64,000 nucleotides of DNA from Podarcis melisellensis (lineage: Eukaryota), in assembly GCA_964234715.1 (NCBI GenBank), contig OZ174282.1. The stretch is one strand, 5' to 3'. The notes under the pieces are model-generated. The model saw only the letters and a list, made by a program, of their open reading frames with translations, searched no databases and was not told the DNA's origin. Of the stretch, positions 1 to 64,000 are shown piece by piece (position 1 is the first letter of the stretch; each line of letters begins with the position of its first letter). The position numbers and the translations under genes were made by a program.

Positions 1-152
1 ACGGTGGCTCCAGCTTATCTGCAGTCATAAAAACAAAAATGTAGGTAGGGTAGTTCTATTCCCTTCATTACAGCAGTTCGCTTATTTGTTGAAAGATGAC
101 CTGAGTGTTGTTATCTGGGGCTTCTGGAAAGCCCTCCAAGGGGTGGGGGGAG

Positions 153-311
153 CAGTGGCGTAGCGTGGGTTGTCAGTACCCGGGGCAAGGCAAGTAATTT
201 GCGCCCCTAACCCGTGGATTTGCGCCCCCTAACCTGTGGATTTGCGCCCCCTAACCCTAACCCCCAGATGTTGCGGCCGGGCCCCCCTGCACCCACCACG
301 CTACGCCACTG
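153..311. mobile_element. hAT-type MITE with internal ~22-bp tandem repeats
   Basis: TIRs CAGTGGCGTAGCGTGG / CCACGCTACGCCACTG; 8-bp TSD ggggggag / ggggcgag (1 mismatch); internal (atttgcgccccctaacc..) x3. Confidence 0.8.
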
Positions 312-428
312 GGGGCGAGTGAGGAGGGGATGAATTTGCCCCCTTGTCTTTCAAACCATATTATGAGATTCTTTGGGGGAGCAACAATATTTCTGTCTAA
401 TTCACCAATTCTATGTTGAATTACTATA

Positions 429-643
429 CAGTGGTACCTCTGGTTACGTACTTAATTTGTTCCGGAGGTCTGTTCTTAACCTGAAACTGTTCTTATCCCG
501 AAGCACCACTTTAGCTAATGGGGCCTCCCACTGCTGCTGCCAGATTTCTGTTCTCATGCTGAAGCAAAGTTCTTAACCCGAGGTACTATTTCTGGGTTAG
601 CGGAGTTTGTAACCTGAAGCGTATGTAACCCGAGGTACCACTG
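429..643. mobile_element. Tc1/mariner-type MITE
   Basis: TIRs CAGTGGTACCTC / GAGGTACCACTG flanked by TA on both sides; related inverted copy at 33769-33999. Confidence 0.85.
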
Positions 644-1241
644 TAGTTATAAACATTCACATGGGCTCAGGTATGAGTGCTACATCTTAAAGGCATCAAT
701 CCTTCTATTTCAAAACATTTCTGAAAATTAGCTCTTAGATCTTCATGAATATTACTCCTTCTCTGCTGGAAGCCTTCCACACATCCTGTACCTAATATCT
801 GCATTGTTGATACCTACTCTGATGGCTACATAACAGGTGCTGCTTTGAGATCATGGGAGTTTCAGCCCCACCAAGGGCCAGCCATACAAAATGCCTTACC
901 AGTTCCACATTCCTTTCACAAATTCAAGCAGAGTGAAATGTAATTTATGGTTGTCCTACTCAGTCTTGTGCTTTACCACAGATTGGACTTGGATCTTGAA
1001 AACTACCCATAGGAATAGGAGACCTGAGCTGTCAAATGAACAAGCCCATTGAGACCATAATTGTTGGGAAATAACTGGGGAATGCTAGTTATTCCTGAAG
1101 TCCCATTTGTGTGGGGAACTACAAAGAAAAAACGGCTGACTGCTTAGAATAAAAACAAACAAACATGGGACTTTACGCACTCTGTAGCCAAAACAGCCCC
1201 CAGAAGAGTTTAAAACTCAGATCTATGCAGCATTTGCAAAG

Positions 1242-1690
1242 TGTGGGAAATATAGCTTATTAGACCTTTAAATGTCCAAGTGTTACGTGCTTACAGTTCT
1301 CTTCTGCCTCTAGCTTTCTCGGAGTGAATAGACCACAAACTTTAGTAAGTTTAAATGCTTTACTTACAGTAAACGCATGTCTCACTCATGCATTGTTCAA
1401 TACAACAGCAGAAACAACACAGGCAGTATATTATTGATTACAAAAGGCAAACACTAATCTCAAACATGCAGCCTAAGTCTGGAGTCCAAGTCTCAAACCT
1501 CTGCTCAGTTTACATGGTTCAACAGAAGAAGGAAAGGAACAAGAAACAGACAATACTTATTCCCAAATGTGAGGGGGTGTGACCTATCTGTCCCTTCTCT
1601 AGTAATTTACAGCTCTGTGGTCTTTAACCCCTTCATTTACTAACTAGCATAGGTATGCATTGTTAGCTTTGACTGCAAACTACTCCCACA
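1242..1690. mobile_element. solo-LTR-like element
   Basis: TGTGGG...CCCACA termini; shares blocks (agtaagtttaaa..tttacttac, catgca.ttgttc, gcattgttag.ttg.ctgcaaa..ctcccaca) with 16686-17249; no clean TSD. Confidence 0.5.
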
Positions 1691-2919
1691 ATAATTACCC
1701 AGTTGAAATGGACAGCGACGTGGCCATAGAAAACATGGAGGTTACCAACTTGGCTCATGTTAGTGGTAACCAAAAATCCAATTGTACTTATAAAACAGAT
1801 GATAGCAGCAGCTGTAAAAACCAGACATGAAATCAATAAGCCCCTAAGTAGGATGCAACAGAACAATTTCCCTCAACCAGGCACCCTCCAAATGTTTTTA
1901 AGCACAACTTACATCTGTACTAGCTGGGGTGGGTGGGAGCTATAGTACAAAACATCTGGAGGACACCAATTTGTGGAAGGCTAGAACAGAGAATTATGCC
2001 TAAATAATTACACTAGCGAGGTCTACCTTATTTGCCATTTTGTCTTTTCCTCTACGTAGATCTGCTGATTAGAGGTAGTTGCTCTTGCTTAAGTCCTTTT
2101 ACTACCTTCCAAAGTTACACTTTTCTCGTCTGTGGTTTGATGTCTTATGGAGTAGATCAAACCTTTCCTCAAACCAGTTACTGTCCTTGTTCTTGTGGAA
2201 TACTCTGGCAGAAAGCAGAAACTTCCTCTGACATACCAAATAAATAGTGGCTTATTACTAATAAGAGTGGTTCTGGGGCATGATCCTGCTGGAAATCATT
2301 CCATCAGCAACACCCTATACATGTGCTCAGGGCCCTTCAAAGGCAACAAATTTCTGTCATGGATAAGCAGACATAAGGGAGAAGTGGTTGACTGAGCCAG
2401 GTAAGGAGAAGAGATGGCAGACTATTTTTCTTTCTGATGATAATGCTCTGACCTTTGTCTCTCAGATGTTTACTCCTCAAAAATCTCTCTCTCTGATGTT
2501 CTTATTCTTTAAGTAAAGATTATTTCCCTCTGCTTGTTAAACCACAGCCATTAAACCAACCACTTTCTACAGCAACCTTAACTATGTTCCTGCCCTTCCC
2601 TCTTGTTCACAGTTAAGCATGTGGTCTTATGACAGAGAAGGATCGAAGGAATTTGGCATTTGGGCTGAGGATCATGACCATTGTCAACTTTGTCATACAG
2701 AAGAATCTTCTCTGGCTAGACCTTTAAGCCCACTTTCTCGTTTCTCCACATGCAAACTCCTCCGCCTTGGCTGTGAGTCCTAGATGTCCTGATCCCTCCC
2801 TTGCAGACTTTTTTCCACCTGGTCTGGGAGGGTGGGCCCCTGACTGACTCTAGCTACAAAAGCTGAAGCTTCACAAAATGTTCGGGGGGGGGGGGCTTGC
2901 TCTTGGTTTTTCGTATCTT

Positions 2920-3095
2920 TATTTTAGATCTTGTTGTGATTTATGTGGACATTGTTCTGTTTGGTTCTGTTCTGTTTATTTTTTTAATGTTTTGTTTATT
3001 GTTCATGACTTTTGTTATGTTGTAATTACATAATCATGTTGTAAACCGCCTTGAGCGTGGTTTGAACTGTGGAAAGGCAGCATACAAATACAATT
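2920..3095 (+). mobile_element. LINE/SINE 3' end remnant
   Basis: T-rich low-complexity tract ending tgtaaaccgccttgag...aaaggcagcatacaaata, typical of reptile non-LTR element tails. Confidence 0.45.
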
Positions 3096-6000
3096 ATGTG
3101 TCTATATATGCATGTAGCTTACTCTCCCATGTTGCCTTTATTGATGCCAATAATTGCATAGCTGTTACCCACAGCAGGGCCTAGAAAATGCTCTTGATTC
3201 TCTCCAGGCAGGGATAGTTTCATACAGCAGCAGCCACGAGGCACTTGGCACCCAGTATATGTGCTCACCAGTGTGCCCCTTGTAATTTTCCTTTTGGGAG
3301 GGTGGGGTCACTTCCTTTGACCCCCTCCCTCCCGCCTGCTTTTACAGTAACTCCTGCAGAAGGCCAGGCACACAAGACCTCAGCAATGTGTGGGTCCTGG
3401 GCCTGGAATGTTTTCTTTCATCTCTAATCGCTGCACTGAGGCTCATAAATCATGTAGCCAAGACAACAAGTAAAAACACGACTGTAATTTGTTTCTTCCT
3501 GGCCCATTTTTGGCACAGCAAAACCAGAGACTTTCTTGGCTGGGAATGATGATGACACCATAACAGAAGGCGAGTGAGTGGACATCAACCTGGTGACTCT
3601 TCCCCCACCTTCCCAGCTTTCTTTTTAGAGGTGCCAGGAGGTAGTGGGATGCTGACAGTTATCTCACTGCTGACCATGCTGGATAAAGAATAACACAATT
3701 AGCAACCGGATTGTGTGTGTGCGCGCGCCACTTCTTTGAGGGAAAGAACATCATATTCATGTGTGTTTATTGTCACCAAAGGCACCTGATCAGATGGTGG
3801 AAACAAAGTTTTCAGATAAACGAATTAATTTTTTTTAATTTTTCCTTTTGGTGATTGGAGGCAAAACAGGCCTGGTGGTGCAAGAAGTTTATGGACTGAA
3901 AAAATGTTATGATTGTCCTTATTTATATCACGTCCGCAGCAATCCTCTGCAGAATTAAGTGGAAGCAAACCTCACTGAACACAGTTATATTGACTTTGAG
4001 GCAAACATCCATGGGAATGGGCCACTGTATCCTAATTTCCTGAACCACAGGTGACATGTTCCTGCTCCTAAGTAGTTTAGTGTATGAGTTCAAAACTGTC
4101 TCCCATGAATACATAACAATTGATTGACTGTATTGTGATGGGCCACCTCATCCAGAACTGTTTCACGAAGTGGCTCTGGGAAGCTCTCAGATCAGAGCTG
4201 ACAGAAAGCACCATCCCATGTCTGTCTCAAGCAAGTACACTCAGGCATTGACAGCTGGCCACCCCATTAGCCTCAAGCAGGCTTCACCACTGGATGCCAC
4301 CAGATGTTGTGGACATGGCTCTTATAAGCCCCAGCATCATATGGCCATGCTGCCTGGGGTTCATGGGAGCTGAAGTCTGAAACATCTGGAGAGCGACGGG
4401 TTGGCAAAGACTGTCCTAGGGTAAGCAATGGCACCACTTGAATGGGCTGTGCTGTTGGGCCAGTGCTACATAATCCCACATAATTCTTCGGTTACTATTA
4501 AAAAGAAAAGAAAAAATATAGAAACCGTTTTTTTGGGGGGGGGGTTCTGAGAATGCCACTGCCTTTATGAGAACAGAGTTTCTACACAACTCCTAGTTGG
4601 GAGTCCTGGGAAATAAAGGCTTGGGATGTGTGTGACTTACTCATTTCTGACTAGCCTGATAAGACCCAAGATGGACCCCACCACTGTTGTCTTCCTCCTA
4701 CCCCTTTCCCTCAGTGGCTGTCAAAGAATATGAAGGGGGAGGGAATTCCACAGATCTCTCTTGGGCCTCAGCTGAAACTCCCCATTCCATAGCTCACTGG
4801 AAGAAGAATGAGGAAAAACACATACTTATACCAGAGCCTGCCAAATGGAAAATTATAAAACAGTGGGGAGAGGAGCGTGATTGACACACAAATAAATAAC
4901 ACTTAGAATGAGACACATTGTTTAAAAAAGGAGGGAAGTTTTCTTTTCGCTCCATTCCTACTGCAGAAGTTATTACAAGCAACAGCTGACATCTTGTCAA
5001 AGTTGTTGGATCCAGTATGTCCCACTGAGTTCAATGGGCCTGCTCTTACGACTGTCTCGATCCAGCACCTTATTTGCTGCCAATAGCTACAGCTGCTCTC
5101 TCCAACTCTTTGAGAATAATGTGGTTCAATCGGGGCAGAGTGAGGCAGCTGCCTCAGACAGCAGGGTGGGCAAAAAAAGAGGCAAGTGGAGCACTCAGAG
5201 GGTGAGCTTGGTCTGGCAGATGGAGTAGAAACAAGGCTTTTTCAAACTCTGTCTTTCTAATTTACACATGGTGGGCAAGCAATTCCATTGGTGGGCATTT
5301 AGCCCTCTCGATAACCCACCCTTCCCCAGTGCCACCTAGATCCCAAAGATTTTATAGCATAAAGGAAGGAAGGCAACACCTCTGCTATCTTTGTTATCTG
5401 CAAAACAGAACATGCCGCCCCCAGAAAGGGAAATACAACAACCTTTCAAACATTAATTAAAAAGTAATTCCCAACTACAGCATTTGAAGCTTTCATGATT
5501 TGCAATTGCACGTTTAATAATAAGGGGAAAAAATTACACTTTTCCAACAGGACTAGATATGGCAATGCTGCAAGCAAGCTATTTCTGGAACTCCGCAAGG
5601 CTATGGAAATGCAAAGCTCACATTGAATTTTAAGCGGATATTTTGCTTGTGTAGTAAGAGCACAGTTAGGATCTCTTTAAGCGGGTGACAGCAGGTGTTT
5701 ATTTTAAATGCAGAACAGGTAATTTATTGGTGTTCCACCCATGTGCTGTGTTCCCTGCGGGTATCCGCCCCGGCCAAGGATAGTGTTCATGATTCATGTA
5801 ATAAAACCAGTTTAACAAACCCGTTCTGGTGCCCAAGGTGAAAGAGTCCTACACGTGAGGTGTTTCACCATGTTTAAATGGCTGTTCCACTTTCATTACA
5901 GCCTTTTGGAAGCATAACAATGTGACAACTTTCCCCAAATACTTTTTGAAAGATCTGTTAGTTGTGCCAAACTAGAGCCTAACAGCAACCTTCAGTATGT

Positions 6001-6221
6001 GAATAGTCCAGCATCATGTTCTCATGATGAAGAAGGTGGGCATCCCTACCAGCTGGATCCATGATGTGATTTGTATTGTTTTGATGTTTTAATCTTCTTA
6101 TTGACTTCATGTAATTTCGAGTCAGTATTTTGCTACACCCTGCTCTGGGATTATTTTAGTGAAGAGCAGAACATTTCCCCATCCCTGAGCTAAGCCCTGA
6201 ATGTTATAGGAAGCATGTGCC

Positions 6222-6260
<39 letters not shown>

Positions 6261-6370
6261 TTCTTTATATCCCGCCCATCTGACTGGGTTTCCCCAGCCA
6301 CTCTGGGTGGTTTCCAACAAAATATTAAAAATACAGTACGTTAAAACATCAGTCAAATAATAATAATAAT
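6222..6370 (-). mobile_element. retroposon 3' end with (AAT)n microsatellite tail
   Basis: ~13 x AAT followed by tttatatcccgcccatctgactgggtttccccagccactctggg, a common squamate non-LTR tail in reverse orientation. Confidence 0.6.
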
Positions 6371-8119
6371 GCCTGTTTTGTAGCAATACACTCTGCCCAA
6401 GCAGGTCTCTGGCCATTACTCCCTTCATACCTACGACCAGACTAGATTCAAGCGGGGGGAAACCATCCATGATGCCGTTCATCTGTTGGCCAGAGCCAAG
6501 GCTAAACGGGTTAACTCTCAAGCCTTTGCTGGATTGCCGAGAGAGGAATCATCACCCGCTTCCTAGTCCTGCTCTTCAGCACCCTCTTGTGGGATATGTA
6601 CACACAGCAGGTTAAAGTGGATTCAGTGCATCCACACATTGTCCTCATCCAAACGGCAGCCTGAATCCTACCCACAGCTGCTTTAATTTGGATTTCCCCA
6701 ATATACAGATAACGCAGCAAAGGATATAAAGAAAATTTCGTAAGGGGAAAAAAGGCCAACATTGTGTGGACGAGTATTTTTATTATATAAAAAAAACCTG
6801 TGATGTTTTTTCTGGATGCCCTCTATGAATACCCTCTGTTACTAAGTCCTGTACTTTCATTGGCAAACTGCCTCCATGGGCCTGAGGCAACACACTCACT
6901 TTAAAAAAAAAAAAACCACTGTTTTGTGCAAGTGTGGTATATCGGAAAACTGGCATCTCAAAAATTAAAACAAATTGCCCAGTTCACAACGGGCCTCAGT
7001 TTTCCAGAACTCAGGGAAGATGGAGAATAACTAATTAAGAGAAAGGAACAGCAACAGGTTGATTTCGGTAGACAACCTGTTTATTGAATGTTCTTCCTGA
7101 TTTGTTTGTGGGAGGTTGTGTGATACCTTATCAAGCATTTTTTTAATACCACACTCTCCAGGGCATTGCTCTAGCGCTTTCCTTACTGCAAAAATCCCTT
7201 TTTATTTTGAAGCAGCTTTCTTGTGTAAGAGGGCCCAATCCATTTGAACTGCACCACCTCAATTTGCCAGGAATGTATTGAAGTCCACGCCCAAAACAGT
7301 AACAGCCTGGAGACAGGTAATTAATAAATAATAATAATTTTATTATTTACACCCTTCCCATCTTGAACCATTAATGGTGTTTGTACTCAATTCTTTCATC
7401 CTACTCTTGTCTCTGGTTGACCAGGTTTGCCAGGTTTTTGAAAGGGGGGGAATAAAAACTTTGTTTACTAAAAGCAAGGTGAGCACAGTCAAAAAAATTT
7501 ACCTGCCTCCAGCTCCAGCCTGTTGTTGTCACAGGTCCTGTTGTTTTGCAAACCACACTTCCTCAGCCAGATGCATTCCTAGCCTCCCCTTCCTGCAAAT
7601 GTGAGACTGGGGAGCCAATGCGAGAGCAATAAACCTGGGAGTGAGGAGGAGGAGAACGTGGCAGCACAGTGAGAGAAGCAGGAGCAATTGGTATCAGATC
7701 AACCTCATAACATTTTAGAGGGCATTATTTTATACTAATCGATAGGAACACATACTTTTGAGGGTAACTTTAATTATTTAACAAAACCCACATGCCACTT
7801 GATTGTAATAAAATATCTAAGTGGTTAATTAAAATTAAAGTCAAACAATAGGAGACTGTTAAAAACAGGAATTAAAAACATTCAAAAGATAATGTTCCTG
7901 TGTGCTGGTGGAGATCTTGAATTTCACTCAGATTTCTACAGCAGAACTGTTGCTATCTAACCACTGTGATCAAAGAAGCGCATTCAATATATGAGGCTGA
8001 AAGCAGGGGTTTCTCCCCAGGAAGGCTGCTGTGTGTTTGGACTATATTTTTAAAGGGAAACAACATGCAATAATGCAAAACAGCCTGGGACTCCAAGGAC
8101 ACATTTGACATACATCAAC

Positions 8120-8245
8120 CCTCTCCCAGCTGGTGCCCTGAAGATGCTTTGGACTACAACTCCCATCAGTTCTAGTATCACAAGGCTGTGCCAGCTGGGG
8201 ACTAGGTGAGTGGTAGTCCAAAGGGTACCGGCTTGGGCAAGGCTG
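8120..8245. mobile_element. degenerate hAT-type palindromic MITE
   Basis: gatgctttggactacaactcccatc ... gtagtccaa arms; same family as 26699-26834 and 36569-36700. Confidence 0.5.
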
Positions 8246-8626
8246 GTATGCATAATTTTAAAGAGAGAATAAAGTAGAGAAGCTTTCTCTGGTGATGGTG
8301 TCCACACTCTGTTTAAGGTGGCAAAAAATAATGTCAAATTTCACTGGAACCTATTTCCAAAAAGATTGCAGATGTGATCTATTCCTATGTGCCCTCCCCA
8401 CCACAATCTCGGCCCACAAGCTTTGTCATCCTCCTCTTCCTCCTAGAGTCAAATTTCCCTGCCCAGTGTTTGTGGAAGCTGCCCAGCTGCCCCCTTGATT
8501 TCCATGGGCAAACAGAGACACCGGGAGGGCTTGGCCTCTTCCTTCTCCTGTGTTTCATGTGGGCTTCTAGCCAGAGGAGCAAGCAGAGCCCTGCTGGGAC
8601 CATCTTGCCTATCCTGCCAGACTGAG

Positions 8627-11600
8627 ATGTCGCTGAGGCGACAGACAGCTCCCGGCTTAGCCCTGCTGCTCTGCGCCCTGTGCAGGACTGCTGTGCCTGT
8701 CACCACGCCTGAGGCTGCGCTAAGGGGGCACCAAGGACATTGCTACCAGCTTGCCCAGGAAAGACTGGCTTTTGAGGATGCCCAGGCCGCCTGCGGCCGA
8801 TGGGGAGGGCACTTAGCACAGGTCCCTTGGGAGGTGACAGGGACGTGGGGTGCTCTGAGAAGGAGGAGGGGGCAGCTGAGAGGGCCCTCTGGAGGCTGGT
8901 GGGTCTCCAAGGGCCCAACCAAGCCTACGGTGGCAGGTAAGTCAGTCCTGTGGGGGCACCAGAGAGGGCTGGGCAGAGGTGGGAAGTTGTTTCTACTCCA
9001 GAGGGTGGAGGGTGCGTCCTGGTTTCTATCACAAAGGCCAGGTCCCTTTACACAGCTGACTTGGCTGTGGTTAAAGGCTGGGATTTGGGGAGCCACATTG
9101 AGGGGCAGGGTGTGGAGGTGGGGGGCACTGTGCTGCAGAGAGCTGGCTCTTTTGCTTGTAGTATAGAATTCTGCTTATTTTCATCTGCTCTGTCAAGGGC
9201 ATACCACCCCGCTCTGCCTACTGTGGTCAGATCTTACAAGAGGGCAAGGCCCTCACCTTGCCCTGCCCAGCTTGCCATCATGCCCATGGCAGCCTCTTGT
9301 GTCTTTGCCCAGGAGCCCAGCCTCATCTGCATGGGGCTCACCATCAGCCCCCCACCTGCACCTTCCTCTCCAACTTGGGCTTGCTGCAGGAGGCTACCGG
9401 GCCCACGTGCCGCCAGAGGCATCCTTTCATCTGCGAATTTGGTGAGAGGCCAGCTGGGCTGCCAGGGTGGGATTGTGACACCTCCACTCCACCCCATCCC
9501 TGAGGACAGAGATTGCTCCTCCTGACCCAGGAGGGGCTCCCTTTCAGGGTGGTCCTTTTTGCAGGTCCTGTGGAGGGAGGTGAATGCCCAGTCAAAGTGG
9601 CCAGGAGTGCCAACAGCTCCAGGCCTTGGCAAAAACAGAAGGCTCAGCTGGTAGGTGATGGTGGCCGGTTCTCTTCCCTCCAAGTCCAAAGCAAATAGGC
9701 TTTCCCTCCTGCTGCCTGAAACCAAACTCCAGCAGATGCACCAAGGCAGAGGATGGGGGGGGGCAATAAAAACAGCCTGTCTGCCACCTCTTAGCCACCT
9801 TCCAGACAATTCCTTTGGGCATGATTCCTGAGCAAGGTCCTAACAGGGAACCCTTGGCCCTGCCCCTTCCAAGAAAGCCTATTGGGTGACATATCCTACC
9901 TGGCACAGTGGCACTGCTCTGTCCCACTCTTTTTTCTCTGTCTGCCTCCAGGATCTGACCTCCATGGGGCGGAGGCCACAAAGGCTCATGCGGCGGCATC
10001 TGGGTGATAAGCAGAAGTACCCAGGTGATGTGGGGATTTATTGATTTCTGAAATAATGCATTGAAGAGTAGGTCATCTGCAATTATAAGCAATTGTGAGA
10101 GGCTGATCATCTTGGGTCATTCTGCTTATTTTAACAAACCTTTTAAATGCCCTAAAATAATATTTGTGGGGCTGAAAGGGGTATTTTATCTTATTTCTCA
10201 TAGACCATCTTTTCCAAAAGATTGTAGATGTCGGCACAACTAAAAGATATGCTTTCAATCTGCCTGTACAGAATTACAACTCCAACATTTACCAATGGTA
10301 TTTGTTTAAGCTGTGCCCAAGGGGCAAGGCACCCATGATTAACTGTTTTTAACAAGTTTTATTTCAGATAAACTTTTATTGCCATGTTCTACCTCTTCCA
10401 TGAAAAGAGCCTGAAGCAATGCTCAGGATGAAAATAAGCAACTGTAATAATGTAAAAGCGGGAATATAACTAGTAGCCAGTGGTTCCCTTATCATGAGGC
10501 TGATCCTTTTGCCGGTCAGGGCAGTGGTTTTCCCCTGAAAGGAAGCAGCTTGTTGTTGAGACAGGCTCACCGCAAGGAGTTTGTGTTTATGGAGGCCAAA
10601 ATGCCTGTTTCTCCCTGAGGGGAGAAAAGACTCTTGCTCATACTTCTCCTCTTGCCTCCAGAGACATCAGCAATCAGGGAGGCCTTGCAGGATGTTGTTC
10701 CCAGGACCTGGCAGCAGGTAAAAGAGCCCCACTGGGAGGGAGTATCTGGGGAGGGGACCCCCTTCAGCCCAGCCCCATTGAGGCCCACAGCAGAGCCACC
10801 AACCTTCCTCTGGCTCAAGACAGCCAACCTCTCTTCTGGTGGTTAGCACAGGCCTTATGTAGGCTGGGGATCCCTTATTCAGTGATCTGCATTTGCCTGC
10901 CAGCATTTGAGCCCAAACTCCTGATTCTGCCTGCAGGAGCTGCTCCAGCGACTGACACTGCCGGTGAACAATGGTGCCTGGAGTGCCTCTGAGCTGGTAT
11001 GATTGGGCCCATGGGGAGGGCGGATGCCCCAGAAGGGACTGAGCCCCAACTCCAAAGGCTGTGTAGCTCCCATGGGGAACCTGAAGAAAGAGTCAGGCCA
11101 AGTCCTAAGAAGCTCTTTCCTCCAAGAGAGGTGATGGGGAACATCTCATGGAAGGAGTCGAGGGACCCCCCCCATTAGTGCTGAGGGTCTTGGGCAATGC
11201 ATGGGCATGGAGGAACATTAACATTACTGTATGTGCCTTTGCATGCCAGGAAGAGGAGGTGGGGTTTCTTCAGGCTGTCAGTGAGGACCTGCTGAAAAGG
11301 AGGCCTCCAGCCTCCCCACACTGGCACCTCCTCAACCTCCTGGCAGTCCATGGCACCAGCCGGCTCCTGCAGGTCATTCTGGGCCCCTGCTCACCCAACG
11401 TCAACATCCAGGTGAGGATATGCCACACTCCCGGGTGCCCTGGTGGGGAGGGACAGGCCGGTGCATGGGTCCCTTCATCCCATAATGCCCCATCTTGGAT
11501 GGAGATTGAGTCCCCAGTAACTGCCCACTTCTCCCTCCAGCAGCATGAGGCCCTGACTGGCACCCTGATGCAGATCCTTCACAAACTGGAGCAAGCTCTT

Positions 11601-14600
11601 CAGGAACTGGGGGGCAGCAGTGATGCCATCACCATGGAGACGCCTCTCATCAGCATCTATACACAGAGGTAAGCTACCAGGCTAACGGGGAAGCTTGACT
11701 GGTCTGGGAAGGGAAGGGAGAAAGATCTTGGCAGGAAGTGTCCAAGGGAAAAGGCCTTGAGGTAGCCATCTGCCCTTCCCTCATCATGGCAGCTGGCTCA
11801 CATTTGCCTGGCTGTCCTGCAGATTGGCAACTCTCCTGAGGCACCCTGATCCCAGGCACCATCTGCTGTGCCCTGGCTCTAACCCTAACTCTCTTTGTCT
11901 CCCTGGCTCAGGGTGAACTCTTCCAGGCTGGGCAATATGGCGTTCTCCTTCCCTGGCAACCCATGGGCAGCTAGAGTCATTTTGCCAGAGCAGTCTGCGC
12001 TGGGCGCCGTCATGCCACAGAATATCCCAGTGGATGTGCAGGTCAGAGGGAGCAGGAGTGTGTGGCTGGCCCTCTCCTTTGGACTGGGCACAGGGGCCTT
12101 CCCGTTCCATGAAATGCAAACTCTCCTCTGGCATCTGCTGCTACCCCAGGAGGAGAAGGAAGGCAGAGAGCACCCAGGCAACGAGTCACTTGCTGTGCTG
12201 TGGAATGCACTGGGGCCCAGCACTCAGAAGTGACTTGGCTCCTTCAGATCAGCCTGATGATGCACCCAGAGGCATCTTCCCTCCCTCCCTCTTCTGGAGC
12301 CTCATGCCTCTGGGTTGGACTCCAAACATTTCATGACACCCCCCTTGCCAACACCCCTGCAACCAAGGCCCCCTGACTTGGCCCTACTCAATCTACCTAC
12401 CCAGTGCTTCCAACAGTAAGCAGCCATGTTTCCAAAATGGGGAGCAGAGCGTGAGGGGGGGGGGGAGCGCCCAGCCATCCTGCCGAGTGTGGCCATGTGG
12501 CCGAGCAGGCATGGCTGGTGGGTCAGGCCCCCTCAGCAGTGGCGCTGCCCTTTCTTCTTCTCTCCCTCTCTCTTTAGATGGTGAGCTTCCTGGGCAGCCC
12601 CTTTCCCCCGAGCTCTGGGGAAGGGGTCACAGGAGCTGTAGCTGAACTGAACCTCCTTTCTGAGGGCAGCCAGATCAGCGTTAGCAACCTGAGCACCCCT
12701 GTCCAGGTATGTCCTGCCTAGAGACTTTGGGCTGAGTGGAGCCTTCCTCCCTGTAAGGGGGTGGGCTATTGAGCATCTCCAGAGGGCAAGGACAGCCCTC
12801 CAGGATCATTTCTCATGGCAGGATCTCATCGTGTGGAGATCAGCTGGATCAGCCACCAGGTAGGCCAGCCGCTTAGCCTGGGAGAGCCTACAGTACAGGG
12901 TCTGGTCTCTCTGTCATCATCCTTCCCTCTCTCCCGCCGCAGCTCACCTCCATCAGTGAGGCTGCCTCTGCTCCAGGTGAGAGCCTGAGGCAGCTGCTCA
13001 TCTCACTGTGGTGGTGCAGTAGCAGCCAGTGACATCCTGCTCTCTTTTCCCATCCCAGATTTTCCTGCCCCGGGTTGGGCCTAGAGCCCCTGCCGAGCCA
13101 GCTGCCTTCCTCTCTCCAGGGGAGGCCCTCCTTCTGACTGTGAACGTGACATGGACAAGGGGATCCCTGATGATCCACGCTCACCTGGACCCGGTGGGGC
13201 CTCTGGAGCTCTTCCTGCAGCCAAGCGAGCAACTCCGGGAGCCCATTGAGCCCAACGTTGGCCTGGGTATAGCAGGGGGACAGAAGAGCTGGCTTCTGCT
13301 TCCACTTTTGGCCTGGGGTGTGTGAGGACCTCTTCCTAAAATGGTTTCCCTTTTGTGTTGCCCCCCCCTCCGCCGCCCCCATCTCCTGCAGATGGCTACA
13401 CTTGGCTAGTGAAGGAGGAAGTTCTTCGTGACCTGAGAGGAGCCCTTCAGTTCCTGGTGGTGCCACTGAACCTCTCTGCCAGCCAGGGTCCTGCCACCTT
13501 ACATGTCAGCACCTATGGGATCCAGTGCGTCTCCCGGCACCTGCCTGATGCCCAGTGGCGAGAGGCAGGCTGCAAGGTGAGTCTTGGCGTTCAAGAAACA
13601 AAGGGAATCTGGGTACCTTGCGCCCCCTACTGCCAGAGGCAGGGAAGAATCAGAATAGCTGCCTCTGGTCCTTAATAACACTTCTATCCCATTTCAAGAC
13701 CATACTGCCTGCTTCTTTATTTAAAGCATCTGGATCTCTGTTTTGTGAGAAATATCCAAAGTGATCTGCTGCCCAGAAGGGCCCTTAATCCCACCCTGTT
13801 TGCAGGTAGGAGAGAGCAGCAGCCTGGCGGAAGTCCACTGCCTCTGCACCCACCTCTCCTTCTTTGGCAGCAGCTTCTGGGTGGCGCCAGTCCAGCTGGA
13901 TGTGGTGCGCACAGCAGAGTACTTTACCCAGGTGAACAAGAACCCAGTTCTGGTCGTGGTCCTGGGAGTCGTCTATGCCCTCTACTTGGTGGGGGTGGCC
14001 TGGGCCCGCTGGTTGGACACACGCCCCCTGCACCAGGTAAGTTGCTGGGGGTGAGAGGGCCGGAGGCAAGGGGGGGTCTGGCAGCAAGCAGCACAAACTC
14101 ACAGGCCCTTGGCAGCTCTTAGGTGGTGATGCTCTCAGAAGGGCAGGTCATGCAGCAACAGCCACCATTTGGAGACCGAACTCTTGGAGGGTCTCCAGCG
14201 GCTCTCCCACGCCATGTGGAGAACAAAGGACTCTGATCTCCTCACCCTCCACCCCTAAAGGGTGTGGCTGGCTAGGGGCGGGGAAGGCTTCTTATTTTCT
14301 ACAAATGGTCACGACTGCATTTTGCTCTCTATAAACATACAGCTGAGTGAGATGCAGCTAACTCTGTTCTGTCTAACGATTCCATGTGGATTTAAGGTTT
14401 GCACATCTCTTCGCCAGCAAAAGAGATCCCCTTATTCTGGTCTTCACTGGGGCCAAGTGGGAAGGACAAATGTATGTATGGGGCCTCAGCGCTCTCTGCT
14501 CTCCTGCGCTGCTCCATGGCAGAGCATGACCCTAGAAACGCCACCCCTCACACCCCTCTCCCTCTCCCAGGCAGGGCCAGTCCTCCTGTCCGATGATGAT

Positions 14601-17600
14601 CCCTGTGCCCAGTATGGCTACCTTCTCCAGATCTCCCTGCATGGGCAGCAGAAGGCCCCCGGAGGCAGCCCCTGTGTGAGTGGTCTGCCCTGAGTGATGG
14701 AGGGGGTGGGGTGCCTGGTCTTTGCCCCAGATCTCACCCAGCCCTTTCATCTCCAGCAGGTCTGCATCTGCCTGCAGGGATCGTCTGGTGTCAGCAAGCC
14801 TCGGCGCCTGCCCCTGGATGCCAGCCTCTTCCTCCTACGGGAGCCATACCCACTGGGAGAGCTCCAGAGCATTTGGTTGTGGCAGGAGCTCCACCCCGCC
14901 CCACAGCTGCCCTGGTCAGTCTGCCCAGAAGTAGGGTGGGCGGGTGACATCCCACTTGGAGACATTGTGCTGGCATGCGGGCACTGTCCACCTCCCATGG
15001 CTTGGCTTTGGGTGCCAGCCTGCCTCTGCTGGACATGCCACAATTCTCCCTCTCTCTGAATGGGGCAGAGGTGGTTATTGTGTCAGGGTGGCCATCTTCA
15101 GGCACCCTGAGGAGGTGGGGCTGGGGGCGGGTCAGCAGCACACCTGGCACTCGTCCAGCAGGGAGGCCTCCTGCCTCTGCCTGACAGGACCTTCTTCTAA
15201 GTGGAGCACTAAGAGCACTAGCCTCCTGCCTGGCACTCATTACCCATCCCCTTCCCTCAGGCATATCGCCTACATCACAGTGCGAGACCTGCAGCAAAGT
15301 AGGAGGTTCCATTTTTCTTGCCAGCCGTGGCACGTCCCAGCAGCAGGGGCCCCACACAGCACTGCCCAGCATTTCCTTGCAGCTCCACAGCACCAGCCAA
15401 CAGCATTCTGGTAGGCTTACCAAGAGACGGGGGAGTCTGTTTGGGTGACCTCAGTCCCCACCTGCCCACTGTGCATGAACTTAGCAGGGATCTCCGAACC
15501 GCCTCCTCCCAGCCAGAGACTCCAGCTGTCTTCCTCCTCTGGCTCTCCCATAGCCTGGCCCACCCACCCATCTTCCGCTCTCTCTGCAGGCCCATCTTCC
15601 GGCAAAGGACCCTGAACGGGCTTCGGGAGGAGCACACAGTGCTGACAGTGCTGCTGACCCGGACAGGCCACGGGCGGCCCGTCACGCGGGTCCAGGGCCT
15701 CTCCTGCGGCTTCTGCCTCCTCCTCTGCTCTGCGCTTGTCAGCCTCATGTTCTGGGAGGTGCCCCACGAGTCACCCGAGCTCCTGAGTGTTGGTAAGGGC
15801 TGTGCCACATGGGATATCTCCCAAGGGCCACTGGCATGGAAAAGGGAGCTGTGCAACTCCTCTGCTCCAACTCCTGCCAGTGGAGGAAAGTCCCTCCTGC
15901 CACAGCTGGAGGGAGAAACACAGTCATACCCTTTGGGCCGGCAGGAGGGCGGTTCATGCATTGTATTAGGACTTCGGAAGAGCCTGGGTGCAGCTGGATC
16001 AGGCCAACTGATGCCTCCTGGGAAGCCCACAAGCAAGGCTCCTCTCCTACATTTGATCCCCTACCCCCTGAATCCGGAGGTATCCTGCCTCTGATTGTGC
16101 AGGTAGCAGTTGGTGCCTCCTTCCAGCGTCCCTGGGGCACAAAGAGTGGTGACTGGTAGGTCCACTTGCAGGCACTTTCCCCCCCTGTTGATACACAGGC
16201 AACTGCTTCTCCCTCTCCTGGAAGGACATCATGATCAGTGTGGAGAGTGCCTTGATTACCTTCCCCGTCAACTTGCTCCTTGTATTCATCTTCCGCCACG
16301 CTGAACCACGCAAGAGCCATGCAAAGCCTGGCCTGGCAACGGCTGTGCCAAGTGCCCCTGCCAGCCCAACAACCCTGGACACTGTGCATGAGGTAGGAAC
16401 AAGAGCTCTCCAGGACCCAGGACATTTTCCCCATTGTGCCTCCCCTTGGAATAAGGCCATGGCTGAGCTGGCAGTGGAGAAGAACCCCCACCCGATCCCC
16501 GAAGCCCCACGTCCCCCAGGATCCTTCTTGCACCAGTGAACTTGGTCCCAGGGAGACGTTTTGCATTTGCAGATACAGCAAGCACTGGCTTGCCAGAGAG
16601 TTTTCTCTGTGGCAGTTATGGGATGGCTTTTAATAGGTAGGAGAGGATATGTTAATAGTAATTTATCCCTCCAGGTGCCCACATTTGTGGGTTGAACATA
16701 CAAAGAGATCAGCTTATCGCTTCGTTTAAAACACAGGGCTGAGCAGAGTTCAAAGTCTCATCCTCAGCAGAAAAATAGAAAGCATAGGAAAAGGCTGTGA
16801 AGCATTCATTAAATTCAGTCCAGCCACAAAGCAAGCTGGTTGCCCCTTAACAAAGAACCAGACACAGACTGAGAAGTAAGTTTAAAATATGTTTACTTAC
16901 TCATAGTCATGCAATTGTTCTCAGCAGCAACAGCAGTAAAATAAATGCAGGCAAAATACTTATATTTACAGTATGAACAGCTTGAGGCATGTGGCCAATG
17001 CTGGAGCGATAGGATATATGTCTGCTCCATCACTGGCTGAAGAGAAAAGAGAGAGGGAAGGAACAGGAAATACTTTGATTCTTCATTTCCAAGAGAGGAG
17101 GGAAAATGACCTCACACAGAACCATCTCTACCAATTACATTTCTATGGTCCGAGTCTCTCTATCAATAATGTGACCCTATGGTCTTAACCCTTTCACATG
17201 CTAACTCACAAAAATATGCATTGTTAGATTTGGCTGCAAATCTCCCACAGCACTTCTCCCATCTGCTACATCTTCTTGTGCCCAGTTTGCCCACCTTACC
17301 CTCAGCCTGTTGGGTGCATTTATGCCCCAGTCGCCTGCCACTCTCCCGTCTACCCATGCTTGTCTTCCCCTCCCTAGAGCCTGCGCGGGGCAGTGGAGAC
17401 GCTGAGCAAAGCCAGCAAGCAGAGCCAACAGCTGCTACATCCCGACATGGACCTTGAGGAGCTTCTGCAGTGGCTGGCTCGTTTTATCCACCCTGATCCT
17501 GGGGAGGAAGAGGAGGCAGCAGGTGAGAGCCCAGCCATGCCTGCCTGCCTGCCTGCCTTGGGCAGCCCTGCTAGACCCCCAGAGGATGGTGACGCTGCGG

Positions 17601-18975
17601 CTTCTGCTTGCAGGGAGGGAGCCCAAGATCTCCAGTGTGGCACCCAGCCCTGATGCGCTGCACCAGACCTACTGCAACCGCTACCTCCTCCTGAAGCTGC
17701 GGCACATCTCCCGTCTCCTGGGGGAGCTGGAACCAGGAGTCCCGACAGCCAAGCACCCTCCGGCTCTGCAGCAGCGCGTGGAGGAGATGGCCAGGCGTCT
17801 CGAGCTAGCAAGCCCCATCCAGTCTCGCTCCATGTAGGTAGCTCAGACAGGCTCTGTGAGCAGGCAGGGAAGCCTACCTTGCAGAGCCTCTTCCTCATGC
17901 CTTCTTCTTGTTCCTCCACAGCCGAAGGTGGCACTTGCCCTGGTGGGGCGCCTGGGTGGGGTGGGCCCTGCTGGTCTCCCTCAGCGCAGTGGCCACCTTC
18001 TTCTCCTTGCTCTATGGCTTCCACTATGGCAAGGAGAGCACCGAACGCTGGCTCATCTCCACTGCCATCTCCATGGGCCAGGCCCTCTTCGTCCTGCAGC
18101 CCCTCAAGGTACTTCCCAGCCAGGCTGAGCAAACCCAGCATTCCAGGGGGGCCTTCTCATGGGAGGTCGGGTTGCCAGATCTCTAAGTCTGATCTGAAGT
18201 CTTCAGGTTTGCCTAGTACCCTCCAGGTGGCAGGTGAAGGGCTTGAATCGCTAGATGGGTGAGAGTTCCAGTGGTGTGTGTGTGTGTGTACACAGAAGAC
18301 TGTGTATAGAGGGTGCACACTTTGGACCAGCAGGAGCTGGATGCAAATTATAGCATAGACACTCTGGAGGACTACCTCCCCTCTTCTCCTAATTAACCTC
18401 TGTCTCTAGGACCCTTGTGACTATACCAGGGTCTGTGCCCCTGACACCACCAGGGGCAGCCCCTAGGTCTCAGGTTTGGGCCCTGAAATCTCAGGGTCTG
18501 TGATACTCCTCAACTGGCAACCCGTAGGGGAAGGGACATCTCAGCAGCAGCAGAAATCATGGTGCACATACTTCTTCCTCATCTCATGTATGTGTCTGCC
18601 ACCTGCCTGGCTGGGACAGGTGTCTGGCATTGGAGCACTGCAAACACCCACTGCATCTCCTCTCTTCCTCCCATGAATTTCAAGGGGGTGGGGGAGAATT
18701 TAACCAAAGCACCCTCACACATACACCAGTTTGTTGTGGTGTTTTGGCACAAAGTGAGGGGCTTGGCTCACCTGGAGAAAGGGAAGCCTGCAGATGCTCC
18801 CTCTGTTTTATGGATGGGGGGAGATGTTCCCTCTGTTTTATGGATGCGGATCCTGCCCATCCTTCTTCTTCCATGAAACCCAATGCAGGTGATAAGCTTT
18901 GCCATTTTCTGTGCCCTGATACTGAAGAAAGCAGAGGATGAAGATGAGGCAGCCCTGGACCTGGAAGACCGGTAA
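8627..18975 (+). CDS. Polycystin-1-like protein (PKD1L2/PKD1L3 family) lacking the cation-channel module; ~1110 aa, 22 coding exons
   Basis: Phase-consistent GT-AG exons with no internal stop: 8627-8936, 9313-9441, 9565-9650, 9952-10024, 10662-10717, 10937-10996, 11250-11411, 11541-11668, 11912-12041, 12578-12706, 13059-13266, 13392-13576, 13806-14036, 14571-14675, 14760-14914, 15261-15410, 15590-15792, 16199-16392, 17378-17522, 17614-17833, 17922-18108, 18889-18975(TAA); total 3333 nt. Signal peptide LALLLCALCRTA; C-type lectin (CYQL..F..AQAAC...GGHLA...WW...C...C..RHPFICEF); GPS CVS....W...GCK..HCLCTHL|SFFGS; TM1; PLAT-like; TRVQGLSCGFCLL; LPWWGAWVGW...LYGFHYGKES..RWLIS...QPLKV. The four small stalk exons (9565-10996) are the least certain. 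Confidence 0.85.
16686..17249. mobile_element. solo-LTR-like element in intron of upstream polycystin gene
   Basis: TGTGGG...CCCACA termini and similarity blocks with 1242-1690; AT-rich insertion in a GC-rich gene. Confidence 0.5.
18793..18846. repeat. 30-bp tandem duplication
   Basis: gatgctccctctgttttatggatg..gatgttccctctgttttatggatg just upstream of the terminal exon. Confidence 0.7.
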
Positions 18976-20347
18976 AGGGAGGAAGGAGGCTTGCAGAAGT
19001 GGAAAGGCAGGATGAATTGAAGGAGGGAAGGGGAAAGGGGCCTCTCCAGAGAGGGTGGGGACCTGGACTGCCTCCAAGTAGAGAAGGGCAAAGGTGGCAC
19101 TGAGAATGTCCCGCACCAACTGCAGAAAACAAACTCAAGTTCAAAAAATTCCTTTCAAGACAGGGGCCAGGCAAGAGGAAGGGTTTTCAGTACTACGTCT
19201 GTTCCCTCTTCCTCCTCCCGTAAGGGAAGGTTATGCACACACAGAGAAGAATCACTCCTCTCCACTTTGGATCGGCATGACTAGGAGCCCACCTGGACCA
19301 TTCCTCTGCTGCTTTGGGTGGCCCGGCAAGGCATGCAGGCTTGGTGGAGGAATCCAGTTGCTGGTGTGGGCACCTCTGGTTGCCAAGAGCAGGTAGCCCA
19401 GGGCCTGCTCTGGGAGAGGCAGAGGATGCAGAGTGGCTACACTAGGCATCTCCTGGGATTGCTAAACAGGAAGGAAACACATTGAACTGGAGCCCCTGCA
19501 AGGGCAGGACTGGGACTGTCCCCTGTGGAAGGGGAGAAGACTAAAAGGTGGTGACTGGCATGTGCACAGTGGGGGTGGAGAGGAGTCTGCCTTCCTAACT
19601 CTTGACACTCCCCGTTAAAAAGATCTTGAGTAGTCTCTCTTTGCTCGTGGCCTTGAAACGCCACTGCCAGTCAGACTAGAGCAGACATATTAGGTTACCA
19701 GTAATTTAACCATCCTAAGGGAGACTGCAGCTCCAGGACTGGGGCCAAGGGAGCAGAAAATATGCTGGGAAGCAGTCCTAGGGCCCCATCCTGACCCATG
19801 TCTTTGACCTCTGTGATTGCAGGCTGTGCTCTTTCCAGTGATGGGAGGACAACTTTCTGCGAGGCCACCTTGGCTTTTGCCATGCCATGTGCCCAAGACC
19901 TCCAATCAGCCTCTCCAACATGATGTCACCCAAAGGCCAGGACCATCTCTCTGGAGGAATGGGAGGGCAGAGCATGGGAGTCCCATTCTGTAACCTGCCA
20001 ATGGAGCCAACCGTGAACTCACTGAGTGTTGAAAGAGTTGGGATGCAACTCAAGCTTGCTGAGGGTTTGCATGAGGTTAAATTGGATAGAGAAGGGAACC
20101 TCCAAGATTGCCTAACTGCCCTTTGATCTCTGTGATGACCTTTCCTTTACTATTAGACTGATATTCTTAGGGTTCCTGACAGTGACCAAACTTCCTGCTT
20201 CCCCCTCTTCCTTCTGAAGCTGAAGGAGAGAGGACATCTATGGATGTATCTCTGCCGAGAGTAAAGAGCAAGCATGACTCCCTTGCAGCTTTAAGATTAA
20301 TTAGCTAAAACTAGTAACTCTTTTCTATCCAAGTATATATTTCTTAT

Positions 20348-20353
20348 AATAAA
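20348..20353 (+). terminator. candidate poly(A) signal of upstream polycystin gene
   Basis: First AATAAA after the TAA at 18975; GT-rich element (tgtgtgtgattg) ~35 nt downstream. Confidence 0.5.
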
Positions 20354-20669
20354 TGGAGCTTTATTATATTCCAATTTTAAGTACTCTGTGTGTGATTGCA
20401 ATGAAGACCAGCCTCCTCTCCCCAGTAAGAAGTCTATGTGAGGTCAGCTTCCAAGCTGTGTGCTATCTTGCAAAGTGATTCAACACTAGGCATGGCCCAC
20501 ACCGAATAAATGGCAGGCTACAGGTCAGTGGTGTCCGTGGAAGCTCTCTTTCACTCTCTGAGGACATCATAATTGGTTGCTCAGGGGCCCAGGCACAGAT
20601 CCAGACACCCATTCCCACTTCAAGCCCCCTGGTGGCCCCCTGGCAGTGACATGCAGTAAATTAAAAAAA

Positions 20670-20885
20670 ATAAATCCTTCCAGTAGCACCTTAAAGACCA
20701 ACTAAGTTAGTTCTTGGTATGAGCTTTCGTGTGCATGCACACTTCTTCAGATAAGGTATCTGAAGAAGTGTGCATGCACACGAAAGCTCATACCAAGAAC
20801 TAACTTAGTTGGTCTTTAAGGTGCTACTGGAAGGAATTTTTTTTGTTTTGACTATGGCAGACCAACACGGCTACCTATCTGTAAA
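20670..20885. mobile_element. Penelope-like element terminal remnant (inverted pseudo-LTR pair)
   Basis: Near-perfect ~80-bp inverted repeat (ttccagtagcaccttaaagaccaac...gttggtctttaaggtgctactggaa) followed by agaccaacacggctacc; related copies at 45095-45160 and 45730-45920. Confidence 0.75.
20755..20794 (+). ncRNA. minimal type I hammerhead ribozyme motif
   Basis: GGUAU-CUGAAGA-A-GUGUGCAUGCACAC-GAAA-GC-UC|AUACC: complete core, stem I GGUAU/AUACC, palindromic stem II, AGCU stem III; mirror copy on - strand at 20716-20753. Confidence 0.75.
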
Positions 20886-20947
20886 TGCAGTAAATTGTAA
20901 AACCTCATATGGCTGGCTGGAGACTCGCCAGCACTTGTGCAGAAGTA

Positions 20948-21090
20948 TCATAGAACTGTAGTTTTGGAAGGGACCGTGAGGGTCATCTACTCCTACCTCC
21001 TGAGGAATCCCACTGGCACAACCTCCCTGGAAAGAGGGTCCCTTCGCCTCCGCTTAGAAACATCTAATGAAGAGGAGTCTGCCACCTTCC
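20948..21090 (-). mobile_element. CR1 LINE 3' fragment
   Basis: atcatagaactgtagttttggaagggacc..gggtcatctac matches the reverse of a CR1 3' end. Confidence 0.55.
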
Positions 21091-21229
21091 TGTCTGCCCC
21101 ATTCCCAAACCCCTTGAAATCCCATTTCTTGTCACCCGAACTGCTTGGTTATCATACTGTTCTCTGGAGCAAGAAGAATGGGATGCGCCTCCTGGGCTCT
21201 CAACATTTGCCTGCCAATGTGCCTTTTAT

Positions 21230-21504
21230 CCAGCAGACAATGCAGTTGCTCCTCCTTTCTTCCCCGTCGGGGTGCAGACAATGGCACCCTCTTCTTTGCA
21301 AACAAGAGCGCCCATCTCCAGCTGGAGCGCCAGGTGCTGCACCTGTTCAGCCTCTGGGTGTGGCGCTGCTCTGCTCCTCTTTTCAGCAGCTCCCCCACCT
21401 GCTTTCTCAGTTCGTGGGTTGAGCGTGCACGGTGTGGGGGGGGGGCGGCGGTTTAGACTATTAAAGCGTGGCCCCGGGCCACCTTGCTCCAAAGAGGGAG
21501 CGGC
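21230..21504 (+). promoter_or_regulatory. PKD1L3 proximal promoter (E-box cluster, GC box, TATA-like)
   Basis: GCAGACAATG x2 (ACAATG at 21237, 21278); CAGCTG 21319, CAGGTG 21331, CACCTG 21340; GGGGCGG ~21442; TATTAAA 21459; start of CpG-rich segment ~21420-23350. Confidence 0.5.
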
Positions 21505-24500
21505 ATGGGGCTCCCTATAGGGATGTGGCTCTGGCTCTGGGCCGCACAGGTCTCTTCGGAGGAATCGGAGCCCGCCTGCCTGCCCGTGGCAGGAGAGGAC
21601 TGCTATAGGCTGCTCCGGCGGCCACAACCCGCCTTTGGTGCAGTGATTTGGTGCGGACGATCCCACGGCCGGCTCCTCCACACGTGGAACCAGCAGATCC
21701 AGGACGCCCTGCGCGACCGCCTGGACGACAGGAGCAAAACCTGGATCGGGGCTGCAGCAAAGGCGCTCCCAGAAGTGAACCACCCTGGCAAAGGTGAGAG
21801 CGGGGCGGGGGCGCAGAGGCCCAACAGCAGCACCGCAGAAGAGGGGCAGCAGCCGCCAATTCCAGTATACTCTCCCAGGATGTGTGTTATTCCCCACTCA
21901 GCATCTCTGACTCGCCCAGACGCCAAACCCCTCAGGGCAAGACCGCCACCCTCCCTACACAAGGTGGGACCACCGTCTCCTCGTGGGGATCGAGGCGGGG
22001 CAGCCAAGCTTCTCACTTCAAGGGCCCAGCCAGGCCCTGCAGACCCTTTCCTCCCTCGAGGGACCCCGCCCTCCAGCGTTTCAAGGACACCCAGGGTGGC
22101 AGCCATCCTCCCATGCCAAGCCCCGCTGCTGATGGCTCAGCTCTGCAGTCTGTGACAGGCAGTCAAGGAGTGGGGAGGGTTAAAAATAATAATAATGCAA
22201 GGCTGTCCGAGGGTTTGCTACCAGGCACTCACCCTATGTAAAGGCTCCCCTTAAACCACTTGCCACCACTGGGAGACTCTAGTCTGGAGAGGGAGCGGAG
22301 CCCTACAGGGGGAGCTCAGGGCAGCCTCAGCCGGAAAGCCTTATCCTAAGAAAGTCCCCCAAAGGCAAACAACTGGCGGGCTGGTGCTGAGTGTGGGGTG
22401 GCGGGGAAGAGGGGTAACCCTGTCTGATGGCGGCGCCTACTCTCCGCAGACCACTGCAAAGTCCTCGTCCGGAATGGGGACCAATTCTATACCAGGAGGG
22501 AGGAGTGTGACCAGAAGCACTTTTTCATCTGCCAGTCTGGTGCGTGAGTCTCCCCGCCCACCGGGGTGGGAGTTCGTGCCCTCATTCCGCACCCACAGGG
22601 GCTTGGGCAGGGGGCCTCCAGCTTCAAAGAGCGAGAAGGACCTCGTGGCTGAGCTGAGGATGAGACTCTCTGGACGGCCCCCCACGAAGCACGCCCTTTC
22701 GAGGTGGCTGCAACCCCGGAGGCAGGGCCAGGGTCAGGCTCTCCCCAGGCGGTTGGGCCGGGCCGTCGCAGGTCCTAGAACCGGCCCCTGCCGCCCAGGA
22801 AGCGCCCCTTCCATGAATTCTCCCGAGCTCAACCCCTTCTGCTCTCTGTCCGCTACAGGCCCCCCAAGGACGCCCCGAGAGACTTCCACGTCCTGGGTGG
22901 TAAGTTCCCGCCAAAGCAGGTGCCTGCGCAGCCGTCGAACAGGAACGGGCGAAGGCTCTCTAGGCCGCCGTCGCTGCGCAGCGCCCCCTGGACTGACTGC
23001 AGCGCACCGCCGAGCAGATGGCCCTGGTGACTTTCTCTCCCTGTCTCCCAGAGAACGACCTGCCAGCATTTGAGGTGCGGCCCGACGGAGGCGACGCCCA
23101 TCCTCACCGAAGAGCCGACAGCGACTGCTCCTCTGAGCGCCCAGGCCTCCGCCGCGACTCCTCCGCCGCCCAGTGCTCCTCCAGGAAGCAGCACAGTTCG
23201 CCAGCCGACCACCGCTGACATCCAGTCATTCCTTGGGACCAGGCCAGAACTCAGCACTCCCCGCTATTCGCCGAGCAGCCCCAAGTCGGCATCCAGCACG
23301 TGGCCCACCAGCAACAGCAGCCAGACCCGCCCCAACTCTCAGACCTCAGCCCCAGAGCCCAGCACTCAGCCGCTGCCCACCAGCAAAACCACCTCGGGGG
23401 GTACCAAAAGCCACGAGTCCAACACCAGCCCAGACGCCTTCACCTTCAACCCTAGAGACTTCTCCCCTGAGGACCAGGGGAAGGTAGGGAGACATCTGGA
23501 CTGGCACCTGCCCCTACCCTGGTGGCACCTTGTCCAGACAGGCTCTTCTCTCTCTCCGTCCCATACCCCACACCCTGCTCCAGAGATATCAGGAGGCATG
23601 GGGGGCGGGGCGGCGTTGCAGGATTCTTCCTTTGCACCTGGAAAAACCAACGCTGAAGTGCAGATCAAAGATGAGTGTGACTTGTATATGATTTCCCAGG
23701 GATCCAAAGTCACTTAGTGAGGGATTTCCAGACTGGTTTTGCCCACCGCAGAAAGGGGGGCAAGTGGCTGTGGGGGGGATGTGTGGCTCCCTCCAGCCTA
23801 GCTGCCTTCTCAGGTCTTCCCCCTATAGGGTAGAGGAGCCTTCCCAGAGTTAGAGATTTAGCGACAAGCTCCACTTGCAGACTCACTGACAGCGTAATAG
23901 GGCAACCAGGCCCCCTTCTCCCCCAGCCCCTCTCACTCAGGGTCTGTCCCACAGGCCCTAGAGAAGGTGCTGCACCAGTTCAGCCAGGCTGTGCAGACCC
24001 CAGACCACCCTATGGCACTGGAGCAGGCAGCCCGGATGCTGGAGAATTTGACAAATTTCCATGCTCTGCTTTCAGATGATGCCCAGGTACTGGCATGTGG
24101 CAGGGAGGGAGGGAGGGTGGGTGGCTGGCACCCCTGATCTAAGGGTCTGTCCCCTGCGGCCTATTCTCCCAGTCCTTGGTTGAACCAGGCTCTACCCAGG
24201 CTATGTACAGAGGCAAGCCTGCTGCTTGGCACAGCCAGCCTCGCCCTTGCACCCCCAAATCAGCCTTGCCAGATGATCAGCCCTGCCTTGTTCCTACAGG
24301 CCTCTGCCAGCCAGGCACTCCTCTCCCTGAGCTCTCAGCTACTGAGGGACCACCCTGCCAGCAATGCCTCCTGCCTAGACCTCGCATCACAGGCTCTTTT
24401 CCAGGCCCTCAGCAACCTCCTCCAAGCCTCAGGCAGCCAGACACCCAGCTTCGGCCCGCAACAGGTGGGGAAGAAAGAGGATCTGCAGGGGTCGGGTGGA

Positions 24501-27500
24501 GAAGGCTATTCAGAAGGATGGGGTTGCCAGCTCAGGCCTGCTGCATGGCTGGGTCTCATTCTGAAGGCACCCCCTTTTGTCCAGGCCTTCCCATTGCTCT
24601 GAGCCCATGGGGAGGGAGCTGAGCTTCCCAGCTCCCCGCCCTGGCTCTGCCCAGCTCCTGACCACACCTGGCCTTTCTCTGCAGCAGGAACCAAAGGTCC
24701 TGGAAACAGCACTGGAAGCCCTTCCTCTGATCCAGACGGGGCTCCTGTTGGGAAGCTCCACCATGGAGGAATCCACAGTAACTGTGGTGTCTCCTGTGCT
24801 CAGCACCACTCTCAGCAGGTACCAGTCTCCTCTCTCCTAGGCACTGAAGAAGTGGGGGGGGGGGGCTTGCTCAGGGCAACTGAATGAATTGTTTGGTTGC
24901 CAATTACCTATTATAATCCTTTTGGTACGCAGAGTAAGACATTGTTCAGATAATGCATCTTGGTTAGGGAACAGACTTTTATGAGCTACAGTCTCACACA
25001 CAGGGATGTTTGTAGTTGAGATAAATAATAAAGGAGTCTATTACATGATTTTTAAAATTATTACTACATTTATAACCCACTTTTTCGCCAAAAAGCTCAG
25101 GATGGCTCACAGTTGTCTCCTTTTCTCCATTTTATTCTCATAACAACAACCCTGAGAGGTGGGTTGGGGCTGAGAGATAGTGACTGGCCCAAAGTCACCC
25201 ATTGGGTTTCATGGCTGAGAGGGGATTTGAACCCTGGTCTCCCACGTCCATGTCTCGCACTCTAACCACATAATTGGATAGAAAAGTTCCAAGTTCCAGC
25301 CTAACAAGTCTGTACTAGAGCATGATAGCCATTCTGGCTCCTATTTTATCTCAGAGGATAATTCTTCTTGGAGAGAGAAATGTGAGAGGAGCAGGAAGTT
25401 GTAAAACAGAGTGCAGCCTGAGAATATCAAAAGAGATAGAGAGGTGAGCTGAAGAAGTTAATGACGCAAAGGTAGTCTGGGAGTCTGGAGGTCTCGAACT
25501 CTGTTCTATCTGTCCTAACCTACGCAAGACCCCTCTTCTGAAAATGGAGTTGCACTCAAACTTTCAACAGTAACCCCTCTCCGCACTCCCTACCAGGTGT
25601 GACAAAGCCTCCCTGTCCCATGCCTCCTTCCACCTGCTTCAGCCAAGGGGCCTGAACGTAACCTTCCCATCCAGCTCTGCTCTGGAGCCAGTTCTGAGCC
25701 AGCACCCTCAAGTACAAGTCCAGGTAAGGTGGTAGTGGCTTGCTGCCCACTGGGTCCTTGTAGGGGGACATAGTGCAGGGCTGGCAGGGCATGGAGGTGG
25801 GGCAGAGGGCACCCCCACAGTTCGCTCTTGCTCTCATCTTCATTCTAGGTAGCCTCCTTTGCATTCAACCCTTTCCAGCACCTGGATGGGAAGCCGATCA
25901 AAAGGATTGCAAGTATCTCTCTCATGGCCAGCGAGGAGTCCATCGGTGTCCACAATCTTGCAGAGGAAATAGAGGTGAGAATGGATACTGTACTGGAAAG
26001 TTCTCTCATCAGGGGGACTCTTCTCTCTGCACCCAAGTGGCATGGAGAAGCAGCGCTGTCCAAGGTCCAGCGCTGGATCAGAGATAAGCACTTTGTGCTG
26101 CATGGCCTGATGGGAGACAGTATGTGCTCAAGGGCCAGTGGGGGGCACTTCAGGGCTGACCATGGACATGCTGTCTGCTTCCAGATTGGGCTCAGTGCTG
26201 AGGCTAGTGCTGAGGCCCCTCACACTCACTTGACTGGCAACGTCAGGAACTTTGACATTGTGGTAAACATCACATCAGTAGAGGATGCCCTGCTAGTATT
26301 GGTGGAATCCAGCACAGTGGTCCAGATCACCTTGCACCTGGGCCTCCAACCTGAGCCCAACAAGAACAGCAGCCTCCTCAACACCACCCTGCCCAGCAGC
26401 GGATGGCAAGAGGGTGAGGACTTGTTAGAAGGAAGCTAGAGGGCAGGTGCTGCTTTGGGACTTCCTACTGGAGCATCTGATTGACATCTGGGAGAATAGT
26501 GCTGGACCAGAATGGTCATTGGCCTGATGTAGCAGGTTCTTCTTATGCTCATACATACAACACAATGCTGCATGTATCCCCTTAAAAGTAAGTCTCATTG
26601 GAGTTCAGTGAGGTGACTCTCGGGTAAGTGGGCATAGCTTTGAGGTGTTAACTTCACCAACTGTTCTGGGTTTCAGCCATAAGACATAACCTATATGGCA
26701 GGCTTCCTCAAACTCGGCCCTCCAAATGTTTTGAGACTACAATTCCCATCGTCTCTGACCACTGGTCCTGCTAGCTAGGGATCATGGGAGTTGTAGGCCA
26801 AAAACATCTGGAGGGCCAAGTTTGAGGAAGCCTGCTATATGGGAACAATTTACCTCTATAAATAAAAAGGGAAAGTTGCAAAAGTATACAGATTGAATTA
26901 GCTGTGTTTCAATTATTTAATTTCCCATTAAATTCATTTAATTGCAAATTAACATGGTGTAGTGGTCAGATTTGCACTGTAGGAAACATCAATGGGAAAT
27001 TAGTTTTAAATCGCTTAGTTAAATCAGCCCGTTTCTTCATTTACATAATTGACCAAACCACTTTGATTTAAATCTGTGCACCTGGGAGTAGGCACAGAGG
27101 AAGGGGCTTGAGGAGCTGGGGCCAGGCAGGACTGTGTCCCCAGTGGGGGAAGGTGTGGGTGTGGTCCCTCTCTGCTCTCTTTGACTCACTGCTCTTGCTT
27201 CAGAGGGTACCTACACATGGGTGATTCCTCCAGAGGAGCTGCAGCATCATGGCCTGGGCACCTACTACATCTCTGCAGAGGTGGCTCCCCTCTCTCAGGG
27301 CCCCTGGAACCTCTCCATTCACACCATCATCTCCGGATGCTACTACTGGTCCAGCCAGCATCAGGCCTGGAGAACTGATGGTTGTCGGGTATGCAGTAGG
27401 GTCAACCAGGCCAGAGGGCTGTTGGGCAGGCAAACAAGCCTTTGCTTCCATGCTGGGAGGGAAAAAAAGTAGGGCAGAATGTCATGGGGAACCAAATGGA

Positions 27501-30500
27501 GCAGAACTTTGGGGACCTCATCCTCCTGTGTTGGTTTCTAATGCATCAGTGCCTCCCTCCCAGGTGGGCTCCCAAAGCACCCTCCATAGCACCCAGTGCT
27601 TGTGCAACCACCTCACCTTCTTTGGGTGCATCGCCTTGGTCCTGCCACACCTGATTGACCTTCACAACACTGCAAAGCTCCTGAGCACTGTGGGCCAGAA
27701 CCCTTCTGGGCTGGCCTTGCTAAGCAGCTTGTTGCTGGGCTATGGAGTTGCCCTTGTTTGGGCTCGATGGAGACAGAGAACGGATGTTAAGAAGGTGAGG
27801 GGAAAGGGCAAGCAAAAGATTTATGATGGTTGTTTGGGGTTATTAGCATTTGCAGGCCAGAGACACTCCCCCCATCTGCCCTCATTCAGGCCATTCTTGT
27901 CTGATGTGCTGAAATGAGGAACAATGAGATATTTATCCAGCAAACAGCTGAGAACCAGACACCCTGGAAAAGCCGACTTGCTGAAGTGGGGCTTGGCCAT
28001 TTCTAGGGCCACCCACCCCATGTGTGTCTCTCCCCCCTCCAGGTGAAGGTCACAATCCTAGCAGATAATGAGGCCACCGCCTGCTTCCCTTACCTGGTCC
28101 AAGTCTTCACAGGCTACCGCCGAGGGGCTGGGACTTCTGCTAAGGTAGGGGAGGGTCTCACTTTCCTGCAGGCCCACTTTGTACTGTTGATGCTACAAGT
28201 GCTGCCCATCAAGTTCCGTGACCTCAGGCTCCTGCCCACAGAATCTGGGCCGCGTCTGGCAGATCTCTCCCTATCGGGGAGTGGGTGTGTGGGGTGCAGG
28301 CTTCTGTGTGACTGGCTGCATGCAAAAGCCTGTCTTTGATGACATCCTTCATGTGCTCCCTGCTTGGGCAAGGAACTGAGGAAAGGAAGCAATCCATGAA
28401 CCCCACCCAGCACCCACCCTCTTTTCCCTTTCCTTGATTAACCCCTTCTCCCTCCTTGGCTTGAGGTTATCCTGACCCTCTATGGGGCAGAGGGCCGGAG
28501 TGAGCCACACCTGCTACAGCACCCCCAGGGGCCCTCCTTTGAGCGAGGTGGGCGGGATGCCTTCCTCCTTGCCACTCAGAAGTCCCTGGGCAACCTCCAC
28601 GCCATCCGCCTCTGGCACGACAACACTGGGCCCAACCCCAGCTGGTAAGTCCATGGCCCAGCAAGGGCTGAGGGTGGGGGCCGAGAGGGTGGGGTTAGAG
28701 TGAACCAGACTGCAACTGGATGCCAGGCAAGGAGGAGGTTGGAAGCACACGACTGGCGTGGGAGAGTCCGTTGGCAGCACCAGACTTTATCAGATGCTAG
28801 TAGGCAAAGGGACACTGCAGCTGGCATACCTAGTCCTCCCATGCCATGGGGTTGTGCTGCCAGGACCTGGATACATGCAGAATTCCCAGGTCCTCAAAGA
28901 TACCTCCTTTCAAGCCTATGCTGAAGAAATTCACAACATCCCTGTCCAACTGTAGCAAAACTAGCTGCAGGTCAGTTGGACATTTCAGGGGGACGATGGA
29001 ACTGTGGCATGTCTTGTCCCACCCAAGGTTTATGCTCACCATGTTAAAGGCCAGCTTTGGCTCCAGAGGCCACATTGTCATGTAAAATAATGCATTATGA
29101 CCCACCTTTGGTCTGAACCCCCAAACATAAAGGATACATCAGGGAGGGAATACCTTTCCATCTCCAGTCTTTTCCCAAAGCTGCTGGGCAAACGACACTT
29201 TATGTATAAGTTAACTTGGAGCAAAGCTTCCCTTGTGCTTGAAGGAAGCCACATGCAGCTCTCAGCTTTGGCAAGGTGATGAGGGCAGAAGGAAAAGATC
29301 CCCACTGCTTCCCTTTAACCTGCAGCTCTTGAGTGATGGGGGAGTGGGGGCAGATCCCTTGGCTGCAGCTAATGGGCACCACATGACTGCTTGGCAGTGC
29401 CACCCATGTGTGGGCAAATGACTGAAAGGCCTGAGCCTCCTGCAGGTTTGTGAGGCGGCTGGTTGTCTGTGACCTGCCTGCCAAGAAGAAGTGGCATTTC
29501 CTGTGTGACTCTTGGCTGGCAGCTGACTTGGATGACGGCCATGTGGATAAAGTCTTTGCTGCTGCCTCCGAGAGGGATCTCCTGTCCTTCAGGTAAATAT
29601 GAGCACCACCTGCCAGTTTGTGGCATCTCTGGAATGTGTTTTTGCCCTTGGGGTGTTTCTGCCCCTGATTTACCCAACAGGTACCTTGCCTTTGACTGAA
29701 TTATGCTAAGAACACCTGTGTGAAAAAGCAATAATCAGACATCAAAAAATAAAAGTCAGGGAACGGCAGGCTCTGTCCCAGAATCTGCTTGGAATGACAA
29801 ATCTCAGACCCAGTGCAGAAAGTTCCTTTGACTATACACAGAGAGAGGGCCTTTCTCTCCCACCCATCTGGGAGTTGGGTCTTCCTTCCAGGTCAGAGAG
29901 TGTGATGCAGCTTCCAGCTCCTCTCCATTCAGAAATTAGGTGCAGCAGGAAAGGTCCCACCCTGCTCCTGGCCCTTGACCCTCTCTGGCTCAGCCCCCAC
30001 CAAATACATCTCTTATCCCACTTCACCAGGTACCAGTTCTGGTCAGGGCTGGTGGACAAATTGACGCAGGAGCACCTGTGGCTGTCGGTGGTGACCTGCT
30101 CGCCCTGGAGCCCCTTCACCCGTGTGCAGAGGCTCTCCTGCTGCCTGGCCCTCCTCTGCTGCACCTTCCTCATCAACATCATGTTCTGGAGAAAAGAGGC
30201 AGCGTCCAGAAGCCCCGAGGCTGGTGAGTCAGCTGCCAGCTGGAGACTAGCATAGCCAGTGCCTTTCCTTGTCCCCCACCCCAACATGATGCAGGTGGGC
30301 GCTGGGCTGGGGGCAGGTGAGTGGGTGGGGTAGGGAAGAGGCTGGTTTCCCACCACTTGCCATGGCTCACAGCCCCCAAGGCAGAGCCCTAAAGAGTCCT
30401 GTATTTTTGCTCCTGTCCCCATGCTCCACCTTCCATGCATAGGGCTTGTATGTCTTTAAGTAGCGCTGAGGATTCTAAGCTTCACAGTGGAGCTGGGAGT

Positions 30501-33500
30501 CCCCCTTTGGACGCCGCCCAGCATTTTTGGCATCGAAACTGCCTCAGCCACAGCAGTGATCCTTCTGGCCACCCCCTCCTCCTGAATGAAGGTCTCTGTC
30601 TGCCACTCCTCTCTCCCCCCCCTGCTCCCGAGACAGGGCCTTTTATGGTGACTTGGCATGAGCTGCTGGTGAGTATGGAAACCGCCATCTTCCTAATGCC
30701 AGTGAGCCTACTGATCAGCCACATCTTCCAGCTGGTCCAGCCTCCAGCCCCAAAGCCTCCTGCTGCCAGCTCCGAACTCCTGCAGACTGTGATGCCCCCC
30801 AAGCAGGTGATGCCCATCACACAAGTCAAGCAGGTGAGACCCCCTCCTCACAAGTCCCTCCAGTCAGCAAGAGGTTCTGAGCGGTCAGCCTCCGCCCTGA
30901 TGGGTGCTTGGCACTCTTGCCCTGCTCTCTCCATTGCAGGAGCTGGAGGAGACCCTGGGCTTCCTCTACAAGAACATCCTCTGCCAGTGCAGAGCCATGG
31001 ACAAGTTCCCTGGGACTTGTGAGCAAGTACCAGAGCTTGTGGCTGCTCTGTGTGACCTCATTGAGTCCCACCTCCAGCACCAGAAGGACCTGGAAGGTCC
31101 CCCTCAGGGTAAGAGTAGCTTGCCTTGGCAACGGATGCAAATACCACTGCCTTCCTCTCAGACAGAGAGTGCGCCACCCTTCCTCATGCTCTGTGCACCA
31201 GCTTGCACCTTTGGGGAACTGAGCAACCCTTGACTCAGTTGGAAAAGGAGGGGGAATTAAGGCTCTGGAGGGTGAGAGTGATTCCTCTTTGTACTTGTTT
31301 CCAGAGAGGCGCTTCAACCTCCACAGCTACCTGAGCCATGTGCTGAATGACTTGGGGACTCAGCTCTGCAGCCTGGATTTGTGCAGCTTCCCTAAGCCCT
31401 ATGACCATCTGCATGCAGTGGACCAACTACGAAGAGTCCAGCAGCACCTGGAGCAGCAGCAGGCCCAGCCCTGGCCTAGCCCTGAGGGGCCTGGCAGGTA
31501 GCCCCCATCCAGAAGCTCCGCTCATCTATCTCTTCCCCACTCTCCTGGCCCCATTTCCTGGTAAAATTTGGCAGAGATTGCTCCAAACCCAAAATAATAC
31601 TTGGGGAACAAGATCCTCATTTGTAAGCCACTGTGAAACTCTGCGGCATCTACTGTACACACCCTACGTATGTATACAAAGAAACACACCTAGCTAAGGT
31701 CAAAGTTCCTTCCATGAAATAGCTTGCAGGAAGAAACTAACCAGATGTCTTCACACTCCAGGGAATGCCTTCAGGGGCTTGGCGAGGAGGCAGGTCACAG
31801 TTACAGGAGATTGAAGTTGCCCCCCCCCCCAGGACTCACCAGTGAGGATGGGGGTCGCATATGCAGCAGAGCGTTCAAATGTGACCCAGAAACAGAGTGA
31901 GGCAACAGCACAAGGTCACCACCGCAGTCAAGTTCAGGCAAGGTACAATGCAGCAAGGCAGGGCAATGAGAATCAGGAAATAAGGCACCAGAGACCTGTA
32001 TTATTTCCTGCAACTAGAAGGCTCACTAGGGAGGCTTTATATGCTCTTGTCTCCTAAACTACACTCAACCACAGCCACTGACTGCTTCCTCACAAGCAGA
32101 CTGCTGCCTCTGATTCCTGAGACTGGCAGGGGGAGCTGTTCCACCTCCTGTTCTGACAGTTCCAGGAGTTTTTCATCAGGTACTAACCTGGAGGGCCCCT
32201 GGATCTATAGGGTATCTGGTTCATCTTCAAAGGACTCTGCGTCTGGTCCCGTGTCACACGCAGACCCAAAGCCAGCCAGTTTTCCCAACCCACCCAATAA
32301 TGGTCTTTTTCTTAACTGCCTATTGCTTTTTCTGCTTGGTCTGTGGGACATTTGCCCTCCCCACTGCACAGTTCCCTCCCTCCACTGGTGTTCCCAAAGG
32401 CTGAGGTGCCATTTATTCTCCTGTCTCTGTGTCTCAGGCCCACCGGGCCCAGGAGCGAGCTCAGCAGTTTCCCACTTGAAGACCCTGACAAGGAGAGGCC
32501 GCCGTTCTCCCACTGTCTCCCCGGGAGATTCAGCTTTGCTTGCTGGCTCACAGTGGGAAGCATCAGCCTGGTTTCGGCCTTCTTCACAGTGCTCTACAGC
32601 CTAGAAATGAGCAGGGACGAGGCTGGGCACTGGGCCATCAACATTCTGCTCTCAGTGCTACAGAACATCTTTGTAATGCAGCCCCTGAAGGTAACTTGGT
32701 CCTATCTGGGGTGCAGCTAACCTCTCCCCACACCCCACACCCTTGCCAGAGCCAGCCTCTCCCCTCTTCTCCCTGCCTCTACAAATGTCTTTGGTGTTCT
32801 GTGAATCTGCAGCAACACAGCAGGGTCAGAGGTCTGCAAGGGTCCTCAGACCCCACCTAAGTCCAGACTCTGGGTTTAATGCTTGTCCATCTCTCCCCCA
32901 ATCTGCACTGGTAATGTGTGTAATGTTACTAACCATTTGTGGTGGGGCACCTCCTGCATATTCTGCTAAGAGGGGCCCCAGACACCTGCCCTGTGGGCCC
33001 CCCCCAATGGCAACCCTGTTCTCCCTTCTTCCCAGGTGTTGGCTCTGACCTTCCTCTTCTCACTGCTGCACAAGAGGGAGTTGTGGAAGGACAAGGGGCA
33101 GGAGCAGCAGCTCTGGTGGGCCCTGGGCCTCGTCACAGGTAATTCAAGCTCTCCAACCCCACCCCACCCCACACCGCGCCTCCATCTGCAATGCTCGATA
33201 GGGCATCTGCCTGAGCGGCCTCTGACCAAAGGGGACCTTTTTCCTCTTGCTTGGGACTGACGCCAGCTTTCTTCTCCCTCTAGCAAGGGGCCTACAACTG
33301 GAAGCTTATGGGCGGAGAGACTGGGCAGACCCATCTTACAGACCCCCTGCCCTCCAGCCAATGGTGCGGCCAAAGGAACGAGCCTTGAAAGACAAGAAGT
33401 TGTACTCCTTGATCAGAGAGATTGCAGGTGAGACCAGGCGCCAAGGCCAGTAAGGGCATGGATGGGTTGTGCTCCCTCCCCGCACCAAGCAGGGGTGAAA

Positions 33501-36500
33501 TATGCTCAGCATTCACACTCCTAAGCATCAGTGGTTAAGGAAGCAAGCAAGACAGAGAATGATACCAAGGCCTAGGTCAGAATGGTGGGAGCGGCAGTCG
33601 CTTCTAGGAACATAGGAAGAAACTGCCACATACCATGTCAGAACATTGGGCTTACCTTACATTTTCATCAAAAAATTGCTTTGCACAGGTAACTACCATA
33701 GAGTTAGCAAAATTTTCAAAAGTAGGGGGTCCATGGCTTGGCTTTTGAAAAATAGGGGGTCCTCAGTACAGTGTTACCTCAGGTTACAGATGCTTCAGGT
33801 TATAGATGCTTCAGGTTACAGAATCCACTAACCCATAAATAGTACCTCAGGTTAAGAACTTTGCTTCAGGATGAGAACAGAAATCACGCAGAGGCAGTGG
33901 GAGGCTCCATTAGCTAAAGTGGTACCTCAGGTTATGAACAGTTTCAGGCTAAGAACGGACCTCTGGAACAAATTAAGTTCTTAACCCGAGGTACCACTGT
34001 AATTAGCTAATTGGGAACCACTGCTATAAACCATACATAACTCAGTGGGTGCAGAATCTGCTCAGGACAAATCTTCAGATGTAATTTGCAAAATTTAAAC
34101 CACCAGCAGGGAACATCATACTCAAGGGCGTAGAAAGGGGTGTGTGTGCGGGGGTGTGTGCGGTCTGCCCCGCGTGTCATTCCTGAGGGGGTGACAAAAT
34201 GGCACACCGCGGGAGGGTGACACCGTGAGGCCTGGCCTGCAGTGCGCCCAAGCCATGCGTCTCTCCTGGGAGTGATGCAGTGGCTCAGGGCCCTGCGCTG
34301 CCCAAAACGGACTCCATGGGCAGATCACCACGCCAGCCCCAGGCGGATCACCACGGCACCCCCATGGGCGGTGACCCCCGCTCCTGCTGCTCCGGGTGCC
34401 GGAGCAGCTAGCTACGCCCGATCATACCTGCAAGCAGGTGGGTTGCTTAGATCTGGATGGGATTATAATTTGGCCTGTGAGGTTGTTCCCCCCCACGTCG
34501 TCTGGCTGTAGGGATGCAAAATCCAACAGGACAAACTGTTTTGATCCACTTCCCTTTTCTGACACCCAGTGCAGCTTGTGTTCCTGGCTGTGCTGATGGT
34601 CCTCAGCTATACCGAGAGAAGCCCCAATGAGTTCTACTTTAACAACGCCCTCCAGAGGACCTTCACATCCCACCTGGAAGACATCCTTACCCCAAAGGAG
34701 TTGTATGGGTGGATCAGGGTGATTTTGCTGCCTGGCCTCCATGGCAATTCTGAAGGTGAGCAGCACAAGGAACAGAGATAAAAGAGACATCCTTCTGTAT
34801 ACAGGCAGCCCTCTGCTTATGGGCATTCTACTTGTGTGTGACTGCTTTTATGCTGGTCACCACAAAATGAATGACTGAATAAATTGAAACAGTGTGCCTT
34901 CCCTTGCTCAGGGCCGCTGCCTGGAAGTCTTTTTGCTGCTCACTCACTGCAATGGGAGGGATTGTGGGGAAGGCTCAAGGCAGAAGCCTCAAGTGAGGGA
35001 AGGTGTGCCGGGCAGTGGCCCCAGCGGCACACACTGTATAAATTATAAAAACATGGCCTCTTTAGGCTTTTTCAGTGTTGCCAAAGCTGAAACCTGAAAT
35101 TTACCCAGCTTTTCACATCTGTACAAACAGGTGTGCGTCTGTGTGTTTTGCTTCTAAGCAGCACATTTCTCCCCTCTCCCGATCTCCCAGGTTTGGCCAT
35201 GGATGGAAACTCTTTCCTTGTGGGCAGCGTGCGGCTACGGCAGATCCGAGCCACAGGAGCCCTGCCAAAGCCAGGGCCAGCTTTTCTCCCGCTCCAAGAG
35301 GGAAAGCAGGGTCCCACGGCCAGATGGGGGCCTCCTGCTGCAGGTGGGAGAGGTCAGGCAAGTGCCTGGGTCTTCCAGAATGAGAGCACCCTGCAAGAGT
35401 ACCCCATCTGGGGGAAGTTTGCTCTCTATCCGGGAAGCGGCTACCTGGCAAACCTTGGCAGAAACAAAAGCTACGCCATGAGGTATGTGGACTGAAGGAG
35501 CTGCAGAACAGGCATCAGGTCCCAAAAGCTCCAGGGGCTCTTTCTGGGCAGGTGTATCTCAGTCTCTGCCCACTATTTCCTGATCTGGTGAAGCTGTGGG
35601 AGAGGCAGGTGAAAGCTAAAGACCCACAATCCTGGCTAACAGTAGTGAATATGGCATTGCTAGCTGGAGTCTGGCAGGTGGTACTTGGGGGAGAACTGGT
35701 TAACTGGGCAAGGCATGCAATAGTAAACTAGAGTTGTTTCTCTTCCCTGCCACCAGTAGATTTAGGTGCAGCCCTTAAGAATTCTCTCCCACTGCAAGGT
35801 GGAAACACAATACAACTTTTTCTGCACCATTCCCCACCAGAACCCTTCGCTATCTGGAACGGAACAACTGGCTGGACAGAAGCACACGAGTCGTCTTCAT
35901 TGAGTTTGTTGTCTACAATGCAAATGTCAACCTCTTCTGCGCAGTCACACTGATCTTGGAGGCCAATGGGATAGGCAAGAGCGTGTAGTAGAGACAAAGG
36001 GGGCCTAGCCCTGCAATGGGCCTCAGAGGCAGGATGGCTGTTCTGGGGCTGTTGGGGAGGGAGGAGGAGAAAAGGCGTTCCCTCTCCCTGGGAACCAGCC
36101 TTGCTTGCAGCCTCCGTGCTTGACCCTGTGCCTGTTTCTGTGGCAGGGGCCTTGTTCAGCAAATCAGAGTTGCAAATTCTCCGCCTCTATCCAGACCTCC
36201 AGCTCGTCCTCCAATTTATCTGTGCCCAGATCACCTTTCTCCTGCTCATACTATACTACATCTTTGTGCAGGTGAGCGGGGCCTCTGTGAGCCAGCTTAG
36301 TTTCCTTAGCCTAGCACCCTCCGGATATTGCTGGACTACAACTTCCATCAGCTTTAGCCAGCACTCTCAAGGTGCCGAGGGTTAGTGGGAGCTATCAGCC
36401 AGCACCAGCTCAGGGGAGCTGAGATGTGGAACCTGCGGGGGCCCTCTGGGTGTTGCTAGGCTCCCATCATTCCTGACCTTTGCCATTGGCTGCCTAGAGC

Positions 36501-38187
36501 AGTTGGGCATTTGGATTCCCGCAGCAACTGGAGTGCCGCAGGAGTGTCATCCCACCCTTGTTTTAGGGCAGTGTCAACCTTGGGTCCCCAGATGTTGTTG
36601 GACTATAACTCCCATCATCCCTGAGCTCTGGCCTTGCTAGCTAGGAATGATGGGAGTTGTAGGCCAAAAGCATCTGGGGACCCAAGGTTGAGAAAGGCTG
36701 TTTTAGAGGGTGGTGGTGTGTGGAGGTTGCTGTATTGCCAGAGAAAGAGCATCACACCACCACTGCTCCTTCCACTTGCATTCCCCCCCCCCCAAACATG
36801 TGGCTGCCTGAGTCAAGCCTGCTTCTTCCATGGGGCCAGCAGGGCCGGCAGCTGAAGCAGCAGAAGTGGAAGTACTTCAGCAGCAAGAGAAACCTGCTGG
36901 ATGCCAGCACCATCCTCATAAGTGTGGCAGCTATTGGCCTTTATGTGAAGAGGCGCGTGCTGGCAAAAGGCATCCTGAAGCAGCATCACCAAGACCGCAA
37001 CAAGTGAGTGTCTACCATCCGAAACAAGGGGCAGGGGCAGACCCCCACTCAGCAGAGGCGGCTTTCACACACCCTAAAGCAAATCTCCCTCCACACCCCT
37101 GCCAGGTTCATCAGCTTCTATGAGATGGTGGAAGTTGACTCTGCTCTGACATACCTCATTGCTTTTCTGGTGGCCTTGACAACCATCAAGCTGTGGAACC
37201 TCCTGCGCCTAAATCCCAGAATGCACCTCATCACACAGACACTGCAGAAAGCCTGGGATGAGGTCCTGGGCTTCCTGCTCACACTTCTGGTGCTGCTTGT
37301 TGGTTACGCCATTGTGGTAAGAAGAGACCTGCCAACTGCAGGGAAACCAACCAAGGGCGGAGGGAAGAGCCCCCCTTCCTGTGTCCTTATACCCCTCCCC
37401 CTACATCACCTTCACTCTCTTGCCATCAGTGCAACCTCATGTTTGGATGGAGCGTAGATGACTACAAGACCTTCTTTAACTCAGCTGTGACCATCGTAGG
37501 GCTTCTCATTGGAATCTTTAATTATGAAGAGGTGAGTGCCATGCAGCCCCACTTTAGGCTGAGGCACACTGCCAGGCTGCCCTTCCAGGACACCACAGAT
37601 CACAGCAGACCCCCAGCCCCATTCAGCTCCCAGCTCAGCACCCAGAGAGACCTGCATGGATTTCAGCTTTCTGGGTCTAGAATGCCATGCTTCCCTGTGC
37701 CCTGCAAAGCACAGCACGGCCAACAGCTCTCTGCTAAGTGCATATGTAGACACAGGGGACATAACTGTGCTCTTCATGCTTAGGTCATTGCTGTGGACCC
37801 CGTGTTTGGCGCTGTGCTGATAGTAACCAGCGTCATCTCCATGGTGTTTGTGATCATCAACCTGTTTGTCTCTGCCCTTTTGACGACCTTCAGTCGGGAG
37901 ATGAAGGCTGCCAAGGTAGGTGTAAGCCCAAGCGGCTGGTGCTGCTCATCACCAGCCACCAGCCAAGCTTCAAGCAATTAAGCCTTCATGAGAAGCTGCT
38001 TGTGCCGCAGCCACCCCTCAGGATCCGAGTTCATATATAAGGCATCTCTCTCTCTCTCGGTTCATCACAACAGGCCAGCAAGGAGGAATCCATGTTGCAG
38101 CTGATTCAACTGAAGATTTCCACCTTGTTTGGAATCAAGAAACAGCCACTCTTCCCAGCAGCTTCCCGAAAGGAGCCACAGGACTGA
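21505..38187 (+). CDS. PKD1L3: Polycystin-1-like protein 3; ~1772 aa, 31 coding exons
   Basis: Exons 21505-21793, 22450-22539, 22859-22899, 23052-23483, 23955-24086, 24300-24464, 24685-24818, 25597-25723, 25849-25974, 26185-26413, 27204-27388, 27564-27794, 28043-28144, 28466-28644, 29446-29592, 30030-30223, 30637-30833, 30940-31108, 31305-31497, 32438-32690, 33036-33138, 33284-33427, 34570-34755, 35191-35482, 35841-35974 (GC donor), 36147-36271, 36843-37003, 37106-37316, 37430-37531, 37784-37915, 38074-38187(TGA); total 5319 nt. C-type lectin, S/T/P stalk, GPS CLCNHL|TFF, PLAT ([20 protein letters not shown]), [13 protein letters not shown] ([21 protein letters not shown]), channel TMs (INLFVSALL); convergent with IST1 as in mammals. 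Confidence 0.92.
25065..25272 (-). mobile_element. tRNA-derived SINE
   Basis: Reverse-strand B-box (gggttcaaatcccc), tgactggcccaaagtcaccc core, A/T-rich tail. Confidence 0.7.
26445..26555 (+). mobile_element. SINE/CR1-type 3' remnant
   Basis: gctggacc..tggcctgat..agcaggttcttcttatg tail; related copies 43575-43700 (-) and 50150-50255 (+). Confidence 0.5.
26699..26834. mobile_element. hAT-type MITE (recent)
   Basis: TIRs CAGGCTTCCTCAAACT / AGTTTGAGGAAGCCTG; perfect 8-bp TSD CTATATGG (26691-26698, 26835-26842). Confidence 0.9.
33769..33999. mobile_element. Tc1/mariner-type MITE
   Basis: TA-CAGTGTTACCTC ... GAGGTACCACTG-TA; same family as 429-643, inverted. Confidence 0.85.
34123..34420. mobile_element. 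hAT-type MITE
   Basis: Termini caagggcgtag / gctacgcccg; 8-bp TSD atcatact / atcatacc; CpG-rich interior. Confidence 0.65.
36569..36700. mobile_element. hAT-type palindromic MITE
   Basis: caaccttgggtccccagatg / catctggggacccaaggttg arms; TSD ttttaggg / ttttagag. Confidence 0.75.
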
Positions 38188-40519
38188 AGCGGCATCATCC
38201 CACCTCCCCATTTGGACAGCTCTTTTCTATTCTAAAATGGGAAGGGTCACCATTTCCCAAGTATCACTAATGTACATGCTATCTTTAAGAATATCAGAGG
38301 TCAGCTGGGCTGGCAAGAAAATCTGTATGGCTTTTCTCCAACTTTTAAGCTGCCCCTCCCGCTCTTCAGCTAATTTACCATGTGATCTTGACTCAACATT
38401 ACCTCATGCTACATCCTACTTCCTTTATCCTTGACACGCCTTTGAGTTGTTGGGACTAACCAAGGCAGAACAAATCTGACTGCCCAGAAATCCCCTGCTG
38501 CTGCCCTGCAGGTTGAAGAGCAAAATCGATCTTATTGGCTTCCAGCCCAAAGGCCGGTCAAGTCCCTAAACAGCAGGAGCCAGTTTCTTCTCTGCCCAAA
38601 GAGGCAGAGCAAAGGAGGGCTGTTCTTATTTATTGCCAATCCCAAATACTCAGTGGTGCTTAACATCAATTAAGCCTTACAAATCAAGTTATTTTTAATG
38701 TCGCTGAGGAACTCTTTACCTATTGCAGGGCTTAACCTCTGAGGAGACAAACAGGGAATTGTAGATTACACTCCCCTACCCAGCCACAGATTTGAAGAAC
38801 TTACATGACAAAGGGGGGTCTGTTGAGATGCACAAAGGATACACTGTTTCAAGGTGAACCAGAGGGAGGAGATAGAAGGGTGGGTGGGGAAGAAGAGTGA
38901 CTATTGCCCCTCCCCACCCAGAGAGCTCAGTTTGCTCAATGGGAGAGATCAAATCCATGACAGGAATCCAATCCTGCCTTTCCTTAAAGGCAGCCAACCT
39001 CTAAATTGCAAGGATCCATAAGCAGCCCTTACCTTAATCCAGAGGGGACCCTTCAGCCTGGCCCAAGCAGAAAGCATTCATCCCCCTACTCCAACCTGTA
39101 AAGATCAGCATAAATCCTACAAGGGCTAATTTCTCAAGAATGGTGGCTTGACAGTTCTATCATATCACGGCAGTGAAGGACAGCTGCTTCAGCACCCAGG
39201 CACTTCCCCGTGCCCTGCAGGACAGGTGGCCCGCTCTTCTGAAGCTGCCACTGCTGCCACCACCCACAATGTCTTGTGGGAAGCAAGTCTAAAGGGAGCC
39301 TCATAAATTCGCCTGTGGGAGGTGGTTGTGGGCTGCACTGCAGATCCTCAGGTATGTGATCCAAACTGACAGGACTTGTTCTGAAATATAACTGCAAAGC
39401 CAAAGTAAAGGCAACACATTTGCATGCTCCTTTTAGCCAATATTTCCCCTTCCCTCAATAAATAGTACTCCTTGTTTGACTGGAAGTGTGACTGTCAGTC
39501 TGAAGGAACACCCATTCTCTCCATGGTAAGAACTGGTGGCAGCTGCCTCTCCATGTTGTAAGCATACCATGCCTCCTTTGCTTCCCCTCCACCACTGCCA
39601 GAAGCCAGGAAATATTATGTTTCACTTGAGACAGATCCAGTCAAGGCTATTCCTCAACTTTATTTAGAATTAATAGAGAAGATACAAACCAATCAAATTG
39701 TCCCAGAAAAGCCACATGAAAGAGTTACATACAGAGTGTTACATGGGAGAGCTGAGGTTGGCTGCTGGCACTGCAGCTGGTCTGTAAGAGCAGCAGAAGT
39801 TGCTGGATGTGTTGCTGCTGCTGTCACCACCACCACCCATGGCTTTGCCCTATAGGCAAGGGAAGAGGCTAGAGAACCAGGAGTGATGGCACATGTCAAG
39901 CAATGGCCCTGAACCCAGCCTGATGCAGAGCCACGTTAAGGCAGAACTGGGCTCACTCAAAGCTAGGAAAATGTGCCTGCTGCTCTGCAAGCCAGAGGCA
40001 GGAGGACCACTGAGCCACAAGGAGTGTAGACTGGTCAACTCCTGTGCCCCACAGCATCCCTCCCCAAAGGAAAGTCATAATGGCCCCGGAGGGCTCCCTG
40101 AGAACGCGGCAGGCAAAACAAAGCTATCAGGGGCCCAGAGCAGCTCCCCTTCCACAGCACATGCCTGGAGGGGGGGGGCGCGCGCTTCTGTCCAACTACG
40201 TTGCCCAGAATCTTCAGGTTGGTGTCCCTACACCACTGTCTGTCCAAATGAGAGGCCACCTACATCACTCCCTTTCCCCTCTAATGCCCGGCTGCAGACT
40301 GCAGAGCAATGCATTCGGAGGGATTGTTCCTGCTCCCATCTCAAAGAGGCTGTGCAGTCCCCCACTCCTGGAGCAGAATGTCAGAAAAGCAGTGGCATTT
40401 GGTGTAAGTACAGAAGGAAGAAAGGCCAAGCGGAGGAAGAGGAACGAGCACTTGGCCGTGCTAAGAGGGAAGGAGGAGGCAGCAATCAGGCCCATCGGCC
40501 CCCTGTTCAGGGGCTCTTT

Positions 40520-43500
40520 TTAAGTTTTCTTCTTCAGTTCCTCAAACCTTCGAGAGAGGTCATCGAAGTCAATGTCTTCTGAGGCGGAAGTGTTGGCACC
40601 AGCAGAAGCGGCAGGCAGCGTGTCTGGCACAGATGGCAACTCTGGCAGCACAAAATTATCGCCCGAACTAGGAACTGCAGCTGGTGGCCTCCCCCTCGGC
40701 TGTGGCTTTGGGGCTGGTCCTGCAGCAGACAAGAGTGACTGGTTACAAGCAGCGGGCAGGCTCAAGGCAGTGAAAACAGTAGTCTACCTAACAGTAGTAG
40801 GGGCAGGGGTAGGACCATTCTTCTTTTTGCTGTACTACAGTTAGTATATGTCCTGCAGAAACGAGCACTTGCTGCACTTCAGTTGAGCCTTGCAGCTCTT
40901 ACCTGTTGCTAAAGGGGCCCAAGCTCTCTGCCATGATGAGTCCCAGTCTCTGCCCCCAACACACACACACACACGCTTACGTCAGCAACTCAAGAGTGAA
41001 CACGAGTGAAGGGGACCAACAATAAACACAAGCACCAGCTTTCCCCTGACATCACCACCTCCCTCCCTCCTCACTGTCTTGCCAGCTCCATAGCCTCCCC
41101 TCCGGCCCTGCACTCACCGGTCACCTGTGGGGATGGCAATTCCTTGTCAGCACCCATGTCATCAATCTGAAACAGAAAAAAGCTGGCTTTGCATGGAGCA
41201 CCCCACACAGAACCACCACCTGACAACCCCCCAGAGGCCTACATGCACAGCAGAAGCACCGTATCTGGTGTTCCCATCTTCTTCATGCAGCCTTGCCAGA
41301 CAGCAGAAGGAAGGATGAAATGAGGGATCTGGAGGAGGAGGAAGCAGTGGTGGTGAGCCTGGCCTGGTGATGCCATAGGTGAGGGAGAGCCGTTCAGCAT
41401 GGCTGACTACCTGACTAGCAAGCGGCCCTGGCTACGTCCCCCAAGGATGGCCTGTAGCTCTTCACCATCGCTGGCAGTCTCACCTGACATGAACCACCAC
41501 CACCAGCAACAACCACAAAAGTCTGGAGAGCAGCAGCTGAACAAGCACAAGGGCATGAAGGTGGACACATCCCCATTTCCACACTCTCTAGCTGCTCAAC
41601 CCACCCCCACATCTCATCCTCCACCCCTGCTAGCCAACGTCCTCCGCTCATGCCTTCCATGGACAGCAGCCTGGACTCTGAGACCAAGGTGACCTCTGAG
41701 TCACTGCCTGCAAGCTCATCCAGGCTGCTGAGATCATGCTGAGGCTCCCTCGGTATCATTATCACAGCTCCTGCCTGGTAGACTCAAGTAGCTGCCCTGC
41801 TCGCTCCCCTCAGTGGCTGCCTCCTCCACCACCACAATGTCAACCAAGGTGAAGCTGGAGCAGCTCCTGGTGGACAGGCTGCAGGGCCACTGCTGGACCT
41901 CCTGGTCGGCCTCTATACCAAGTGCAGTTTCCACTCACTGCTTCAGAGGGACAGGCTTGTCTTGGACTTCCTCAAGTGGGAATGGGACTCCTGATTATTG
42001 AAAGTGACATTGGCAAGTTTCTCCTCAACAATGCCTAGGCAGTCAACATCCACCTTACCACTGGCGGTAGCCTAAGAGCCCCACCACCTCCACCATGGCC
42101 CACTACTCGAGGACCCCAGCCAGTGCAACATCTGGCATTATGTGCATTTATGTATATTTTAATGAACTGAACAGAGTGAAAGATTATGAGTCATGGGGGT
42201 GCAGAGACTGTATGAATGAACTTAGTGCTTAGCTTATATTTTTAATTGCTATTTTGTTAATGTTTTTAATATTGTTTTATAGATTCTAAATGCTGAATTG
42301 ATTTGTTAATCACATGACTTGCTGTAATTGTGAGGTTTAGCTTATTTTTTACTTGCTGTTTTGTTAAGTTTTTTATAGATTGCCACAGCTTTATTGATAA
42401 TTTGTTTATTATTTTGTATGATGTACGCTGTATTTGCGACATGCTATTATGTTTTATTATGTTGTGACTATTTATTGTTTGTAAGCTGCTTTGAGATCAT
42501 TTGAATATAAAGCAACATAGAAATGCAATAAATCAAAATCAAATCAAAGGTGCATTAAGTTTGCTGCAAGGCCAAATCCAGTGGATGGCAACTCCTCAGT
42601 CAGTCCAAGTGGGAAGGCCTGCCAATACCCAGCACTAGACTAGGGACAGCAACAGTCACAGCAGCAATTCATCTTTTGTTTTTCATCAGCAGTACTTACA
42701 GACTCGTATGTTGGAGGTGTTGCTGGAATCTGAGGTGGGTGAAGGCTGGTGAAAGGCTGGTAGGTGCCCACCGGTAGCCCGTTGAAGTGCTCCTAAAGGG
42801 AGAAATTGTTAAGTCAGACCAGCACCCCTTCCTAATGGCAGAATCAGATAGGCAATACCTGCCAGAACAGCTGGAAAACCTTGTTCACACAGCAGGTATT
42901 GAGGTGTGCTCAGATGCTAACTCACCACAGTAGACTGCTATCCTTTCCTCCCCACCCCCACCACCCCCAAGCCCAACTTTACAGACTCCCCTCCTGTTTC
43001 AAGCAAGACATAGGACTTACTGGTCCCTTTGGAGGTGGGTATGCAAAAGGGGGAGCTGGAGACGGCATGGGCATGGGCATTGGCATTGGCACAACTCCAT
43101 CAGGACCAGCCATTGGGGTCATGAAGCCGCCGCCGCCACCACCTCCACGGCCACCTTTTTTTGTATCATCCACGAATCCCACATCAATCAGGTCAGCTTC
43201 CACGCCTGCGGGAGCCTCAGCCTGGGAAGAGGAAGAAGCTGATGTCACATGTGGGAAAGGGAGCTGCTAATGAGGGAATTGAGAGTGCAACCGCCTCCCA
43301 GTCACTCACCATGACAACAGAATCTGGCTCATAGGGCACGTTGTAGTTCTTTGCGATCTCAATCAGGTACCTCTCCACTAGGATTTTGGGAGGTGCCTCT
43401 ACGCTCAACTTGTGCATCAGCTGGAAGGGAGGGAGGGAAGAGTGAGCCCTTCACTGACCTGGGCAGGCCAAGAACACTTAGCTAAGAGATACCCAAGCCA

Positions 43501-45395
43501 GAACAAAGAAGTTTCTACCTCGCCTGGTGAAGCACCACAGACAGGACCTCCTGCTGCAAACAACTCATCTTTATGAAGCACTGATATCGTTCCCTCCCAT
43601 AAGAACAGCCTGCTGGATCAGGCCATCAGCCTGTCTAGCCCAGCATCCTGTCCTCACAGTGGCCAAACAGATGCCCCAACAAGAAGCCCCTGAGTGGAGC
43701 AGCAGCAGTGCTCTCCTTCACCTGCGATTCCCAGCAACTGACTTCAGGAGCAGATCACCTCTGACAGCAGAGGAAGACGTAGCCATTGTGGTTAGTAGCT
43801 CCTGAGAGCTTTACCGCCATCTCACCCCCATGATGCCCTTCCCATTCCACTCACCCTGTCATTGACGGTCCCAATCTGGTTGCTCCGGCACAACTTGCCA
43901 TACTCTTTGCTGTACTTGGCACAGAGCTGGTCAGCAACCTAGTATGGAAATGGCACACTCAAAACAGAGTCCAGGTACCACTGACTCCCCTCTATTTAAG
44001 ACAGGGCACAGCAACTATCGCAGCACCCCTGGACAAAAGGTTCAGGAGTTTGGAGACTGGAGCCAACCTAAACTCCCAAATCAAACAAGAAAGTCACCAA
44101 GTTCTCTGAGCATCTTGTGAGGATAGATCAAAGTGTTTTCCCAACTGCTGCCCCCAGATGTTCAGGAAGGCTGAGCAGCCTGCCAAGACACAATTGGCAC
44201 TACTCACCATTTTCAGCTCAGCCACCTCTGCTTGCAGTCGGGGGGCAGCCCAGATGAGGGTGGAGACAGCTTCTGCCAGGCCGGAGTCCAGCTCCCTGAA
44301 GGGACACAAAGTAAGGCAAGAGTGAGCAAGTAGTTGAAAGACAAGGAGGACAAAGAGGTCCCAGACCTAGCAGACTGAGGGGAGGGGACACGTGGCAGGC
44401 ACCCAGCACCCTCTTCCCCATAGGCCGAGTCCTTACTTCATAGATTGTATGAGGCCAAAGCGTGCCAGAAGCAAGTCACAGTAGAGCTCCAGGATCTCCA
44501 TGGCCTCCACCAGGTAGTCCTCCCGGATGATGTGCTCCACACGGATGCGAGCCCGCTCATCTTTGCCAGCAGACAGGTAGTCAGCAATTTCCTTCCGTGC
44601 CTTCTGGGCTAGCTCAGCTGCAAGAAAAGGGTTCATCATGGGGCAGCAGGGGAGGCCCACAAGCCTGCCCTGGACCTGCCTGGGGTGTTTGTGTATGCAA
44701 AGAGAGGGGCTCCACCAAGAAGGACTGTGGGTTGTCTGCAACTAAGTTATACTCAGAGTAGACACATTGAAATTAAGTAACCATGTCCATTCAATGAGTA
44801 TAGTGGGGCTAGAACTGGACACAAGTCCACAAACCTGAGAACTCTTCACAGAATCCACACCCCCATCCCAATGACCACAATTCTCAGCATCTTTGAAATA
44901 CAGTACACACACACAAGCAATTCCACACTTACACTCTGACATGTGAAAATAAATTAAAACAATTCTTTTAAAAGATAGTTAAAAAGACACTTCTTAAAAA
45001 CCTAAAAACTCCCTTTAAAAATCAAGTCTTCAAAAAGTTATATGATCTAAGAAAGTCTTTAAAAGAATCCTTCCAAAAGAATTTAAAAATTATAATGTAG
45101 CACCTTAGAGACCAACTGAGTAGTACAAGCTTTCGTGTGCATGCACACTTCTTCAGATACACTGAAACAACATGTGCAGGCTATAAATCAAGCATCTCTT
45201 AATTTATAGCCTGCACATGGTGTTGTGGGACACCACGACTACCAGAAACCTCCTGAAGCACTACTCTGGTGATGAGGTCAAGGAATTAGGTAGGAAAGTC
45301 CACTCACTTTTCTTTTTCTCCAACAGTTTGAGGCGATTGATGACAAGACGTAGGTTGACTCGCAAGCGCTCGGCCTTGAACCCAGAGCCTAACAT
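40520..45395 (-). CDS. IST1: IST1, ESCRT-III associated factor; 364 aa, 9 coding exons
   Basis: Exons 45308-45395, 44437-44617, 44208-44295, 43855-43938, 43310-43420, 43021-43221, 42700-42792, 41118-41166, 40520-40719 (1095 nt); MLGSGFKAERLRVNLRL..., ARIRVEHIIREDYLVEAMEILELYCDLL, MPMPMP repeat, C-terminal MIM1 DIDFDDLSRRFEELKKKT. Confidence 0.97.
41290..42130 (+). pseudogene. unidentified decayed coding-like segment in IST1 intron (antisense)
   Basis: GC-rich, GC3-biased codon runs broken by frameshifts and stops: PFSMADYLTSKRP, KVKLEQLLVDRLQG, LLDLLVGLYTKCSFHSLLQRDRLVLDFLK, GMGLLIIESDIGKFLLNNA*AVNIHLTTGG. Confidence 0.35.
42140..42550 (+). mobile_element. LINE 3' tail remnant
   Basis: T-rich tract ending gtaagctgctttgag...aataaatcaaaatcaaatcaaa. 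Confidence 0.5.
43575..43810 (-). mobile_element. SINE with CR1-like tail
   Basis: cataagaacagcctgctggatcaggcc..tctagcccagcatcctgt..cagtggccaaacagatgcc. Confidence 0.6.
45095..45160 (-). mobile_element. Penelope-like remnant with hammerhead motif
   Basis: Reverse complement reads GUAU-CUGAAGA-A-GUGUGCAUGCACAC-GAAA-GC-UU-GUAC; preceded by gtagcaccttagagaccaac. Confidence 0.6.
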
Positions 45396-45729
45396 GGTGT
45401 AGAATTCCTGCCAAGAACACAAGAGAGAAAAAGCCTACTGTCATGTGTGTTAAAGGCAGACAGCTAGCAGTTTCCTGTGTAGATATATTCTACTTGTAAT
45501 ATTTATATATTGCTTTGCACATTCAGAGCCATTCCAGAGTTATTTAGAATAAAATACAAAATACATTTAAAATTCAAAAAAGTGATACAAATTTAAATCA
45601 CCAAAAGTGCTCAAAAATTAATCTAAACACAATATTCCCTGCTCTACACAAGCAGGACACCAGTATTCTCAAAAATCTCAATAATCAGCACTGTCCAAAT
45701 GCTGAGAATAACTTTTTTGCGTGGTTCTA

Positions 45730-45920
45730 GATTCAGGTAGGTAGCTGTGTTGGTCTGACGCAGTCGAAATAAAATAAAAAAATTGTCCAGGAGCACCTTA
45801 GAGACCAGCTAAGTTTGTTCTGGGTATAAGGTTTCGTAGGTATCTGATGAAGTGTGCATGTGCACGAAAGCTTATACCCAGAACAAACTTAGGTAGCCTC
45901 TAAGGTGCTACTGGACATTT
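45730..45920. mobile_element. Penelope-like inverted terminal remnant with hammerhead motif (45839-45878, +)
   Basis: Inverted arms gtccaggagcaccttagag / ctctaaggtgctactggac; GGUAU-CUGAUGA-A-GUGUGCAUGUGCAC-GAAA-GC-UU-AUACC. Confidence 0.65.
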
Positions 45921-46619
45921 TTAAAATTAATCAATTTATTTTTTGCATGGTGCTGGAGCATTTCACAATTGGAGCAGGGGGGGGGAGGAGATCTGTTCTC
46001 TTGTTGCTACCTGCTGAACATCTTTTGGAGAGGCAGACAGTGAATGGTCTCAGATCTCAGGATCTGGATTGGTTTGAATGTGGAAAGGTTGCGAGCTGTA
46101 ATGTTTTATCTCCGCTGCAAATATATAATAAAGCAAACAAGCAAATATAAGTAATTTTAATGTGAATTTTTGTATACAGCAAGAATAAATGTTTGAATAG
46201 ACTATAAATGCCAGCCATTTTTAAACAGAGTCCATACAGATTCAAGTGTGTGTAATAGTACAGTATGCTAAAACCTATTTATCCACTTTAAAAATGCTTT
46301 GTGTGTGTGTGTGTTTTTGTCTGTATGTATGTGTACAGCACTTTCATCAGTGCAAGCAACAGATTTCTGGTTCCCCCCCCCCCTTTTGTACATTATTTGA
46401 TCAGCCAGGCCCAACCATATACAGCACAAGGGGCAGCTCACAACCTTGGATCTCTTTAACCAGTTTCAATCCCTGGAGGACAAACCTGCCCCGCTTTTCA
46501 GCACTGGAAGCGGTAGAGAGCTCAGCTACCACCTATGTGGGAGCTGGTGGAGAATTTGCTCCAAGAGGGTGAAGGAGTTTGCAGGTAGTTGAACTATAGA
46601 GACACGAAGGCAATTCCCA

Positions 46620-48380
46620 ACTCTTCCGGCAACGGCTTCGCTTTTGGCTAGACACAGGCAGCTGCCCGCTCCGGGTTCAGAGACCCCAAAGGCGAAACAC
46701 CAGCGCCGCCCGACCCGTGGCCCAGACAGCCAGGTTTCGATGTGCTACAGGCCCCAAGGAGGAGCCATTCCCGGCTAGCGGCAGGAGCAAGAGCCGGAAG
46801 GGAAGGCGAGCGGTCAGGCTGGGCAGAGGCCAAGCCCGCCAGCCGCGGACCAGGAAGTGCCACTTCTTCGCCCGCGCCTCCCGCCACCGGCTGGCCGAAG
46901 GCAGCTTCAGGCGGCGGCCCCTCCGGGCCTCTCTCGCCTTTCCCGGGGCCCTTCCCTGCCTCGGCCAGTTCCTCGGGCGAAAGGCGACCGGGAAGGCGGG
47001 GGAGGCTTGTGAGGGCGGCGGGAACCAGAACCTCGAGTCGTCCAAGGAGGGCAACGGCCCCGCTCCCCGGAAAACGCAGAGCCGAGCGAGGGCGGTCAGC
47101 CGGGGAGGCCTTACCCGGGGGCCGGGAGTCTTTTTGTTTCCGTCTGTCCCGGCAGGCAGCGAAGGTGGCGTCGGCGGCGTCACGGGTCCAGCCTCAGCTG
47201 GGCAGGCGGAGGGATACGTCTCTTCTCTGCTTTTCAGGAGGAGGAGGTGCGCGACAGCGACAGTAGCAAAAGCAACAGTCGTAGTTCTTAGCAGCGTCCG
47301 GCCCTCTGTCTGCGACGCGGCTTCTCCAAGATACAGTGCAGGGACGCACGGGGCGCTTTGTGTTTGTACGGAACTACTTTACGGGCGGAGGGATCTCTCT
47401 CCGGAGAAAGAGGGACCTCAATAAAAGTCGTACTTCCTAAAGCGAGCGTTACCTTCATTGAGGTCCCTCCATAGCCCTCAACCGCGGCTGGAGAGTTCCG
47501 ACCTCGTCGGGTACGACGTCGGAGAAGGAGGAGGAAGAGGCGGCGGCCCCGCCCACTGCCCCCTCCCTCCGAGCTGCTTCCCATCCCCGGGGGCGTCGCT
47601 CGGCAGACTGGAGCCCTCCCGCTGTAGGGGCGCTCGCGTGAATGGCCGGGCGCCTTGCAGGGCATGGCGGGGGCGTCAATCGGGTCCCCCTGTTCGTGGC
47701 TTGAAAAGAGGCGGGGACGGCGGCAGCCCCGCCACTAGCACCGCGGCGCCGCCGCTCCAACAAGAGGAGAAGCGGCCCCGTGGAAGCAGGCGACTCGGGG
47801 CAAGGAGGTGGGTTGCAGCAGCAGTTGCTCCTGCTCCCCCTCCTCGGTAGCCGGGCCCGTGGAGAGCGCCGAAGGACACAACTCTGGCCCTGCTGGCTGG
47901 TCTGGGTGCGTGAAGCCCCCGGAGGCGCCGGCCTGATGGCTGCGGGACCCCCTCCCGGCTGAGCGGCGGGATCGGCGCCCCTGCTGCCAGGCGGGATCGG
48001 CGCCCCTGCTGCCAGGCAAGAGGCGCGCTCCGCTCGGAGGGGAGGGAAGGGCTCCAGCGCAGCGCGCCCCCGTCCGCCTGTCTGTCCGTCGGTCCCGCCG
48101 TGCACGAGCCGGGCGCTCCCGCCGTGCCGCCATCTTCCTCTGTCTGTCTGTCTGCCAGCCTGGGCGGCCCTTTGTCCTCCTGCAGCGCTGCTGGGCGAGC
48201 CCAGGCCGGGCGACGGAGTCAGGTAAGGGCCGAGGCGGCGGCAGCCTCCTTTCGAGCGCGGGGTGGGGGCTGATCTCTCAAGGCCCCCCGCTCGCCTACC
48301 CTGGTCATCCCCCGCATGGTGACAGGGCTCTTCTTTCCGCAGGTGCGCCCCCCTGGGGGGGGGAACCATGTCCCGTCGGA
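46620..48380. promoter_or_regulatory. CpG island / divergent promoter for IST1 (-) and ZNF821 (+)
   Basis: Very CpG-rich; - strand donor (gtaagg) below 47115 for IST1 non-coding exon 1; + strand donor cag|gtaagg at 48222 for ZNF821 exon 1; YY1-type CGCCATCTT ~48128; ETS-type GGAAG motifs ~46795-46860. Confidence 0.75.
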
Positions 48381-51300
48381 AACAGACCACCCCCAATAAA
48401 GTCCACTGTGAGTAATAAGGGGAGGGGGGCTGTTGTCACTTCCACCTTCACCCCCTTCCCCCGCTCAAGCGAGGCATCCTCATCCGCAAAATGATGGGGG
48501 GGACAGCCCTCCCCTCCACTATTTGCTGCATTCTTCTCCCATAGCCCTGGTGGGGATTCCCTGCCCAGCATCGAGGATTTGTTGGCTGAGCTGAGACATG
48601 TCCACGTACCACGTCTTGGAGCCTAAGGGCTCCTTAGGTACTCTGGGGGCTCAGAACCCCTCTCCGCCATTCTAGTGGCATTCTGTCTCTCACTGGGCCA
48701 CCTTACCCACTGATGTTTCTTCTGCAAATGAACAGCTTTTCAGCACTAGTTGGGAATGTCTGGCTAGTCTCCCTTGCACAATGAGGAACAGGGGACTTCC
48801 AGGCACCATGATAGCTTTAGGATCAGAATTGAAATAGCAAAGGCCCAGGAAAGAGTATGGCAATTTCATGCAAGCACTGCCCACTTTGCACAACTTAAGA
48901 GAAAACGTATCAAGGAGGAACTAAAGCAGATAACTAAACCTGGACCACAAAATCCACAGAAGACGTCTCCCGCCACAAATTTGGTTTACAAAAGTAGATA
49001 AGTAGATTTGCTATTGCCTACACTAAAGCATCTTTTACACACATGTAACAGCTTTACCCCTGGAGGAGAACCTGTATGGCAGGACAAGCTCTTCCAAAAT
49101 ATGGGCCCCCCCCCGGGGGTGGGGGAGCACATGCAAATTCTAGGGCGGAGCCAGGGCACGCAAGAACCCTCCCTGTGTGCTTAATGCTGCTGAAGACATT
49201 TGTATTTCCAGGTCATGTTGGAAAGGATGTGAAGGGACGGATTGGTCAGGCCACCGTTGCTTTGCAGGAAGGGTTTGGGGAAAGCTGTTTTGGGGAATGG
49301 AGCCCAGGCATTAGTCCCATTCTGGGCCATCTTCAGGTAGGGGAGACCATCACTGGGCATCTGAGGAGGGGGCAAGGAATGATTGGGCTTGGGAAGGGCA
49401 ATGGGCTAATGCGGCTTCTTCCTCCCCCATTGTACTTCCAGGGGAGCAAGTCTTTGCTGGGTTAGAAGAGCACACACGTCAGGCCATGATGCGAAGAGAC
49501 TTCCCTGGGCTGCTTGGAGCCCAGTCACCACTCATGCAGCAGCTGCCACCTCCGCCACAAGAAAAGGACTCCAGCAGCAGCAGTAGTAGCAGCAGCAACA
49601 GTGAGTTTCCCCATCTAGTACAGGAGGGCAGCTCTGGGACACCTAGGAGAGACCAAACACCTGCATGCTGCTTTGGAATCCTGTCAGCTGGCCTGTGGCA
49701 GAGGGCTAAAGCTGTTCTGTATTCCAGGTGATAGCGAGGGGGATGAGACAACACAAGATGAGGTCTCCTCCCATGCTTCTGAGGAGGACGGAGCATCAGC
49801 GACAGTGAAAAAGGAACTGGAACTTACTGAGCAGCTGGGCTGCAGCAAGCAGGTCGCTCGAGGCCATGAGGCAAGTGCATCACATTGGCCATAGTCAACA
49901 CATAGTAAAGCAAAAGTGCAACGCTGCTGTGGTTACTCGGTGGAAGGGAGAATAGCAATAGCAGACTCTTGGATGGCCCTAGCATGGAGAAAGAGGACTG
50001 TATAGCCACCTCTGGGATTCCTGGGCCTGGTCCATTGATGTCCCCAAGTGATCACTGCAGCAGGCTCAAGTGATTGGGTCTAGGCTTTTTAGCATTAGAG
50101 TTCCCTAATGGTAATGGGGGCAAGGGGAGTGATAGAGCTGTTGTCATCTCATTCTGGGCTTCCCAGAAGAGGCATTTGGTTGGCTGCTGTGTGTTAGAAA
50201 GACAACACACAACTAGGTAGACCCTCAATCTGATTGTGCAGGGCTAATCTTACATTGTAGAGAATCCGTCAACATGGTTTTAAAGGGTCTGGTGCAGCAT
50301 CAGTTGGGGGGAGGGGTATGTGTATGCGTGTGGCAGAATACCAGGCATGGGTCTTGTCCTCTGCTCTTTCCTTAGCCTGCCTTTCCTTGCTTGCAGATGG
50401 GTTTAAATGCCAGTCCAGATACCCTGATGGGACTCTCCCGTTGTCCCCTCTGCCAGCTAGAGTGTGGAAGCAGGGAGCAGCTTGTCACTCATGTCTATCA
50501 GGTACTTAGAGGGGCCTTTGATGAGACCATCACGCAAGGCTAAACCATCCCTGCCCTGGCTCCCCCTTTCCTTCCAGGCTGAAATTAGTAATCCTGGACT
50601 GGGAAAGGGTGGGGATGGGGGCAGGGGCTGTTGGCATTGGATGCAGTTTGAATCACCCCCCCCCCCCGGTGGGTTTGCACCACATCCCAGGGAAGGCCTT
50701 GCGGGTCTCTCTCCTTCTTTCCCTAACAGAAGAGGGAGCTCTTCCGTGGCATGGCCTTGGCTGCCTGCCCTCATAGGGACAGCTGAGAGGGGGACAGGGC
50801 GGCGGAGCCCTTGCCTGACAGCCCGGCCTCGTTTGCAGCATACGGCAGCTGTGGTCAGTGCCAAGAGCTACCTGTGTCCCGTCTGTGGCCGAGCACTCAG
50901 CTCCCCGGGCTCCTTGGGCAGGCACCTCCTCATCCACTCCGAGGACCAACTGTCCAACTGTGCGGTGTGTGGGGCTCGCTTCACCAGCCATGCTACTTTC
51001 AACAGGTGAGAAGTGGGCATCTCTGACGGTGGGACTGGGACTACGTGGCCCAGGCCGCATTTTGGAAGTCCTGGAGGGGCCCTGTTCAATGGAAGCAATG
51101 GAGGTTACACCTGGCAATTTCTGGAGGCAGCTGGAATAGGTGACCCCAGCCAGAAGCATTCTGCAGGCCAGCATTCATGTGGGTGGGGTGGCTTGTAAGC
51201 ATGGCCAGAGGGAGGGGGAGGGTTACAGCTAAGGCAGTAGCTTGCAAGCCTACACAATGGCTTCTTACGATCTGTGCCGACCACCCGTCATTTCTACTCT

Positions 51301-51980
51301 TTGACTTTCACAGTGAGAAGGTGTCAGAGGTGCTGTGTGGCGATGCCCTGCCCATTCCCCTCCCTGAGGCTTCTGGTGCCGAGGACAAAGCAGGTGGTGG
51401 TGGTGCTGCTGCTGTCAGCCCCACAGTGTATCCTGCTGGCATCCTCCTGGTGTGCAACAGCTGCGTGGCCTACCGCAAGCTTCTGGAAGCTCAAGCTCCA
51501 GGGGTTCGCAAGTGGGCCTTGCGAAGGCAGAACGAGCCCCTGGAGGTGCGGCTGCAGCGCCTGGAGCGAGAGCGCACAGCTAAGAAGAGCCGCCGAGACA
51601 ACGAGACGCCGGAGGAGCGGGAGGTGAGGCGCATGAGGGATCGAGAGGCCAAGCGGCTGCAGCGCATGCAGGAGACGGACGAGCAGCGTGCGCGCCGCCT
51701 GCAGCGGGACCGTGAAGCAATGCGCCTCAAGCGGGCCAACGAGACCCCTGAGAAGCGGCAGGCTCGGCTCATCCGGGAGCGTGAAGCCAAGAGGCTAAAG
51801 CGGCGGCTGGAGAAAATGGACATGATGCTGCGGGCACAGTTTGGCCAGGACCCCTCGGCCATGGCTGCATTGGCAGCCGAGATGAACTTCTTCCCACTGC
51901 CAGTGGGTGGGCTAGAGCTTGAGGGGCAGCTGCTTGGTAAAATGGCCTTTGAGGAGCCGAGTCCCAGTGCCCTGCACTGA
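48368..51980 (+). CDS. ZNF821: Zinc finger protein 821; ~426 aa, 6 coding exons
   Basis: Exons 48368-48407, 49442-49600, 49728-49870 (GC donor), 50397-50501, 50839-51005, 51314-51980; MSRRKQTTPNKVHW N-terminus, C2H2 fingers CPLCQLECGSREQLVTHVYQH and CPVCGRALSSPGSLGRHLLIH, STPR repeats ETPEEREVRRMRDRE/ETDEQRARRL/ETPEKRQARL. Confidence 0.95.
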
Positions 51981-53059
51981 GGAGGGTAAAAAGGAGGACC
52001 TGCTCTTGTCTGCTGAGGCCCCACTTGCTCCGCCAGTGAAGCATGGAACTGGAGTGTGACAGTGGTCTGAGGGAGGGAGGAAGGGGCAGGCGCACTGGTT
52101 GTGATCAGAAATAAATTAATTGTACATGTCCTCAGTCTGTGCCTTGTGGGCTTGGCCAATTCACTGCAGCAGCTTGAAAGGCAGCTGCTGCTTCTGCCTT
52201 GCCCAGCTTGCTTCCTTGCTGGGCAAGATCCAGCTGGAATTTCGCAGTTCTGTAGCCTGCCCCTTACTACATCACGCTGGAGCTCTTAAGTGGGAACTAG
52301 CAAAGAAGGTGGAGTCCTGAAGAGGGAGGTGTATAATACGGCTTGGAGCCTCACAAGTTACCCACAGGGGTGTATTAGGCCTAATTATAGTGGCTGCTAG
52401 ACTTAGGTACAGCAGCACCAAATGGGAGGTTTGTGGAAGAATTTTACATTCTGGGGGGATACAGGTTGGGGAGGGAGAAAGCAGCTAGATTTGAGTGCTG
52501 CTGCTCTTCTTGCCTTTGTGCTTAGAGAGATGGTGGTGGAAGGAGGCAGTTTCTCCCTGGGAGCACCAGTGAAAGGCAGACTTCTAAACAAAGGCTAGAG
52601 GAAGGCCCTAATGAGGGGTATATTTCTTTTCTTGGTCAGCAGCCTGTGTTGTCTCTTGCCCAACTTCCAAACTAGGTAAAAGGGAGAGACTTGGCTGCAC
52701 AAGCAAGGAGAAGTTATCTCTGTCTTGTTAGCCAGGTCTGTTCTGTCCTATTAATCTTAAATCATAACACCTATGTGCAGCCTGTTAAATTTTTTACACA
52801 ACAGAACAGAGCTAATTGTGCCAGTGTGAAGATTGCTAATTGGGGCTTTAGTGACCATCGTATGCATTTAAGGAAGTTTCCTTTATGAGCTTTGGGGTTT
52901 CTGCCAAAATTTTCTCCAGGAGACAAGTAAGACACAGACACATCAAAGGAAAAGCTATTGGCTTATAATTATATAGATATATATATAGATATAGATATAT
53001 GTATATATACTGTTTACATAAGTCAACAAGTTAAATGCAGTATTCATAAGAGCATTAAC

Positions 53060-53065
53060 AATAAA
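53060..53065 (+). terminator. ZNF821 candidate poly(A) signal
   Basis: AATAAA after an AT-rich (TATAGA)n tract; tgtgtgt downstream. Confidence 0.55.
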
Positions 53066-53150
53066 AATACAATCTGTGTGTACAGAGACTTTAAATGGTA
53101 AAACAGGAAAAAGGATCTCACCCAAAATACAAATATACAGTACAAATTGA

Positions 53151-53156
53151 TTTATT
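53151..53156 (-). terminator. ATXN1L candidate poly(A) signal
   Basis: TTTATT on + (AATAAA on -), with TGTA motifs nearby on the - strand and U-rich sequence downstream. Confidence 0.55.
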
Positions 53157-55814
53157 TAAAACAGGTACAAAAAAAGCACAACAAAATAGATTATCCTCCT
53201 TAGATTGGTAATGCTTCATTAAAGATCAGGTAGGAGAAAAGGGGCTGGGCACTCGGCTAGTCCTAAGGCTTTAGAGATACGATGCAGTGGGTTTCGGAGT
53301 GAAGATGACTGGTGTTGGTTGCAGGGCTGCTACACACTCGCCCCTTGCCAGCTGCATACAGGAAGGTGACCCACCCCAACTAAGGTGCTATGCAAGGGAT
53401 TGAAGGGTGGCAGGCTGACTCTGTTTGCTTTCTTCCGCAGTGCATCTTGAGATATAGCAAAGGAACTTTCTCTGCAATAAGCCACTGGGTCACGCCATCG
53501 CTCAGTGTTTCTGGGCAGAGGTGGGACTTAATATAAGCGGATATTTGCTCTTGCAGGCAAGGGCTACAGAAACAGCTGGCAAGAAGGGACGGGAAACCTT
53601 TTAGCTGGAAAGGGTATCTGGTTGGTGCCCTTCTGAAGAGCAGGACCCCAGTTCATCACCCCCAGTTTGGCACCCCACACTGAAACGTGTCTCTTTTAGC
53701 AGCCCCCTTCCTACCCTATGGAATGGCCAAATGGACACAGCTGTGCAGCTGCCAGTCCCACAGTATTGCATATTAGGGAGCCCTTCCCAAATATTTACTA
53801 GGGCTTGGAAAGGGGTCGTGCTGTAGTGTCACAAGAGAGAAATAGCTTATTGCTCTAGGAAGCTGGTTCTCCCAACCCTCCAGCGGCCCCAGATGGAGTA
53901 GTGCCCAACGACACTTCCATATTTTGCAGCTCTATTCCTAACTCTCTCCTGGGCCCTAAGGGCTGTGCAGCAAGCTATCCTGAAACAGCACTGGACCAGG
54001 GTGGCAGCGGTGGCAGTAGTGTTGGGCGGTCCAGATGAACTGAGGGGAACTGACCCTCAATAGCCATGGAGGGCCAGAGTTGGTGCCAATGAAAGAGGTG
54101 GCCAATCAGGCTCTTCTGCTGTGATGCTGTGCAAGTGATCCAGCTCCCATGAAGCCCTGGGAGTAGAAGGGCACTCTGCCCTAATGGCATGAAGCAGACA
54201 TCTCCTCCCTGGTAGCAGGGGAGCTGAAGGACAAAGGAGAAACCTAGGCCAGCATTTACATGGAAATGAGCGTTGGTCTAGTAAGCACACAATCCAGGGG
54301 AGCCCAAGAGCAAGTAAGGAAGGCAGAGGGTGGTTTGCGGGGAAACCTGGCTCGGAATAGTGCAAAGTGCCGGGCCTTCCAGAGGAGAACAGCAAAGTCT
54401 TCCACCTTTCATATAGAGAGGGCTTGGAGTGGATGAGGTGGCTGGTCAGACAGGAAAGCAGTTCCCGTTGTGAGCCAGGAATGCCTGTAGGCAATGGCCT
54501 AAAAGCAACAACTGTAGACAAAACATCCAAGGGAAACAAGCCAAGACTGCCCATTTGGAGCAGTGGGAGGAGCTTCCTGGCTGCTATTCTGGAGTGGGAC
54601 TTGGATGGCACTGATGCAGAGTCACGGCTATGATTCAGAGCCCTAGAGCTCACCCCTGCCGAGTTGAGGGCACCAGTGCAGGAGAGGGTACTCAGCCAGC
54701 GTCTTGAACCCAAGCAGTTCTACAGCTTTCTCAGCTCAAAAACTGTTAACCACTTGCACATTTTATCTTCTTTCATTCTGTTTGAGTCACCAGTGCACAC
54801 AGAAGAGCAATTTTCATCTTTATCAGAAGAACCTGAACACATTTTTCTAATATCCAAAGAAATCTTACACATGTAGTGGGGGCCATTCAAGCTGGTTACA
54901 GTGGCCAGAATGTCCCCTCTCCAAACTCTCAATAGGAAATGCTTTAATCACCCCAAGGAAAAGCAGGAGTGTCTGTATGTGCACTAGCATGCTCTTATAT
55001 ACAAACTGCCTTGCACTTTTCAAAGGAGCTGGCTGTAACTTGAGGCATCCACCTCTGTGACAAGCCTTAGCCCAGGCCATTCAGACCTGGCTTAGCTGTG
55101 AACATCTAAGGCATCTGCAACAGAAGTGGATGCAGCCTTTCTAGAAGATGGAGGTGGGGACTTAAGAGCAGGATGGAGATAGCTGAAGACGCCAGAGCTA
55201 GAACATCCTCTCACACGTACACCTACACCATTCCCACCTATGGGATTCAAGTTCTACCTGGCTGCAGAGCTGTGAGGCAGCACACTGCCAGGTTTGCAAT
55301 TTAACAGACTATTAACCATTTCCTTTCAGTCTAACACATGTGAGGAAATTGCATACAAATACTACCTCCCTGAGGAGAAATCCAGGCTCCCTTGACTCGG
55401 TGCCTGGAGAGGGGCTGCTGGGAGGCCCAGACAAAAATCCTTAACTTGGGACCCGAGCAGAAGAAACCTGGCAAACTCCCTCACTGCTCCCTTGCCCTGG
55501 TAAAAGCACCCTCCTGCTATGTGTGAGCAAGTGTCCAATAAAGTGCTTGAGTGAGGTGGTGGGGGATGTTGAGCCCTTGCTCCTCTCCTCACAGAAGCAG
55601 CGCAGTCACTGCTTCCTTCAGAGTCTCCCCTTGGCTGACCCCAATCTACCCTACCCAGGCTCAGACCTCCCCTACAGGGGGTGGAGAGAAGGAGCCTCTG
55701 TCAGTGGAATGATTCTAGGCACACAACTGGGGGAAGGGCCGAGCATCTGAGCAGTGGCCAAACTGGAAGAAACCCAGTTAAGCGTGGCACACAATTTCGC
55801 CCACCACTGGGGCT

Positions 55815-57806
55815 TCACTTTCCTGCATTTGAACGGCCCTCGATGGACAACTTGACCTCCTGGGGAATGAATGAAGGGCGGAGGAGTGGTGGCCGGGGCT
55901 CCTCCCCAGACCTTTGGAAGCTGGGGCCTGCCCAACCATGCAGAGAAACAGGATCGTGGTGGGTGGATTCCTGGGGGGAGCCCACTGCCACTCCACCCTT
56001 CTCCAATGGGTTTTTCTGCAGCTCCTGGAGACTCTCCCCACCCCGCCCTGGTCTCTCTCGGGTAGCACTCTGGGGGCTTGCCTGGGGCACAAGCCTCCCA
56101 TTCAGACTCTGTAAACTGATGGAGATGCAAACATCTCCCACCTGCAGCCTGTGGCAGGAGAGTGAGAAGAGCCGATTCGTCCTCTCTGGACTGCATGAGG
56201 ACCAGCCCTGTCCATACACAAAGAAAGGGTGCTCAGGGGGCACATCGATGCTCACTTTGCTCTGCTGCTCCCCCACCACAAAATGCAGTGTGACGAAACC
56301 CTGCCAGGGACTCTCTTGGATGTCCACCACAGTGCTGGAGTCAATCTTGAGGCCACCACTCACCTCTGCACTGCGCACAAAGTCCTGGGTCTGCAGGTCC
56401 TCCACCCTCTTTAGCTCTCCTGTGGCCAGCTGGATGATGGCTCCTTTCATGAAGTGGGAGGGCAAGTGGCTCTGGGAATGGGCACATTCCGTGTCAGGTA
56501 GTCCCTCATGGGCTGTTCCCTCAGGACTTGCACCTCCCAGGCCATCCTGAGCCCCAGGATGGAGGGACCCTGAGACTGGCCGACCATTGGCCATTGTAAT
56601 GCCTTTCAGTATTTGCCGATGGCGGAGCTGCTCCTCAGGGGACTTTGCCGACAGTCTCCGAAAGTGGCTTTTCTCAGCAGCAGTAGCAGCCACCACAAGT
56701 TCCACTGGGTTCCTCATTGACTCTGCCTTCTGCTCAGGAGGATTACGATGGGAAAGGTTTAGAGGGCTCAAGCCATCCTTCTGCTGAGCAGAACAAACAG
56801 GGTAGTCCTGGGAAGCAAGCACTCCAACCACCCTCTGCACCTCCAGGTCTGTATCTGGGGTGCTCCGCTGAGATGGCACAGAGATCTCTGTTCTCAAAAT
56901 CTGACTGCTTGTCAAGAAGGTACCTTCAGTGCTGCACTCTACCGTTGTCCTTGGCCACTGTCCTTCAGCCTCACTTTCCTTCGCCCCCACGGCAGACCTT
57001 TGCACCCCGTTTGCTGTGACTTTAGGATCTAGCTGATTCTCCTGCAGAGACTGCTCAGTGTTTGGGTCAGCAACAGAAGCTTCAAAGGATGAATAGCCTG
57101 TTGGCAGACGGGACATCTGGTAATAGACTGGAATTCGGCCCTGTGTAACATCCAGTGGCTGACCTCCAACATGGGGCTGCAGAGAGCCTGAAGGCAAAAC
57201 TGAGGCACTGGTCTTGCCAAAGCTGTGGGCTGCCTGTGGAGAAGGAGCAGAGTCTTCAGCCAGGAGAGGTGCATAGGGCACAAAGTGTGGGATATGAGAG
57301 GCAGCAAGGCTGGCTGAAGAGGACAGAAGGTGGCTGGGCAGGAAGCCAGGAGGCACAGCGGCGGCATAGGGTACAGAGTAGTGTGATCCCACAAACTGCA
57401 AGGGAGCAGGAGGAAGTTGAGTGTAATGGATAGGCGAGTAGGGGATACCAGGGTGCGGGATCAGCTGCGAGGTCATACTGAAGGCTGGAGGCAGCGGGCT
57501 GACATTCACCACAGGTGAGAAGGTGGCCGGGGGCATCGCCACTTTGTACAATAAGCCGTACTGGTCCACGGTAAGACTGGTCACTGTGTCGGAGCTGCCA
57601 CCAGCCTCCGTGTAACGTGAAGGTGCCTGGCTCTGCCTGCCTGTTGCTGAGCCCCGGGACCATTCCACAGAGGTCTCGCCGCCGCCACCACCGCCCACCA
57701 GACCCGACTCAGCCGCCCGCCCCGGCTCTTCGTTGTTGGCTGCCACCGGCAGGTCGCGCTTCTTGGGGGGGAGGAATTCCTGGCCCCGCTCCTGAGCCGC
57801 TCTCAT
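55815..57806 (-). CDS. ATXN1L: Ataxin-1-like; 663 aa, single coding exon
   Basis: MRAAQERGQEFLPPKKRDLP N-terminus; QRSTPDTDLEVQRVVG; AXH domain HFMKGAIIQLATGELKRVEDLQTQDF...EHPFFVYGQGWSSCSPERT; C-terminus FIPQEVKLSIEGRSNAGK; acceptor above 57885 and upstream UTR exon from 57989. Confidence 0.97.
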   Translation of the reverse strand: MRAAQERGQEFLPPKKRDLPVAANNEEPGRAAESGLVGGGGGGETSVEWSRGSATGRQSQAPSRYTEAGGSSDTVTSLTVDQYGLLYKVAMPPATFSPVVNVSPLPPAFSMTSQLIPHPGIPYSPIHYTQLPPAPLQFVGSHYSVPYAAAVPPGFLPSHLLSSSASLAASHIPHFVPYAPLLAEDSAPSPQAAHSFGKTSASVLPSGSLQPHVGGQPLDVTQGRIPVYYQMSRLPTGYSSFEASVADPNTEQSLQENQLDPKVTANGVQRSAVGAKESEAEGQWPRTTVECSTEGTFLTSSQILRTEISVPSQRSTPDTDLEVQRVVGVLASQDYPVCSAQQKDGLSPLNLSHRNPPEQKAESMRNPVELVVAATAAEKSHFRRLSAKSPEEQLRHRQILKGITMANGRPVSGSLHPGAQDGLGGASPEGTAHEGLPDTECAHSQSHLPSHFMKGAIIQLATGELKRVEDLQTQDFVRSAEVSGGLKIDSSTVVDIQESPWQGFVTLHFVVGEQQSKVSIDVPPEHPFFVYGQGWSSCSPERTNRLFSLSCHRLQVGDVCISISLQSLNGRLVPQASPQSATRERPGRGGESLQELQKNPLEKGGVAVGSPQESTHHDPVSLHGWAGPSFQRSGEEPRPPLLRPSFIPQEVKLSIEGRSNAGK

Positions 57807-58320
57807 GGCGCTCGCTTCGGGAAGCTGCAAGGTGGGCTGCTACTGTCGCCTCCTCCTCCTCAAGGGGGTCTCCGGGCGGGATCACCTGCAAAGACACAGA
57901 GAAGAGCACAGGGGTCAGCTGGGGGGGGGCAGGCGGGCGGCTTTCGCCCGGCGGGGGAAAGGGAGCCCCGAACACTCCTGTCGCTCACCCGCCGCCACCG
58001 CCGCCGCCTCCACGGCTGAGTGCCATCCCTCTGCCCGCCGACTCCGCAGCCACCCCGGGCCTGACCCCGCCCTCTTTCTTCTCCGCCGCCGCCGCCTTGC
58101 ACGGCGCGCCGGAACTGCCGAGGCTCATGACGTTAGGACGGTGCGCGCACAGCGCACAGCGATGACGTAATCGCCGCCTGCGGTTGCCATAACGACAGCC
58201 GAGGAAGCGGCGGCGGCATCGCTATAGCGACAAACGCACCTGCCCTTCCCCTCTGCACGTGACGTCGCGCCCCGGCATACCCCGAGCTCTACTCCGTCGA
58301 GCCATAACTGGTCTACCTGT
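57620..58320 (-). promoter_or_regulatory. ATXN1L CpG island promoter
   Basis: CpG-rich; TGACGTAA 58163, X-box-like GTTGCCATAACGAC 58183-58196, CACGTG 58256, TGACGTCG 58260. Confidence 0.7.
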
Positions 58321-59839
58321 AGGGTTGTTGTAAGGACTGCTGAGGTCTGGCTTGAGAAATAATAAGCGATGCTTGTGCACTTGAAGCGGTCTCTCCACTG
58401 TGTGGTGTGCGTCTTTATTGAGATGATGAAGCCGCCAGCCTCGTGCCTTTGCGGCAGGAAAACCGAAGCGCCCCCACGGGGCTTGCTGGTATTAAACTGG
58501 GATTGGAAAGGAACGAGTAAACTGGCGCTGCTTCTCGGCTGGCTATTCCAGGCCTTAAACCGGGAAGATGCGTAAATTATGGCCACAGTCAAAATCACGC
58601 TAAGCAAATCAAGGAAGGGGAAGCAGAGAGGAGAGACCTTTAATAGGAGCCTCACGCTATCCTGGCAAGGAACCGGTCTCTGTGTGGGTAGGCAGCCAGT
58701 AGATGTTTCCAAAACCGCAAAGAGCCAGGCCGCTTCAGTCACAGACTCTGCACGACACGAGTTCCTTTTACAAGGGCAACAATTCTTGAAGCACTTTCCA
58801 ACCTTCAAGCATAAAAGTGGCCTTGGCCTTATACTGGCCAGGACAGGGACAGCTTGCTGGTGCTATGTAGATGGGATCGGATAGAGCTGTCACTCGATGT
58901 TGAGTTGATTAATTATTTTTCCTTTGTGTCTGTGAGAAAGAGAGGAATGCTCTCAGTGGGGCTTCTGTCGCCCATCGATTTGCAAGTAAAAAAAAAAAGC
59001 CGCTGTCTGGCGAGATCCTAGGAAGAGCTCTGCTTGTCCGTTAGATCAAACTAAGTGGAGGAGGGAAGGGAAGGGCTGCATGTGCTTTTGCGTGCAGACA
59101 GGACCAGACTTAAAATCCTGGAGGGAATTTCAGGTAGGCCAGAGTGAGGAATCCTGCCTAAAACTGTGAAAAGCTGTTGACCACCAGTGTAAGCAATACT
59201 GAGATAGGTGGACCAAGAGACTGACTCAATTTAAGACAGCTTCCTACAGTATCCCCATCTGTTTCCCAGCGATTAGCCAGATGCCCTAATGGAAGGCGGA
59301 AGCAGTGCAAAAAGCCGCCGACGTTGACTATCAGAGATAACGATTGAAGCGACCAATATATATTCCGTGGCGAGGCTTTCTAGTCCCCAAACCTTAATAC
59401 TAGCCGCGGAACTGTAGAGCCCTAAGAGAGACCAGAGCTGAAATGGATGTATCGGCCACATTAGCGAAAACTGTTTCACGCAAATCAGAGGAGGTTGAGC
59501 CGGGAGGCTCTCCACGTTCAAACAAGGCGCTTGCCAGCAAGCTTCTTCGTCTCTCTGCGGCCTCAGAAACGGGACACTGGAGCTCCGTGAAAAGCCTGCA
59601 GTCCTGTGTATGTCCAAAGCACTGGGATATATTTCCGAGTAAACTTGCTTAAGATTGAGCTTGCTAGGAAAGCACGTGCTCTGTACGGACTTGGCCCCGC
59701 TACTGGCCCCCGGCAATTCGCAAAGACGCTTCAGTCTCCCTGACAGCTGGTTTTTTCCTCGAAGGACGGGCAGGCGCTTCGCTTCTTGGGCTGTGGGCAA
59801 GTTCTCTATCCAGAACGGAACTTTAAACTTCGCTAATAC

Positions 59840-60900
59840 GACCCGGCCGGACGCATGTCGTGAGCACAGCCGCAGCGGTGACTAGGCAGGCGTCTGACGT
59901 CATCACTACCTGCCACGGCGCAGTCTCACCGCTAATCGTGTGACACCGCTACAGATACTTCCGCGGAGGAAACGAGTTCTGGGGCCAGTTACCGCGGTTC
60001 CAAGCGCCGAGCATTCTGTCTGGCCACGAAACGCGCCGGCCGGCGGCGACGGAGGACGCAGCAGCGTTAATGGATGCAGCAGGCTATCGCCGCGCCGTGC
60101 TCTGAGAGAGGGCAGTCAGTGAGTCCCGGTCTCCAGATTCCTCCGCCTGCGGTATCGGTGCTGAGGCCGCGCCGCCGCCATTTTGGATGCCAGGCTCTAG
60201 CTACTGCCGCCGCCGCCTTCGCCGTAGGGATCCGGCCCGGTGAGTGCCGCGCGGGGAGAGAGGAGGGGCGCTGCCAGGCAGGGTAGGTGCTGCTGCTGCT
60301 GCTTCTACTTCGGCGGTAGGATCGTGGGCCCGCCGCCGCTGCCCGGGGCAAGGCCCAGCCGCCGCCGCCTCCCGCCCCGCCTCCCGGGACTGACTGAGCC
60401 TTGGCCGCCGAGGGCCCGGCCGCTTTCCGGTCGGTGGGTGGGTCGGCTGGCTAAGGGGAGAGGCGCCGGTTCCTAGCGCAAGAAGGGAGCGCGCTGCCGT
60501 GTTCCGCGAGGGTTGCTGCCGTCTGACTTGCCAGCTGGCTCGTGAGGCCTGGCGGGGCTGCTGCCCCTGCCGGAGCGGCTCTTCGCCCTCCCGGGCAAGA
60601 GGTGGCTGTTCCTTCGTCCGCTTCCCTTCTCCGCGCCGCCGCGTCCCGAGCAAAGACCAGCCTAGGCGGTGCTCCTTAGCCCATGACTTCCTTCCCGCTA
60701 TTCGAGGCGTTTTTCTCCTCGCCCGGCCAGTTCTGTCTCTGCTGTCGGCGGAAGTGCCTGTGGCCTCTTCTGTTATAGACGAGGAGAGTTTTCTCCGCGC
60801 GCCGCGCCGGGGTTCACCCCGTATAGCTCGCCCGGGCTTCCAACGATCGGATCGGCTCCTATCCGAGGCCTGAGACTCGACTCGCCCCTTGACAGGCTTT
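59840..60900 (+). promoter_or_regulatory. AP1G1: CpG island promoter and non-coding exon 1 of probable AP1G1 (exon ends 60239; coding exons outside window)
   Basis: Full CRE TGACGTCA 59895-59902, YY1-type CGCCATTTT ~60176, donor ccg|gtgagt at 60239/60240; gene identity inferred only from conserved head-to-head order with ATXN1L. Confidence 0.55.
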
Positions 60901-63900
60901 GTGAGCAAGGGGCTTAGGAACACCTCGTCGGGGAAAGAGACGTGAGAGTCACTCCCGATTCCGGCAGGGTCGACACTAGGAAAAGGCTCAAGGCTGTTGG
61001 ATGTGGATTCCGACGCTTTGCAAAGAATGTCTGTTCAGTGAGCGCTGGGGAAAGGGAAGGCCAAGACCAGGAGTGGGTGCGGGGAAGCGAGAGGGCAGTC
61101 CAGCCAGCTGGCTCACCTGTCAACTTGACCTGAAGAAGCCATTGCAGTTCCTTTTCTTGCCCTCCTGTCGAGAGGGAAATTTAAAAAAAAAATATTTAAC
61201 AAAAGTTTTATTCCATTTGATTGTAAGAATTTCTAAGGGTCTTACAAATGAGATAAGCTGCTTTCCTACTGAGGTTAATGATTGTGAAGGAGTTATCTAG
61301 CAATACTCTTGTAGATGAGTAACATTTGGAAGAGGGTTACTCAACATCTGCAGACCTTCTGAAACTTAACTTTATTTTAATATGGATATTCCTACCCATA
61401 TCCTTAGTTGCTGCAGCTTGATTGCCCAGTTTTCTGTCCCCTAGGCTGGAACTCCTTGCAAGAAACCCTTTGTGACACCCTATATCTCTTTCTCTTCTCC
61501 TCTTCAAACACTTCCTCAAAACACATTTTCACTTTGAAGCCCGTTGTTTAATGCCTTTGGTTTCACCTTCATTGTTGCAACATGGAGTATTTGCTCACAT
61601 TTCTCCTTCATCTGCCATTTAAAATTTAGAAACTGTAAGCTCATATTGATGTGATTCTCTGCAAAACATCATGTGGAATGATGGTGCTACCTTATAACTA
61701 ATGATTAACAGAACCTGTCTGACAGAGGGCCTCTTTTTAATAAAATGTCTAACTAGTGTACGCTGAAAATCCTCTGTTTCTCTTGAAAGAAATTGTGACG
61801 ATTGGGCAGAATTGTTACATTGACTAAGTTTGGGGTAGTTCAAAGATAAATCATGAGATGAAAGATTTGCTTTTAGATAGTATTGCAGCTAGAGTATGCT
61901 TGTCTTTTGTCTGAAAACAGTGGTCTTAACTTTTGTTGAATTTCTGTTGGCTATGGGCAAGTGTCCAAAATTAGCCAGGTTCATTTTGCACCCGACTGTT
62001 GACCACTCGCAACCAAGTGAAGATGCCCTGATGCTAGGATGGCGCCTGGCATACCCACCATCTGGAGATGTATGCCTGGGGATCATTGGCTCTTGGCTGT
62101 TTTCACACATTGATACCACACCTTGTAGAATTCTATGAGTTATATTTTATCTGCACAATCAGAATGAATTTCTGGAACCAAAATGCTTTTTCTGTGCAGC
62201 CTGAGCAGGAGCAACGTTACTTAATTATTGTAGTTTGTCTTCACTTACCCCACCCCACTGACCTTGTCACAGTTGTGAAGAACATTCCTATGTTCTGAAT
62301 GGTCAGTGTCACCATTCAGAAAAAGACGTAGGAATAGGCCAATATTTATGTGGACTGTCCCTGCATCAAGTGACTTTTCTTCTTTAAGTTCTCAAAGTTC
62401 TTAACCTAGTTCAAGGTAGTCATCTGAATTAGCCAGGTGTTTCACTGATAATCACAATTAGTCTGCCATTTGAAAAATAAGACTTTAGAGCCATCTTACC
62501 TTCAAATGGCAACTAGATATTCCGTTTTGGTGACTGTAACTTGGTTTAAGGAACCCTTTGGCACCTAACTTACATATCATGGTTTCTAACACGGCTGTGA
62601 GCTTATTCTGGATGTTTTTGTATTGGTAGTACACTTTCTTTCCAGCAGTATGGTTGCACTGTCACTGTTTTTGTTAACAATGTATGGCTGTTAATTCAGG
62701 CTGTACCTGCATTGAGGTGGTGAATTGCGTTCTGTGTCTCTCCTCCCAAACATAGTTAATAAGCTTTACTTTGTGTGTTGGCTTGCATGTTGACCATCTT
62801 ATGGCATAGTTGGATTTTAGGAGTAGTTGCAAGTGTTTTTGAACCAAAGACCTGTTTTTTATTGTTTCCTCAGGTTGGGCATCTTCTGAGAGTTTTTTTG
62901 GGACCTGCAGTCAGAAACTGTTTGTAATCTGAACAGTGCTGTCTTGAGACCTCTTGCTGCCTGAGGTAGATCTCAAATTTCTGTTCTGTAGGGCTAACCC
63001 TGTACCATTCAAACAGCAGTACAGCCTCCCTCTAGCTTTGGCCACCCCCATTATGCTGCCTGAAGTGCGCTGCTTCATCCTGCTATGTATTCAGGGCCCA
63101 CCCTCATTGTGAAAGTTCCGTTAAGAGTGTTGCTACTTTGAAAGAGTTCTTATATTTGGTTTATCTTGTGACTCATACCTTGGAGTACCTGAAGAGAGGT
63201 GGGGTCAACTTTAGTATTGCAAGATGAGCTTTAGGACAGCCTTGCATGTAACAACTCACCTGGTAGTCATAGGCAACCAGAAATTCCATCCTGGTGAGTG
63301 AATGCCATATTAGACAGATAGCTATCAGAGCATTTCTTACTAAACATCTGTTTACCAGAGATTATTTTTAAAATGCCATCGACTTAATAAAGGCACTTGT
63401 GGTATGTTGGCTACTCTGGAAGGTTGTGATTAACTAAGAAGCTCTTCCAAAGCGTAGAAGTTGGATCATGAGTACTTCTGGATCCTAGAAGCAGCATGAG
63501 AGCCTCCTTCTTAACTGCGAGTGGGTTTGTTCATTTAGCAGAGCTTTGGATGGAAACTCAAGCTGGCTCATGAAACATGGAAGGAGCTGGCTCACTGTGG
63601 GTCTGATCCACTGGCTCACTGTGCTTGCTCTGATCCACCAGGATCCTCCTGTGTAATTATGTAATTATGGCAACAGCTTCCTTTCCTAAGGAATCCACAC
63701 AGATTTGGCAGTAAGTGGGTTGGAAGGCACGAGATGGAACAAGACTCTCTAGCAGGTATGGGTCTACCCTGGTTAGCACTTGGGAAAAGGGAAATAATTC
63801 TGCTTCTCTGTTGCCAGAAGATCAGACCTGGAAGTCTAGTCAGTCTCCATTATCCTGCAACACCTGCAGCTTGTGCTGTGGTTTATTTTCCATAAACCAC

Positions 63901-63959
63901 CTTGGATACTCTGTGGAGGGACATAAATCATCTAATAACATTCATGAATGAATAATGGC

Positions 63960-64000
63960 ATGGGGAAGGAATTCGGCTCAGTAGTGGAGCACCAGCTTTG
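63960..64000 (+). mobile_element. 5' end of tRNA-derived SINE (runs off window)
   Basis: ggggaagg...ggctcagtagtggagcaccagctttg contains a pol III A-box. Confidence 0.5.

What the first reader, a model, noticed from the sequence alone, without database searches (positions are those of the whole stretch)
8627..18975. Extra, intact 'channel-less' polycystin-1-family gene in tandem upstream of PKD1L3
Seen: 22 exons splice with canonical signals into a stop-free 3333-nt ORF (~1110 aa): signal peptide, C-type lectin, short stalk, GAIN/GPS, TM1, PLAT-like domain, TM2-TM5, then an acidic tail (KKAEDEDEAALDLEDR) and TAA. No TOP or channel exons occur in the 2.5 kb before the next gene's ATG. Known: PKD1-family proteins normally have 11 TMs, the last six forming a TRPP-like unit that co-assembles with PKD2/PKD2L1, and human has only PKD1L3 at this locus. 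Inference: this is a 5-TM, adhesion-receptor-like polycystin that cannot supply a pore subunit. It may be a ligand sensor, a shed-ectodomain source or a modulator working alongside full-length PKD1L3. An open frame despite heavy divergence argues for selection rather than decay.
Basis: partly seen in the sequence, partly recalled or inferred. Interest (0 to 1): 0.9.

Follow-up and report, generated by a model that had tools for sequence, protein, structure and literature searches.

The report
Short, channel-less polycystin-1-like gene
This lizard gene next to PKD1L3 is a real, transcribed and selectively constrained polycystin-1 relative that stops after its fifth membrane helix, so it cannot form an ion pore; it is the lizard copy of an old gene shared with frogs and ray-finned fish that databases mislabel "PKD1L2".

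Summary
One correction: the TAA at 18973-18975 sits on a GT splice donor. Spliced RNA contigs of close relatives and NCBI models join exon 22 (ends 18971) to a 23rd exon at 19823. The product is then 1116 aa, ending ...LEDRLCSFQ, stop TGA 19839-19841, AATAAA at 20348.

No channel or TOP exons follow. The next gene (ATG 21505) is a full 11-TM PKD1L3.

The gene is old, not a lizard oddity. Lacerta and Zootoca have the same 23 exons with identical lengths and no stop (dN/dS 0.30-0.43, p down to 1e-10). Proteins ending 30-43 residues after TM5 occur in other lizards, many frogs, bichirs, sturgeons, gar and over 100 teleosts. They form one clade (100/99), separate from PKD1L3 and PKD1L2. Bowfin, a frog and lacertids keep the short gene and full PKD1L3 in tandem; plaice keeps only the short one beside DHODH.

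England et al. 2017 saw the fish copy and read it as a decaying "partial pkd1l3". It looks instead like a long-lived paralogue encoding only the ectodomain, GAIN/GPS, TM1, PLAT and TM2-5. Its function is inferred, not shown.

The scan's notes hold only this same stretch, not other DNA.

The parts
8627..8936 (+). Exon 1: ATG, signal-like hydrophobic segment (aa 7-25), first half of the compact C-type-lectin-like domain
   Evidence: aligns to the Phrynocephalus orthologue N-terminus; donor GCAG|GTAAGT. Same ATG and exon in NCBI's Zootoca model and an intact 310-nt exon in Lacerta and Zootoca.
9313..9441 (+). Exon 2: second half of the lectin-like domain (...TCTFLSNLGLLQEATGPTCRQRHPFICEF)
   Evidence: acceptor tttgcccag|GA keeps the frame. 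129 nt in all three lacertids. CTLD fold for the orthologue.
9565..9650 (+). Exon 3 (stalk)
   Evidence: GT-AG; same length in Lacerta and Zootoca
9952..10024 (+). Exon 4 (stalk)
10662..10717 (+). Exon 5
10937..10996 (+). Exon 6
11250..11411 (+). Exon 7 (helical part of GAIN begins)
   Evidence: AF2 model of orthologue P0157:230-1107 starts with three long helices
11541..11668 (+). Exon 8 (GAIN)
11912..12041 (+). Exon 9 (GAIN)
12578..12706 (+). Exon 10 (GAIN)
13059..13266 (+). Exon 11 (GAIN beta sandwich)
13392..13576 (+). Exon 12 (GAIN beta sandwich); 185 nt like the matching PKD1L3 exon 27204-27388
13806..14036 (+). Exon 13: GPS motif HCLCTHL|SFFGSSF, stalk, TM1 (aa 600-618); 231 nt like PKD1L3 exon 27564-27794
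   Evidence: Pfam GPS 23.6 bits on orthologue P0157.
14571..14675 (+). Exon 14 (PLAT-like, part 1)
   Evidence: Beta sandwich that matches PLAT/LH2 domains. No Pfam PLAT hit in lacertids.
14757..14914 (+). Exon 15 (PLAT-like, part 2)
15261..15410 (+). Exon 16 (PLAT-like end, linker)
15590..15792 (+). Exon 17: TM2 (...VTRVQGLSCGFCLLLCSALVSLMFW)
   Evidence: The loose end of contig X2 record 8 before 16198 matches the last bases of this exon when compared by eye with its translation.
16199..16392 (+). Exon 18: TM3
   Evidence: RNA joint 16392>17378 in four runs.
17378..17522 (+). Exon 19 (cytoplasmic helical region)
   Evidence: RNA joints
17614..17833 (+). Exon 20 (cytoplasmic helical region)
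   Evidence: RNA joints 17522>17614 and 17833>17922
17922..18108 (+). Exon 21: TM4 and start of TM5 (LPWW...YGFHYGK...QPLK)
   Evidence: RNA joint 18108>18889
18889..18971 (+). Exon 22: end of TM5 and acidic stretch (VISFAIFCALILKKAEDEDEAALDLED + CG). Counterpart of PKD1L3 exon 33036-33138.
   Evidence: RNA joint 18971>19823
18972..18975 (+).
   Evidence: sequence. Used as donor in X1, X2, X5 and X6; left unspliced in one X6 contig.
19823..20374 (+). Exon 23, terminal: G CTG TGC TCT TTC CAG TGA (R-LCSFQ-stop, TGA 19839-19841), then about 530 nt of 3' UTR with AATAAA at 20348-20353
   Evidence: the only AG + LCS[LF]Q* site downstream. (contigs run to 20291, 20343 and 20374). (AATAAA). The lacertid protein models whose last exons are present end LCS(F/L)Q.

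Best explanation
What it is (shown). A real, transcribed protein-coding gene of 23 exons and 1116 aa. It is the lacertid member of an old vertebrate paralogue of the polycystin-1 family. It lies between DHODH and PKD1L3 in the species where both flanks were seen. NCBI labels it 'polycystin-1-like protein 2', and England et al. 2017 called the fish copy 'partial pkd1l3'.

What it encodes. Only the front half of a polycystin-1-like protein: signal peptide, compact C-type-lectin-like domain, stalk, GAIN domain with an HL|S GPS site, TM1, a diverged PLAT domain, TM2-TM5, a short acidic tail and a five-residue end from its own terminal exon. TM6-TM11, the TOP (polycystin) domain and the C-terminal tail are absent from both the gene and the transcript. 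It therefore cannot take a subunit's place in a PKD2-type tetramer through a pore domain.

How it most likely works (inferred, about 35-40%). It is a non-pore receptor-like membrane protein. The GAIN domain cleaves at HL|S. The lectin-like N-terminal fragment stays tethered or is shed. That fragment acts as a sensor of, or agonist for, polycystin-2-type channels, possibly the neighbouring PKD1L3/PKD2L1 complex. The TM1-PLAT-TM2-5 module anchors and traffics the protein. The model for this is the soluble lectin-containing N-terminal fragment of PC-1, which activates PC-1/PC-2.

A role as a stand-alone adhesion or trafficking protein unrelated to channels is about equally open.
For: Sequence and model. 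All 23 exons are GT-AG and the 3348-nt frame has no stop.

Transcription. Contigs from four runs, labelled as three organisms (90-99% alike), skip introns at 16392>17378, 17522>17614, 17833>17922, 18108>18889 and 18971>19823. They run on to 20291-20374 and show no joint into gene 2. AATAAA is at 20348.

Independent annotation. NCBI and other models in Podarcis muralis, P. raffonei, P. lilfordi, Lacerta agilis and Zootoca are two separate genes where the neighbour was seen. Those with their last exons present end ...LEDRLCS(F/L)Q. The Zootoca model uses the same ATG and exons 1-2.

Constraint. Exon lengths are identical and there is no stop or indel in Lacerta and Zootoca. dN/dS is 0.30-0.43, with binomial p 1.6e-6 and 1e-10 against neutrality. 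That is no looser than the front half of neighbouring PKD1L3 (0.44-0.65).

Age. The short clade is monophyletic at 100/99 and follows the species tree: bichirs, bowfin and teleosts on one side, frogs and lizards on the other. It is separate from PKD1L3 (100/100) and PKD1L2 (94/97). Every stand-alone short-clade protein in which the QPLKV motif was found ends 30-43 residues after it, apart from P0006 (70). More than 100 ray-finned fish species carry GPS+PLAT proteins of about 1000-1100 aa with no channel domain.

Synteny. Pelobates: DHODH, short gene, a 1836-aa gene. Plaice: DHODH, short gene, then no PKD-like sequence in 10 kb. Bowfin: short gene, full-length copy, IST1.

Folds. GAIN (latrophilin, BAI; E about 4e-6), PLAT (5-lipoxygenase, lipases; E about 1e-4) and CTLD (E about 3e-6).

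Literature. TM1-5 is a separable N-terminal domain, and TM6-11 alone gives channel function (PMC8357825). [quoted passage not shown]
Against: No protein-level or functional data exist for any member of this clade.

Pfam does not recognise PLAT or Lectin_C in the lacertid protein. The squamate stem branch is long (0.88 changes per site), so part of the ancestral function may have been relaxed or changed in lizards.

The lectin-like domain has only a short, low-confidence loop where canonical lectins bind calcium and sugar (pLDDT under 50). By eye the EPN/QPD and WND motifs are absent. That weakens the analogy with PC-1's lectin agonist.

NCBI's Podarcis models start at varying downstream exons and lack a signal peptide.

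The RNA runs are from relatives, not shown to be this species, and their tissues are unknown. dN/dS of 0.3-0.4 is only moderate constraint.
Confidence: 0.8

Rival explanations
1. Decaying remnant. This would be a transcribed but functionless leftover of a once full-length PKD1L3-like gene that lost its channel half. This is the reading England et al. 2017 gave the fish copy.
For: PMC5318412 calls the fish gene 'partial' and 'not bona fide'. In lacertids PLAT and the lectin domain fall below Pfam thresholds. The squamate stem branch is long. No orthologue from mammals, birds, turtles, crocodilians or snakes appeared in my searches, so the gene may be dispensable there.
Against: The same truncated architecture persists in bichirs, sturgeons, gar, over 100 teleosts, frogs and lizards. 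A dead gene would not stay open that long. Three lacertid genera keep all 23 exons with identical lengths and no stop. dN/dS is 0.30-0.43, significantly below 1. The gene has its own terminal exon and poly(A) signal.
Confidence: 0.08
2. One long gene. The short gene would be only the 5' part of a read-through transcript that continues into PKD1L3. This is how it is modelled in Phrynocephalus (2765 aa) and Pelobates cultripes (2401 aa).
For: Fused database models P0002 and P0003 contain two GPS-TM1 stretches. The bowfin model P0013 also joins the two genes.
Against: RNA contigs end at 20291-20374, next to an AATAAA, with no joint to 21.5 kb or beyond. An in-frame TGA lies in exon 23. Gene 2 has its own ATG, signal peptide and lectin domain. 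A second signal peptide and ectodomain following five TM helices makes no topological sense. NCBI calls two genes in Lacerta, Zootoca and Pelobates fuscus. P0013 skips a whole second set of lectin-to-TM5 exons, so it is a chimera.
Confidence: 0.03
3. Recent duplication. This would be a lizard-specific partial tandem copy of the 5' half of PKD1L3 (an 'extra' gene in the narrow sense), or an assembly duplication.
For: Tandem position and matching exon lengths with PKD1L3: 185, 231 and about 187-193 nt.
Against: Over GPS to TM5 the gene scores far higher against PKD1L2 and the fish and frog short proteins than against its neighbour (blastp bit scores 290-400 against 199). The tree puts it in a clade with fish and frog genes (100/99). 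The same tandem pair exists in bowfin and frogs. DNA runs hold the stretch in full.
Confidence: 0.01

Closest known systems
'Partial pkd1l3' of zebrafish, pufferfish, stickleback, medaka and spotted gar (England et al. 2017, PMC5318412)
   Same: The zebrafish protein has 1083 aa with Lectin_C, GPS and PLAT and no polycystin cation-channel domain, and lies next to dhodh. The architecture and locus match. Teleost proteins of this kind (plaice, delta smelt) fall in the same clade as the window's gene, and plaice has it right beside DHODH.
   Different: The paper read it as pkd1l3 on its way to being lost. Here, and in Lacerta, Zootoca, Pelobates and bowfin, it sits beside a complete PKD1L3-type gene, so it is a separate paralogue. 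The zebrafish sequence itself was not in my tree.
PKD1L3 (the downstream neighbour, 21505-38166 in the window; mouse and human PKD1L3)
   Same: Adjacent, on the same strand, with the same order of lectin, GAIN/GPS, TM1, PLAT and TM2-5, and several exons of equal length. Both belong to one larger group together with a shark and ray clade (94/95).
   Different: PKD1L3 goes on to TM6-11 with the Polycystin_dom and PKD_channel domains. This gene stops 32 residues after the QPLKV motif in TM5. The two form separate clades.
PKD1L2 (the name NCBI gives this gene)
   Same: Highest pairwise similarity outside the short clade in the membrane region (and the 49% identity hits).
   Different: PKD1L2 proteins have about 2400 aa and 11 TM helices with a channel domain. 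They form their own clade (94/97) outside the group that holds this gene. The locus differs: by my own knowledge PKD1L2 is not next to DHODH and PKD1L3 in human.
Sea urchin SpREJ proteins with fewer than 11 TM helices (Gunaratne et al. 2007, PMC1934368)
   Same: PKD1-family members with lectin, GPS and PLAT domains but no channel half: SpREJ1, 8 and 9 have one TM, SpREJ2 two, SpREJ7 six.
   Different: They are echinoderm genes with REJ domains and other TM counts. No orthology is claimed or tested.
Adhesion GPCRs (latrophilin, BAI, CD97)
   Same: GAIN domain with a GPS site directly before the first TM helix; these are the best structural matches of the ectodomain.
   Different: They have seven TM helices of the secretin-like type. 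This protein has five, with a PLAT domain in the first cytoplasmic loop.
Shark pkd1L4.1 and pkd1L4.2 (Mayeur et al. 2024, PMC11979771)
   Same: Described as lying outside the Pkd1L2 and Pkd1L3 clades. In my tree a shark and ray clade joins the short clade and PKD1L3 in an unresolved three-way split.
   Different: Two of the three shark and ray proteins in my tree, Mustelus and Pristis, have a channel part (Pfam; alignment); the third, Amblyraja (1794 aa), also aligns over the channel region. Whether they are the paper's pkd1L4 genes was not checked.

Membership tests
Polycystin-1 (PKD1-like) family | GAIN domain with a GPS motif directly before TM1 | tested here: met
   HCLCTHL|SFFG in exon 13. 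Pfam GPS 23.6 bits against a cut-off of 22.5 on orthologue P0157. The AF2 model matches GAIN domains of latrophilin, BAI and CD97 at E 4e-6 to 1e-5.
Polycystin-1 (PKD1-like) family | PLAT/LH2 domain in the loop after TM1 | tested here: inconclusive
   No Pfam PLAT hit at E<=0.01 in the lacertid protein. Frog and bichir orthologues score 42-85 bits. The modelled beta sandwich matches PLAT/LH2 domains of 5-lipoxygenase, lipases and RAB6IP1 at about 1e-4, but the model's alignment included true PLAT proteins.
Polycystin-1 (PKD1-like) family | Eleven TM helices, the last six forming a TRP-like unit with a TOP/polycystin domain | tested here: not met
   The transcript ends after TM5. There are no channel exons in 18972-21504. 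The four short-clade proteins scanned here (P0157, P0162, P0007, P0008) have no PKD_channel or Polycystin_dom hit, and none is on record for the listed short orthologues apart from the chimera P0013. Five hydrophobic helices follow the signal segment.
PKD1L3 orthologues | Falls inside the PKD1L3 clade; locus between DHODH and IST1/ZNF821 | tested here: not met
   The PKD1L3 clade (100/100) holds the window's gene 2 and excludes this gene. The locus is shared, since the two are tandem neighbours.
PKD1L2 orthologues (NCBI's label) | Falls inside the PKD1L2 clade; about 2400 aa with a channel | tested here: not met
   The PKD1L2 clade (94/97) excludes it. Length and architecture differ.
Short DHODH-adjacent polycystin clade (the fish 'partial pkd1l3') | Lectin-like domain, GPS, TM1, PLAT and TM2-5, ending 30-43 residues after QPLKV; one clade; next to DHODH and/or PKD1L3 | tested here: met
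   Ends of the proteins; clade at 100/99; synteny. The zebrafish member itself was compared only through the paper's description.
C-type lectin-like domain | CTLD fold with four conserved cysteines and a WIGL-type strand | tested here: met
   The AF2 model of the Zootoca orthologue, residues 28-150 (pLDDT 70), has CTLDs as all of its top 50 PDB matches, E about 3e-6 and TM about 0.6. The cysteines and WWV are conserved in alignment A3. Pfam Lectin_C was not hit exon by exon. The calcium and sugar loop is short and poorly modelled.
Adhesion GPCR | Seven-TM secretin-like core after the GAIN domain | tested here: not met
   Five TM helices with a PLAT domain in loop 1; no 7tm family in Pfam.

The most novel reading that the evidence does not exclude
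Jawed (at least bony) vertebrates ancestrally carried a sixth PKD1-type gene. It is a stand-alone 'front half' polycystin: lectin-like domain, GAIN, TM1, PLAT and TM2-5, with its own terminal exon, lying between DHODH and PKD1L3. It would have been under selection since the split of ray-finned fish from tetrapods (by my knowledge over 400 million years ago). It is kept alone in teleosts, kept together with PKD1L3 in bowfin, frogs and lizards, and lost in mammals. That would show that the N-terminal membrane module of polycystin-1 proteins has a function of its own, independent of any pore. One possibility is as a cleavable, lectin-bearing agonist or sensor for PKD2-type channels.
Probability: 0.55. 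Interest if true: 0.7.

Novelty: new variant of a known kind. Interest (0 to 1): 0.55.

Why it matters
Polycystin-1 proteins are usually described as 11-TM partners of PKD2-type channels, and what their first five helices and PLAT domain do is still poorly defined. Here nature has kept exactly that half as a separate gene, without the channel half, under purifying selection from bichirs to lizards.

This gives a clean natural construct for asking what the GAIN, TM1, PLAT and TM2-5 module does by itself. Zebrafish and Xenopus carry the gene and are ready model organisms for knockouts.

It also corrects two labels. NCBI's 'polycystin-1-like protein 2' for these roughly 1000-1100 aa proteins is not supported by the tree. 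The 'partial pkd1l3' of ray-finned fish is better read as this paralogue than as a dying PKD1L3. On that reading teleosts lost the full PKD1L3 and mammals lost the short gene.

It also flags fused or chimeric database models (Phrynocephalus KAJ7311801, Pelobates cultripes CAH2324014-16, Amia MBN3299417).

Tried and rejected
- Pfam on ten stop-free exon-bearing stretches by reference found nothing relevant, because the domains are split by introns.
- A PDB sequence search with the TM4-5 exon gave no hit.
- A first script for the spliced aligner was only a skeleton and gave nothing.
- I looked for DHODH in window 1-8600 by translating the start of the frog locus. No hit, so DHODH was not located in the window.
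- Earlier notes searched for 'DHODH PKD1L3' gave nothing new.
- 'pkd1l4' in PMC6140781 was a false match to Pkd1 L4122.
- The locus look-up for the delta smelt protein found no record.
- The profile search with alignment A1 reached only frogs, because its words come from the first 500 residues.
- tblastn found no PKD-like sequence in the 10 kb after the bichir gene (L005) or after the Pelobates gene (L003). This is uninformative for such large genomes; in Pelobates a 1836-aa gene is called in that very stretch.
- Bowfin as a full-length member of the short clade was considered and rejected. The locus holds two complete sets of lectin-to-TM5 exons, and the model P0013 jumps from the first set to the channel exons of the second.
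- The joined 1116-aa model of the window was not given to any database, family or fold tool. Those steps used single exons by reference or the database orthologues P0157 and P0165.

Full report
THE SEQUENCE. The window has no N and no masking. Stop-free stretches on the + strand between 8.6 and 18.2 kb carry recognisable polycystin-1 pieces. These include a signal peptide and the start of a lectin domain, the GPS motif HCLCTHLSFFG followed by TM1, FTRVQ-type TM2, TM3, and LPWW...YGFHYGK...QPLKV for TM4-5. A second, complete set with channel helices lies at 21.5-38.2 kb.

EXON MODEL. I wrote a spliced protein-to-genome aligner. It was guided by the Podarcis raffonei protein P0157 and, for the first two exons, by the Phrynocephalus protein P0002. 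It gives 23 exons, all GT-AG, 3348 nt, 1116 aa and no stop. If exon 22 is read on past its donor, the frame gives CGG TAA and a length of 3333 nt.

The joined protein was built only inside scripts, from window coordinates. There it served for the frame check, a hydropathy scan, dN/dS, local BLAST against proteins already fetched, and the tree. It was never handed to a database, family or fold tool. Those steps were done exon by exon by reference or with the database orthologues.

THE 3' END. The lacertid database proteins that reach the last exons end ...AALDLEDR+LCS(F/L)Q. The only AG followed by x-LCS[LF]Q-stop downstream is at 19823.

Contigs of four public runs, labelled as three organisms and 90-99% alike, skip the introns precisely, so they derive from RNA. 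The joints are 16392>17378, 17522>17614, 17833>17922, 18108>18889 and 18971>19823. One 1339-nt contig carries them all and runs on to 20291; others reach 20343 and 20374. AATAAA sits at 20348-20353. No contig joins this gene to gene 2, whose first exon is barely covered.

One contig (X6) is unspliced across 18943-19848.

tblastn with ten channel-half queries finds nothing credible in 18972-21504. The best E-value was 0.016 and the weak hits lie on both strands. The same queries hit gene 2's channel region 4-10 times each.

WHAT THE PROTEIN IS. The exhaustive search with the GPS-TM1 exon returned a 97% identical 940-aa protein, then two fusion models of 2765 and 2401 aa that each hold two GPS-TM1 stretches, then proteins of about 950-1030 aa.

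Cluster look-ups name them. They are 'polycystin-1-like protein 2' of Podarcis muralis, P. raffonei, P. lilfordi and Lacerta agilis. Frogs (Pelobates, Rhinoderma, Pseudophryne) and bichirs carry the same name. Further searches add Zootoca, Pogona, Sceloporus, Anolis, more frogs (Hyla, Xenopus laevis, Ascaphus, Bufo, Pelodytes and others) and delta smelt.

With a bichir query, 348 proteins pass E 1e-60. The best 120 are all from ray-finned fish: sturgeons, gar, tarpon, eels, herring, carps, catfish, salmon and many percomorphs. Most have 900-1100 aa. All carry GPS and/or PLAT, some also Lectin_C, and none has a channel domain except the bowfin model.

Every stand-alone short-clade protein in which the QPLKV motif was found ends 30-43 residues after it, apart from P0006 (70 residues). 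The squamate ends share S-x-Q (LCSFQ, GPGSLQ, LSSHQ). Three of the frog ends share E-T-x-(L/F), which by my knowledge resembles a class I PDZ ligand.

DOMAINS.
- Pfam finds GPS just above its cut-off in the lacertid protein, with no PLAT. Frog and bichir orthologues have clear GPS and PLAT. None has PKD_channel. The fused Phrynocephalus model has the channel domains only in its second half.
- An AlphaFold2 model of P0157 residues 230-1107, from a 33-sequence alignment (mean pLDDT 74.5), shows three long helices, a large beta sandwich, TM1, an eight-stranded sandwich, TM2, TM3, a helical cytoplasmic region, then TM4 and TM5.
- Its best PDB matches are GAIN domains of adhesion GPCRs (E 4e-6 to 1e-5) and PLAT/LH2 domains (E about 1e-4, rmsd 3.5-4.4 A over about 120 residues).
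- The N-terminal domain, modelled from the Zootoca protein (pLDDT 70, the other four models poor), matches only C-type lectin-like domains in its top 50 (E about 3e-6). Its long loop is short and unmodelled, and I see no EPN/QPD or WND motif. It is best called lectin-like.
- Hydropathy gives the signal segment and five membrane helices.

SELECTION. The Lacerta agilis and Zootoca vivipara loci hold the same 23 exons with exactly the same lengths, no stop and no indel, the signal and lectin exons included. Pairwise dN/dS (Nei-Gojobori) is 0.30-0.43. The share of non-synonymous differences is far below the neutral expectation (p 1.6e-6 and 1e-10). The TM2-TM5 part is the most constrained (0.25-0.39). 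The front half of the neighbouring PKD1L3 gives 0.44-0.65 in the same species pairs. NCBI's Zootoca model is identical to my model over the first 292 residues, so it uses the same ATG and first exons.

PHYLOGENY. The tree covers GPS to TM5: 48 proteins, 621 columns, IQ-TREE with a site-heterogeneous model, careful search.
- The short proteins form one clade (100/99), split into ray-finned fish and tetrapods as the species tree predicts.
- PKD1L3, including the window's gene 2, is a separate clade (100/100).
- A shark and ray clade (97/98) joins these two in an unresolved three-way split (94/95).
- PKD1L2 (94/97) and lamprey lie outside.
- Left out: close duplicates and rows covering under 60% of the region, plus ten partial or less relevant unnamed rows (some of them with fuller coverage), P0157, P0006 and the Channa row.
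- The squamate stem is long (0.88).

SYNTENY.
- Pelobates fuscus: DHODH on the minus strand, the short gene, then a 1836-aa gene.
- Plaice: DHODH, the short gene, a 361-aa gene and Mpp10, with no PKD-like sequence in the 10 kb downstream.
- Bowfin: two complete tandem copies, a short one at about 2.2-15.5 kb and a full one with channel exons at about 19.3-34.5 kb, then IST1. The database protein P0013 is a chimera of the two. Its channel part sits next to the PKD1L3 clade on a long branch, with weak support (86).
- Lacerta and Zootoca: the short gene, then a channel-bearing gene.
- The window: gene 1, PKD1L3, and further on a ZNF821-like gene.

The tandem pair therefore predates the split of ray-finned fish and tetrapods.

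LITERATURE.
- England et al. 2017 found in zebrafish a 1083-aa 'partial pkd1l3' with Lectin_C, GPS and PLAT but no channel domain, beside dhodh. They found the like in pufferfish, stickleback, medaka and gar. [quoted passage not shown]
- Mayeur et al. 2024 named shark pkd1L4.1 and pkd1L4.2 outside the L2 and L3 clades (PMC11979771).
- Five full-text searches found no paper describing the tetrapod gene or treating the short form as a paralogue in its own right. The library is not complete.
- Su et al. 2021 define TM1-5 as a separate N-terminal domain and show that TM6-11 alone, with PKD2L1, gives normal channel responses (PMC8357825).
- Ha et al. [quoted passage not shown]
- Sea urchin SpREJ proteins have 0 to 11 TM helices (PMC1934368).

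MECHANISM. Shown: the gene lacks everything a polycystin-1 protein contributes to the tetramer, namely TM6-11, the TOP domain and the tail. It keeps the most conserved parts of the front half: the GPS and stalk (SFFGSSF.V.PVQ.DV.RTAEYF), TM1, the TM2 motif, and TM4-5.

Inferred: the HL|S site is cleaved, and the protein acts through its ectodomain and its TM1-5/PLAT module. I put about 35-40% on a role as sensor of, or agonist or modulator for, PKD2-type channels. I put a similar share on a channel-independent adhesion or trafficking role, and under 10% on no function.

VERDICT. The fish counterpart was seen in 2017 and the gene is in the databases, so it is not a new gene. What is new is the reading as a conserved paralogue that coexists with PKD1L3.

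Earlier notes of this scan cover only this same stretch (s1-512549, s1-512582). The scan has not reported it on other DNA.

Noticed in passing
window 21505-38166 (+): Complete PKD1L3: about 33 exons, about 5100 nt, no stop. It has its own signal peptide and lectin domain, a low-complexity Ser/Thr/Pro-rich stretch (about 22.4-24.5 kb), GPS at about 27.7 kb, PLAT, TM2-5, TOP and channel helices. Exon borders in the low-complexity part are approximate.
   Followed up: partly
window 20500-20900: A short stretch with contig depths in the hundreds to tens of thousands in all four RNA-like runs, many loose ends and internal joints. It is most likely a highly repeated, transcribed mobile element (SINE-like) between the two genes.
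   Followed up: no
window about 50900-52000 (+): Open frame with C2H2 zinc fingers and a long run of R/E-rich repeats (...RKWALRRQNEPLEVRLQRLERERTAKKSRRDNETPEEREVRR...). By my recollection of that protein it looks like ZNF821, which fits the PKD1L3 neighbourhood known from human. A GC-rich, CpG-island-like stretch lies at about 46.6-48.3 kb.
   Followed up: no
window 18269-18300: A (GT)n microsatellite in intron 21. The read tool skipped it as a repeat.
   Followed up: no
L004 (Amia calva, JAAWVP010002995.1) 10001-34237: The database protein MBN3299417 (P0013) is a chimera. It joins the short gene's exons (to 15539) to the channel exons (from 30577) of the next gene, skipping that gene's own GPS-to-TM5 exons at 24.8-30.1 kb.
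   Followed up: yes
P0002 (Phrynocephalus KAJ7311801) and P0003 (Pelobates cultripes CAH2324014): These gene models fuse the short gene and PKD1L3 into one protein of 2765 and 2401 aa, with two GPS-TM1 stretches.
   Followed up: yes
window 9584-10296; proteins P0001, P0151-P0159: Podarcis models start at different downstream exons (9584, 9952 or 10228) or in another frame of exon 1 (8800), and so lack a signal peptide. These are either 5'-incomplete transcripts or real alternative starts. Not resolved.
   Followed up: partly
Frog orthologues P0162, P0007, P0170 (C-termini): These frog short proteins end in ...SDETMF, ...SDETAL and ...HETSL, which looks like a class I PDZ-binding end. Squamates end in S-x-Q. 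The terminal mini-exon may carry a sorting or scaffolding signal.
   Followed up: no
L005 (Erpetoichthys) 1-8729: A separately called 215-aa Lectin_C gene lies directly upstream of the bichir short gene. It is probably the gene's own lectin exons split off by the annotation.
   Followed up: no

Follow-up and report, generated by a model that had tools for sequence, protein, structure and literature searches.

Polycystin-1-like (PKD1-like) proteins span the membrane eleven times, and polycystin-1-type members are understood to supply the odd subunit in channel complexes of 1:3 composition. PKD1L3 is the partner of PKD2L1. The role of the first five helices and of the PLAT and GAIN domains in polycystin-1-type proteins is still debated. 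The closest described system to the gene reported here is the zebrafish "partial pkd1l3" (ENSDARG00000091803), which encodes 1083 amino acids with C-lectin, GPS and PLAT domains and no channel, and which adjoins dhodh (England et al. 2017, PMC5318412). In that work the ray-finned-fish "partial pkd1l3" was read as a PKD1L3 remnant that was undergoing loss, and pkd1l2a, pkd1l2b and the short gene were all present in zebrafish (PMC5318412). In chondrichthyans, pkd1L4.1 and pkd1L4.2 have been reported to fall in neither the PKD1L2 nor the PKD1L3 clade (Mayeur et al. 2024, PMC11979771).

Here we analyzed a 64,000-nucleotide stretch of Podarcis melisellensis DNA (GCA_964234715.1 OZ174282.1), referred to as the window. 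It very probably carries an intact, transcribed, half-length polycystin-1-like gene that lacks the channel part and belongs to an old lineage derived by tandem duplication with PKD1L3. We use "S lineage" for such half-length polycystin-1-like genes, including this one; as part of the same explanation, we are similarly confident that its retention in fish, frogs, and lizards goes back more than 400 million years. The features of the locus are as follows.

8627..8938, + strand: first coding exon, with the signal peptide and the start of a degenerate C-type-lectin-like domain (tblastn, residues 1-104 of the Zootoca ortholog P0168, 86.5% identical)
9303..13576, + strand: ectodomain exons (GAIN domain), collinear tblastn HSPs matching P0168 residues 101-552
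13806..14036, + strand: exon with the GPS motif (CLCTHL/SFFG) and TM1, from spliced joints and frame
13851-13877, + strand: HLSFFGSSF
13911-13925, + strand: TAEYF
13941-13961, + strand: NPVLVVV
14571..15410, + strand: PLAT domain in three exons (14571-14675, 14757-14914, 15261-15410), which make up the first cytosolic loop, from spliced joints and one open frame
15590..16392, + strand: TM2 exon (15590-15792) and TM3 exon (16199-16392), from joints, hydropathy and frame
17378..17833, + strand: TM3-TM4 cytosolic loop, exons 17378-17522 and 17614-17833, from joints and frame
17922..18108, + strand: exon carrying TM4 (LPWW...) and the first part of TM5 (...QPLK), from sequence, joints, frame and hydropathy
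17935-17973, + strand: LPWWGAWVGWALL, short gene
17998-18060, + strand: FFSLLYGFHYGKESTERWLIS, short gene
18097-18111, + strand: QPLKV, short gene
18889..18971, + strand: exon with the rest of TM5 and an acidic tail (KKAEDEDE...LED), donor 18971/18972; joint 18108/18889 seen in runs X1, X5 and X6
18892-18948, + strand: ISFAIFCALILKKAEDEDE, short gene
18973..18975, + strand: TAA stop that applies when the last intron stays in, giving a protein that ends ...LEDR, from sequence
19823..20353, + strand: terminal exon with five further codons (LCSFQ), TGA at 19839-19841 and a 3' UTR to AATAAA at 20348-20353; loose-end letters match the sequence past the acceptor (19821-19822), in frame
21505..38184, + strand: neighboring full-length PKD1L3 (C-type lectin, mucin-like Ser/Thr/Pro-rich exon, GPS, PLAT, channel domain), by tblastn with the PKD1L3 proteins of Podarcis muralis (P0316) and Zootoca (P0318), most exons at 88-100% identity
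27699-27734 and 32580-32639, + strand: peptides of the neighbor (12 and 20 residues), matched in the window
40523..45434, - strand: IST1, the conserved downstream neighbor of PKD1L3, from six-frame matches to IST1 of the bowfin (L001) and plaice (L002) loci, 55-98% identical, and Pfam Ist1

The peptides quoted in the first-pass annotation were all found on the + strand at the positions listed. Exon borders before 13392 are approximate, and the last ectodomain exon (13392-13576) is exact. Between 13392 and 19823, all 11 introns have GT..AG ends, and joining the short-gene exons over this span gives a single 625-codon open frame. The same splice joints occur in contigs from runs of four related lizards, with joint 13576/13806 present in X1, X5, and X6. 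That these runs are RNA is a presumption and a guess, though the spliced contigs argue for cDNA. Together, the GT..AG introns, the single frame, and the spliced contigs ruled out chance open reading frames as the source of the quoted peptides. The N-terminus of the Zootoca ortholog P0168 is hydrophobic.

The short gene has two 3' ends. Contigs in X1 and X6 have loose ends at 18972/18973 that continue into the exon at 19823, which yields ...LEDRLCSFQ and a stop six codons past the TM5 tail. An unspliced contig in X6 spans 18943 to 19379, and this read-through form ends ...LEDR with the stop zero codons past the tail; position 18975, where the first-pass annotation had ended the feature, is the TAA just past donor 18971/18972. 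Database orthologs terminate ...LEDRLCS(L/F)Q, and the poly(A) signal lies downstream of both stops. These ends bear on whether the short gene and PKD1L3 are a single transcription unit, with the S exons as a 5' module used alternatively and joined by splicing to the channel exons of PKD1L3. In favor of such a unit, there are fused predictions of 2765 aa in Phrynocephalus (P0002) and 2401 aa in Pelobates cultripes (P0003) and another in bowfin (P0016), where the second gene has an in-frame stop in its 5' half. However, contigs from two lizard species splice from 18971 to the terminal exon, where the stop is followed by a poly(A) signal, and another contig reads through to the TAA. NCBI models in six squamates also finish at the same ...SxQ tail, and at 21505 PKD1L3 has a signal peptide and a lectin exon of its own. 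We regard a single unit as highly improbable.

The protein encoded by the separate short gene consists of GAIN/GPS, TM1, PLAT, and TM2-TM5, followed by the stop, and hydropathy indicates five TM helices. Database searches used single exons or database orthologs, and the joined frame served only for the frame check and trees. The GPS motif lies directly before TM1 at 13839-13877, as expected of the polycystin-1-like family. With Pfam, single short-gene exons returned only sub-threshold GPS, and in lacertids the GPS match is weak (E = 0.051 for the exon, 0.0012 for P0001); in the frog and fish S orthologs it reaches 1e-8 to 1e-10. PLAT is significant in S orthologs (1.4e-7 for Sceloporus, reaching 1e-23 for bichir), and PLAT and lectin both fall below the Pfam thresholds in lacertids. 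Lectin_C was found in frog and teleost S orthologs at E = 0.004 and 0.002, under the Pfam score cut-off. GPS, PLAT, and this weak C-type lectin are the only Pfam domains of the S orthologs. Neither the SUEL lectin (PF02140) nor REJ (PF02010) was found in them by Pfam, and their GPS sits at approximately residue 375-550 vs. approximately 1290 in PKD1L2; the short ectodomain described in the first-pass annotation is thus confirmed.

An AlphaFold2 model of the ortholog P0155 contains GAIN, PLAT, and helical bundles. Residues 467-580 form a β-sandwich that matches lipoxygenase and lipase PLAT domains by Foldseek, so that a PLAT domain between TM1 and TM2, another family hallmark, is supported by Pfam in the orthologs and by fold in the model. 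The same search returned adhesion-GPCR GAIN domains (4dlo_A, E = 7.8e-7) and the polycystin-1/2 complex at 2.2e-4. PDB sequence searches with the GPS-TM1 and TM4-TM5 exons returned nothing relevant. TM6-TM11, with the polycystin (TOP) and PKD_channel domains, are absent from the short gene, and the next gene begins at 21505. Likewise, Pfam found the channel and polycystin domains (PF08016, PF20519) in no S ortholog with the sole apparent exception of bowfin P0016. We considered P0016 as a full-length S gene with a channel and rejected it, as the locus shows a chimera of two tandem genes. Both domains are recorded for Podarcis muralis PKD1L3 (P0316).

We placed the gene using trees of the GPS-TM5 region, the final one with 36 rows (LG+F+G4, with bootstraps), and ran AU tests in IQ-TREE. 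The second bowfin gene entered the trees as a stitched sequence, the zebrafish protein was absent from them, and a careful mixture-model search on 65 rows is incomplete. Short proteins (~950-1120 aa) of squamates, frogs, bichirs, bowfin, and teleosts form the S clade, with support of 99, 100, and 100/100 in three trees, apart from both PKD1L2 and tetrapod PKD1L3, and the branching order within it agrees with the species tree. The proposal of an old third lineage is borne out by these trees. The PKD1L2 clade (99-100) excludes S and includes the squamates Hemicordylus and Elgaria, and the PKD1L3 neighbor in the window falls inside the tetrapod PKD1L3 clade at 100, in agreement with its earlier labeling as PKD1L3-type, with S outside.

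A tandem copy of the adjacent PKD1L3, made recently and only in lizards, that has since diverged and shed its 3' half would explain why the two genes are adjacent, on the same strand, and both start with a signal peptide and lectin-type exon. However, the short gene is only 26.9% identical to the neighbor type over the aligned GPS-TM5 block (~36% in the best exons) vs. 37-38% to the short genes of frog and bichir, and it groups with fish and frogs at 100. Constraining S to join the adjacent squamate PKD1L3, the grouping that the first-pass annotation had named as its refutation, costs 201 lnL units (AU p = 1.6e-42), and the same gene pair is found in frog and bowfin. We count this explanation as already refuted and give it practically no weight, as the first-pass annotation had also argued. 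A duplication on the tetrapod stem, with tetrapod S and tetrapod PKD1L3 as one clade, was rejected (AU p = 0.010), though that constrained search was cut off and its likelihood may be slightly underestimated.

A second comparison is with PKD1L2. NCBI annotates the lizard short gene as polycystin-1-like protein 2, and an origin from PKD1L2, whether as a truncated copy or as a sister of the canonical gene, would fit its BLAST scores (281 bits to PKD1L2 vs. 180 to PKD1L3) and GPS-TM5 identity (32.6% vs. the 26.9% above). The two also have in common the LPWW / LYG.xYG / acidic-tail motifs, which had been taken as a PKD1L2 marker. This marker does not hold up: the LPWW / LYG.xYG / WLxS / FFALxLKK-acidic pattern occurs in every S member and also in lamprey and sharks, and partly in a hemichordate, and the TM4-TM5 motifs are therefore ancestral. 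On these sequences, tetrapod PKD1L3 is the derived form, having diverged from the ancestral motif state, and because PKD1L3 evolved faster, the likeness of S to PKD1L2 would be retained ancestral sequence. In the 36-row tree, S, PKD1L3, and the shark genes separate from PKD1L2, lamprey, and invertebrates at 97.9/96, and S lies on the PKD1L3 side with an SH-aLRT of 82-92 under the mixture model. Placing S and PKD1L2 in one clade costs 13.4 lnL units and is weakly rejected by the AU test (p = 0.0125), but not rejected by the SH test (p = 0.445). S also lacks the SUEL lectin and REJ, and its locus between DHODH and IST1 is that of PKD1L3. A PKD1L2 origin is therefore unlikely, and grouping with PKD1L3 is moderately supported, with PKD1L3 most likely the sister lineage of S. 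The membrane region is PKD1L2-like in its motifs, as first described, but the trees place the lineage itself with the PKD1L3-type genes.

The position of S on the PKD1L3 side of the trees fits its position at the PKD1L3 locus. In the window, S lies head-to-tail upstream of PKD1L3, followed by IST1. The order is DHODH / S / PKD1L3 in frog, DHODH / S / IST1 in plaice, and S / second PKD1L3-like gene / IST1 in bowfin, with the second bowfin gene joining tetrapod PKD1L3 at 98. DHODH had no match in the first 8.6 kb of the window, upstream of the short gene. The short gene thus sits in the DHODH-IST1 setting of PKD1L3, with IST1 in the window itself and DHODH as the immediate upstream neighbor of S in frog and plaice. 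Because frog and bowfin have the same tandem pair, the S/PKD1L3 split is older than the divergence of ray-finned fish and tetrapods.

Could the gene instead be a decaying remnant, a transcribed pseudogene heading for loss, as proposed for the fish "partial pkd1l3"? The defining channel domain is missing, the lectin and PLAT are degenerate in lacertids, and squamates sit on a very long stem branch (0.95 changes per column). No mammal, bird, turtle, or crocodilian ortholog was among the best matches. The long branch and the sub-threshold lacertid PLAT and lectin do indicate that constraint was relaxed or shifted at some time. Yet the open frame and a common stop position have persisted in three vertebrate classes from before ray-finned fish and tetrapods separated, and all S proteins stop 15-30 residues past the TM5 acidic run. 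The GPS Cys/His/Leu columns and the core PLAT and TM residues are invariant in alignment A2. Of the 28 exonic differences among the lacertid differences listed (117 more lie beyond these), 19 are synonymous, for a pN/pS of about 0.15 (binomial p = 1.6e-6). In addition, the gene has canonical splice sites, and the runs presumed to be RNA contain spliced transcripts from four species. Decay is thus very unlikely, if somewhat less so than a single unit with PKD1L3.

For this intact gene, we propose that S arose with PKD1L3 by tandem duplication before ray-finned fish and tetrapods diverged, and that the truncated architecture is common to squamates, frogs, bichirs, bowfin, and teleosts. The predicted protein has, in order, a signal peptide, a degenerate C-type-lectin-like domain, GAIN with an intact GPS (HL/S), TM1, PLAT, TM2-TM5, and a short acidic cytosolic tail. 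Without the channel-like half, it presumably could not stand in for polycystin-1 in a 1:3 complex with a PKD2-type subunit, and therefore would most likely be a GAIN/PLAT surface receptor or a modulator of channel-forming relatives. More broadly, and with only a slight lean in its favor, we suggest that the half from lectin and GAIN/GPS through TM1, PLAT, and TM2-TM5 is a free-standing functional unit, which bony vertebrates have maintained as a separate gene next to PKD1L3 over more than 400 million years. It would then work with no channel-like half, perhaps by being a surface receptor that can be cleaved or by regulating complexes of the PKD1L3/PKD2L1 type, and the fish "partial pkd1l3" would be the same gene rather than a dying PKD1L3. 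A paralog that naturally lacks the channel and that fish, frogs, and lizards keep intact and under purifying selection would provide this half of the protein in isolation, and the S gene offers knockout models in zebrafish and Xenopus.

The S lineage appears to be known already in part. The teleost S member is most likely the published zebrafish "partial pkd1l3", equated by length (1083-1084 aa in teleost S members vs. 1083 aa), domain set, absence of a channel, and position beside dhodh. Teleost short proteins of about 1000 aa that end just past TM5 join the lizard gene at support 100, and the lizard gene shares the lectin, GPS, PLAT, and five-TM layout of that channel-less lineage, including an end just after TM5. 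Unlike the published reading of "partial pkd1l3", however, the S lineage coexists with full-length PKD1L3 in lizards, frogs, and bowfin, and so is a separate paralog rather than the PKD1L3 ortholog. This would mean that the fish gene is not orthologous to mammalian PKD1L3, and that true PKD1L3 was lost in ray-finned fish other than bowfin.

PKD1L3 itself resembles S in locus, strand, signal peptide and lectin-type start, short ectodomain without SUEL or REJ, GAIN/GPS, PLAT, and TM1-TM5, and differs in having TM6-TM11 with polycystin and channel domains and a mucin-like exon. Canonical PKD1L2, present in the squamates Hemicordylus (P0270) and Elgaria (P0300), has ancestral TM4-TM5 and GPS-TM1 motifs in common with S, scores higher against S in BLAST than PKD1L3 does, and bears the NCBI name also given to the short gene. 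In squamate and frog annotations, the name PKD1L2 is now carried by two different genes. Unlike S, it has ~2450 aa with C-lectin, SUEL lectin, REJ, and channel by Pfam. Shark and ray genes near S and PKD1L3 in our trees may be the pkd1L4 genes; the placement of the shark genes is weak (38.6/56 in the 36-row tree), so that they may be orthologs of S, of PKD1L3, or of both, and their proteins, unlike S, run to full length and include a channel. Structurally, the S ectodomain is matched best by the GAIN domains of adhesion GPCRs (BAI3, latrophilin), which also have an autoproteolysis motif just before the first membrane helix. Adhesion GPCRs continue into a 7TM bundle, whereas the S protein has five TM helices with a PLAT domain in the first loop.

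S, a half-length, channel-less polycystin-1-like gene upstream of PKD1L3 in the window, was delineated by reading the DNA and aligning contigs of four sequencing runs from related organisms to 13380-19379. The peptides quoted for this gene in the first-pass annotation were all recovered on the plus strand where it had placed them, those of the neighboring full-length PKD1L3 were found at 27.7 and 32.6 kb, and the window contains no runs of N. S has eleven introns, each a GT..AG joint present in one to four of the runs.

Exons of S defined by contig joints
13392-13576, plus strand, exon
13806-14036, plus strand, exon
14571-14675, plus strand, exon
14757-14914, plus strand, exon
15261-15410, plus strand, exon
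15590-15792, plus strand, exon
16199-16392, plus strand, exon
17378-17522, plus strand, exon
17614-17833, plus strand, exon
17922-18108, plus strand, exon
18889-18971, plus strand, exon

At the last splice, contigs from two organisms pass 18971/18972 into sequence matching just beyond the acceptor at 19821-19822, and the joined exons form a single open frame of 625 codons that ends in ...LEDRLCSFQ at a TGA (19839-19841). An X6 contig (18943-19379; X6 is one of the four runs) continues unspliced past the 18971 donor and into the last intron. Since this unspliced form ends in ...LEDR at the TAA at 18973-18975, which is where the first-pass annotation had ended the gene, both 3' forms yield a nearly identical truncated protein. 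An AATAAA lies at 20348-20353, and PKD1L3, which has a signal peptide and a lectin exon of its own, begins at 21505. Given this stop and the separate gene that follows, the S protein terminates just past the fifth hydrophobic helix. Collinear tblastn alignments with the Zootoca ortholog place the start codon at 8627, with upstream exon borders approximate. The last long intron also holds a (GT)n microsatellite at 18269-18300, which was passed over as repetitive in the read comparison. The RNA origin of the four runs is a guess, but the contigs are hardly genomic, as every intron is skipped at canonical sites; S is transcribed.

In a partial listing of differences between the window and the transcriptomes of the four relatives, 19 of the 28 that fall in exons are synonymous, giving a pN/pS of approximately 0.15 (460 synonymous and 1415 non-synonymous sites; binomial p = 1.6e-6). 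S is under purifying selection among lacertids.

S corresponds to the NCBI "polycystin-1-like protein 2" of Podarcis, Lacerta, and Zootoca (936-1209 aa), as identified by an exhaustive search without profiles, queried with the GPS-TM1 exon, and by cluster look-ups; the frame read from the window shares 97.5% identity with the Podarcis muralis protein. By Pfam, S orthologs contain GPS and PLAT domains, and those of frog and teleost also give a weak Lectin_C match; SUEL lectin, REJ, polycystin, and channel domains were not found. In lacertids, PLAT and lectin fall under the Pfam threshold. The P. muralis ortholog was modeled with AlphaFold (28-row alignment, mean pLDDT 70.7).

Predicted organization of the S protein (residues)
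N-terminus to about 401, helical subdomain and beta-sandwich terminating at the GPS strand
408-447, long helix, TM1
467-580, beta-sandwich, PLAT
580 onward, the remaining four membrane helices; a helical cytosolic insert separates the second of these from the third

In Foldseek searches the ectodomain matched adhesion-GPCR GAIN domains (E = 7.8e-7), the sandwich matched PLAT domains, and the entire model matched the polycystin-1/2 complex (2.2e-4). S has this domain order with intact GPS residues and five TM helices, and the channel half is missing.

Short proteins of the same architecture (950-1120 aa) occur in squamates (Pogona, Sceloporus, Phrynocephalus, Lerista) and likewise in frogs (Pelobates, Rhinoderma, Pseudophryne), bichirs (Erpetoichthys, Polypterus), and teleosts (Albula, Pleuronectes, Seriola, Stegastes). 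All S proteins stop 15-30 residues beyond the acidic run, a shared end point that fits one old truncation. The C-termini of teleost and frog proteins (P0052, P0423, P0174, P0162, P0008) read -HTL, -DTL, -TAL, or -TMF, resembling class I PDZ-binding tails; squamate proteins end in -S(L/F/H)Q, without such a tail. No orthologs from mammals, birds, turtles, or crocodilians were found among the 150 best cluster representatives, which suggests loss in these groups.

Three trees of the GPS-TM5 region combined S with named PKD1L2, PKD1L3, PKDREJ, PKD1, PKD1L1, shark, lamprey, and invertebrate proteins. With 113 rows (mixture model, quick search), support was 99 for S, 99 for PKD1L2, 100 for tetrapod PKD1L3, and 82 for S with PKD1L3. 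With 65 rows under the same settings, including the window's S frame and a stitched bowfin gene, S received 100, the second bowfin gene joined tetrapod PKD1L3 (98), sharks joined these (90), and S was sister to the group (92). In this tree the squamate S stem is long, at 0.95 changes per column, and the S rate is somewhat above that of PKD1L3 and several times that of PKD1L2. With 36 rows (LG+F+G4, SH-aLRT/UFBoot), S received 100/100, and S, PKD1L3, and sharks were split from PKD1L2, lamprey, and invertebrates at 97.9/96, the placement of the shark genes themselves receiving 38.6/56. Branching within S matches the species tree. On the 36-row alignment, a single clade of squamate S and squamate PKD1L3, as expected of a recent duplicate, was rejected (delta lnL 201, AU p = 1.6e-42), as was one of tetrapod S and tetrapod PKD1L3 (delta lnL 37.5, AU p = 0.010, from an incomplete constrained search). 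Forcing S together with PKD1L2 cost 13.4 lnL units (AU p = 0.0125, SH p = 0.445).

The first-pass annotation had taken the pattern LPWW/LYG.HYG/RWLIS/ALxLK.xD.E as PKD1L2-type. In the alignment, S, PKD1L2, sharks, and lamprey all carry LPWW, LYG.xYG, WLxS, and FFALxLKK followed by the acidic run, and a hemichordate has them in part, so these motifs are shared ancestral features and do not speak for kinship; judging from these sites, tetrapod PKD1L3 is the changed form. Retention of the motifs in S and their change in tetrapod PKD1L3 account for the higher BLAST score of S to PKD1L2 (281 bits vs 180 bits to PKD1L3) and for its NCBI name. That name covers both S and canonical PKD1L2 in squamate and frog annotation, and canonical PKD1L2 is present in the squamates Hemicordylus and Elgaria.

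Gene order across species independently supports the relationships and age of S.

Gene order at the S locus
Podarcis window: S, PKD1L3 (21505-38184), IST1 (minus strand, 40523-45434)
Rhinoderma (frog): DHODH (minus), S (1031 aa), PKD1L3 (1837 aa)
Pleuronectes (plaice): DHODH (minus), S, IST1 (minus), MPP10; PKD1L3 absent
Amia (bowfin): S-type gene, second PKD1L3-like gene, IST1 (minus)

IST1 lies tail-to-tail with PKD1L3 in the window, like the arrangement in bowfin and plaice. A repeated element, probably an interspersed repeat, lies between the polycystin genes (20723-20816) and near the IST1 5' end (45129-45900), with translated stretches 69-81% identical.

The bowfin protein P0016 was considered as a channel-bearing S and rejected: its locus holds two tandem genes, an S-type gene and then one with lectin, GPS, PLAT, and channel exons, and the model splices S exons of the first onto 3' channel exons of the second, omitting the latter's 5' half. 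The second gene (L001:24000-34600) has an in-frame stop within a conserved PLAT exon at about 27585; the stop and the join could reflect decay of the 5' half, a fault in the assembly, or a genuine fusion transcript. The fused models of Phrynocephalus (P0002) and Pelobates cultripes (P0003) are whole-gene fusions of the S-PKD1L3 pair. Together with P0323 (Anolis), these are database models that fuse or misname the pair, and two carry two GPS regions.

Without TM6-TM11, S would be unable to take up the fourth place in a PKD2-type tetramer, going by the 1:3 polycystin-1/polycystin-2 architecture. With that position closed, S would have to act through its ectodomain, GAIN cleavage, PLAT, and TM1-TM5, and it could work alone or as a modulator of channel-forming relatives.

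Within incomplete literature coverage, we found no publication on the short gene in tetrapods or setting it apart from PKD1L3. The names pkd1L4.1 and pkd1L4.2 have been given to two shark genes that belong to neither PKD1L2 nor PKD1L3, in a group called poorly known (Mayeur et al. 2024, PMC11979771). The 1083-aa product of a zebrafish "partial pkd1l3", a gene adjoining dhodh, combines C-lectin, GPS, and PLAT and lacks a channel; the trees in that study were based on the channel domain and excluded partial genes (England et al. 2017, PMC5318412). Compared with PKD1L3 itself, S is approximately 36% identical to its neighbor in paralogous exons, and the two types are 26.9% identical across the aligned GPS-TM5 block. 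The neighbor also carries a long Ser/Thr/Pro-rich mucin-like exon (23031-23714) between its lectin and GAIN regions, whereas S has no counterpart.
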